A stretch of 64,000 nt of DNA from Macrostomum lignano (lineage: Eukaryota), in contig NIVC01000009.1 in NCBI GenBank assembly GCA_002269645.1, positions 1 through 64,000 of the forward strand, given 5' to 3'. A program made the position numbers and the translations under genes. Under the pieces are notes generated by a model that saw only the letters and a program-made list of their open reading frames with translations, had not been told where the DNA came from and made no database searches. Below, in pieces: positions 1 to 64,000 of the stretch (positions are counted from its first letter, which is position 1; the number at the start of each line of letters is the position of its first letter).

Positions 1-222
1 ATGGGCAGATATGAGCAGTCTGTCTTCTGGGTTACTCAAAACGTACAAGCACTGAGCCTAATTTAAACTAGACTTGGAGCGAGTAAATCTTATGACTTTT
101 CCGTTTAGTGACGTCAACAACAATCCCGTCAGCCGTTCAATTTTTTCATCTCTGATTGGTGAACCCCGCGCTGCACATGCAGACTGTGCAAAAGCCTTAC
201 AATTTGATATCGGGAAATCCTA

Positions 223-3200
223 TCACTCGTCACTTTCATCCTCAGACAGGTCGTGCGGCACCTCAAGGCCAGCGTTGAGCGTCACCTGCGTGCTGCGACT
301 GAGGCTGACGGCCGGGTAGAGAGTGCCAGTCAGGTTGGTGAAAGCCACTGGGCCGTGCGGCGCCCCGTTCAGATAGTAGCTCAGCGTGCCCCTGTCGCAG
401 TCCAGACGGACGCCGACGGTCGCACCGCGTGCGATTCCGCCGTCAGTGCGCTCGAAGTGTTCGCCGCTGTGTAGGAACCAGCTGCGCTTGAAGTCTATGT
501 ACATGCACCAGGCTTTGTGGTCGCGGCCTGTCCAGGGGGGGACAGCGTACCAGCGTAGTTAGTTTTAACACTGATTGGGAGTATGATGTACATGTATGCC
601 TTAGATTACAAAGGAAGGCAAAAGTCGGAGTTTTTAGTTTAGGGGGGCAGGGAGTGAGGTGGCTGTCGGAGTGTGCGGTTTGGAACCTGGGGGCAGGGAG
701 TGAGGTGGCTGTCGGAGTGTGCGGTTTGGAACCTGGGGGGCAGCAGGGAGTGAGGTGGCTGTCGGAGTGTGCTGTTTGGAACCTGGGGGGGGGGCAGGGA
801 GTGAGGTGGCTGTCGGAGTGTGCGGTTTGGAACCTGGGGGGGCAGGGAGTGAGGTGGCTGTCGGAGTGTGCGGTATGGAACCTGGGGGGGCAGGGAGTGA
901 GGTGGCTGTCGGAGTGTGCAGTGCAGTAGTAGCAGTGTGAAGGGCATAAGAGTAGTTAAAAAGCATAACTGGTGTTTCCTGCAATGTACATGACTCCGTC
1001 GGGCTGGGAGAGAAAGGATGCTGTCCAAGACCCACCGAGCTTCTCGTCCTTGCGACAGTCGATCCTAGCAACACCGAACGCCGGATCGCCTTTGTCGTCG
1101 TAGCGGTCCACGGAAAACTCCCAGTAGTGCTGGCCGCGGGACAGCCCCGCCGAGCAGAGCGCGACCCGATCGTCCAGGACTGAGGCGGTGGCGGTGCAGC
1201 CGCGGTTGGTGAACACCAGGTCGCGGTGAGAGGCATCCGGGCAGAACTGGAAGCTAGCCCGGGCGGCAGTGCGCAGCCGGACAAAGTCGCTGTAGGCTGA
1301 GTCACCTGTAGGGCCGTGAGCTCGAACCCGGGCCTGGTAGACGGCGTCAAATCGAAGCGACTGCACGCAGCAGGCCGAATCTGGGCCGCGGTAGCAGCGC
1401 TGTGGTGGATTTTGAAGATTTTCCTGACTATAAGCGAACCCCAACCATAGGAATCCCCTGGAATCAGCCCCTCTCCGTCTTCTAAACTTCCAAAGCGTAT
1501 CTCACCTTGAATCCACTACCTCTTCCGTCGTCAATTTCCAGACTAAAAGCTTCGGGCGTCGGGCCAGAGCGACCAGCCGACCAAGCGATTGTAAGAGTGT
1601 TGTTCTCCGACTTGCACTCGCCTTTCAGAATGACCGGCTGGGAGGGAGCTGGCGAAATGGGCAGGTTGTAAGAAATTCAATTTATTACTGTTGTATCTAT
1701 CGAAGAGATGAGACGATGGAAAAAATTTAGTATATAGTGGATATACCTTTTCCATCTAGAGCATTAAATTTAGAGTGGCAGGGGTGGCTGTCGGAGTGTG
1801 CAGTAGGGGCAGGGAGTGAAGTGACTGTCAGAGTGTGGTTTGGAGGGGCAGGGAGTGAGATGGTTGTCCGAGTGCGGTTTGGAGGGACAGGGAGTGAGGT
1901 GGTTGTCCGAGTGCGGTTTGGAGGGGCAGGGAGTGAGGTGGTTGTCCGAGTGCGGTTTGGAGGGGCAGGGAGTGAGGTGGCTGTCGGAGAGCGGTTTGGA
2001 GGGGCAGGGAGTGAGGTGGCTGTCGGAGAGCGGTTTGGAGGGGCAGGGAGTGAGGTGGCTGTCGGAGAGCGGTTTGGAGGGCAGGGAGTGAGGTGGCTGT
2101 CGGAGTGCGGTTTGGAGGGGCAGGGAGTGAGGTGGCTGTCGGAGAGCGGTTTGGAGGGGCAGGGAGTGAGGTGGCTTTCGGAGAGCGGTTTGGAGGGGCA
2201 GGGAGTGAGGTGGCTGTCGGAGTGCGGTTTGGAGGGGCAGGGAGTGAGTTTCGTTGCTTGTTGATGGTTCGGACGTTGCTGATTATTGCTGAATCGAAAA
2301 TATTCGAAGGTCAGAGTGAGAACTCCACTTTCCAAACTGATCAGAATTACTAACTAATTTTCTGAGATGCATATTGGATAAGAAAAGAATAGCAAAAGCA
2401 AAAGAATGTGTTAAAATTTACGTTACTAACAATGAGGATCACAACATAACGACAGTATCGATATACACTGAAAAAAGGCCAACAATGCACAGATGCAGCG
2501 GCAAATGAAAATAATTATTTGCCGCTGGTGAAAATGAAATGAAAATAATATTTAATAACGTAAATTCACACAACCGCAAAAACGAAAATGAAAGCAGCTC
2601 ACAGCAGTTGAGACAGATAAGCCAGCTCAGGTAGAACAGGCATTAAGCCACTTAATAAATATTATCTGGGATCACAGCACCGCAGACGGGTTCGCATTAT
2701 TTATATGCTAACTAAATGGGGGCAGAACAAAACCCTCTATTATGACAAAGTGCTTTGAGATAAACACCTTTCTGGCTGCAGGCTGAGGCCTGGTGATAGA
2801 CAGTCGGTAGGTCTGGCCCGTCTGTGTGTGCGGGTTCAGTCAGGGTTTCAGCTGCATTTTTCTTTATCAAAAGGATTTTCAAGCACCTTGCTCACCTGTC
2901 AATTATCAGCTGATTAGCTCATCTGTCAACCATCAGCTGACTAGCTCACCTGTCAATAATCAACTGACTAGCTCAACTGTCCAATCATCAACTGACTACC
3001 TCACCTATCAATCATCAGCTGACTAGCTCACCTGTCAATCATCAACTGACTAGCTCACCTGTCAATCATCAACTGACTACCTCACCTGTCAATTATCAGC
3101 TGACTACACCTATCAATCATCAACTGACTAGCTCACCTGTCAATCATCAACTGACTAGCTCACCTGCAAATCAAAGACTAATCCCAACATCAGTCTAAGA

Positions 3201-6200
3201 AACAGCTCAATAACTCACTTTTGTGCTCGGAGAACGCCAGACTGTTGATGGCCACCAGGACCGGTTCCGGGTCCAGGCGGATCTCGAACTGCTCGCTGAC
3301 CCTCGGCCCGGATTCCGTCTGGCGCTGCAGACTCCGCTGCATGCCGGCCGCCCGGTCCTGCATCGCGGCCGACACCTGCGTGAGGATGGGGGGTGGGAGG
3401 TTCCGTTCTAAGCTCGAGTGTGGAGCAGACTGTAGTTTGGAGTGGATAAAGACTGCAGATTGGAGTAGATAAAGACTGTAGTTTATGTAGATTGGATTGG
3501 ATAAAGATTAGTCTGGAGTGGATAAAGACTACGAGCTAGTTTGGAATGGATAAAGACTAGTTTGGAGTGGATAAAGACTGTAGATAAGAGTGGATAAAGA
3601 CTGTAGTTTATGCAGATTGGAGTGAATAAAAACTGTAGTTTATGCAGATTGGAGTGGATAAAGACTGTAGATAGGAGTGGATAAAGACTGTAGTTTATGC
3701 AGATTGGAGTGGATAAAGACTGTAGTTTATGCAGATTGGAGTGGATAAAGACTGTAGTTTATGCAGATTGGAATGGATAAAGACTGTAGTTTATGCAGAT
3801 TGGAATGGATAAAGACTGTAGTTTATGCAGATTGGAATGGATAAAGACTGTAGTTTATGCAGATTGGAGTGGATAAAGACTGTAGATTGAAGTTTGGCCT
3901 CAACAAGCCTTCAGCTTTCTCACCGCGATGAAGGCGGCCGGTTCAGTCTCCCTGAGCAGCTCAACGCACAGCTGCAGCAATCCAGTTGCCTTGGCCAGCG
4001 AGGAGGCGCACTGGGCCGCCTGGTCTCTGGTGAGCCTGAGCTTGTGCTCCTGCTCAGATGCCAGCTGGCTCAGCATCACCTGCTTCTTTGACTGCAGAGC
4101 AGACACCAGCGAGTCAAACTGCTCTGTGACCGCTGCAGCCATGACCTCCCGGTTGGACTGGGATAAGTTATATAAATTAATAGATTTGACGCAAATTAGG
4201 CACAATATTTTCAATACCAGCAATAAATTCACTTTCCTTCTCACCTTGATTCGCTCTGAACTGGATTTCAGCCGCTGCAGGAATTCCGAACCGGATTTTG
4301 CTTGCTCTGACAGACTCTGCAGGGCCTGGGACAGCTCAGTCTGGATTGTTGTTTTGAGGAATAAAATTTGTGGGTAAGTACAAATATGAATATGAATGAA
4401 TACGAATGATTATATCAATAAATGTGAATAAAAATAAGCGTTTATTGACCTGTAAAGACAGGACTTGCTTTTTAATGAAGATAGGGCCTGATGACCTCCT
4501 ATACAGACAGGGCCTGATGACCTCCTATACAGACAGGGTCTGATGACCTCCTATACAGACAGGGCCTGATGACCTCCTATACAGACAGGGCCTGATGACC
4601 TCCTATACAGACAGGGTCTGATGACCTCCTATACAGACAGGGCCTGATGACCTCCTATACAGACAGGGCCTGATGACCTCCTATACAGATAGGGCCTGAT
4701 CATCTCCTATACAGACAGGGCCTGATGACCTCCTATACAGACAGGGTCTGATGACCTCCTATACAGACAGGGCCTGATGACCTCCTATACAGACAGGGCC
4801 TGATGACCTCCTATACAGACAGGGCCTGATCATCTCCTATACAGACAGGGCCTGATGACCTCCTATACAGACAGGGCCTGATCATCTCCTATACAGACAG
4901 GGCCTGATCATCTCCTATACAGACAGGGCCTGATCATCTCCTATACAGACAGGGCCTGATGACTTCCTATACAGACAGGGCCTGATCACCTCCTATACAG
5001 ACAGGGCCTGATGACCTCCTATACAGACAGGGCCTGATGACCTCCTATACAGATAGGGCCTGATCATCTCCTATACAGACAGGGCCTGATGACCTCCTAT
5101 ACAGACAGGGCCTGATGACTGATATCTGACTCGGGCAACGGCAAGCAGTAAAAGTACAATCAAAGGTTAAACTAATTTGATCGGATCGAGGAAAACAACT
5201 GGCAATCCAACATACTGGTAATACTTATCTATACTTATCAAAGCACTTGCCTGCCCCGCATACCTCAAACTACCGGGAGGAGCTGCCCCAGCTGAACTCC
5301 CTGGACTGTAATGAACACGCTTTGCATGCTTTGTCTCTACGGAGAGGGTGAGGCCGGGTAGCCAAGTGATTGTGATTGAGTGGTGCGCCTCTCCTTGGGG
5401 AATTCGTAAGCTCGCACAGCCATAAGCGCGCGAAAGTCAACTGCAGGTGGCATCGCAGAGTCGGAAAGAACTGCAGTAGGGGGGGGGGGGTAAATGCAGG
5501 TGCCTTCCTTCAAGGGATAAGCGGCCAAATCTGCAAAAGGAGTTTCCAGGATGGGGGTCGCGGGGCCAAGAGGAGGGCCGCTGACATTTTATCAGCTAGC
5601 GGCATCGCGAGCGGCAGCGAGACTTCTCGGCGCCAACTGGACCGTCTCCCCGTCTCTCCCTCGGGGAGGGGGGGAAGTGAAGACAGACGATGGCCAGAGA
5701 GGAAGCTGGGAAGCTACAGGTAGGGGCAGGGACCATTTTTTCTTCATCCGATCTGCGTTGTGTTACGCGCGCTTTCGCCCTGGCGCAGTGGGACTAAGGG
5801 GGAGGGTGGGCACCGCACTTGGCACCTACGGCCTGTGCATTGTGTTGCTTTTTCATTTGCTCTCCCTCATGCGTTTCCTCCCGCTTGCTGGCTGCGCTGC
5901 ATAATTGGGACTGAAAGAATTCCGAGGCCACTTCGTCGCCTCTGGAACAACTAAAAGAAGAAGCAGAAACTGCAAAAGAAGAGAAACGAAAAAGCAACAG
6001 GCGAACGCATGCGGAGGGCAGGGAGGCGGGGGCGGGAAGGAGCCTAATGAAGACTTTCGCGCTGCTCGCTCCCAGCCTCCCACTTGTCTTCCATCGCCAC
6101 CAGCTCTCCGCCGTGTTGCCTGATGTTTATGGCTTTACAGTGGGTGGAAAATAAAGTTTCTATTTTTATTGATATATTATTTATTGCCGAACACTGCTAG

Positions 6201-9200
6201 CTGGTTGCCGCATGCAGAAGACACAGCATCAGAATGAGGAAGCCAGAAAATCCCCTGCTCCAAAACGTAACACTTTGAATATATGAGGGAATTAATTCAA
6301 ACTGATAAAGTTCTCACTGATTTCTTCTTACAACAGTGCTAACCTCTGCTGCTTAGAGGATAACCCGCAAGCCGTTGAGCTCTCCCGCTCATTCTTGATG
6401 AGGTTTTGGGAGTTTAGGGGAGATTTCTACCCTCTTTGATCCCAGCCGTGATGAGAGTGACTGACTGAGCAAAATTTGGGGCAGAGGGGGGGGGGTAACT
6501 GGCGGCCAGGGATGCTCAGCAGAACAAGGACTTCTAAATAAAGTTATCTGGATTGGAAACCGACCAATCGCTAGACCGTCGAACAATATTATTTAATCTA
6601 CCTAATTGAAGCTAAGAACTTGAATTCTACATTAATACTTTCCTTTGTCCAAGGACTCCTACTCGTAGTATGGACAGCTGAAGTACCTGAATAGAAGAAG
6701 GACGCTCCAGACAAGCGTTCTAGTTAGAGCTCCTTGGCTGAGCCGCCAGACAGATGGCCCGCCGTAATTCATATTGGGAAGCATTGGTGTTGGGGACGGT
6801 GCCCTGTGATCCCGTTAATTCCCACCCGCGGCATTTTTTTGCTGAAGGTTGCAGCGGGATACGGGAACGGGTTGGACAGAGAGAGGAATGCGCTCCCATC
6901 AATTTGGGATTGTTGCATTAAATATTAAATTGGCTTGAATTGCCGGTCAGCCTCTGTGCGTATGCTGGGGCCGGTGCAGATACTGCAGTGCATGGGGACT
7001 GTCAAAGAATATAGCTGCTGTCTAACAGGATATAGCTGCTGTCTAACAGAATATGGCTGCTGTCTAACAGAATTTAGCTGCTGTCTAACAGAATATGGCT
7101 GCTGTCTAACAGGATATAGCTACTGTCTAACAGAATATGGCTGCTGTCTAACAGAATATAGCTACTGTCTAACAGAATATGGCTGCTGTCTAACAGGATA
7201 TAGCTACTGTCTAACAGAATATAGCTGCTGTCTAACCGATAATAGCTGCTGTCTAACAGGATATAGCTACTATCTAACAGAATATAGCTACTGTCTAACA
7301 GAATATAGCTGCTGTCTAACAGATATTAGCTACTGTCTAACAGAATATAGCTACTGTCTAACAGAATATGGCTGCTGTCTAACAGAATATAGCTACTGCC
7401 TAACAGATAATAGCTACTGTCTAACAGAATATAGCTACTGTCTAACAGAATATAGCTACTGTCTAACAGGATATAGCTACTATCTAACAGAATATAGCTA
7501 CTGTCTAACCGATAATAGCTGCTGTCTAACCGGATATAGCTACTGTCTATCAGAATATAGCTACTGTCTAACAGAATATAGCTACTGTCTAACAGAATAT
7601 AGCTACTGTCTAACAGAATATAGCTACTGTCTAACAGAATATGGCTGCTGTCTAACAGAATATAGCTACTGTCTAACAGATAATAGCTACTGTCTAACAG
7701 AATATAGCTACTGTGTAACAGAATATAGCTACTGTCTAACAGGATATAGCTACTATCTAACAGAATATACCTACTGTCTAACCGATAATCGCTACTGTCT
7801 AACAGAATATAGCTACTGTCTAACAGGATATAGCTACTGTCTAACCGGATATAGCTACTGTCTAACCGATAATAGCTACTGTCTAACAGAATATTACAGT
7901 AACTAAAACCAAGTGGAAGCGTGCAAGTTGCCACTCAGGAGCGGCAGTTCAGCCCGAGCGAATTCGCCCTTTTAGCCAAGCGCAGTCAGGCAGGAAAACC
8001 GGACAGAAGAGCCGGGACCATCTCTTCAAGGCCGAATGAAGATGACAACGGCCATGGGAAATGGACTGGCAGTGCTTCACCTGGGCTGGGGCTTATGCGA
8101 ACCGGAGAGCTTTTCGGGACACCTCAGGTGGAATGAAACCCCCCCCCCGTAGTTGTCTAGTGGGATTTCTTTTCTCCCGGAACTTTGTCCTCAACCAAGG
8201 AGATCTAGAGTCAGAAGCTGGAGAGCCAACTCCTTACTGAACTCCACATTTTCAGACTACTGTAGGCTGATTGCGGCCTGACAAAGCCTTGCATTTTCAG
8301 ACAACTGTAGGCTGATTGCGGCTCGACAAAGCCTTGCATTTTCAGACTACTGTAGGCTGATTGCGGCTCGACAAAGCCTTGCATTTTCAGACAACTGTAG
8401 GCTGATTGCGGTGACATTAGACAGACTTGTCCTTCCTTTGTAAACTGAAGAACCGCAGTCGGCCTATAGTTGTCTGAAAATGACAAGTGTTTGATGAGGC
8501 CACTCCAGGTTGTGACTGTAGGTGTCCCTGCCTTCGTAACGCGCGATTGCCACTGCTCCAGTGGGGAGGGGGGGCTCTGAGAAGGGATTCTCTGTAATCC
8601 GCATCTGCTGGCATCCCGCAAGAGCTTATCGAAGCCGCATTGAAGCGGGGCCCGTTGCAGTCTTATCTGCGAACTCCCAGGTGCCGAAATCTGCTCCCAC
8701 CGCTCCCCAAACGCTGGTAGCTCCTGCTCTCTGTTTGACTCACATTTGAGGTCAAATCAGTCCAGCCGGCAAGTGCAGCTCAACGAGTTTGGGTGATAAG
8801 AATCTGCTAGCAAACAAACTTTGCACATCGAATAGCTCTCGGGCGGTAAACTGTACGATCTTACAAAGGAAATATATTGATGGTGAGTGCAATCAGAGTC
8901 GGTGATGGTGACCTCAAAGTGAGGTGAAGAATATGCAACTAGGGGTCAAACTGGAGCTGAACTAATAGGCTTGAACCATAGACAATGCAATTGAGCTCCA
9001 TTATTAGAATTCCAAGGACAACTAAATTAGGACGGCAAACTATCTCGTAAATTTCTTAGAAAATGTTAGAGGCTGGTTTTCGACGAAAAATACACTACGG
9101 AGATAGAAGCTTTCACCTTTTTTCATACTAAAATTGTTATTGCTTTTGATAGGAGGCAGACCCAATGCTCATCTTTTGATACCAGTATGTTGTGCCTTTC

Positions 9201-11244
9201 TTATAGCTCTATTGATACTCTATTGATATTCAAACTTTACTTTTTTTAACTACCACCATACTAATGCATTCGATCACCCACGTGGTGCTTTAAGCAAGTC
9301 TTGGACCTCCCGGATCTCTAAAATTTCTAGCCTGTGATGGCAATCTGGGAAAAGAAACCAATGTCTAACCAATGCGGGAATTTTCCCAGGAAATTAATGC
9401 TGCCCGCGCCCAGAATTCCAACAGTAATGGACAATTTGTTTGCCCGGTTGCGTCAGGCAGAACCTCAAGAAGCTGTCGGAAGGCCCTGGCGACTTTTAAA
9501 TAAAGATGCAGGTAGAATATTTTAGGAATTTCTTTGCTGTTGGTGACTCAGAGCCTTGTTAGGAAAAGTGTGTAGGATTTTAGATATTACTGTAAGCTGT
9601 GGCAGACTACAGTTAGACATCCGAGTGCCTTCTTTAAATATGACTTCAGAGTGAGTTCTTCGGAGATGTCCTCAGAGTGACTTCTTCATAGATAGATGTC
9701 TTCGAGGTGACTACTTCCGAAATGTCTTCAGAGTGACTTCTTCGGAGACGTCCTCAGAGTGACTTCTTCAGGGATGTCCTCAGATTGACTACTTCAGGGC
9801 TGTCCTCAAGGTGACTACTTCAGAGGTGTCCTCAGAGTGACTTCTTAAAAAATGTGTTCAGAGTAACAACTTGGGAAATTTCCTCAGAATGAGATCACCT
9901 CGGAGATCACCTCAGAGTGACTTCTTTAGAAATGTCTTCAGAGTGACTTATTTCTAGGTGTTCACAACAAAGAACCCAGTGGTCCTCCCATTAGAATAAA
10001 ACAGCCTCTCCGGCATCTCAGCACAGCCTCAAACAACCAACGCACCTTCTGAGCTTTGCAGGCGGCCGGCAGCGGTACAGGCTGGTGCCGCTCGCCGCCG
10101 TCGCCGACTCCGCCGCCGCCTCCGCCGCCGCAGGGTTCCTCGCCGGCGCACAGGCCGCAGGCGAAGCTGCCCCGGCAGGAGAGGCAGAAGGCGCCCGGCT
10201 CGCCCGGGTGTCTCCGGCAGTCGTTCAACTCGACGACATCTTCGTCGTTGCCGCAGTCCTGGCTGCCGTGGTCTTTGTTAGCCGAAGAGGCGGCGGCAGC
10301 GGCGGAGACAAGCCGTTCGAGAGCGCGATTGGCCGGCAGCTGCTGGCTGTGCGGCGGCGCCACCGGCTTGCGGCAGGCCGGGCAGAGGAAGCCGCCGATT
10401 GTGCCAGCAGCGCCGGAACTTCCTGCGCCGCCGCCGCCGCCGCCGCTGCTGCCGGAGCCGCTGGAAGCTGAAACAAAAATGTTTCTAATGATTGTCTTCA
10501 GGCTGAGTTGCTTTTTAACGAAAACCTCCGGCTTGTCATAAAAACCACGTAAGTTTCTTAGAAAAAGGGGTTGTAGCCTAGTGATTAGAGTGTCGGATTC
10601 ACGACTCAAAGGTCGGCGGTTCGATTCCAGATTCCACTGGAATAATTTGTGTCCTTGAGCAAGACACTTAACTCTGCATTGCTTCAGTTCAGCTGGGGAA
10701 ATGGAGGGTGTGTGTGGCGACCCCCCAGTCCTTGGACTGAACAGCCGTACGCAGCCTTCAGATGCGCCGCGCAATAGCTGCGGCTGAGCTGTCGGTTGCA
10801 CATCTGGCCCAATTTTGGCAGGTGTAATCAATCAATTATTATTATTATTAAGTGCCCGAAAAAAACTTTTCTAGTGCCCAGTTTTCCAAGAAACATAATT
10901 GCATTTTTAAACGTAGTATTCGCGTTAAATATTATATCTTGCTAAGATTTCTAAGAAACTTTCTAGGTCGAAGAAAACTGTAAAGCAATTTCCTCGCAGT
11001 AGTTTGCAAGAAACCGCTCACCAGCGGTCACCAAACTGTCCGGCCTGGACGCCGGCAGGGACACGCCCGAGTCGGTCTCGGACAGCACGGACATCTGGTC
11101 GTCCGCCGGGGCCTGCTGGATGCCGGCCCAGCAGTCGCGGCACAGCGAATGTCCGCATGGCAACAGCAGCGGCCGGACGAACCAGGCTCTGCACAGCGGA
11201 CACTTCAGCTCCTGCTCGAGGCCTTTGCCGATGCTGCCGGACAT
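223..11244 (-). CDS. TRIM9: TRIM9/TRIM67-like (MADD-2-like) E3 ubiquitin ligase: RING, one B-box, coiled coil/COS, FN3, SPRY; 8 coding exons
   Basis: Exons read from junctions: 11244-11022 (C3HC4 RING CPLC..CGH..CRDC, plus [12 protein letters not shown] motif typical of TRIM9), 10467-10046 (B-box), 4340-4245, 4157-3924 (coiled coil), 3375-3219, 1648-1506 (FN3 start; not in ORF track), 1399-1036 (FN3/[15 protein letters not shown]), 527-223 (SPRY, stop). All junctions are GT-AG and keep the frame. Confidence 0.85.
643..917. repeat. ~45-bp minisatellite (GGCAGGGAGTGAGGTGGCTGTCGGAGTGTGCGGTTTGG core) in TRIM9 intron
   Basis: About 6 tandem copies visible. Confidence 0.9.
1775..2250. repeat. 39-bp minisatellite, same core as 643-917
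   Basis: About 12 tandem copies. Confidence 0.9.
2890..3165. repeat. 27-bp minisatellite
   Basis: Unit CTGACTAGCTCACCTGTCAATCATCAA. Confidence 0.9.
3420..3890. repeat. 32-bp minisatellite
   Basis: Unit TGTAGTTTATGCAGATTGGAGTGGATAAAGAC. Confidence 0.9.
4482..5120. repeat. 26-bp minisatellite
   Basis: Unit AGGGCCTGATGACCTCCTATACAGAC. Confidence 0.95.
7005..7895. repeat. 21-bp minisatellite
   Basis: Unit AGAATATAGCTACTGTCTAAC; produces spurious 323-aa and 202-aa ORFs. Confidence 0.95.
8240..8410. repeat. 45-bp tandem repeat, about 4 copies
   Basis: Unit ACAAAGCCTTGCATTTTCAGACAACTGTAGGCTGATTGCGGCTCG. Confidence 0.85.
9012..9305. mobile_element. Diverged MITE, same family as 24754-25047
   Basis: Starts CCAAGGACAACTAAATT. 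Shares the internal block AAAAATACACTACGGA...GATAGGAGGCAGACCCA..TGCTCATCTTTTGATAC with the reverse strand of 24830-25010. Confidence 0.55.
9645..9950. repeat. Degenerate ~22-bp tandem repeat
   Basis: CAGAGTGACTTCTT..AGATGTC(C/T)T units. Confidence 0.75.
10567..10850 (+). mobile_element. tRNA-derived SINE with CORE-like segment and (ATT)n tail
   Basis: A-box TAGCCTAGTG and B-box GGTTCGATTCC, then TGTGTCCTTGAGCAAGACACTTAACTCT (resembles the MIR/CORE-SINE core), ending ATTATTATTATTA. Confidence 0.7.
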
Positions 11245-11369
11245 TGCGAAGAGAGACTGGCAGACAGACTGGGAGATGCAGAGGTAGGGGGTGGGTGCTG
11301 TCCTGCGAAATATTAATTTATTGGTTTGCCGGCATTTTGGTGATTAAAGCGTAGAGTACTTTGTCTCTG

Positions 11370-11630
11370 GTAGTCACTGTGGTAGTCAGAGTGGATGGTC
11401 AGATTGTGGTAGTCAGATTGTGGTAGTCAGATTGTGGTAGTCAGATTGTGGTAGTCACAGTGTGGTAGTCACAGTGTGGTAGTCACAGTGTGGTAGTCAG
11501 AGTTTGGTAGTCACAGTGTGGTAGTCAGAGTTTGGTAGTCAGAGTGTGGTAGTCACAGTGTGGTAGTCACAGTGTGGTAGTCAGAGTTTGGTAGTCAGAG
11601 TGTGGTAGTCAGAGTGTGGTAGTCACAGTG
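11370..11630. repeat. 14-bp minisatellite
   Basis: TGGTAGTCA(C/G)AGTG units. Confidence 0.9.
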
Positions 11631-12044
11631 TACATTTAGTAGTCATTCCCCTTATCAATAAATTTAGAGGTTGCATACCACACTTTAGTAGAAAGTGAAA
11701 GCCAAATAAAAAATCCGCTCACCTTGCTAATTATCTGCAACCTGATGCCGAAAAATGTCTTTCCAAATCAGTTCGGCTGAGACGAAGTTCCTAATGGTTG
11801 CTAAATCCAGTTCTGCTGCGAATTAGATGCGAATTTGTGGAGGCAATATCAGCATATTTACTGTGTTGGCTAATGTATGATATTTTGCTTTACCAGCTGC
11901 TGCACCCACTCGCCAGCGAATAGGGTTGCAGCTTGGCTCTGATTGGTTGGGCAGTGCCAGTGAATAATAATGAGCTAATAGTCGACGGTCCAGGAGACAG
12001 TGCCTACGGGCCTACAGGGAGTCAGAGGGAGACGTGAAAAAAGG

Positions 12045-12420
12045 AGATGAGGAGGTAGAGGAACGTGGAGAGGTAGAGGGAGATGAGGGAGAGAGGTAAG
12101 GAGGTAGAGTGAGGTGGAGAGGTAGAGGGAGATGAGGGAGAGAGGTAAGGAGGTAGAGGAAGGTGGACAGGTAGAGGGAGATGAGGGAGAGAGGTAAGGA
12201 GGTAGAGTGAGGTGGACAGGTAGAGGGAGATGAGGGAGAGAGGTAAGGAGGTAGAGGGAGGTGGACAGGTAGAGGGAGATGAGGGAGAGGGGTAAGGAGG
12301 TAGAGGAAGGTGGAGAGGTAGAGGGAGATGAAGGAGAGAGGTAAGGAGGTAGAGGTAGAGGGAGATGAGGGAGAGAGGTAAGGAGGTAGAGGAAGGTGGA
12401 GAGATAAAGGGAGATGGGGA
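12045..12420. repeat. Purine-rich composite tandem repeat
   Basis: GGTAGAGGGAGATGAGGGAGAGAGGTAAGGA units. Confidence 0.85.
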
Positions 12421-13404
12421 GGTAGAGGGAGGCGAGGCCTGTAGCCAGCCTCTAAAGGCCGGTTCACACTACAGCCGCATTTTAGAAATGCAGTTTAGAC
12501 AGATTTTAAAATTGGCTGAAGGTAAAGCGAACTGGCCTCTTAGTGTTGATATTTATTTCTAATCCAGATAAATAACTTAGGAGGCCTTGGCTTTTGACTT
12601 TAGCAGGTGAACCTTAATATTCGCTTAGGATGTATATGTGTATAGCAGCAAGTTACTATATTGTTACAAGTACTGCAGTACTAGAATTACTAGACAGTAT
12701 TGCAGCTTCATAATCAGTCTGGCAACAGTGCAGGCACATATAAATCTGCTACTGATACGATAGAATAAATAGCTGCATCAGAATCTAGAGGGAGATGCAC
12801 AGGGGGGGGGGTGCCGAGAGGAAGGCGCTCACACGAGAGATGGCTGGCTACTACGGTCGAGACACTAAACCGCATACTGAAGCCCATAGGCCACCACAAT
12901 GGTGTTGGGTATGGTCGTGTACGAGCGTATTACCCTGTTTAAGTGCCGATTACAGAGAGAGATGGGGCGTGAGCGCCGTTGGGTACGCCTATAGAATTTA
13001 TGGGGATAAAATCCCCGCTTAGCAAAATGGAATAATATTTACGACTTAGCTAGTTGGTTACGCTGGACTCTGCCTGGGCACCCACGCGCCGTTTCCTGAT
13101 CGCAAGGGCTGTCCGCTTTTAACGCCTGATTATTTATGGCGCTAAATGACGATGGCCTCTGGCGCATTGGGCTGGGAGCCGGGAAAAATACTGTAAATTA
13201 TAAGTCCGCCTGACACTTGAGGTAGCAAAGTAGAATTGAATAGCGGGAGGTGCTGCAGGATTCACTGATTGCTAATTGCAGAAATGGATGGACTCAGCGA
13301 ATGGAAACGCAAGCTGGACATGAGTGTACCGAATCTCTTACCGGAGAATTCGACGTTAAAAAGTACAATATGAGAATATGGTGTACTATAGCCGGTATAA
13401 CATA

Positions 13405-14190
13405 TCTCACATCCGGACACCGGTATAACAAATCTCACATCCGGACACCGGTATAACAAATCTCACATCCGGACACCGGTATAACAAATCTCACATCCGG
13501 ACACCGGTATAACAAATCTCACATCCGGACACCGGTATAACAAATCTCACATTCGGACACTGGTATAACAAATCTCACATCCGGACACCGGTATAACAAA
13601 TCTCACATCCGGACACCGGTATAACAAATCTCACATCGGGACACCGGTATAACAAATCTCACATCCGGACACCGGTATAACAAATCTCACATCCGGACAC
13701 CGGTATAACAAATCTCACATTGGGACACCGGTATAACAAATCTCACATTCGGACACTGGTATAACAAATCTCACATTGGGACACCGGTATAACAAATCTC
13801 ACATCCGGACACCGGTATAACAAATCTCACATCCGGACACCGGTATAACAAATCTCACATTGGGACACCGGTATAACAAATCTCACATCCGGACACCGGT
13901 ATAACAAATCTCACATCCGGACACCGGTATAACAAATCTCACATTCGGACACTGGTATAACAAATCTCACATCCGGACACCGGTGTAACAAATCTCACAT
14001 TCGGACACCGGTATAACAAAACTCACATCCGGACACTGGTATAACAAAACTCACATCCGGACACCGGTATAACAAATCTCACATTGGGACACCGGTATAA
14101 CAAATCTCACATCCGGACACCGGTATAACAAATCTCACATCCGGACACCGGTATAACAAATCTCACATCCGGACACCGGTATAACAAATC
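13405..14190. repeat. 28-bp minisatellite
   Basis: Unit CCGGACACCGGTATAACAAATCTCACAT. Confidence 0.95.
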
Positions 14191-14749
14191 TTATGGCACA
14201 CTTAAAAGCCGGATCAAAAACGGGAAAACGGAAAACGCGATTTTGAAGAAGTCAGGATTTAAAATAGTCGCTTATATAATAAACGCCTCAATAAAAGAAG
14301 CAATGCCTGTATGTAGTCGTTAGACAAGCTGAGACTCTGATCTTTAATCATCTAAAAAATTCTCCCCAAGGTTTCCGCTTCACCTGGCCCTCAAAAACCT
14401 ACAGAACAGATAATTAGTCATTAAAAGAGGCACCAACGAATTGAGTCTTACTTAATTGGAAAGTTCATTGGAGTTCGCAGTGAAGAGCGATCAAGATGCG
14501 TGCCAGCAACTAATTAACACCGCATCGGTCAGCAGACTTTCATTTTCACCTGCTTAAGTGCCAGTCTGTAAGTCAATTTGAACACCTAAGAAGATCCCCT
14601 CATTTCGATTTCTCATTTTATCAGATAAAAAATCCCGCTTAACAGCTCCAAGGCGCACGCAAGCTCGATGAGCTGTCGAGATAAAATATGAACGAACTTG
14701 AGTTCACATGGAAGTCCTCAAGTTTACATGCATAAACTTCTGATGATAT

Positions 14750-15260
14750 CTGATGGACCCACCTGGTAGTGAATCATCTACCCTTCCTGATGATACCTGA
14801 CTGACTGGCTCACCTAACAGTGAATCATCCCCTTCCTGATGATACCTGAGTGACTCACCTGGCAGTGAATCATCTACCCTTCCTGATGATACCTGAGTGC
14901 CTCACCTGGTAGTGAATCATCTACCCTTCCTGATGATACCTGACTGCCTCATCTGGCAGTGAATCATCTACCCTTCCTGATGATACCTGACTGCCTCATC
15001 TGGCAGTGAATCATCTACCCTTCCTGATGATACCTGAGTGCCTCACCTGGCAGTGAATCATCTACCTTTCCTGATGATACCTGAGTGCCTCACCTGGCAG
15101 TGAATCATCTACCCTTCCTGATGATACCTGACTGCCTCATCTGGCAGTGAATCATCTACCCTTCCTGATGATACCTGAGTGCCTCACCTGCCAGTGAATC
15201 ATCTGCCCTTCCTGATGATACCTGAGTGCCTCACCTGCCAGTGAATCATCTAACCTTCTT
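14750..15260. repeat. 47-bp minisatellite
   Basis: Unit TCCTGATGATACCTGAGTGCCTCACCTGGCAGTGAATCATCTACCCT. Confidence 0.9.
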
Positions 15261-15841
15261 GATTACTCTGTTTTTGGCCAACTACTTGTTACCCTTCATA
15301 CACAATAAAACAATACTCGTACAATAAGAAAAATGAAATGAGATGTCTAATGAATTTCTTTAAAAGTTAAAAAGAAATTGAACGCAAGCGAAAAAGTGCA
15401 AATGAAAAATGTTGGTTTGCATTGCATAAATCATGTAATAAAGTGAACAATGGGCTACTAACTTGGACTTTATAAATTTAATTATTCTGATAGACAAGCA
15501 CAGCAACACGGCAGGGTTACACAGTGGTGCGAATAACCGAAAGTTCAGTCTACTTCAGACACACCTTGCCGATGCACTTTATAGTAAATAGTTCAATGCG
15601 CTGTACGAGAGGTTGGCAAAGCCGCTGCTGGATTTGCGTAATAAGACGAAAGAGAAAAAACTTATTAGACTTGTTTATGCGAGAAAATAAACACCCCCCC
15701 CCAGTTGTTGAGACCCGCATTCATAGCCTAAGCATTAGGCAAACACAAGTTAAGACAAAAGAGCAGTTTACATTACAGCTACAACTTGCAGTTCAGTCTA
15801 CTACCAGCCCAGTAGCAGTATACACACGCTAACGATATTAT

Positions 15842-18800
15842 TTATACCGGCTTGTAATCCAGCTTGGTCTCCAGCTTCTTAGTGTCGGCAATCTTACGCA
15901 CAGCCTTCATAAAGTCCTCCTCGATGACGTAGTCTCGCTCGGCCCTGATAGCGAACATGCCGGCCTCCGTGCACACGTTGCGCAGATCGGCACCATTGAA
16001 GCCGTCCGACAGCTTTACGACCGCCTCCCAGTCAACTTCGCCGTGCTTGGCTATGGGCCCGGAGTGGATCTTGAGAATGTCCAGCCTGCCCAGCTCGTTT
16101 GGCAGCTGGATTTCAACTTTGCGATCGAGTCGGCCGGGCCGGAGCAGGGCAGGGTCCAGGGTGTCCGGTCGGTTAGTGGCCATGATGATCTTCACCGCGC
16201 CCAGGGCATCGAAACCGTCCATCTGGTTTAGGAGCTGCCAACCGGGTGGATTGAGGGGCAGATTTAAGATTGGAGGGGCGGATCGTGAGGCTGACGGGGC
16301 GGATTGTGAGGCTGACGGGGCGGATGGTGAGGCTGACAGGGGCGTATTGTGAGACTGAAGGGGCGTATTGTAAAGGTCAAGGGGTGGATAGTCTTCTCTG
16401 CAAATAATAAGTAAAACGCACCTCCATGAGCGTCCGCTGAATCTCTCGATCAGCCGACGTGCCCTCGCTGAACCGGCGACCGCCGATGGCGTCGATCTCG
16501 TCCATGAAGATGATGCAGGGCTCGTGCTCTCGGGCGTAGCCGAACATCTCGCGAATCAGGCGGGCGCTCTCGCCGATGTACTTGTCAACGATTGACGAGG
16601 ACACCACTTTTAGGAATTTGGCGTCAATTGACGAAGCGATGGCGCGGGCCAGCAGAGTTTTGCCTGGATGTGCAGAATGGGGGACCCGACTGGCGAAACT
16701 AGCTCTCTCTTTAATAAGTTCAATACAGCTTTATCTATATTAACAGTCTATCTATTTTACCTATCTATACGAATATATATTATATTTCTTCGTATTTAAA
16801 TAAAGAAATTGTGAATCTGCTTGCACTGTGTGTGTGGTTTTTTCGCTTTAACTTCTCCTGGGACCAGTGCAGTAATTTCAAAATTTTCCAGCCGAAGCTT
16901 GTACAGTTCATATAACCGCTAAGCGAAGGATCCTTAACAATCGGAAAGTCGTCTATAATGTCAATACTACCAAGGTGTGTGATCGACAGTGCAGTGTCAG
17001 CTTCCACAACATGGCTGACAGCCGAAGAAATTTGGTGATCGCCAAAGAAATCGCCCAAGAGACCGCGCCGCACAAGACAGGACGGACGGCAACCGTCAAC
17101 AACGTCGAAATTCAGTGGGGCACTGACGACCGCCGCGTCCGGAATCGCCGTCAGGTCAAGTAACCAATTACTGGAAGCCAGGAAGGACGTCGATCCTCCT
17201 GATTGGGAAACCGGCTGGCAAGAAGCCGGTGGCGAAAGACCTTGGCAGACGATACAGCTGCAGCCCTGATCTTCTGCAAACTCGGCTGAAACGCATTGCC
17301 ATCAAACTAAGGTACCTGAATGTACGAGTCGTACGAGTGCTGCTAAGAAAGGTTAGATTAATTTTTTTCTGTTGAAAACGTGACTTTAACAAAACAAACC
17401 ACCAGCTCACTGGGGGTACCCGTTTGAAACCTCTTGTCTGATGTGGCGTGTTCGAATGGACTCCACCAAGCCGTCAGCCCTGTGACAACTGCGCAGGGGA
17501 GGGAACAACAAATGACTTGCAAGGTGGAAGGCTTACCAGCCGCGATTTCGGTCGTTCAACCCGGAAACAGCGCCGACAGAGCAGTGGGAGTCTTCTTGGT
17601 ATTCTTTATTTGGATTTCTATTTTTTTAGGAAAATTTATTGTAATAGCAACCAACGCTGGCACAAATCACCGGGGAGCCAACGCGGACGACGGAAATGGG
17701 GTCTCACGGGGTCTGAATATATAGGCAGCAAACTGGGGTCGAGGGCGCGGGATGAAAGCGGCAACAGGGGGCTTAGACAACAACATGGGACCAAAATGAG
17801 AAGTACCAGCCAATCGCCGAGAGCGCAACACGGCAGACTGGGACGGCAGTCTGGCAGCCAATCACAAACTATAGGGGCGGCAGCTAGACTTAAAAAATGG
17901 GGTGGGGTCGCACGCAAAGAAGGGGGGTTCAATAAACAGACAATGCCTAGGCAGAGGGGGGGTTGGGGGCTACGCACGCTCAGAAGTGAAGGTGGGTGAG
18001 TCAGAAAACATCTGAGGGGGGAGGACGCCGGACGGCCAGACTGGCCCGGCGTAGGATAGTGTACTCATAATAACACATTCATGACAATAGCAATGGAGAC
18101 AGTCATGAACAGACGCTACCTCAATAGGCACTTTCTCAATCTAGCCAGATTAACGCCCGCAAAAGACATAAGGACTGGAAACTGCCTCCTGTTGAAAAGT
18201 CAACAATAACGATCGGCGACGACGAAAGTCTCTATATAATCCAGATGTACAATTTGGGTTTGACCCTCCTATAGTAATCGAAGCGATACGTGGGCAGTTG
18301 AAAAACTGTAGCTCATCTGTCAAAGCGGTCATTCTCTTTCCTTGTGGTCATGACCTACCGAGACGATTTGCAGATGTAATCGTGAATCATTGTCGCAAGC
18401 CCTTTCTAGAGACAAAATTTACACACTTGACTCAGTGGTGGATATCGAGGCAACAGACGGCGTCCGAAGTACTGTGGACAAATTGAACCGCCAGGCAGGG
18501 AATCTCAATCTGTCAGACAAGGTCACACTATCTGGCCAATCCGCCTTGAAAGTCCTAAATATTGTCTATGGCAAAGTGCAAAAAACTAGTAGGTTTCGTG
18601 AATGCGGCCAGCAGCCAAGTGTTGAAATGTATTATGTAAATAATAAACGCCGTTTAATTCACATTCGCCATCCTACGCCAACATATTTGTTTGTCGGGGG
18701 GGGGGGGATCCAAAGCTTCAAAAGCAGCTTTGCTGACTCCTTGATTTTTCAAGCGCTACATTTTTATGGTTTTCGTCGGCACTGAAATCGAACTAAAGGA

Positions 18801-21800
18801 GATGCACAGGCATCTGAATGGATTCGATAGCAACATCCGACTCACGATGCAATGCAGCGGAGAGAAGATTTAATTACTTCCTGGACTGCTGTGTTAGTCT
18901 GACTGACGGAGGCAACAAAAAAGAGACTCGTGCTCTATCTACTTCAAACCCACCGATTCACGCCAGATCTTGCATCTGGAGTCATTTCACTCAAAGCAAA
19001 CATTCTGTGAAATCTGTTTCTCCGATACGCTCGCCGTTGCGCATTTAAAAAAGACTCTGATGAGGCCAGCAGCAGCCTAACAAGCATCCTGAAGAAACAA
19101 GGATACTCTGTCCGCTTAATCAGGGATGCTAAGAAATCTGCTCTCATCCTCCCATCCATATAGGCTTCTACATTGAAGGTTGGTGGGAGTTCCGGCTTCG
19201 AGGATTGTGGTAATTAAAGCTGTCGTCTTTGCAGAGAGCACGTACACTTTGGCTAAGTGTTGTCCAGGATCTAGTGCAACAAAAATGAGATAAAAATATT
19301 TGTCAGAAATTCCGCTGACTCTAGAAATGTGGTGTATGCCATTATGTGCAAGACTTGCTATGACTGCTGTATCTACGTCCGTGAGACTGTAGGCGACTTT
19401 AAGCATATCAGAGCGACATCAGACTGGCTAAGGACACCCCAATCTCCAGACACTTTCGGTCAACAAGCAATCTTCAGTACTTGCGCTTTATGGGTCTGTG
19501 GTTCCCCAGTACTTGAGTGCCTGACCACTAAATAGGGAACCTAGCGCAGGCGGAGGAATATGGAGCAGATTGCAGAATCTCATCGCTTTACTACTACAGA
19601 CTCAGACTCTGGGAGGTTTAAACACATGTTATCACTGAAAAAAGCGTCTGTATCACAATAGTGTTTCGTTTCACGGAGCACTCTGGGCGAGTTGTTCACG
19701 AAATTCGCACGGCCATTTTGTACTTCTATACTCACGACAAATACTACCAATTTTTTTTAATGTGCCGCCCCTTATTACAGCTTTTTTTCTCAATTATACC
19801 CTGGCGAAGACCTAGTTTCCGTCAAAATAATGGTATATTTATTCGAATTTAAATTTTAAAGAAAGGGTGAATTTTTTCGCACTGTGTGTGTCATTTTTCG
19901 TCCTATCTTATCTATCTTATCTTATATCTTATCTTATATCTTATCTATGACCGAAAGGATAGATAATAGTTAATGCCAGTCAGACTCACCTGTGCCAGGC
20001 GGGCCATACAACAGGCAGCCCTTAGGCGGGGAGATGCCGACACGCTGGAAAAGCTCGGGATTAAGCAGCGGCAATTCGATAACTTCGCGCAGCTCGCGAA
20101 TCTGCTCGGACAGGCCGCCAATGCTAGCGTAGGACACGTCGCCGGGATCCTCGGCGCTCATATTATAAACTAGAGGATCTACTTCGCGCGGCAGGCAGCG
20201 CATAATAGTCATGGTGGTCATGTCGAGAGCTACGCGGGTGCCAGACTTCAGCCGTTTCTTGTCGATACTGCGCCGGCAGCCAACAACATAACGCGGCCCA
20301 TTGGTGGCCTTTACAATGAATTTCTCCTCGGTTAGCTGGCGAAGCACTTCGCCAACAATTTGGCCAACACTTTGAAGCGCCTTTAGTGCGTCCTCCGACT
20401 TGTCGAATTCTTTTGTTAGGTCGCGGAGTTTTTCGCGAGCTAAACAGAGTTGGGAATAACAAATTGGAAGTGGATTTTTATTGTTTGCCTTGCAAATCAA
20501 TATTAAATGTACACATTTATAGCAGACTGTTGTTATATATTGACTTATTATAAGTAACATCTATTGGGCCATACCCTACCCAACACAAAAACAATACCAT
20601 TCAAGGACTCTTCCTTGAAGGCCTTTATTGACTATAGTTTATCATTTAAATGATGTGCAAAGTGCAATATTGTTAACCAGATATGGAAGGAAAGAGAACT
20701 GGGGTTGGGATAGTTGTTTAATGTTTTGCTAATGCTAAAAAACTAACTTTTTAATGTTTTTTGCACCTTTAGATTAAGAAAATGAAGAGATAAATGCAAA
20801 CCTTTTATGGTAGCCTACAGCCTTTTCTATAGTGAATATAGGGTTAATACAAAATCTGGTGCTATTTTGTTGAGCAGTTTAGGACTTCAATAGCACTATA
20901 ATTTTATATAGACATATGGACAAAGTTTTGGCTTTTATAAATTGTTCTATAGTCTTGATAATCATTTTGTCTTGTGGTGTTCCTTTATATAGGGACTAAC
21001 TGATTTAATTGGTATGGTATCCACACTTTTTGGTTCATATGCTTTTTAGTAGAGGTCAGACGGGATTCCGATCCTGATCCCGAAATCTCGGGATCCCAAA
21101 GAAAATTGAATTCCCGCGGGACCAGAATCCTGACCCTAAAAAACTCAAGATTTGGGAACAGGTTTTTTGATTAAAAATTTATAGAATTAGTGATTACTTG
21201 AAGGTATTTTGCTTTAACTTGTACTCGTTACATTATTTACTTTGTTGGTTACAAAACTTCATATCAATTTCATTGTTTTACTTCTTGATCTTGACAATCT
21301 TTTCTCAATTTTGTTTAACTTTACATGGACAATACACTAAAAGACCTGATCCCAATTCTCAAATCCCAATCCCGATCCCAATCCCGAGAAAAAAATTATT
21401 CCCAATCCCGATCCCGCCCAAAGATTTCAATCCCGTCCAACCTCTACTTTTCAGTATTTGATATTTCAGTAGTTGTCTTTTTGGTGCCTAAATTATAAAT
21501 TAGATTTAGATGCAAAATAGAAAGTAGGTCCTAATTTAACAATAGATGCTTTGCAATACTTTTTACTTTAAATAACTAAACTATTATTTATTTTGTTGTG
21601 CTGAAATTCTATTTTAATTGTGAATTTTTAAGTGATAATAACTTTTTAAAAATCAATATTATATAATTTGCTATATTTATAATTTCAATTGAAACTTATA
21701 TGTATTATTGATAGATTTCATCTCTACCTAACAAATCTTCTTAGTGTGTATGCTTTGTATAGCATATAGATAGACATTCTGCATAGACATTCTTTGTAAT

Positions 21801-23624
21801 GAGTTTAGGGTAGGCACAAAATTTGGTGTAATTTGGTTGAGTGGTTTGGGAGTCTATAGCAATTAAAATTATACATGGGGCCTTTACAGACAGACAGACA
21901 GATATATAGTTTTCATTTTTATAGATAAAGATATAACATGCACATATATGATAATTCTAACACACACATGCGCAACAGTTGACCGAGTTGGCCAATCTGG
22001 CCGACCAATTTGGCAGCCAACGATGGAAGTTGCAAAAATGCCCACCCAAAAAAATACCAAAGTGTAGCACTAAGTAGCTGATGAGGCATTTTGACTTAAT
22101 AAGACAGTCATAGTTACCTCTGCCGTTTATCCAAAGTTGCATTAATTTTGCATTAGGGTTTTTTACATGTAAGTCGCATTTTTGGCCAAAAACTACATCG
22201 CATTTTTGTTAATACTAATTAATACTAAGTCGCATGGCCGACCAAATTTTGGAGGTTGCGCATATATGTTCTAACATGTATATGGCTAAGAAGCAATCAT
22301 TATAAAATATAATTGTTATTGTTATGGTGACCATATAAATAGCAAGATGGTTATTTTTAGAGTTAACACTTGAAACAAATACTATCTAGATGAAGTGATA
22401 AACTATAATTTGAGCTAGGCCTAAGTCTATAAAATTTAATAAAAAAAGAAACATTATTAATAAATATATTGCTATAATATTGACTTCTAATACTTTTTTT
22501 TGCCATCTTTAGCTGGTTTATTTTAGGTAATTGCGAAACTATTACATTGTAATTTAAATGAAATTTTTTTTATGACTATAAAAATAGCCATTTTGCTTAC
22601 ATATACCGATTGTCCATGTGGACAATTTTAGTGTATTGTCCATGTAAAGTTAAACAAAATTGAGAAAAGATTCTCAAGATCAAGAAATAAAACACAATGA
22701 AATTGATATGAAGTTTTGTAACCAACAAAGTAAATAATGTAACAAGTACAAGTTAAAGAAAATACCTTTAAGTAATCACTAATTCTATAAATTTTTAATC
22801 AAAAGACCTGTTCCCGAATCTTGAGTTTTTTAAAGTCAGGATTCTGGTCCTGTGAGAATTCAATTTTCCTTGGGATCCCAAGATTTAGGGATTGGGATCC
22901 CATCCGACCTCTAATGGTCACCATAAAAAAACAACTGCTATTATAAAAACTATACATATGTGTATATGACATTGCAATTTAAAGTGCATAATGCTTTATT
23001 GTGCAAGATAGGATAACAAGAAGAATAGGATGTACAAGAATCTAAGATAGGTTCTTGATTTAGCATTTACTACTATACAATGAATAGATTCTAGATCCTA
23101 GTGGTCTTCTTCCATTTTTTCACCTTCCAATTTCTCCTAGAAAAGACAATTTGTCATGGCACCCTTCATTGTCTAATGTCCATAATATTTGAGCTTTCTT
23201 TGCTTGATGATTTCCTACAGATTCTGGTTCCTTTCCCAATACCAATACCTCATTAACTTTTCATTTCTCCAAACCCAGTCTACAATACAAAAGATTGGAT
23301 GGGATAACTTAACTTGAAAAACTCAATTTTTTATGGCATTCTATCTATCTTTTTACAGCATTCTTTTATTATGGCAAAAGTTTTATGGCATTATATAGTA
23401 TTCATATTTTAGGTTTATGTGAAAAGCAAAAAGGTTAATTAAAAACTTATTAGTAAGAGAAAAAATTAGTTGCAACGCAAGTAAATCAATATCTTACCCT
23501 CCTTGAGCTTGGCCTCCAATTCACGATGCTCCATTAATTTTTTTCTATAATCTGACAGTGTTTTTTCTCGAAGGGAGACGCCCGCTTGAGCTTCCTGCCC
23601 CGCAGGTGTAGCTGACTGAATCAT
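15842..23624 (-). CDS. PSMC6: 26S proteasome regulatory ATPase subunit 10B (Rpt4); 4 exons
   Basis: Exons 23624-23498 ([27 protein letters not shown]; not in ORF track), 20439-19990, 16663-16422, 16234-15842. Contains Walker A GPPGTGKT, Walker [31 protein letters not shown], and the C-terminus KLDYKPV typical of Rpt4. Confidence 0.96.
16780..19890 (-). mobile_element. Decayed Penelope-like retroelement in PSMC6 intron 2
   Basis: Frameshifted RT-like KPKLYI..YI(D)ETFVA at ~18260-18200. GIY-YIG-like C-terminal remnants at ~17200-16860 ([32 protein letters not shown]). Similar GCACTGTGTGTGT..TTTTTCG motif at both ends (~16823 and ~19878). Confidence 0.5.
21050..21446. mobile_element. hAT-like MITE
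   Basis: TIRs TAGAGGT..CGGGATT / AATCCCG..ACCTCTA; near-perfect 8-bp TSD CTTTTTAG / CTTTTCAG. Confidence 0.75.
22627..22913. mobile_element. Truncated inverted second copy of the hAT-like MITE
   Basis: Reverse complement of ~21050-21340 with scattered mismatches; ends GACCTCTA. Confidence 0.75.
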
Positions 23625-23956
23625 ATTGAGGATATTTAATAAATTATGAAAGTAAAGCTTTTAAGGAAAGATTCTACCCAATTTAATTTATATCTTTAAA
23701 GACAAAACCTGTATCGTGAGAATGGTCTCGTCCGCGTTGCTCAACTCAAGTAAGATATTTTTCAGCACAATTTAAAAAATCTCTTCTCGTTGTAGTTTAA
23801 TCGCCCAATAAACTACTAAATTTAAATTAAATACACAAAGAATATTAAGTGTTCTTATTTGCGCAGTTGATTAATAAAAATATTATTTAAAAGTATTTAC
23901 TTTGTTTAAGTGTGAGCAAGTGCAAAATATTAAAAAAAGTATCGGACCGTGTCAAC

Positions 23957-24547
23957 GGGTGCAGCCCATTTCGGCGAAGGAATTTTCGGCGAAAGACGCT
24001 TCAGCGAAAGTGAATTTTAAGTTTCAATAGATTTACATTTCGGCGAAAGAAAGTGACCAGTTCGGCGAAAAGATGGGCTACGTATATATTGCAAATATAC
24101 CACTTTGGTGATTGAAGCTTTTAATAAATTGTTCATAGCTGCAAATTATTTGCAGCTAGGAAATTTAAAAACTCATGACTTAGCTCGTAGCTATGTTATG
24201 TACATGCGATCTATCGATATGCAGTCGATAGATTAGGGATGATTACGGTGTGGTTTTTCAGATTAAATCCCAGGCTCCTAAAATCGTACTTTGAAATTCC
24301 GCCGTAATGGAAGGGCATCTAATAAAAAAACTAAATTAAACTGCGACAAAACAAAAACATGTTTAGATAAAATTAGTCTTTTTAAAGTTCGTCGTTTTTT
24401 AAACTTACTTCTAAAACAAAAAGCTTCTCAGCGAAGCTTGGAATAAATTTTTCGCCGAATGGTCAGCTTTAAACGAAATGGTCATTGCGAAAGTATTTTT
24501 CGCCGTTATTGACTTTCGCCGAAAATTCTTTCGCCGAAGTTGAAACC
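23957..24547. mobile_element. TIR MITE with subterminal TTCGGCGAAA repeats and 8-bp TSD
   Basis: GTGTCAAC flanks both ends (23949-23956, 24548-24555); GG...CC termini; TTCGGCGAA(A) repeats on the left and TTCGCCGAA on the right. Confidence 0.7.
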
Positions 24548-24753
24548 GTGTCAACTGGTATTTCGCAGCCCATTATAACACATTATAACATTTTTTGTCA
24601 ATGCAGTATTTGATTGCAGAGAAAACTATTTTTGTAAGAGTAATAAAATAAATAACTATAATTTTTATTTGATTTTTTTATTCTTGTTTTCATTATAAAA
24701 TTAAATTATTATCATTTTTTATACGGTCCCGTGCAAATAACGAGTGCCTTAAC

Positions 24754-25047
24754 CAAGGACGACTCAATTCGAAGGACGGGAAACATAGCTCGTCTCTTGG
24801 AAAATTTGAGGAGGCTGGTTCCTAATTTTCTGAACGACAGGCTTTATAAAAAATCAATACAGCTGTCAGAAAGGCACAACGTATCAAAAGATGAGCACTG
24901 CTGGGTCTGCCTCCTATCGAAAGCAGCAATATTTTTTTGTGCTGAAAAAATGAAAACTTCCTATTTCCGTAGTGTATTTTTCTGAAAAACTTGCCTCCTA
25001 AAATTTTCTTGGAAACGAGGTTTCCAGTTCTACTTGAGTCGTCCTTG
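24754..25047. mobile_element. MITE with long imperfect TIRs
   Basis: Left end CAAGGACGACTCAA; right end TTGAGTCGTCCTTG; related copy at ~9012. Confidence 0.65.
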
Positions 25048-25537
25048 ACATGTATGACGTACATTTAATAACGTAATTATACATGTAGAATTAATTACAC
25101 ACATATGTAAATTTTGTATGTAATATGTAAATTTTGTAATGTCCTTGCTGTACTGGTCCTGCTCGTAGTCTACTAATATACGCAGTCTTACTACGTAGTT
25201 CTCACAACTGCACTTATCAAGGGCGCGGCGGAGATTATGTTTCAATGCATACTTTTCAGCAGCTAACTGCTGCTAGTGCATTGCGAGTACAGTCGGAAAG
25301 AGAATTCAATCCAGTATTTCTAAAAATAGAACTTACGACAAGCCCGTCATTTGGTACCTTGTAGTTTTACCGCATACTGCAATGCCTCGGCAAAAAAGGA
25401 AATTACGTAGAACCTAATTTTAATTTTTTTCAGGACTCGACAGTCGCTTAGACAATGTACATAATAAGCTATAAGAAACTAGCTAGTCAGTTTTTAGAGT
25501 TGCAATTGCCTCCATAACAACGCGCATTCAAAACACA

Positions 25538-25988
25538 ATGCCAGCAAGTGTTCCGCAGCAATCTGCCAGTATTCAACGGGTGTCTCAGTCGACAATCGCA
25601 TGGCCTACCCGGATTGACTTCGATGGCAAGCTTTGTAAGTTTATGGTTTTATGGTTTTATGCCATTATGTATACATATAGATAGCGTAGCGTTATGCCCT
25701 GAAAAGTATACGAATTCACTAATCCACACCAAAATCACAGCTGGCGATTTCGAGTCTCCAGCAAATCAAAGCAGCATTTCTGAGCAGCAGCATCAAGAAA
25801 CGGTACGAAAGGAATTTCACCGCTTCAGTCCCGTCTTGATTGACAAGCTCGGCTTTCCACCTGAACTGGTCTGGCGGGCAGTGGAGGACAGCACAGCGAC
25901 CGGAGAGATGCTCAGCGTCAGCCGATTGGCTGTACGAACTCAGCAGCTGTGGGACTCCAGTCTGACCTCCGAAGATAACCAACAATGA
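25538..25988 (+). CDS. Putative 114-aa two-exon protein with C-terminal UBA-like helical motif
   Basis: ATG 25538, exon 1 to 25634 (GTAAG donor), CACAG acceptor, exon 2 25741-25988 in matching phase 1. Motif LIDKLGFPPELVWRAVED resembles the (M/L)GF UBA signature. Confidence 0.45.
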
Positions 25989-27285
25989 AGCATCAGGGAA
26001 CAAAAAAAAACTGTGAAAATACCGTTGTAAAGTAACAATTGAAATGCCCTTCATCGATGTTCATCACTGAAAACTGTCGCAGAAGAGCCGCGACTGCTGT
26101 AACAGTAATAAAACAAATTTGGCGTTACCGTTATTACATGCAAGCTACATCTGCTAAAAAGGGCGCTTGTTAAGGATCAAAGCTCATATACGAATCAGTA
26201 AATTATTGTGAAGTAAAATCTTGTTAATAAACAGACTCTATCAGAATAGCAGACAATTCGATTTAAGCTTCTTAAGAAGGGCTGGATACATAAGAAAGCA
26301 GTCACGTGATAAAATTTGTACTTGGTCGGGAGTAGATATACATTGGGAAGCAACTGTGACCTACTTGGAGAAAACTAATTACGAGCTACCATTGTGCCGG
26401 CCGGAGCAGCTCAGCGGTAAAGTGGAGACTGCCTGACAATTAGAAAGTCAGGCCCACTGTACACCCTGTGTGAGCTTGTGTACAGTATTGGCGCACTTGT
26501 ATGTGCTCAGGACTCAGCGGATTGGGCAGAACAGCTTCAGTGCTGCTGCTTGTGTTGGACGATGTCGCCAAAGTCCCTCCCTGCACAGGCCTCCTGCAGT
26601 TATTATTTATGAAGCAGTGTTCAAAGCTTCTTCATTTTGGACCGTGTTTCACTTTCAATGTTATATTTATACCCTGCTACACAGGTTGAAAAAAGTTTGA
26701 TATAAATCAAAATCGGTCTCGGTGCTCTGGTCTCGAAAGATTTCGTTGTTGTTAAAACGGGAGGCAATAAAATTCCTGCCCTAATCTCTCGGGCCTTTCT
26801 TAGCCGAGCGCGTCCCTGTGCAGCTGATTTCGTGGAAATTCTGCGGGACCAATGAGCTGCGAGCGGCATAGCCAAATCACAATAGACGATCTTATCGCAT
26901 CACGTGACTGAACCCCCCCCCCTGCACCTGCCAGCGACTCTATAGATTCTTCTGTGCAGCTGCTGCTACAAGTAGACTGGGGACCGTTTTTTGTGAATTA
27001 CCACTGCGTGTGCGAATCGACGGGGATTTTTTTCGGTTGGGAGCTGCACCCGGCTGGCTGGGGGGCAGAGAAATTCTGAGCTATGGGTGAGAAAAATCGA
27101 TAAAAATCATATCCCAATCGGACAAGAAGGCTGATCGCTAGACCCTCCGGATTCCTCTGTTCAGCCAAGGGTGGGTCGGGCTGTTATTAAAGCGGAAACC
27201 AAGACGTTGGACGGTTCAGAGCTCGCTGCTCGTAGTTAAATTTGCATAGCTTATATCTGCCGAACCTGTTTGCCGAACCTGCGCC

Positions 27286-29282
27286 ATGGCCACCGCCAGC
27301 AACTTCCTGCAGAAATTTCGCGACAAGGACACCCGCGCCTTCAAGAACTTCACGGCCAGCCAGTTCCTGGAGGTGTGGAGCCACTACGATCTGGATGGTA
27401 GCGGCTACATCGAGGACCGGGAGCTGGACAGCTTCCTGCGCGAGTTCGTCAGCTCCATCGTTCCCGGCCGGATTGGCGAAGAGGTCGTGTCGGACAGCGC
27501 CCTGCAGGACCTCAAGGAGGAGTTCATGCGGGCGTACGACGAGAACGAGGACAATAAAATCGAGATTGGCGAGCTGGCGCAGATGCTGCCGACGGAGGAG
27601 AATTTCCTGCTGCTGTTCCGGCGGAGCAATCCGCTGTCCAGCAGCGTGGAGTTCATCCGGGTCTGGCGACAGTTCGACCGTGACAGCTCCGGCCACATCG
27701 ATGCCGACGAGTTGGGCGACTTCCTGCGGCACATCCTGGGAGAGAAGCGCGATGTCGGCGAGGAGCGGATGAAGGAGTACCGGGACACCATCCTGCGCCT
27801 GTTTGACAGGTGCGAGGGGCCTGGAATTCTAACGATTTGGAATTTATGATTCTTAGAATCAAGGATTCTAACAAATTGGAATTTGCGATTCTAAGAATCA
27901 AGGATTCTAACAAATTGGAATTTGCGATTCTAAGAATCAAGGATTCTAACAAATCGGAATTTGCGATTCTAAGAATCAAGGATTCTAACAAATTGGAATT
28001 TGCGATTCTAAGAATCAAGGATTCTAACAAATTGGAATTTGCGAATCTAAGAATCGAGGATTCTAACAAATTGGAATTTGCGATTCTAAGAATCGAGGAT
28101 TCTAACAAATTGGAGTTTGCGATTCCAAGAATCAAGGATTCTAACAAATTGGAATTTGCGATTCTAAGAATCAAGGATTCTAACAAATCGGAATTTGCGA
28201 TTCTAAGAATCAAGGATTCTAACAAATTGGAATTTGCGAATCTAAGAATCGAGGATTCTAACAAATTGGAATTTGCGATTCTAAGAATCGAGGATTCTAA
28301 CAAATTGGAGTTTGCGATTCCAAGAATCAAGGATTCTAACAAATTGGAATTTGCGATTCTAAGAATCGAGAATTCTAACAAATTGGAGTTTGCGATTCTA
28401 AGATCGGATTCTAAGAAATTGGAATTTTCGATATTAGGAATAGATTATCCTAACAATTTGGAGCTTGCGATTCTAAGAATTGAGGATTCTAACAATGTGG
28501 AATTTAAGATTTTAAGAATTGAGAATACAAAGCGTCTTATATTTGGAATTCTACGGATTTAAAATTTCGGATTTAAAGAAGTATGCACTTTGTATTTAAA
28601 AAATTACAATTTTTGATTCCAAGAATCAAGAATTTCAATTTCTAAAAGTGTGAAATCGGATTCTGAGAATTAAGTTTTTTTTAAGATCCTCTACCGATTA
28701 AAACTTTGTGGATCTTGACGATTTGAAATTCTCAGAGTTTTCAATAGATTCTGAGTAAGCTAATTCTCTAGTTAGGTTTCAAAGTTTACAGCTTAGCATT
28801 TAATTAGTCTCACAAGTATTGAGCTTCTATATATTCTGAGAGAAGCAACTACTTCAGCTGAAGAAACTGAAACAATTTGAATTCCCGCCATTCCATTATT
28901 TCTAAGAAACGGTGACGGCCAGCTGCAGCTGAGCGAGCTGGCCCGCCTGCTGCCAGTGAAGGACAATTTCTTGGCCAAGCCGCTGCTGAAAAACGCGTCC
29001 CGCCTGTCCGGCCCCGAGATCGACCGGCTGTTCCGCAAATACGACATGGACAGGAGCGGCCAGATCGAGGGAGACGAGCTGGCCGGACTGTTGAAGGACC
29101 TCCTGGAGCTGACCGGCGAGGACTACGACGAGTCCAAGATGCTATACTTCCGCGATGTCATCATGGAGCAGTGGGACGCCGACAAGGACGGCCGGATTGC
29201 CCGCGACGAGTTGAAGATGATTCTGCTGCAGCACAAGCGGCTGGCGGAGGAGCAGGAAGCTCTGCAGTCTGGCTGCGACTGA
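27286..29282 (+). CDS. Calbindin-32/calretinin-like multi-EF-hand protein; 2 exons
   Basis: Exons 27286-27809 and 28907-29282. EF loops DLDGSGYIEDRE, DENEDNKIEIGE, DRDSSGHIDADE, DRNGDGQLQLSE, DMDRSGQIEGDE, DADKDGRIARDE; LPTEENFLLLFR linker as in the calbindin family. Confidence 0.92.
27835..28400. repeat. 42-bp minisatellite in calbindin intron
   Basis: Unit GATTCTAAGAATCAAGGATTCTAACAAATTGGAATTTGC..; source of the 242-aa and 250-aa ORFs. Confidence 0.95.
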
Positions 29283-29744
29283 CCCGGGGGGGATCGAGTC
29301 CATAACCTTCTGACTTTAGACTGAGTTGGCTAGAAATTGATTATCGTTTATTGTTTCTAAATAAAATATTCTAGCTATATTCTGTAAAGCTACTTATAAA
29401 TAGTCTCGCTATAAACAAGTAGCAAAAGCGCATATCTCTACCGTAATTTAATCATTTTAGTGCATAGTCCGACGTCTACATGTAATGCAGAATCGATTCC
29501 ATAAATGTAGGAAAAGTAATAAATTAATTTTTCTTCAATACCTAAATCGTTAGGAAAGCTGGTTTCAAACTATTGTAATTGCTTCACCAACAATATAATT
29601 AACAAAAGTTGGTGCTGGTGGGATCAACTGTAAAATACAATTGCTGTGCAATATTGGCTCTGAGCTAACCTACTTCGGTTTAAAAAAAAAGTTTTCAATT
29701 TTATTTTTTCGACAAAGCTTTGTGTTTTGTTTTGTCGAAGCATA

Positions 29745-30070
29745 CACCCCTTCCACGGGATCCAATCCCAGTGACCCACACCCCTTCCACGGGATCCAAT
29801 CCCAGTAACCCACACCCGTTCACGGGATCCAATCCCAATGACCCACACCCGTTCACGGGATCCAATCCCAATGACCCACACCCGTTCACGGTATCCAATC
29901 CCTGTGACCCACACCCGTTCACGGTATCCAATCCCAGTGACCCACACCCGTTCACGGTATCCAATCCCAGTGACCCACACCCGTTCACGGTATCCAATCC
30001 CAGTGACCCACACCCGTTCACGGTATCCAATCCCAGTGACCCACACCCGTTCACGAGATCCAGTCCCAGT
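29745..30070. repeat. 33-bp minisatellite
   Basis: ATCCAATCCCAGTGACCCACACCCGTTCACGGT units. Confidence 0.9.
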
Positions 30071-31364
30071 CACCCCCACAAATTTGGTAGTTTTTCAAAG
30101 AAATCCCTGTTAAATTGATTTTTGCGACACAATACGAATAGCGAAATATCGATAAAGGCGAGTGAACGGTGCCCCAATTGCTAATTATCATTAAATTGGA
30201 TGTTAAAAAATCTGTTTAATAAGTCCTTTATTTAAAATATATATAGTCTTAAATATTTTCAATCGTTCACTCAAACTAAGTCGAGAGATATGGACTTAGT
30301 TGAGAATACAAATAGTTGTCATGAAATAATTTAGACAAAAACTAGATGCAGATAGAAAAGTAAATATAGTAAGAAAACATTACACACTACTAATCTTTGT
30401 TCAGTGACCGACCAAAATTTGGGTCTACAAGAAACAAAAATGTGACGTTGCCAGTTTGAGGTGGTCCCGAAAAGGGCCGTTGGACTACTGTTTCTCTATA
30501 GTTTCAACCCTTCAGTTTCACCGTTTCAACTAAACTTTTCCATTTGTTTATTGCGACGTTTGCTTGTAGTCGTGCCCAACGATTTTGTGGCAATTTCCAA
30601 TTCACTGTATATTTTGCTATCCTCTCTCGCGACCGTATAAAATTGGCACGATCGATAATTTTAAGTTCTCTCGCCAGCCAATGAAAATCACTCGTGCTTC
30701 GCGCTACCCCCCCTCTGCGCTCCTTTATTAAACCCCCGCCTGGCGGCGGCACTCCTCCCCCCCCGTCCTTATCTGTGCTTCTCTCTTCCTCCCGGCCTGT
30801 CCTCGGCCTTGTTTTCCTTCTCTCTGTCTGGGCCAGCCTGTTTACACTGCCTGCCACTGTCTGCCACGGCTAACGCCAATCTCACCACTACGCATCTGCC
30901 ACTGTTGTACTCATCGCCGTTACTCACCACGTTGCATCGTCTTGCATCACTCGCCTACCACTCGACTACAATCTCTAACTCACCTTCAAGTCAAAACCAT
31001 TGTTGCAGCCGCCAGTGCCCCAAAGCGCAATAAGTTCTATATTGATATTAACCGCATCGAATATTGATCTCAACAATAATAACCAACTACGGCCAGTTTC
31101 CGGCCTTGTATGCCAAGTGCTCCGCTACACAAATCCGCTATCAAGACTTGACTCGATTCATTTGGGACTAAAACGGCCCTTTTAAGGGTCACGGACAACA
31201 TCAAATAACGTGACAAAAAGCTCAAAAACGATGCAAAATAACAATGAAGGAAGCAACTAACTAACAAATATATTTTTGATTCAGTATAAAGTTGTTTATT
31301 TACAATTTCAATGCGTTCTTTGAGCTTGTTAAACTCAGTATAATCGAGAAGGAATATCTGGTTT

Positions 31365-31970
31365 CTTGAAAATACGACTTATTTTAACGCTGTGCTAATT
31401 GATTGAGAAGAAATGTGTGATTTCTTGGAAATACGACTTATTTTAAGGCTGTGCTAATTGCTTGAGAAGAAATGTGGTTACTTGGAAATACGACTTATTT
31501 TAACGCTGTGCTAATTAATTGAGAAGAAATGTGTGATTTCTTGGAAATACGACTTATTTTAACGCTGTGCTAATTGATTGAGAAGAAATGTGTGATTTCT
31601 TGGAAATACGACTTATTTTAACGCTGTGCTAATTGATTGAGAAGAAATGTGTGGTTACTTGGAAATACGACTTATTTTAACGCTGTGCTAATTAATTGAG
31701 AAGAAATGTGTGATTTCTTGGAAATACGACTTATTTTAACGCTGTGCTAATTGATTGAGAAGAAATGTGTGATTTCTTGGAAATACGACTTATTTTAACG
31801 CTGTGCTAATTGATTGAGAAGAAATGTGTGATTTCTTGGAAATACGACTTATTTTAACGCTGTGCTAATTGATTGAGAAGAAATGTGTGATTTCTTGGAA
31901 ATACGACTTATTTTAACGCTGTGCTAATTGATTGAGAAGAAATGTGTGATTTCTTGGAAATACGACTTTT
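31365..31970. repeat. 59-bp minisatellite
   Basis: AACGCTGTGCTAATTGATTGAGAAGAAATGTGTGATTTCTTGGAAATACGACTTATTTT units. Confidence 0.95.
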
Positions 31971-32253
31971 TCACGCTCTGGTAATCAATTGCTCGAAAAG
32001 TTTGTAAATTTGGAAAAATGAGAGCAGAGTAAAAGACGAGGGATCATTTGTATCTAAGCATGCCCAAATGTCAGTCTTGTAAGGGGAATCTGTGTGTAAT
32101 ATGCCCAAAAAAGGAACTGTTTATATAATTTTTTCAATTGTTCTGCTCAAATTCAACAATGGCAGCATGCTAGAGAGCATGGTTTAATGGAATAATAATG
32201 CCAATACCAAGCTGAGATCAGAGATTCTGAACAAATTCCTAAGAAAACAAACT

Positions 32254-32592
<339 letters not shown>

Positions 32593-35198
32593 TCAGAATA
32601 TTTATCTCTATTAGTCTAGACGGTAGCTGGCGTCTCTAAGACTGGCGCAGTCAACTTTCTTTTTCAGCAATAGGGGCCAAAGTTTGGACAGGAAATGAAG
32701 AAAAAGCAGCAACTCTCGGCTACGCTTGGTTCGGCCAGCCCTCCCAAATAGTTCGCTAAATTGCAGGCCTCTCGACTATTCACTGAGAAGCGAGAGAGAG
32801 AGAGGGGGGGATACCCCAGTCTGGAGCAGCAGTCAGGCTAGTCATCCGCTGTACTGCGATCGGAGCCACAGCCAGATAGAAAGGGAGAGAGAGAATTGGG
32901 GGATATTTTCCTCTCAGCCCCTCCTCCTCATTCGCCTCCCCGATCCTCTGCTGCACGTTCCTCGTCTACTATCCCGGCCAATCGATAATTTTCGGCCTTA
33001 TAGCTGTACTTTCGGTTGCTTCGCATTTCCCCAGCTGCAGCGCGCTCGCTTCCCCTGCCTTGCTCCTCCTCTTCTGCTTCTCCCGTCTTTGCCTTCGAAA
33101 GGGTTCCGAGTTTTTGCATAAATAATTTTGTTTACAGAGCAGCTATTATATCCACTGAAGCTGAGCAGCGCAATCAGAAACACTTGAAGAGTGCACAAGC
33201 ACCAGGGGCTTTACGAGTAGCAATACTGCTGGCAATATACTTTTGATAGCCAATGGGAAGTCTTTAGCGCCCCGGCCCTTTGTCCCTTTTACCGAATGTT
33301 GGGTTGATCAAAATGACTCCTATTATTTAACCGTAAAAAAAGCAAGTTACATGTAATTGAATATGTGTACTGAAATCCTAATTAAGAGTGATGGACGAAA
33401 CTTGGAGATGTGAGACAAGTGAGACAACTTGGAAATAGAGCTGATAAGGAGACAGACTCGTTTGGTCCCCCTTACAATTTATCCAAAAAAGGCAAGAGGC
33501 ACTGTATACCCCCACTGGGGTCATCCCATAGATCTTATATGATCTTTGGGTCATCCCCTATAAAAATTGCTGCATAGCAACCACGCTAACGCTGAGTATA
33601 TACATGTATATGATCTTTTGTTGTTGAAATTTGTGTTGCACGCACTAATAATTAATTGACGGAATCAATTGATTAATTGACATGTGTGGCACAAAAAGAG
33701 AATGTGCATTTGTCGTATAATCCAATAGCACAACATTTTGTTTTTCCCGCCTCAAGGGGGTAGCAATTACTCGATCAAACAATACGTCAATTAGTAAGAT
33801 TTTTTGTCGCTCATCCCCTCGTTTTTATTTGCAAGTGGCATATACATGTATAGTCGGGTAGTAGTCTTCGTTTATAAAAAGTATTTTGTGGGGAGCAAAG
33901 ACAACTGTATATTACAATTATATACAGTGGTCCTTGGTTGGAGCTAATTGGTGGCGACCGCCAAGTAATAGTTAAAACAAATATATAAAAATAGTCACTG
34001 TAAATAATGCAAAAAACAATAAAACATTATGTAGGAGTGTTAAAAAAGGTTTTCTCATAATGAATTTTGCGAAAATAAAAGATCAAGCAAGTGAAACAAG
34101 TATAAATAACTTACGAAGCAATTCAAACGGAAAACATTGTTGCTTTTTTTATTGAGAGTAGTCAGTCAGCTTATAGTAACGTACTTGTTTATAGCTAAGT
34201 GTTACCACTTAAAAATGGTGAAAATGCACTAAATTACCTATAATATTATTTATTAGTAGTTGCGTTTAACTCACTATTTATCAGAGATCCATCATTCTAA
34301 GAAATAAATTATTTGAGCATAAGCCATGAATACTGCGTGCTTTTGATCACCGAACTTGACAAGTAGATGAAAATATCTACAGTAAGCACCTGCCTGTAAT
34401 TCTGTAAAGGCTGTAAACGCTCTCTTAAATGTTCACAAAATGTATCGACTAGCTGCTTCTTCATTTTTATTTATTTAATTTTCTTAGTTTGAACTTTTAT
34501 TAATAATAGTACTTTTAATGAGTTGAAGCAGAATGACAGAAATACAAAGTGTTGTTGAAAATCGGATTTAAATTATTATAAAATAGGTTCTACCTGAAAT
34601 TCTGATCTTTAACTGTAAACTATGATGCTCTAGGCCTATTCTTTTTAATATTCAAATTAATTCATCATATTTTTTAATTAAAACCTATAGCAAGTTAAGG
34701 GTATGAGAGGTATCATTGTTGTTTTTTCACAGAGAAATATAAATAGGTTAAAATTTAATTTTGTATATAATAAATAGCATCTCTTTTAAACGTTGCTATT
34801 TATATGATATGTCCTTATTATAAACCATTTAGTTATTTAGCTCAGATTACTAATTGTTTTTGTTACAGTATGGCTCCAACAAGTTATCGACGCTCGTAGA
34901 AACAATCTTTTAACTTTAATGTAACAGCTTTTTATCCTGATTTTGTCTATATTATAATGCAACAATTTCTTTCCATGAATCTTCAAGCTCTATGTATTAA
35001 ATTACATACCGTATATTGTAAGTTAAATGGTTTATCTGATCTGAAATCAAATCTGACACTTAATGCTTGAGTACGAAGTAGCACAAATATAGCAAAAAAT
35101 GATTTCATAAGTTTGTATTTAAATTTCAAACAAAGATTATTAACCCAGAAAATCCGAATCTTCTGCCAGAAGTGGTTCGGCGCTGCAAAAGAACAGAA

Positions 35199-40279
<5,081 letters not shown>

Positions 40280-41384
40280 GGCCTTAATTGAGCCTATGAA
40301 GCTTTCAGCTCGATTCTCTAGCCATCAACGAATCAGAACAGACTTCTACCATAGACATTCTGCTGAACTCTAACACCCAGTCTACATTATTTTCAACAGA
40401 GCGTTGAGGCCAAAATAGTCTCAATTGTTTGCTTAACCCGGAATTGTCTCGCATTACACGCTTTAGTAATTTTTGTGGGCCATCGAATATCCACATTTTT
40501 TTGCTATCTTTTTTTTCAGCACAAAGTGGCCTATTTAGAGTGTATAATGAGGTCTATGGCTTTAGCGTATCGAGTTCTTGAGCCAGAATCTTAAGACTAA
40601 GTAATTGCTCTGCGATTTAGTAAAATCTTCAGTCTTGTGTAAATAGACTTTGGCCATAGACAAAAAATTCTGAACCAGCCAATACTAATTAGAGTCGTAG
40701 ATAGCGAGTGAGAGAATTTACCATAGACAGCCTAAAATGTCGATGGTCTTTTTACCATAGACATTCTTGGATCTCGGTTTTGACACTACAACTATGTCTA
40801 TGGCACAAACCTGCTTTGTGTAATTCAACTTAGAAGTCTGATGACAAATCTCGTAGATTTAATTGCTTCTGACTATTAACTTAAAAGTCGCTTGGTGCTT
40901 AACCGGATTCATGGCATTTTCAGTAGTCAAGTACAGACGCTGGGCATGCTTCCACTACTAAATTTATGTGTATATTCAAACCGAATCGCTTCCTGTTTAT
41001 ATGAACTTTTTACTATTTTAAAACATAGCTTGCTGAGTTCAAGTTCTTCTGATTAAGAGCTAGGGGCATTTTTTAAAAAACCAATTCAAAGTGTACAGAA
41101 GCTCAATTTTATTAAGTATAATACGGCCGAGGCCTCTGTTTTGCATTCCTCCAAATCCTCTTGTGCTTATCTTCCATTGTGACGGAAAACAGACTATACG
41201 ACTGACATTATTAATACTGTACAGTTAATTAAAACAAATAAATTATGTACCAAATATTTGATCAGAGCTGCTTGTCTCAACTGGATATTTAAAGTTTATT
41301 TTCTGTATTTTATTCTTTTCTAGGCCTATTTAGCACCATAAATCTGCTGTTCATAGTTTAGAGTCCACTCTACAACTGCATTAT

Positions 41385-41880
41385 AGTGACGCTAAAATCT
41401 AGTCTGCGACGCTAAAATCTAGTCTGCGACGCTAAAATCTAGTCTGTGGCGCTAACATCTAGTCTGTGGCGCTAACATCTAGTCTGTGGCGCTAAAATCT
41501 AGTCTGTAGCGCTAAAATCTAGTCTGTGACGCTAAAATCTAGTCTGTGGCGCTAACATCTAGTCTGCGACGCTAAAATCTAGTCTGTGACGCTAAAATTT
41601 AGTTTGTGACGCTAAGATCTAGTCTGTGACGATAAAATCAATTCTGTGACGCTAAAATCTAGTCTGTGACATCTAGTCTGCGACGCTAAAATCTAGTCTG
41701 TGGCGCTAACATCTAGTCTGTGGCGCTAACATCTAGTCTGCGACGCTAAAATCTAGTCTGTGACGCTAAAATTTAGTTTGTGACGCTAAGATCTAGTCTG
41801 TGACGATAAAATCAAGTCTGTGGCGCTAACATCTAGTCTGTGACGCTAAAATCAAGTCTGTGGCGCTAACATCTAGTCCT
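41385..41880. repeat. 20-bp minisatellite
   Basis: GACGCTAAAATCTAGTCTGT units. Confidence 0.9.
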
Positions 41881-42101
41881 ATTTGAAAATGGATGCTTAA
41901 ACTTTTAGACGATGCTTATTACTTTTGGGGCTTATGAAACCACCAACCCAAGCCATAAACCTGTTTAGTATTCCTAGATAAAGACAAAGATTACTAAAGA
42001 AAAACTATTTAGAGCGGATTCCATTATTAAGCTAATAATAAGGGCCTATTTCAGCCCCTTACTGACCACAACTGCCTGTGCCAGCCTCCAACAACCTGCA
42101 G

Positions 42102-45100
42102 ATGACGCAACGTCATCAGACAGACAGGCAGAGCGCTGAGCGTCAGCTCCGAGCCGAGTATCCAGAATTTAGCGAGCAGTGCATTCAGCAGACTTTAGAG
42201 GCGGTGAGCAAGAGTGTGGCGTGTGTGCATGGAAATTCCGTGGAAGTTCCGTTAATTAGCTGCTATTTATGTACGAGTATATGACATTGCTGCTGTAATT
42301 TCTGTCAATTAATTGCTTTGTGTTTTTTTGTTATGCTAGAGCCTACGGGCCCGTATTGCCAATATTTTAATGCAGTGTAAAACTAATTCAGAGTGAGCAG
42401 TTTTGGCTGTAACTCTATACAGGCACTAATACAGGCACTAATACAGACACTAATACAGACACTAATACAGGCACTAATACAGACACTAATACAGGCACTA
42501 ATACAGACACTAATACAGACACTAATACAGGCACTAATACAGGCACTAATACAGGCACTAATACAGACACTAATACAGGCACTAATACAGGCACTAATAC
42601 AGGCACTAATACAGGCACTAATACAGACACTAATACAGGCACTAATACAGACACTAATACAGGCACTAATACAGGCACTAATACAGACACTAATACAGAC
42701 ACTAACACAGGCACTAATACAGACACTAATACAGGCACTAATACAGACACTAATACAGGCACTAATACAGACACTAATACAGGCACTAATACAAGCACTA
42801 ATACAGACACTAATACAGACACTAATACAGACACTAATACAGACACTAATACAGACACTAATACAGGCACTAATACAGACACTAATACAGACACTAATAC
42901 AGGCACTAATACAGACACTAATACAGGCACTAATACAAGCACTAATACAGACACTAATACAGACACTAATACAGACACTAATACAGACACTAATACAGGC
43001 ACTAATACAGACACTAATACAGACACTAACACAGGCACTAATACAGACACTAATACAGGCACTAATACAGGCACTAATACAGACACTAATACAGGCACTA
43101 ATACAGACACTAATACAGACACTAATACAGGCACTAATACAGGCACTAATACAGGCACTAATACAGGCACTAATACAGACACTAATACAGGCACTAATAC
43201 AGACACTAATACAGGCACTAATACAGGCACTAATACAGACACTAATACAGACACTAACACAGGCACTAATACAGACACTAATACAGGCACTAATACAGAC
43301 ACTAATACAGGCACTAATACAGACACTAATACAGGCACTAATACAAGCACTAATACAGACACTAATACAGACACTAATACAGACACTAATACAGACACTA
43401 ATACAGACACTAATACAGGCACTAATACAGACACTAATACAGACACTAATACAGACACTAATACAGGCACTAATACAGACACTAATACAGGCACTAATAC
43501 AAGCACTAATACAGACACTAATACAGACACTAATACAGACACTAATACAGACACTAATACAGGCACTAATACAGACACTAATACAGACACTAACACAGGC
43601 ACTAATACAGACACTAATACAGGCACTAATACAGGCACTAATACAGACACTAATACAGGCACTAATACAGACACTAATACAGGCACTAATACAGGCACTA
43701 ATACAGGCACTAATACAGGCACTAATACAGACACTAATACAGGCACTAATACAGACACCATTTTTGCTCACTGTTGTGATGTTGCATATCCTTTTCAACT
43801 CTTTACAATTTGTATACTATTAAGCTTTATTTACTCGTTTTTGAATAATCTTTTCAGGATCGAATTTTACAGAGGGTTTTTTATATCACAGTTATTGGGC
43901 AATACTCTTGTTTCCGTTAGCGCATAAAGCTTGAAATTAACAAATTAATTCTCAGGAGTCTAAGAAACTCTAAGGAAATTCCGCCGGCTGAAGCAGAGTT
44001 TACAGCAATTATTAATATAGTTAATTTTGTCTCGAATTTGGCAGAAATAGAGCCCTAGCAGCCTATACTATGCCTTGTGCCCCGTGTGCAAGGGGCTGCG
44101 ACAAGATCAGCTTACCTGCCCCCCCCCGTAACCGAACCTGTTAGTTTGCAGTTAGCTTGTCTGCTATAGGCGACCTTCCTTTACGATGAAGCGAAGAGAT
44201 TAGCTACCTCCCGCTTGCTGCCAAAGCCAATGTAGTTAGGCGCATATAGTCCAGCGGTAATAAGTGGTGCTGAAGTTGAAAAAAATTACAATCGTACTCG
44301 TATGCACAAAACCTTCGAAGAAATTTTTCTCCTTTAGCTACTACTTTTGTTAGCGTCTTTGGTATTTCTTATCTTTTGGCTTCTCGCATGTATTAAGCTA
44401 GTACATGTAAGAGTTCTGCAAGCAAGGTTGATGAGTGCAGGTGCACTTGAGCTTTTTATACTCTTTCGTGGCCCAGTTGCTGGATTCACCTGTGTCAGCT
44501 AGGACTCCAGTTGCTGGATTCACCTGTGTCAGCTAGGACTCCAGTTGCTGTATTCACCTGTGTCAGCTAGGACTCCAGTTGCTGGATTCACCTGTGTCAG
44601 CTAGGACTCCAGTTGCTGTATTCACCTGTGTCAGCTAGGACTCCAGTTGCTGTATTCACCTGTGTCAGCTAGGACTCCAGTTGCTGTATTCACCTGTGTC
44701 AGCTAGGACTCCAGTTGCTGTATTCACCTGTGTCAGCTAGGACTCCAGTTGCTGTATTCACCTGTGTCAGCTAGGACTCCAGTTGCTGTATTCACCTGTG
44801 TCAGCTAGGACTCCAGTTGCTGTATTCACCTGTGTCAGCTAGGACTCCAGTTGTTGGATTCACCTGTGTCAGCTAGGACTCCAGTTGCTGGATTCACCTG
44901 TGTCAGCTAGGACTCCAGTTGCTGTATTCACCTGTGTCAGCTAGGACTCCAGTTGCTGTATTCACCTGTGTCAGCTAGGACTCCAGTTGCTGTATTCACC
45001 TGTGTCAGCTAGGACTCCAGTTGCTGTATTCACCTGTGTCAGCTAGGACTCCAGTTGCTGTATTCACCTGTGTCAGCTAGGACTCCAGTTGCTGTATTCA

Positions 45101-47069
45101 CCTGTGTCAGCTAGGACTCCAGTTGTTGGATTCACCTGTGTCAGCTAGGACTCCAGTTGTTGGATTCACCTGTGTCAGCTAGGACTCCAGTTGCTGGATT
45201 CACCTGTCTTAGGCCTATTATTGTTTGAGCAGCAATTTGTCTGTGCAGTACGTAGATGTCAGAAGTTCATTTTGACTCATTTCAAAGCAATATCTCTAAT
45301 CTCTATTTCATTCTCCACCGTCGCGCTTCGATACCGCAGCACGAATTTTCCCTGAGCCGGTGCCGCGAGGCCCTAAACCAGCTGAGAGGGCGGCAGCAGG
45401 CCAAACCGAAGCGCCGTTTCAAATGGCGCTGGCCCAAGCTGGGCGGTGGCAACCGCGGCGGCAGCAGTCGGCAGTTGTCGCCAACAGCAGCGGCAGCGCC
45501 AGCAGCTGCGGAGGCGACTGCAACAAACGGATCTGCTGCTGCGGCAGTGCAGCCTGTTGGACAAATGTCTGACGTGGATCACCACGGTGAGATGACGGGT
45601 CTTGAAGACATCTTCCCACAAGCACTTCATTCACACGCTCACACAGGGCTTGGGGTTGCTATCATGGGTGTTGACTTGCACGACAAGCCCTTTGGCTTTG
45701 GTCAATTTTCGCGAACAAAGCTCTGAATTAATGTGACCGCCGCGAGAGGCAGACGCGTTCACCGCTGAGCTGCTCCGCCCTGAACCAGCTACCCTTAGTT
45801 GCTAAAACTGGTTCAGCTTCGGGACGGCAAGGCATTTCGCGCCAATTTTGAACCTTCCAGTAGCCGTGCAGCGCCACAGCCTGAATCGCATTGCTAGCGC
45901 CCGGTCGACATCGTCCAACAGCCTGACGCTTGCCTGGCGGGCCGTGACCGCCCGACGGGAGATGCTGGCGCTGCTGCTGCCGATGCACGTCTCGGCTACG
46001 CAGAACGGCGTATCGCAAGGCGCGGCCAGCTCCGTAATCTTCGAGCTGGCTCGCGACACCCTATTAAACGATATTCGTCAACTGAATCGCCAATGGGCGA
46101 CTCTTAACAGTTCGAGAGGCGATTGGCAGCAGCAGCAACAACACACGCTGGCTCCAAGCTCGGCCGTTACGCGACGTCGTCCAAAATTCGGTTGCAACTC
46201 TGGCGGCGGTGGGAGCGGCAGCGCAGATTCTGGACAGGCGCCGCGGCATCAGCGAGTGTCCGTTTCGCTCCTGCCAGCTCCCAGTGGGGCCGCCGGTGAG
46301 CTTTGAGTGTTGTATAAAACAGAACAGTCAACTATACTCAGCAACATTGAAAAGTCGCCACTCTATGGCCCAGTGAGCAATTTTCAGAGCGAGTATATTA
46401 GAAATTGTTATCCTATTTTTTTATTAGAGGCAGGGGGGTTGTGTGTCCCTGGCGCATTTTAAGCGACATAGGCACACAACCGGCGAGAGGCATTACTGCC
46501 CATTCCGCCGACTCCCCTGAGCAGGCATACGAGCGCGCGGATACGTACGCAGGCACACACTCACACAGGAGTGTACAGCGGCCCTAATTTTTTTTTATCG
46601 TTAGGCATGTACACTTCACTACGCCTTGGGGGTTGGCCCTCAAGGGTGTTAATTGCACGAGCAGAGCCAAGCCGAGATTCAAATTCAGCCCCAAATTAAT
46701 GTGACTGCACTGGGAATCGAGCCTGGGCCGCTGGCACATCAGAGCGCCGCGCTGGACCACTGGGCTACGGCCCGCGTCCCAATGCGACTGCTGACATGAC
46801 AACAATAAGCTACTGGCATTGCTAGCATAAATTTCACATGGAAAATCTATTCTTCAGGTGCCCCGCCTCCGATCCTGCTGTTCCGGCCATCGTCGGTGCC
46901 GCAGGAGGCTGCCCCGGCGCCGTCGCTGCCGCCGTGGCACTGTCAGTGCTGCACATTCGCTAACCACCCGGACCTGCTTGAGTGCGAAATGTGCTCAGCG
47001 GAGCGGCCGCAGCTGCAGAGACCGCGAGCCGCTTCGATTTCATTGGATCGGCCAACTGCCAGGAGCTAG
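42102..47069 (+). CDS. TAB2/TAB3-like protein: N-terminal CUE-like domain, coiled coil, C-terminal NZF zinc finger; 4 exons
   Basis: Exons 42102-42203, 45340-45586, 45861-46295, 46858-47069 with consistent phases. The CUE-like domain is joined across intron 1 (QLRAEYPEFSEQCIQQTLEA|HEFSLSRCREAL). The NZF WHCQCCTFANHPDLLECEMC resembles the TAB2 NZF and is not in the ORF track. Confidence 0.75.
42415..43758. repeat. 12-bp minisatellite AG(G/A)CACTAATAC
   Basis: About 112 units; source of the spurious 448-476 aa ORFs. Confidence 0.97.
44473..45210. repeat. 34-bp minisatellite
   Basis: CACCTGTGTCAGCTAGGACTCCAGTTGCTGTATT units. Confidence 0.95.
46588..46775 (-). mobile_element. tRNA-derived SINE-like insert in TAB2-like intron 3
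   Basis: Minus strand GGGCCGTAGCCCAGTGG (A-box) ... GGCTCGATTCC (B-box); A-rich tail at ~46588. Confidence 0.5.
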
Positions 47070-47749
47070 AGGCTGCAGTGCGGCCTTCTGCTGCTGCTTC
47101 TAGTGTTATCAACCAATCTCATTTCTAAGAAATAATAGGTCGCTGCCTTTTACAGCGGTGGAATTCCCACTTTTTCCTTGTATTGCTGAAATTATCCCGT
47201 AAATGTCTTTCAACTATTGATTCGATAATGACTAAAAATTATGGGGTTTTTGTGCCATTTTTCAAACAACATCTTTCTGTTGTGTTTGCTAATTGTTTGC
47301 GTTTTATACTACTGAACAGTAGTAAGGTGTTTAGCATCAATTAATCATGGCCATATTTACTACTCAAAGGATAGTGCTGATGTTTACTGGCTGCTAAACT
47401 ACATTTTATTAGGTTTTACCAATCCTTTTACAATCAGCTGATCCTCACTGACACTAACGAGGAACATATTTTTAGCCAAAAAATCATTTGTTTCATTCTT
47501 TTTCCATCCTGACTCATCAGTATGATGAGTCTCTGCTAAAGTGACCACTGTTTTTTTAAATAAGCCTTCTATTTTAATTGTTTATTTATCAAGTTTGCTT
47601 TCATTGTACATTACTTAGCCACTTATAGACTCTTACATTAAATTACACGACCGAAACTATTTTGAATTGCAGTACACTGTGAACTAATTTGTTAAACAAC
47701 AGGTTTTGTTTAATTAAATCTTCTTTTATTTCAAAGGCAACAATGTAGG

Positions 47750-48056
47750 AGGGTAGCTGTCCACAGCATTGACTAGAAGGTAGGGTAGCTGTCCACAGCA
47801 TTGACTAGAAGGTAGGGTAGCTGTCCACCGCATTGACTAGAAGGTAGGGTAGCTTTCCACCGAATCGACTAGAAGGTAGGGTAGCTGTCCACCGAATCGA
47901 CTAGAAGGTAGGGTAGCTGTCCACCGAATCGACTAGAAGGTAGGGTAGCTGTCCACCGAATCGACTAGAAGGTAGGGTAGCTGTCCACCGAATCGACTAG
48001 AAGGTAGGGTAGCTGTCCACCGAATCGACTAGAAGGTAGGGTAGCTGTCCACTGCA
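47750..48056. repeat. 32-bp minisatellite
   Basis: GTAGCTGTCCACCGAATCGACTAGAAGGTAGG units. Confidence 0.95.
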
Positions 48057-48145
48057 TTAATACTACAGTGCATGACAACCTCATTAAAGTAGTGTACAGC
48101 AGCTATAAATTCCGCTGTTCCCAACCGCCTCATCCCGTCAACAAG

Positions 48146-48553
48146 GACAAGACCGAGCTGGTGACTCATCACGGCGGCTGCCACTGCGGTGCCGTGACCT
48201 TCACAGTAAGGGCACCGGCAGTGATCAATGTCATCAAATGCTCCTGCTCAGTATGCAGCATGAAAGGCAATGATCATTTCATTGTGCCAGCCAGCCACTT
48301 CACCCTGCTGACGGGCTCCGACTGTTTAACAACTTACACCTTCAACACGCACGCAGCCAAGCACACGTTCTGCGCCAGGTGCGGAGTGCAGAGTTTCTAC
48401 ACGCCCAGATCCAATCCGGACGGCTACGGCATCAATGTGCACTGCCTGCGGCCGGACACCGTCAGCCAGTTAGTCTGGGAGCACTTCGACGGCCAGAACT
48501 GGGAACAGTCGATGGAGACAATCGGAGAGAACCTGTCCAATCGGTCCAAGTAG
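48146..48553 (+). CDS. CENPV: CENP-V / GFA-domain protein (start codon not found in this exon)
   Basis: GGCHCGAV, CSCSVC, HTFCARCGVQSFYTPRSNPDGYGINVHCL, FDGQNWE. The track start is a GTG at 48068 next to a satellite; candidate phase-0 acceptor at 48145. Confidence 0.88.
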   Translation, partial: DKTELVTHHGGCHCGAVTFTVRAPAVINVIKCSCSVCSMKGNDHFIVPASHFTLLTGSDCLTTYTFNTHAAKHTFCARCGVQSFYTPRSNPDGYGINVHCLRPDTVSQLVWEHFDGQNWEQSMETIGENLSNRSK

Positions 48554-49110
48554 CTTTAGTCGAAGCTTTACACCTAGCGGGGAAATGGGGATAGGCAAGA
48601 AGCTATTTTTCTAAGCCATGCACAAGCTTCACTTTTCTTACTCAGAAGCACAACTGCAATGCAAATTACATGCTACCCAGAAGCTACAAGTGTAAAGGCC
48701 GCTTCACATCCCGTATAGCAAACTGCGGAAGAAATACTCGTACTTCTTTCGTGACTCAATTTTGTGATTCTTTATAAAAAAGACTATTTCACACTGAGTT
48801 CGAGACAAATAAAGAAATAAACAACTAAATTAATATTTGGTTGAATAATGTAATAGTAAATGATAAAAAATCACTAATGTTAAACGCGTTTATTTAACAT
48901 TTATTCATACATGTAAAATGTGAAAAACACGTTTCTGAATGCAGAATACGATTAAACGCAAGTCATGCAAAGATTTTAGAATGGACACGCATTTAGACAA
49001 TGCAGAAACTTTTACAACTAGCTCGATCGATGATACATGAAATTGCAAATGTATACTTTGTACAAAGGTTATTCAAGAGACTCAGTCCTTGAAGAATGTG
49101 CAGATGATGC

Positions 49111-51027
49111 TCAGTCGACCTCCTCAACGGTGGGTCCTCCAGCTCGCTGATGTCCAGGCTGAGGCTGACCAGACTGCTGCTGCTGCTGATGAAGCTTGGC
49201 CATGATTGGCGAGCAGCGGCTGCTGAGTTGCTGCTGCTGGTGGGCAATCTCGTCCTTCTCGGCAGTCTGGTTGTTCTCCAGCCAGGAAATCACTTGCTCG
49301 CAGGCGGCCACCACCTCGGCGGAGTCCTTCTCGCCCAGCTTGTCCTTGCAGTCGTTGGCAGCCTGCTTGTACTGGAAGGCGAGCGACTCGAGCTGGTTGC
49401 GGGCCGCCAGGCGCTCGCGGTGCCGCTCGTCCTCCTCGCGGAACTTCTCCGCATCCCGCACCATCCTGTCGATCTCGTCCTTCGAGAGGCGGCCCTTGTC
49501 GTTCGTGATCGTGATCTTCTCCTCCTTGCTGGTGCTCTTGTCTTTCGCCGACACCACCAGGATTCCGTTGGCGTCAACGTCGAAGGTCACCTCGATCTGA
49601 GGGACTCCGCGCGGCGCTGGCGGGATCCCGTCCAGGTTGAACCGGCCCAGCAGGTGGTTGTCTCTGGTGAGCGCTCGCTCGCCCTCGAACACCTGCACCG
49701 TGACGCCGCTCTGGTTGTCCGAGTAGGTGGTGAACGTCTGCGTCGCCTTGGTCGGGATGCGGCTGTTCCGCTCGACAATCTTGGTCATCACCCCGCCGGC
49801 GGTCTCGATGCCGAGAGACAGCGGCGCCACATCCAGCAGCAGCAGGTCGTCGATCTTGTCGTCCTTCACGCCAGTCAGCACCGCAGCCTGCACGGCAGCT
49901 CCGTAGGCGACCGCCTCGTCCGGGTTGATCGACTTGTTCAGCGTCCGACCGCCCATGAATTCTTGCAGCAACTTCTGCACCCTCGGGATCCGGGTTGATC
50001 CGCCAACCAGCACGATCTCGTTGATGTTGCTCTTGTCCATCTTGGCGTCTCTCAGCGCTCGCTCCACCGGCTCCATCGTCTGGCGAAACAGGTCGGCGCA
50101 CAGCTCCTCGAATCGAGCCCTGGTGACGCTCGTGTAAAAATCGATGCCCTCGAACAGCGAGTCAATCTCGATGCTCGCCTGTGCCGAGCTGCTCAGCGTT
50201 CGCTTCGCTCGCTCAGCCGCAGTCCGAAGGCGTCTCACAGCCCGAGCGTTGCCGCTCATGTCCTTGCGGTACTTGCGCTTGAACTCTTGCATCAGGTGCT
50301 CAACCAGACGATGATCAAAGTCCTCGCCGCCGAGGTGGGTGTCGCCGGCGGTTGCGCGCACCTCGAACATGCTGCCCTCCGACACTGTCAGGATGGACAC
50401 GTCGAACGTGCCGCCTCCCAGGTCAAAGATGAGAATGTTCTTCTCACCCTGCAGGTTCTTGTCCAGACCGTAGGCCAGTGCCGCAGCAGTCGGCTCGTTC
50501 ACGATGCGCAGCACGTTCAGTCCGGCAATCGCCCCGGCATCCTTCGTTGCCTGTCGCTGACTGTCGTTGAAGTAGGCCGGCACTGTGATCACCGCGTCAG
50601 ACACCTTCTCGCCGAGGTAGGCCTCCGCCGTCTCCTTCATCTTGGTGAGAACCATGGCGGAGATCTCCTCCGGGTAGAAGCTGCGCCTCTCGCCCATGTA
50701 CTGCACCTCAATCTTGGGTCGGCCTCCGTCGTTCGTCACCTTGAATGGCCACAGCTTCATGTCCCTCTGCACCGTCTCGTCTCCGAACTTTCGTCCGATC
50801 AGACGCTTCGCGTCAAACACCGTGTTGTCCGGATTCATCGCCACCTGGTTCTTTGCAGCGTCGCCTACCAGCCTCTCCGTGTCCGTGAAGGCCACGTAGC
50901 TGGGAGTGGTTCGGTTGCCCTGGTCATTGGCAATGATCTCCACTTTGCCTGCCTGGAACACGCCAACGCACGAGTACGTGGTGCCCAGGTCAATGCCGAT
51001 TGCAGGTCCGTTGTTGCTCTTACCCAT
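49111..51027 (-). CDS. HSP70: Cytosolic HSP70, intronless inducible type, copy A
   Basis: 638 aa; [36 protein letters not shown]-terminal PTVEEVD. Confidence 0.98.
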
Positions 51028-51185
51028 GTTGTCGATCGATTAATTCGCACTTGCTTGATATACGAGTAGTAGCGTAGGCTGATGCGTCTGTTGCCTTGAT
51101 GGCTTGCTTGGCTTTGCTGTTCGTTTCGTTCGCCTTGCGATCCGATTTCAATTCTTGCCTCCAATTCTGGGCCGGGTGCTTCTCT

Positions 51186-51280
51186 TTTATAGACTCCGGC
51201 CCGTTTCTAGAAGTTTCCCGCACCATCCTCCGCGAATGCGCCGCGAGCTATTTTTAGCTCGTTCTGGAAATTTCTCGAAA
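51186..51280 (-). promoter_or_regulatory. HSP70-A promoter: TATA plus 3-unit and 4-unit heat-shock elements
   Basis: Mirror image of 56006-56100. Confidence 0.9.
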
Positions 51281-51698
51281 AAAGAATTGCTTGACAAATT
51301 TTACCGTTTGCGTCTATTTCGCCTACTTTAAGTAGAAAGTAACAAACCTGTAGTCTAATATTCTTACAAACATATTTACAATGTTGAATGAATCAAGAAA
51401 TCCTGTGGAAAATGGGGTTAACGAATATTAACGATCGTTTTGGTAGCAAAGAATTCATTTTGTTATTCAATATTTATTTGTTAAAACAATCAGGTCTTTC
51501 AGATTAACTGATTCTGGAAATCGGCGATATGTATAGAACAAGCATTGCAAGCACAAAACAAAAGTCAGAAAAGTGCTATGTTTTAAAGCCGACTCAATCT
51601 TCTGAAGTGAAACAAAAAGAAAATACAAACAGTTAGTCATTTTAATATAATTTTTTAGTTAGTGCTTATTGGAAGTGCACAAAACAAAATGGCAAAAA

Positions 51699-51817
51699 AG
51701 ACAACAGCATTTGGTATTCCCAGGCGGTCACCCATCCAAGTACTAACCAAACCCAACGTTGCTTAACTTCGGTGATCAGACGAGAACCGGTGTTTTCAAC
51801 GTGGTATGGCCGTTGCC
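51699..51817 (-). rRNA. 5S rRNA gene, copy A
   Basis: 119 nt, GGCAACGGCCATACCAC...GTACTTGGATGGGTGACCGCCTGGGAATACC; T6 terminator. Confidence 0.92.
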
Positions 51818-52004
51818 AATTACCGAGAGCACTCAACTTCAATTTATACTTTGCTACCGCCGCATTTGTGTCAGTAGGCAATACGTAACGTAAGTAATAT
51901 GGCCCATTTTGTTTCGACCAAGAGCCAATAGCCTCCTCGCCTTATCGGGATGATGAATCTACCAATCCTTAATTGATAGTTCTCTCTGCGTTGAATCGAC
52001 AATC

Positions 52005-53085
52005 AGATAATGACAGTCAGGTAATGGCACTCAGATAATGATCGTCATATAATGACAGTCAGATAATGACAGTCAGATAATGACAGTCAGATAATGACAG
52101 TCAGATAATGACAGTCAGATAATGACAGTCAGATAATGACAGTCAGATAATGACAGTCAGATAATGACAGTCAGATATGACAGTCCGATAATCACAGTCA
52201 GATAATGACAGTCAGGTATGACAGTCAGATATGACACTCAGATAATGACAGTCAGATAATGAAAGTCAGATAATGAAAGTCAGATATGACAGTCCGATAA
52301 TGACAGTCAGATAATGACAGTCAGATATGACAGTCCGATAATCACAGTCAGATAATGACAGTCAGATAATGACAGTCAGGTATGACAGTCAGGTATGACA
52401 GTCAGATATGACAGTCAGATAATGAAAGTCAGATAAAGACAGTCAGATAATGACAGTCAGATAAAGAAAGTCAGATAATGAAAGTCAGATATGACAGTCC
52501 GATAATGACAGTCAGATAATGACAGTCAGATATGACAGTCCGATAATCACAGTCAGATAATGACAGTCAGATAATGACAGTCAGGTATGACAGTCAGGTA
52601 TGACAGTCAGATATGACAGTCAGATAATCACAGTCAGATAAAAACAGTCAGATAATGACAGTCATATGACAGTCCGATAATCACAGTCAGATAATGACAG
52701 TCAGATATGATAGTCAGATATGATAGTCAGATAATGACAGTCAGATAATGACAGTCAGGTATGACAGTCAGATATGATAGTCAGATAGTGACAGTCAGAT
52801 AATGACAGTCAGATAATGACAGTCAGATAATGACAGTCAGATAAAGACAGTCAGATAATGACAGTCAGATATGATAGTCAGATATGACAGTCAGATATGA
52901 CACTCAGATAATGACAGTCAGATATGATAGTCAGATAATGACAGTCAGATAATGACAGTCAGATAATGACAGTCAGATAATGACAGTCAGATAATGACAG
53001 TCAGATATGATAGTCAGATAATGACAGTCAGATATGACACTCAGATAATGACAGTCAGATAATGAAAGTCAGATAGTGACAGTTC
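52005..53085. repeat. 14/13-bp satellite (AATGACAGTCAGAT), long array
   Basis: Direct reading; inverted short copy at 55028-55285. Confidence 0.95.
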
Positions 53086-53299
53086 TGAAATCGACATTTA
53101 AGATTCCAGGAGTTCACAACGGCCTTATTCTGCATGGAATCGAAATTTCCATTTCCATTGAGTGCGAAAAGGATGCTTTGCAAAAGTTGAGTTTGGTTCT
53201 GGACTCTGACTGCTTTGTTTGATTTGCTTGTTTGTTTTTGTTTATTTGGTTGAAATACATGAAATGGAAATAATCCATTATCGGCCCGACTTTTCGGGC

Positions 53300-54341
53300 C
53301 AAAATGAAATCGTCTATGGCAATAATCGAATATCAGCCCGCCCGATAGCCACGTAGTCATGGTACAATATATATGTTACTCAGGGACAACTAAAACTACC
53401 GGGACGCGAAACAAGCCAAGGTGAAAAAAGTTGGGGGCTCGTTTGAAAGCAGTGTTCTATGGCCGTTCCAACTGCAACTCTTCAGTCTAAAGGGTGGTGA
53501 GGGCAAATAAAAAGCCCTCAACTCGTGTGCGACTGTGAAAAATGTCGAGAAAGTGCAGCGTCTTTAACTGCAGATCAAACTATAACTCAGAAGAAAGCCG
53601 AAACGCCCTCAACTCTTGTGCGACTGTGAAAAATGTCGAGAAAGTGCAGCGTCTTTAACTGCAGATCAAACTATAACTCAGAAGAAAGCCGAACACGATA
53701 TTTTCTCTTCCTTGAGATGCACGAGAACGGGAGCGTTGGAGACAAACCCTACCAAATATTTTTGAGGTAAGAAGGATGTTAATTCTAAGCGATCATACGC
53801 TGGTATGCGTGGATGAATTTATTACAAACAAATTGTTAAAAATAACCACTGCGATAAAATTTACCATTCTAGAAAGTGACTGAACACATGGACATATGCC
53901 AAAAGCACTGGCCAAGTGACACCCCATGTTGAAGAATGGTCGACATGAAAGACCGAAAGATCCGCCTTCTGTCTTCTCTGGCTTTCCCTCTTCGTGCTTG
54001 ATACAGACAGACAGACAGACAGTTTTTATTGCCCTAAACTTCTCCGTTCGCGCATTCGCATACGCCAGTTTTGAACAATAATTGGCAAACTGAATCCAAT
54101 GGAACCTTAACTATTCAACCGCCAGGTGCAGACAGTTATATCGGCCAAATGGATGGACGTGATCCGACTGTACAAATCAGAAGAATATCACGTTGTCAAA
54201 CGAACGGAATTAACCCACGAAGCTTGCTATCCTTCAGTTCAAGCATACAGAAAAACGAAGGTAACACTCGCTCTCCAAGTCTTCAATGAAAAGGTTGTTG
54301 CAGCACTGAAGTGCGACGGCTCCATAGACACGACAGTATGA
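53300..54341 (+). mobile_element. Degraded P-element/THAP9-like transposase fragment in the palindrome spacer
   Basis: ORF 54126-54341 (AKWMDVIRLYKSEE..VVKRTELTHEACYP...KVTLALQVFNEKVVAAL) resembles the central P/THAP9 transposase region; upstream sequence is broken by stops and frameshifts. Confidence 0.5.
53515..53693. repeat. Two-copy ~92-bp tandem duplication
   Basis: CCCTCAACTC(G/T)TGTGCGACTGTGAAAAATGTCGAG...GAAAGCCGAA occurs twice. Confidence 0.9.
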
Positions 54342-55027
54342 GTCGTCGGCTTACGAATGTTTATTTTAAAGGCCTGGTAAAGCGCTCATCGAAGGTTGCA
54401 CCTGCGCCGACTACATCGCACGACAGAAAGCTACGCAAACTGGAAGGCCAGTGAATTTGCGGTAGAGTTTTTAGTATTCTGTCTTTGGAGTTTCAAATTT
54501 TCCAATCCGAAATCTTTCATATCTAGCTGCTCCTCATCTGGGTTCCTCCTAAAATTCGTTCTGTTTAGTCCTGATTTTCTGTGTTCTATTCTACGAGTAC
54601 GAGTTGCCGTGTACTTTTGTACACACACCATTTCATGCTTTTAAACTTTTTTCTCTTGTGCTTATCTCACATGCTTAAATATATGTAATTTTCGCTCAGT
54701 ACCCCAGTTTTTCCTATACAGTATACAGGTTTCCGTATAAGTTCCTCCTCAAATAAGTTATGTTCAGTTCCGTTCCACGATATATACACCATGCTAAGTT
54801 TAAACCTTTTCTTCGTGAATATCTCGCGTGTCTAATCGTATGTCATTGTGCTCTGTACGGCCGTTTTTTAGTACCCAAAAAAACAAAAAAACAATATTTA
54901 AAACTGAACAAAAACCTTTTAGACAAGTTACTGAACCTTTTAAAGCAAAAATAATACTGTGGCCTTAGTCTTTTCAGCAGCTAAGCTAAGCATTTATTGC
55001 ATGAAAAATCGGGCGCCCATTACCTTA

Positions 55028-55285
55028 CCTGACTGTCATTATCTGACTGTCATTATCTGACTGTGATTATCGGACTGTCATATCTGACTGTCATTATCTG
55101 ACTGTCATTATCTGACTGTCATTATCTGACTGTCATTATCTGACTGTCATTATCTGACTGTCATTATCTGACTGTCATTATCTGACTGTCATTATCTGAC
55201 TGTCATTATCTGACTGTCATTATCTGACTGTCATTATATGACGATCATTATCTGAGTGCCATTACCTGACTGTCATTATCTGATT
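55028..55285. repeat. 14-bp satellite, short inverted array at the inner end of the right arm
   Basis: ATCTGACTGTCATT units. Confidence 0.95.
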
Positions 55286-55468
55286 GTCGATTCAACGCAG
55301 AGAGAACTATCAATTAAGGATTGGTAGATTCATCATCCCGATAAGGCAAGGAGGCTATTGGCTCTTGGTGGATACAAAATGGGCCATATTACTTACGTTA
55401 CGTATTGCCTACTGACACAAATGCGGCGGTAGCGAAGTATAAATTGAAGTTGAGTGCTCTCGGTAATT

Positions 55469-55587
55469 GGCAACGGCCATACCACGTTGAAAACACCGGT
55501 TCTCGTCTGATCACCGAAGTTAAGCAACGTTGGGTTTGGTTAGTACTTGGATGGGTGACCGCCTGGGAATACCAAATGCTGTTGTCT
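55469..55587 (+). rRNA. 5S rRNA gene, copy B
   Basis: Identical to copy A. Box A and box C intact, helix I pairs, TTTTTT terminator, TATAAA at 55438-55443 (about -30). Confidence 0.92.
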
Positions 55588-56005
55588 TTTTTGCCATTTT
55601 GTTTTGTGCACTTCCAATAAGCACTAACTAAAAAATTATATTAAAATGACTAACTGTTTGTATTTTCTTTTTGTTTCACTTCAGAAGATTGAGTCGGCTT
55701 TAAAACATAGCACTTTTCTGACTTTTGTTTTGTGCTTGCAATGCTTGTTCTATACATATCGCCGATTTCCAGAATCAGTTAATCTGAAAGACCTGATTGT
55801 TTTAACAAATAAATATTGAATAACAAAATGAATTCTTTGCTACCAAAACGATCGTTAATATTCGTTAACCCCATTTTCCACAGGATTTCTTGATTCATTC
55901 AACATTGTAAATATGTTTGTAAGAATATTAGACTACAGGTTTGTTACTTTCTACTTAAAGTAGGCGAAATAGACGCAAACGGTAAAATTTGTCAAGCAAT
56001 TCTTT

Positions 56006-56100
56006 TTTCGAGAAATTTCCAGAACGAGCTAAAAATAGCTCGCGGCGCATTCGCGGAGGATGGTGCGGGAAACTTCTAGAAACGGGCCGGAGTCTATAAA
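56006..56100 (+). promoter_or_regulatory. HSP70-B promoter: distal HSE, proximal HSE, TATA
   Basis: TTCgaGAAatTTCcaGAA (56007-56024), GAAacTTCtaGAA (56069-56081), TATAAA (56095-56100). Confidence 0.92.
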
Positions 56101-56258
56101 AGAGAAGCACCCGGCCCAGAATTGGAGGCAAGAATTGAAATCGGATCGCAAGGCGAACGAAACGAACAGCAAAGCCAAGCAAGCCATCAAGGCAACAGAC
56201 GCATCAGCCTACGCTACTACTCGTATATCAAGCAAGTGCGAATTAATCGATCGACAAC

Positions 56259-58175
56259 ATGGGTAAGAGCAACAACGGACCTGCAATCGGCATTGACCTG
56301 GGCACCACGTACTCGTGCGTTGGCGTGTTCCAGGCAGGCAAAGTGGAGATCATTGCCAATGACCAGGGCAACCGAACCACTCCCAGCTACGTGGCCTTCA
56401 CGGACACGGAGAGGCTGGTAGGCGACGCTGCAAAGAACCAGGTGGCGATGAATCCGGACAACACGGTGTTTGACGCGAAGCGTCTGATCGGACGAAAGTT
56501 CGGAGACGAGACGGTGCAGAGGGACATGAAGCTGTGGCCATTCAAGGTGACGAACGACGGAGGCCGACCCAAGATTGAGGTGCAGTACATGGGCGAGAGG
56601 CGCAGCTTCTACCCGGAGGAGATCTCCGCCATGGTTCTCACCAAGATGAAGGAGACGGCGGAGGCCTACCTCGGCGAGAAGGTGTCTGACGCGGTGATCA
56701 CAGTGCCGGCCTACTTCAACGACAGTCAGCGACAGGCAACGAAGGATGCCGGGGCGATTGCCGGACTGAACGTGCTGCGCATCGTGAACGAGCCGACTGC
56801 TGCGGCACTGGCCTACGGTCTGGACAAGAACCTGCAGGGTGAGAAGAACATTCTCATCTTTGACCTGGGAGGCGGCACGTTCGACGTGTCCATCCTGACA
56901 GTGTCGGAGGGCAGCATGTTCGAGGTGCGCGCAACCGCCGGCGACACCCACCTCGGCGGCGAGGACTTTGATCATCGTCTGGTTGAGCACCTGATGCAAG
57001 AGTTCAAGCGCAAGTACCGCAAGGACATGAGCGGCAACGCTCGGGCTGTGAGACGCCTTCGGACTGCGGCTGAGCGAGCGAAGCGAACGCTGAGCAGCTC
57101 GGCACAGGCGAGCATCGAGATTGACTCGCTGTTCGAGGGCATCGATTTTTACACGAGCGTCACCAGGGCTCGATTCGAGGAGCTGTGCGCCGACCTGTTT
57201 CGCCAGACGATGGAGCCGGTGGAGCGAGCGCTGAGAGACGCCAAGATGGACAAGAGCAACATCAACGAGATCGTGCTGGTTGGCGGATCAACCCGGATCC
57301 CGAGGGTGCAGAAGTTGCTGCAAGAATTCATGGGCGGTCGGACGCTGAACAAGTCGATCAACCCGGACGAGGCGGTCGCCTACGGAGCTGCCGTGCAGGC
57401 TGCGGTGCTGACTGGCGTGAAGGACGACACGATCGACGACCTGCTGCTGCTGGATGTGGCGCCGCTGTCTCTCGGCATCGAGACCGCCGGCGGGGTGATG
57501 ACCAAGATTGTCGAGCGGAACAGCCGCATCCCGACCAAGGCGACGCAGACGTTCACCACCTACTCGGACAACCAGAGCGGCGTCACGGTGCAGGTGTTCG
57601 AGGGCGAGCGAGCGCTCACCAGAGACAACCACCTGCTGGGCCGGTTCAACCTGGACGGGATCCCGCCAGCGCCGCGCGGAGTCCCTCAGATCGAGGTGAC
57701 CTTCGACGTTGACGCCAACGGAATCCTGGTGGTGTCGGCGAAAGACAAGAGCACCAGCAAGGAGGAGAAGATCACGATCACGAACGACAAGGGCCGCCTC
57801 TCGAAGGACGAGATCGACAGGATGGTGCGGGATGCGGAGAAGTTCCGCGAGGAGGACGAGCGGCACCGCGAGCGCCTGGCGGCCCGCAACCAGCTCGAGT
57901 CGCTCGCCTTCCAGTACAAGCAGGCTGCCAACGACTGCAAGGACAAGCTGGGCGAGAAGGACTCCGCCGAGGTGGTGGCCGCCTGCGAGCAAGTGATTTC
58001 CTGGCTGGAGAACAACCAGACTGCCGAGAAGGACGAGATTGCCCACCAGCAGCAGCAACTCAGCAGCCGCTGCTCGCCAATCATGGCCAAGCTTCATCAG
58101 CAGCAGCAGCAGTCTGGTCAGCCTCAGCCTGGACATCAGCGAGCTGGAGGACCCACCGTTGAGGAGGTCGACTGA
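56259..58175 (+). CDS. HSP70: Cytosolic HSP70, intronless inducible type, copy B
   Basis: 638 aa; the translation differs from copy A only at DDKID/DDTID (site 57430 vs 49856); AATAAA at 58381. Confidence 0.98.
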
Positions 58176-60852
58176 GCATCATCTGCACATTCTTCAAGGA
58201 CTGAGTCTCTTGAATAACCTTTGTACAAAGTATACATTTGCAATTTCATGTATCATCGATCGAGCTAGTTGTAAAAGTTTCTGCATTGTCTAAATGCGTG
58301 TCCATTCTAAAATCTTTGCATGACTTGCGTTTAATCGTATTCTGCATTCAGAAACGTGTTTTTCACATTTTACATGTATGAATAAATGTTAAATAAACGC
58401 GTTTAACATTAGTGATTTTTTATCATTTACTATTACATTATTCAACCAAATATTAATTTAGTTGTTTATTGTCATTTCTCACATGGCATATGCATGGCGA
58501 TCGTTTAGGGACGGTCTAACGGGATTACAATGGATATTAACTCGGACTTGCTGGCCTATCTATACATGTTAGTCCAGTACCCGTTTCTCCCAGTCCCAGC
58601 CAATTCAGAGGAGAGTTCATATACATTTTACGGTATTCATATTATTTAAATGCTTACTGAAGGAACTGAAGAACTAATCACAATTCGCAATTTTCTCATG
58701 CGCCCATTCTTTCTCTAGAGTAATTTCTCAGACAAGCTTTAATTCTAACGTCCTTATAATTTCATGGACATGACCTGTCGCTGTAACACTCATTTGAACC
58801 TCCTGCGCTGTAAGCAAATTTTTTTGCGACAACTCTTGCACTGTCGACGTCCCCATGTATACAGGTTGTACATAATGCTTGCAATACATGTATATTAAAC
58901 ACCTGTTTATAATACATAAAGCATATTTTAGAAAACAAATTGCAGTCTGAAAAAGTACTGAGTTTCACTAAGGGTATACATATACCATAGATTTTAAGAG
59001 CTGGCTTTATGTTCATTTTGATGTTACAAGTACACTGATACATGCAGCTGTAACTATACCAATACTATATATACATTGTACCATATCCAACCGTTGAGTA
59101 ATTTTATGGACGATCCAATTGATCGGACATACAGTCTGCATGCACTACATAGATTCGGTTCTGAACCGGAATCGAGAATACGAAAAAGGTCATTGGTTTA
59201 GATCGACAAAGCCAGAAGAGAAGAAACAAATATGGGGATCCAACTGGCTCTGGTTCCGAAAGTACTATAGAATCAATAGAATCGATACTTAAAGTATTAC
59301 CCAACAACTGTAAATAAGCAATTAATTTCAAAAGTGAATGACTCCGTAAATTAAAAACAGTAAAACATAGTTTATATATTACTTTTACGTATTGACTTTT
59401 AATTTACATTGAAGTTTTTGTTAAAATATGTAATAATTTACAAAATTTTAAACTTTCCAAGAAAAATCTAAGAAAAGCTCAACAACTTAAAATAGTACCT
59501 CTTGGTCCTTTTGTAAGCATGAGGAACAAGATGAATAACTATCTTTATGATCTTAATTTCGAAATATATTAGAAGTAATTTCTGGTGTTCTTAACTGTTA
59601 GGAATTATAAACGCGAGTTAAAAACAATGAAAATATACAATGTTCTTAGACTTAAAACAACGAAAAGAGTTTTGTCATTGCGTGATTATTGTCTACAGGA
59701 ACTACACTACTGTATTAAATTGGTCGTTTGCTCTTGGTACAAAAAGCCTTACTTAATATCTACCTATTTAAATCCAGAATAGGTGCCAATTACAAAGTCG
59801 ATGCACACGTTTTACTATAATTTTTTAAATGGTAACTATAGGGCTTTTCACATTACCAATTCCAGAACCAGAATCGGTTCGGATTTCCAAAAAAACAGTA
59901 TAACTATTTAACTTTTTTGAATGTTTAACTGCCTTAACAGCCTCACTTTTCACAATTTTTCACTTTCTTCTTGGCTATTGCCATACAATAATCACAACTT
60001 TAAAGCACTAATATCCCTCTAGTTTAGGAGACAAAAAGTTATACTTTACAAATTGGATCTGGTTCTAGAACCAGAATAAGCAATATGAAAAGGCCTTGTT
60101 AAACAATTAGTAATTTTTATTATTCTATGATATACAAATACTGTGTGCTCTTTTTGTTAAAATGAAGAATATTTACTAATGAATTAACAGTTCTGTCTTA
60201 TAGTTTGAATTTATTACTTGTGAATAACCAAAGTATACATGAAATAAATGCTTATGTTTATCTTAATAGAAAAACTATATAGGCCTCGCCTTTTCAGTTT
60301 AATATAATTTATATTTTTATTTCATTTCATTAAATTCATTAATTTGATTCAAACTGATATCACTATTAAATAGAAGGTAGGCCTAAACATTGCCAATTAA
60401 TATAAAGTATGTTTGTTTTGGATAGCCATAAGTAAATAAAAAAGATTTATTAGATTTCTAAAATGTCATTTTTATCATAAATATAAACTTAAATATGCAA
60501 AAATTAAAATAAATTGATTTCGTGTTTTATTGACTAGTAGTAATACATAAATCCACTTATACTAAATACTTTACTATATCTTCTAAGAATGGTATAATTA
60601 CAATTTAGCTAGAGTATAATTTTTCTTTGATTATAAGTCTTAGGCTTTAATATTTGATAAGTATCTAAGCTATTATAAATCAAATCAAGTGAATATATGG
60701 CAAATTTAACAAGTAGCGATAACTATATATTTTTAATAGTTTTTTACTCAGAGTTTTCAAATTATATTTTTTGCTTTTTATATCATCTTTATATACACAA
60801 AATTTAAAATAATCATTTATTTATTTATAGGATATTACTTAAAGAACAAGTC

Positions 60853-64000
<3,148 letters not shown>

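What the first reader, a model, noticed from the sequence alone, without database searches (positions are those of the whole stretch)
51186..56100. 5S rRNA gene fixed directly upstream of each HSP70 promoter: a Pol III/Pol II cassette
Seen: each arm has a solo 119-nt 5S gene transcribed toward HSP70, with TATAAA at about -30 and a T6 terminator. It ends ~420 bp upstream of a perfect 4-unit HSE. Everything I compared from the 5S through the HSP70 promoter is identical between arms. Known: 5S genes are usually in tandem arrays or linked to histone, snRNA or SL-RNA units, and TFIIIC-bound Pol III genes can act as barriers or keep chromatin open. I know of no described 5S-HSP70 unit, but could not search. 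Inference: the 5S may insulate the stress promoter from the adjacent satellite and transposon spacer, keep it poised, or be co-regulated under heat shock.
Basis: partly seen in the sequence, partly recalled or inferred. Interest (0 to 1): 0.8.

Follow-up and report, generated by a model that had tools for sequence, protein, structure and literature searches.

The report
Stray 5S gene beside duplicated HSP70
In the flatworm Macrostomum lignano an intact extra copy of the 5S ribosomal RNA gene lies about 670 bases upstream of a heat-shock HSP70 gene, and the whole block is present twice as a near-identical mirror-image duplication. The layout is real, but nothing shows that the two genes work together.

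Summary
Two full-length 5S rRNA genes (51699-51817 minus, 55469-55587 plus; Rfam 116.5 bits each) each point toward an intronless HSP70 gene. Each has TATAAAT at -31 and a T6 terminator, and each ends 418 nt before a perfect 4-unit heat-shock element.

The two copies are not independent. They lie in one 3,362-nt inverted repeat that differs at only 5 positions, so "each arm" records a single event.

The window is Macrostomum lignano: UniProt HSP70 gene models of that species translate the window's 5'UTR identically. In this species the main 5S rDNA is a tandem cluster at one chromosome end. A Macrostomum-type contig shows a 5S gene linked to the spliced-leader RNA gene, with the same -31 TATA but unrelated flanks.

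The HSP70-linked 5S is therefore an intact extra-array ("orphan") gene caught in an HSP70 duplication. It is not a SINE or a retro-pseudogene.

I found no comparative evidence for a conserved 5S-HSP70 unit. A Schistosoma HSP70 cluster and one other HSP70 locus lack a 5S gene, the closest relative's contig is too short to tell, and the rest of the M. lignano genome was out of reach. Insulator or poising roles remain speculation.

Modest interest; new member of known kinds.

The parts
48816..52177 (.). Left arm of the inverted repeat: HSP70 3'UTR, HSP70, promoter, 5S gene, and the start of the satellite
   Evidence: 3,362 nt; 5 mismatches to the right arm: 49856, 51852, 51913, 51916, 51938
55109..58470 (.). 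Right arm of the inverted repeat
51699..51817 (-). 5S rRNA gene, left copy, 119 nt
   Evidence: RF00001, 116.5 bits, full model. Matches the published M. lignano primers 5SF and 5SR exactly
55469..55587 (+). 5S rRNA gene, right copy, 119 nt, identical to the left copy
   Evidence: Box C TGGATGGGTGACCGCCTG matches 17 of 18 positions of Xenopus box C as recalled from memory
55438..55444 (+). TATAAAT upstream element of the 5S gene at -31 to -25 (left-arm mirror: 51842-51848, minus strand)
   Evidence: The same motif at the same distance occurs in the independent 5S gene of L006
55587..55592 (+). T6 Pol III terminator (mirror: 51694-51699). Further T4-5 runs follow at 55597, 55602, 55663 and 55668
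55588..56005 (+). 418-nt AT-rich (30% GC) spacer between the 5S gene and the distal HSE. No RNA family match, no repeat elsewhere in the window, no similarity to L001
56007..56024 (+). Distal heat-shock element, 4 perfect nGAAn/nTTCn units (mirror: 51262-51279)
   Evidence: 2 matches against 0.00 expected. Conserved in L001
56029..56038 (+). CTAAAAATAG, a MEF2-consensus-like motif between the two HSEs, conserved in relative L001
   Evidence: GAGCTAAAAATAG is identical in both. The MEF2 assignment is from memory only
56069..56081 (+). Proximal heat-shock element, 3 units (mirror: 51205-51217)
56095..56102 (+). HSP70 TATA box TATAAAAG (mirror: 51184-51191)
56259..58175 (+). HSP70 gene, right copy: intronless, 638 aa, ends in EEVD, has T at residue 391
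49111..51027 (-). HSP70 gene, left copy: 638 aa, K at residue 391 (its only difference). Identical to M. lignano UniProt models P0017 and P0125 where those models are intact
58381..58397 (+). Two AATAAA poly(A) signals. The repeat ends about 75 nt further on, so its outer boundary is just past the HSP70 transcription unit
51998..53083 (+). 14-nt minisatellite GACAGTCAGATAAT, about 79 copies
55025..55288 (-). The same 14-nt minisatellite in inverted orientation, about 19 copies
53084..55024 (.). Unique centre between the arms. It holds a 91-nt x2 duplication with a THAP-like start (MSRKCSVFNC) and a weak P-element/THAP9-transposase-like fragment
   Evidence: PF21788 E=0.0045, below cutoff

Best explanation
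This is an intact 5S rRNA gene lying outside the species' main 5S array (an 'orphan' copy). It happens to sit about 670 nt upstream of the start codon of a canonical heat-inducible HSP70 gene in Macrostomum lignano.

A block running from a minisatellite, through the 5S gene and the HSP70 promoter and coding region, to just past the poly(A) signals was duplicated in inverted orientation. Alternatively, or in addition, the block has been kept uniform by gene conversion. Either process gives the divergent HSP70 pair and makes the 5S gene appear 'in each arm'.

Shown:
- the 5S gene has every sequence feature of a working Pol III type-1 gene;
- HSP70 has a standard HSE/TATA promoter;
- the two arms are 99.85% identical;
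- the species' main 5S genes are elsewhere, in a tandem cluster.

Inferred:
- the 5S copy is transcribed by Pol III and makes ordinary 5S rRNA;
- Pol III stops at the T6 or at one of the many following T-runs, well before the HSP70 promoter;
- the linkage to HSP70 is an accident of where this copy landed, and any effect on HSP70 is a by-product, not a selected function.
For: 5S integrity:
- 116.5 bits over the full Rfam model and a canonical fold.
- Box C nearly identical to the Xenopus consensus.
- T6 terminator directly after the gene.
- TATAAAT at -31 to -25, at the same distance as in the independent 5S gene of L006, whose flanks are otherwise unrelated.

One event, not two:
- The arms are 3,362 nt with 5 differences.
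- The repeat ends about 75 nt after the HSP70 poly(A) signals and runs inward into the satellite.

Species and normal 5S context:
- M. lignano UniProt gene models reproduce the window's 5'UTR translation and the left-arm K variant exactly.
- In M. lignano the 5S rDNA is a single FISH cluster at the end of MLI2p, amplified as a 1,645-bp unit. The authors say they cannot exclude a few copies elsewhere (PMC5704211, PMC7013459).
- L006 shows a 5S gene about 330 nt downstream of the exact M. lignano spliced leader. The window has no SL gene and no tandem 5S.

No conservation found:
- No 5S gene in the S. mattheei HSP70 cluster or in L003.
- Promoter similarity between the window and L001 stops at the distal HSE.
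- No paper in the searched library links 5S and HSP70 genes.
Against: - Other HSP70 paralogues and homeologues of M. lignano, and other Macrostomum species, could not be examined. A conserved linkage is therefore not excluded.
- The whole stretch from the 5S TATA to the HSP70 ATG is free of differences between the arms. With only 5 differences, though, that is expected about 25% of the time.
- The complete Pol III promoter means TFIIIA/TFIIIC/TFIIIB are probably bound 0.4 kb from a stress promoter. Some cis effect is physically plausible.
Confidence: 0.62

Rival explanations
1. Functional Pol III/Pol II cassette. The TFIIIC/TFIIIB-bound 5S gene acts as a barrier or nucleosome-excluding element. 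It shields the HSP70 promoter from the repeat-rich surroundings or keeps it poised for rapid induction.
For: - The 5S promoter is complete and close to the HSEs (418 nt).
- The locus is embedded in minisatellites.
- tRNA genes and TFIIIC sites are established barriers in yeasts and mammals (own knowledge).
- The region from the 5S TATA to HSP70 has no differences between the arms.
Against: - It rests on a single evolutionary event.
- The absence of differences is not significant (p about 0.25).
- No 5S gene lies near HSP70 in the other loci examined.
- Minisatellites occur throughout the window, so there is nothing special to insulate against.
- Barrier activity is documented mainly for tDNAs, and for 5S rDNA the published effect on a linked reporter is repression (PMC3261910).
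- The 5S gene lies on only one side of each HSP70 gene.
Confidence: 0.12
2. Repressive nucleolar tether. The 5S sequence draws the locus toward the nucleolar periphery and damps basal HSP70 transcription, as reported for ectopic 5S rDNA in mouse cells.
For: Fedoriw et al. [quoted passage not shown] The 5S gene here has intact internal control elements.
Against: - There are no data from flatworms.
- The same objection applies as above: one event and no conservation.
- HSP70 genes are already tightly off without heat through HSF regulation.
Confidence: 0.05
3. Assembly artefact. The mirror-image duplication is a long-read palindrome or chimera artefact, and only one 5S-HSP70 block exists.
For: Near-perfect inverted repeats are a known failure mode of long-read assemblies (own knowledge). 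The arms are 99.85% identical.
Against: - The arms are separated by 2.9 kb of asymmetric sequence: 1,086 against 264 nt of satellite, plus a 1.9-kb unique centre.
- They differ at 5 positions, including a K/T codon difference.
- The UniProt model P0125 fuses antisense HSP70 to sense HSP70, as expected if the assembly it was predicted from contains the same divergent pair.
- Even if this rival were true, the 5S-HSP70 adjacency itself would stand.
Confidence: 0.05
4. 5S-derived SINE or retro-pseudogene. The 5S is the head of a mobile element present in many dispersed copies.
For: SINE3-type elements with 5S-derived heads exist in some animals (own knowledge). This copy lies outside the array.
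Against: - The match is full-length at 116.5 bits and is followed at once by a T6 terminator.
- There is no A-rich or LINE-like tail.
- The upstream TATA, which lies outside the transcript, is retained at the native distance.
- There are no other copies or fragments in the 64 kb.
Confidence: 0.03

Closest known systems
Extra-array ('orphan' or dispersed) 5S rRNA gene copies
   Same: A single complete 5S gene with its own promoter elements and terminator, away from the species' tandem 5S rDNA cluster. The M. lignano cytogenetics papers explicitly leave room for such copies (PMC5704211).
   Different: Here it lies within 0.7 kb of a heat-shock gene and has been duplicated together with it. Its expression and its copy number in the genome are unknown.
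Divergent inverted-repeat pairs of inducible hsp70 genes kept alike by gene conversion (e.g. Drosophila 87A; own knowledge)
   Same: Two intronless HSE/TATA-driven HSP70 genes sit head-to-head with near-identical coding and flanking sequence.
   Different: The repeated unit here also carries a Pol III gene and a minisatellite. The spacer is 2.9 kb with a transposase-like remnant.
5S rRNA genes linked to SL RNA genes in repeat units (nematodes, flatworms and others; PMC7346339)
   Same: Both are cases of a 5S gene physically linked to another small transcription unit. L006 shows this arrangement with the exact M. lignano spliced leader.
   Different: The window copy has no SL RNA gene. Its partner is a Pol II protein-coding gene, and the unit is a two-copy inverted repeat, not a tandem array.
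tDNA/TFIIIC chromatin barriers and insulators (yeast, mouse, human; own knowledge)
   Same: A Pol III gene with internal promoter boxes sits between a repeat tract and a Pol II promoter.
   Different: No binding or barrier data exist here. 5S genes use TFIIIA-dependent type-1 promoters, and barrier activity for them is not established. No positional conservation was found.
5S rDNA as a nucleolar-association and repression element (Fedoriw et al. 2012, PMC3261910)
   Same: A 119-bp 5S sequence lies next to a Pol II gene.
   Different: That work used mouse transgenes and pseudogenes.
SINE3 and other 5S-derived SINEs (own knowledge)
   Same: 5S sequence found outside the rDNA array.
   Different: There is no SINE body or tail, the terminator follows directly, the external TATA is retained, and no further copies occur in the window.

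Membership tests
5S rRNA gene (Rfam RF00001; Pol III type-1 gene) | Sequence and secondary structure match over the full length | tested here: met
   116.5 bits against a gathering score of 38, model positions 1-120. The minimum-free-energy fold is the three-way junction.
5S rRNA gene (Rfam RF00001; Pol III type-1 gene) | Internal control region (box A, intermediate element, box C) | tested here: met
   Box C matches 17/18, the intermediate element 4/6 and box A 10/15 against the Xenopus somatic 5S sequence, which was recalled from memory.
5S rRNA gene (Rfam RF00001; Pol III type-1 gene) | Oligo-T terminator directly after the gene | tested here: met
   T6 at 55587-55592.
5S rRNA gene (Rfam RF00001; Pol III type-1 gene) | Lineage-typical upstream element | tested here: met
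   TATAAAT at -31 to -25 in both the window and L006, with otherwise unrelated flanks.
5S rRNA gene (Rfam RF00001; Pol III type-1 gene) | Transcribed and incorporated into ribosomes | not testable with these tools
   Needs small-RNA data or Pol III ChIP. The copy is identical to the published primers in their 40 nt, so reads may not tell it apart from array copies.
Tandem 5S rDNA array | Head-to-tail repeats of a unit of constant length (1,645-bp PCR product in M. lignano) | tested here: not met
   Only two copies, inverted, 3.65 kb apart. Array data are from PMC5704211.
5S-SL RNA linked unit | SL RNA gene next to the 5S gene | tested here: not met
   No match to the 35-nt SL plus GT with up to 3 mismatches anywhere in the window. 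The SL is present in L006.
Heat-inducible HSP70 | HSP70 domain, cytosolic EEVD end, HSE arrays and a TATA box upstream, no introns | tested here: met
   PF00012 850 bits. The protein ends in EEVD. A 4-unit and a 3-unit HSE plus TATAAAAG lie upstream. The ORF is uninterrupted. Induction itself was not tested.
Pol III-gene chromatin barrier or insulator | TFIIIC/TFIIIB occupancy and position-dependent protection of the neighbouring gene | not testable with these tools
   Needs ChIP and reporter assays.
Pol III-gene chromatin barrier or insulator | Conserved placement across paralogues and species, as a proxy for selection | tested here: inconclusive
   Absent from the S. mattheei HSP70 cluster and from L003. 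L001 is too short.
5S-derived SINE (SINE3-like) | 5S-related head fused to a body and tail without an intervening terminator; many dispersed copies | tested here: not met
   T6 directly after position 119, no tail, and no other copies in 64 kb. The genome-wide copy number was not testable.

The most novel reading that the evidence does not exclude
The 5S gene has been co-opted as a cis-element of this HSP70 locus. Its TFIIIA/TFIIIC/TFIIIB complex would hold open, or fence off, the stress promoter in a genome saturated with minisatellites. Selection would keep the 5S-HSP70 block together, so the same arrangement would be found at the homeologous loci and in sibling Macrostomum species.
Probability: 0.1. 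Interest if true: 0.6.

Novelty: new member of a known kind. Interest (0 to 1): 0.25.

Why it matters
If the linkage were functional, it would be a natural example of a Pol III gene serving a Pol II stress promoter. It would occur in an animal where it can be tested directly: M. lignano has stable transgenesis, a heat-shock reporter line and heat-shock RNA-seq (PMC6371448; bioRxiv 10.1101/2024.12.18.629116).

As it stands, the locus matters mainly for annotation:
- It documents an intact 5S gene outside the FISH-visible array.
- It documents a divergent HSP70 pair undergoing homogenisation.
- It explains several mis-fused UniProt HSP70 gene models of M. lignano.

Tried and rejected
Looking for the same locus or related loci:
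- Exact-protein look-ups of both HSP70 copies, of the ORF spanning the 5S gene and of a spacer ORF found nothing on record. The UniProt model P0008 also has no contig.
- Contigs of the closest HSP70 relatives were too short or were transcripts: L001 has 422 nt upstream, L002 146 nt and L005 47 nt.
- The single metagenome scan, with a 5S pattern, returned only L004. This is an unrelated AT-rich eukaryote with a convergent 5S pair.
- Scans of genome contigs and viral contigs with a Macrostomum-specific 5S stretch found nothing.

Protein searches used indirectly:
- Translating the 5S-spanning ORF and searching proteins gave many 5S-overlapping ORFs from other animals. Only one was Macrostomum-like (P0133, giving L006).
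- A concatenated query of all ORFs in the upstream region hit only M. lignano HSP70 gene models. This settled the species but gave no further upstream sequence.

Ideas rejected:
- SINE or retro-pseudogene origin: rejected because of the terminator, the external TATA and the lack of a tail.
- Hairpin assembly artefact: rejected because of the asymmetric 2.9-kb spacer and the 5 differences.
- Pol III read-through into the HSP70 promoter: at least ten T4-6 runs lie in the spacer.
- A hidden small RNA gene in the spacer: no Rfam match at E<=5.
- Histone stem-loop hits at 30437 and 31170: sub-threshold, with no histone ORF between them.

Literature: searches for a 5S-HSP70 linkage found nothing relevant.


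Full report
**What is there**

Rfam finds exactly two 5S rRNA genes in the 64-kb window, at 51699-51817 (minus) and 55469-55587 (plus). Each scores 116.5 bits over the whole model. Nothing further appears at E<=1, and blastn finds no other copy of the gene or its flanks. The 119-nt RNA folds into the canonical three-way junction.

Each 5S gene points toward an uninterrupted 638-codon HSP70 ORF: 49111-51027 (minus) and 56259-58175 (plus). The protein scores 850 bits against Pfam HSP70 and ends in EEVD.

On the plus-strand arm the order is as follows:
- 14-nt minisatellite, 55025-55288
- 5S TATAAAT, 55438-55444 (-31 to -25)
- 5S gene
- T6 terminator, 55587-55592
- 418-nt spacer, 30% GC
- four-unit HSE, 56007-56024
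- CTAAAAATAG, 56029-56038
- three-unit HSE, 56069-56081
- TATAAAAG, 56095-56102
- HSP70 ATG, 56259
- stop codon, 58173-58175
- two AATAAA signals, 58381-58397

The HSEs are far above chance. The four-unit pattern has 2 matches against 0.00 expected. The three-unit pattern has 6 matches against 0.68 expected, and all 6 lie in the two promoters.

**The two arms are one event**

The arms 48816-52177 and 55109-58470 form a 3,362-nt inverted repeat with only 5 differences. One difference is a K/T codon change in HSP70. The other four cluster within 87 nt just upstream of the 5S TATA, at 51852-51938. That clustering is non-random (p about 3e-4 by simulation).

No difference lies between the 5S TATA and the HSP70 ATG. 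With five differences in total, this is expected about a quarter of the time and carries no weight.

The repeat ends about 75 nt past the HSP70 poly(A) signals on the outside and runs into the satellite on the inside. The centre is asymmetric: 1,086 against 264 nt of satellite, and a 1.9-kb unique stretch with a sub-threshold P-element/THAP9-transposase-like fragment. That asymmetry, together with the five differences, argues against a palindromic assembly artefact. 'A 5S gene upstream of each HSP70' is thus a single juxtaposition copied once, or homogenised by gene conversion. This is the usual behaviour of divergent hsp70 pairs (own knowledge, e.g. Drosophila 87A).

**Whose genome**

The HSP70 protein is 92-96% identical to Macrostomum lignano UniProt entries. 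The lower figures come from faulty gene models. P0017, P0124 and P0125 contain the translation of window 56039-56266, which is 5'UTR and promoter, without a single difference. They also carry the left-arm K variant. P0125 fuses antisense HSP70 to sense HSP70, as expected if the assembly behind it contains the same divergent pair. P0126 shows a diverged version of the same 5'UTR, so at least one more related locus exists.

The published M. lignano 5S primers 5SF and 5SR match the window's 5S gene exactly.

**The normal home of 5S genes in this species**

FISH places the M. lignano 5S rDNA as one cluster at the end of chromosome arm MLI2p. Outward-facing primers amplify a 1,645-bp unit. The authors note that a few copies elsewhere could not be excluded (PMC5704211, PMC7013459).

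A 5S-overlapping ORF search led to contig L006 (ENA). This contig carries the exact 35-nt M. lignano spliced leader followed by GTAAG at 132-171 (SL sequence from PMC8629364). A 5S gene lies at 498-616 on the same strand (112.7 bits, three differences from the window copy). This is the familiar SL RNA-5S linkage (PMC7346339).

Outside the 5S gene, L006 and the window share only TATAAATTG at the same distance (-31) and the T-run.

Two things follow. First, the window copy carries the lineage's native external promoter element, which a retro-copy would lack. Second, it sits in a different context from the SL-linked copy. The window has no SL gene and no tandem 5S.

**What it most likely is**

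It is an intact extra-array 5S gene that lies next to a heat-inducible HSP70 gene and was carried along when the HSP70 block was duplicated in inverted orientation. I expect it to be transcribed by Pol III and terminated at the T6. About ten further T4-6 runs in the spacer make read-through into the HSP70 promoter unlikely. I regard the linkage as incidental (confidence about 0.6).

**Why not more**

The insulator, poising and co-regulation ideas need either conservation or an assay, and neither is available.
- The three-gene Schistosoma mattheei HSP70 cluster (31 kb) has no 5S gene. Neither does another metazoan HSP70 locus with 10 kb of flank on each side.
- In the nearest relative available (L001, 85% protein identity), the distal HSE, the CTAAAAATAG motif, the proximal HSE and the TATA box are conserved. 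Similarity stops at the distal HSE, and the contig ends 422 nt upstream of the ATG, short of where a 5S gene would lie.
- The satellite next to the 5S gene is one of more than 30 minisatellite arrays in the window, so it is not a special boundary.
- The one experimental precedent for a 5S sequence beside a Pol II reporter reports nucleolar association and repression, not protection (PMC3261910).
- Searches of the paper library found no described 5S-HSP70 unit.

**What could not be done**

It is the decisive and easy next step. M. lignano also has transgenesis, a heat-shock reporter line and heat-shock RNA-seq (PMC6371448; bioRxiv 10.1101/2024.12.18.629116), so a promoter-reporter test with and without the 5S gene is feasible.

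**Verdict**

The parts are ordinary and the juxtaposition is undescribed but so far singular. Interest is modest.

Noticed in passing
L006 132-171 and 498-616 (ENA ERZ27313526 k141_4074847): A Macrostomum-type contig carries the exact 35-nt M. lignano spliced leader plus the GTAAG donor, and about 330 nt downstream on the same strand a 5S rRNA gene. This is an SL RNA-5S linkage. I did not find it described for this genus in the searched papers.
   Followed up: partly
L006 95-140 and 1125-1172: A 48-nt element just upstream of the SL start recurs, at 83% identity, 1,030 nt downstream. It may be a shared snRNA-type promoter element.
   Followed up: partly
window 56026-56038; L001 about 250-262: GAGCTAAAAATAG, which contains a MEF2-consensus-like CTAAAAATAG, lies between the distal and proximal HSEs. 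It is identical in the window and in a relative with only 85% HSP70 protein identity, while the surrounding sequence has diverged.
   Followed up: no
window 51852-51938 / 55348-55434: Four of the five differences between the arms cluster in 87 nt just upstream of the 5S TATA (p about 3e-4). This may be the edge of a gene-conversion tract or a patch copied from a third locus.
   Followed up: partly
window 1-64000 (e.g. 4479-5119, 6998-7894, 13392-14191, 42417-43758, 44473-45207): More than 30 distinct minisatellite arrays with periods of 4-59 nt fill the window. Most ORFs of 200 aa or more are artefacts of these repeats.
   Followed up: no
window 53510-53693 and 54126-54341: A 91-nt tandem duplication encodes a THAP-like start (MSRKCSVFNC). 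A nearby ORF matches the P-element/THAP9 transposase GTP-binding insertion domain weakly (E=0.0045). Together they look like a decayed P-like transposon in the centre of the inverted repeat.
   Followed up: partly
UniProt M. lignano models P0017, P0124, P0125, P0126, P0121 (A0A1I8I8J9, A0A1I8HH09, A0A1I8I9J3, A0A1I8IHW4, UPI0007A2D90C): These public HSP70 gene models are mis-built. They translate 5'UTR or promoter sequence, skip parts of the coding region, fuse antisense and sense copies of the inverted pair, or fuse HSP70 to a downstream kinase-like gene.
   Followed up: partly
L004 2115-2233 (+), 2287-2405 (-), 8328-8421 (-) (JGI Ga0209922_105419): An unrelated AT-rich eukaryotic metagenome contig has two complete 5S genes convergent and 53 nt apart, plus a partial third, among protein-coding ORFs. 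This is another example of non-tandem 5S genes.
   Followed up: no
window 30437-30483 (-), 31054-31140 (-), 31170-31215 (+): ARAGORN calls a tRNA-Cys(ACA). It is flanked by two sub-threshold histone 3' stem-loop matches (22-24 bits against a gathering score of 34). No histone ORF lies between them, so these are probably chance or repeat-derived.
   Followed up: partly
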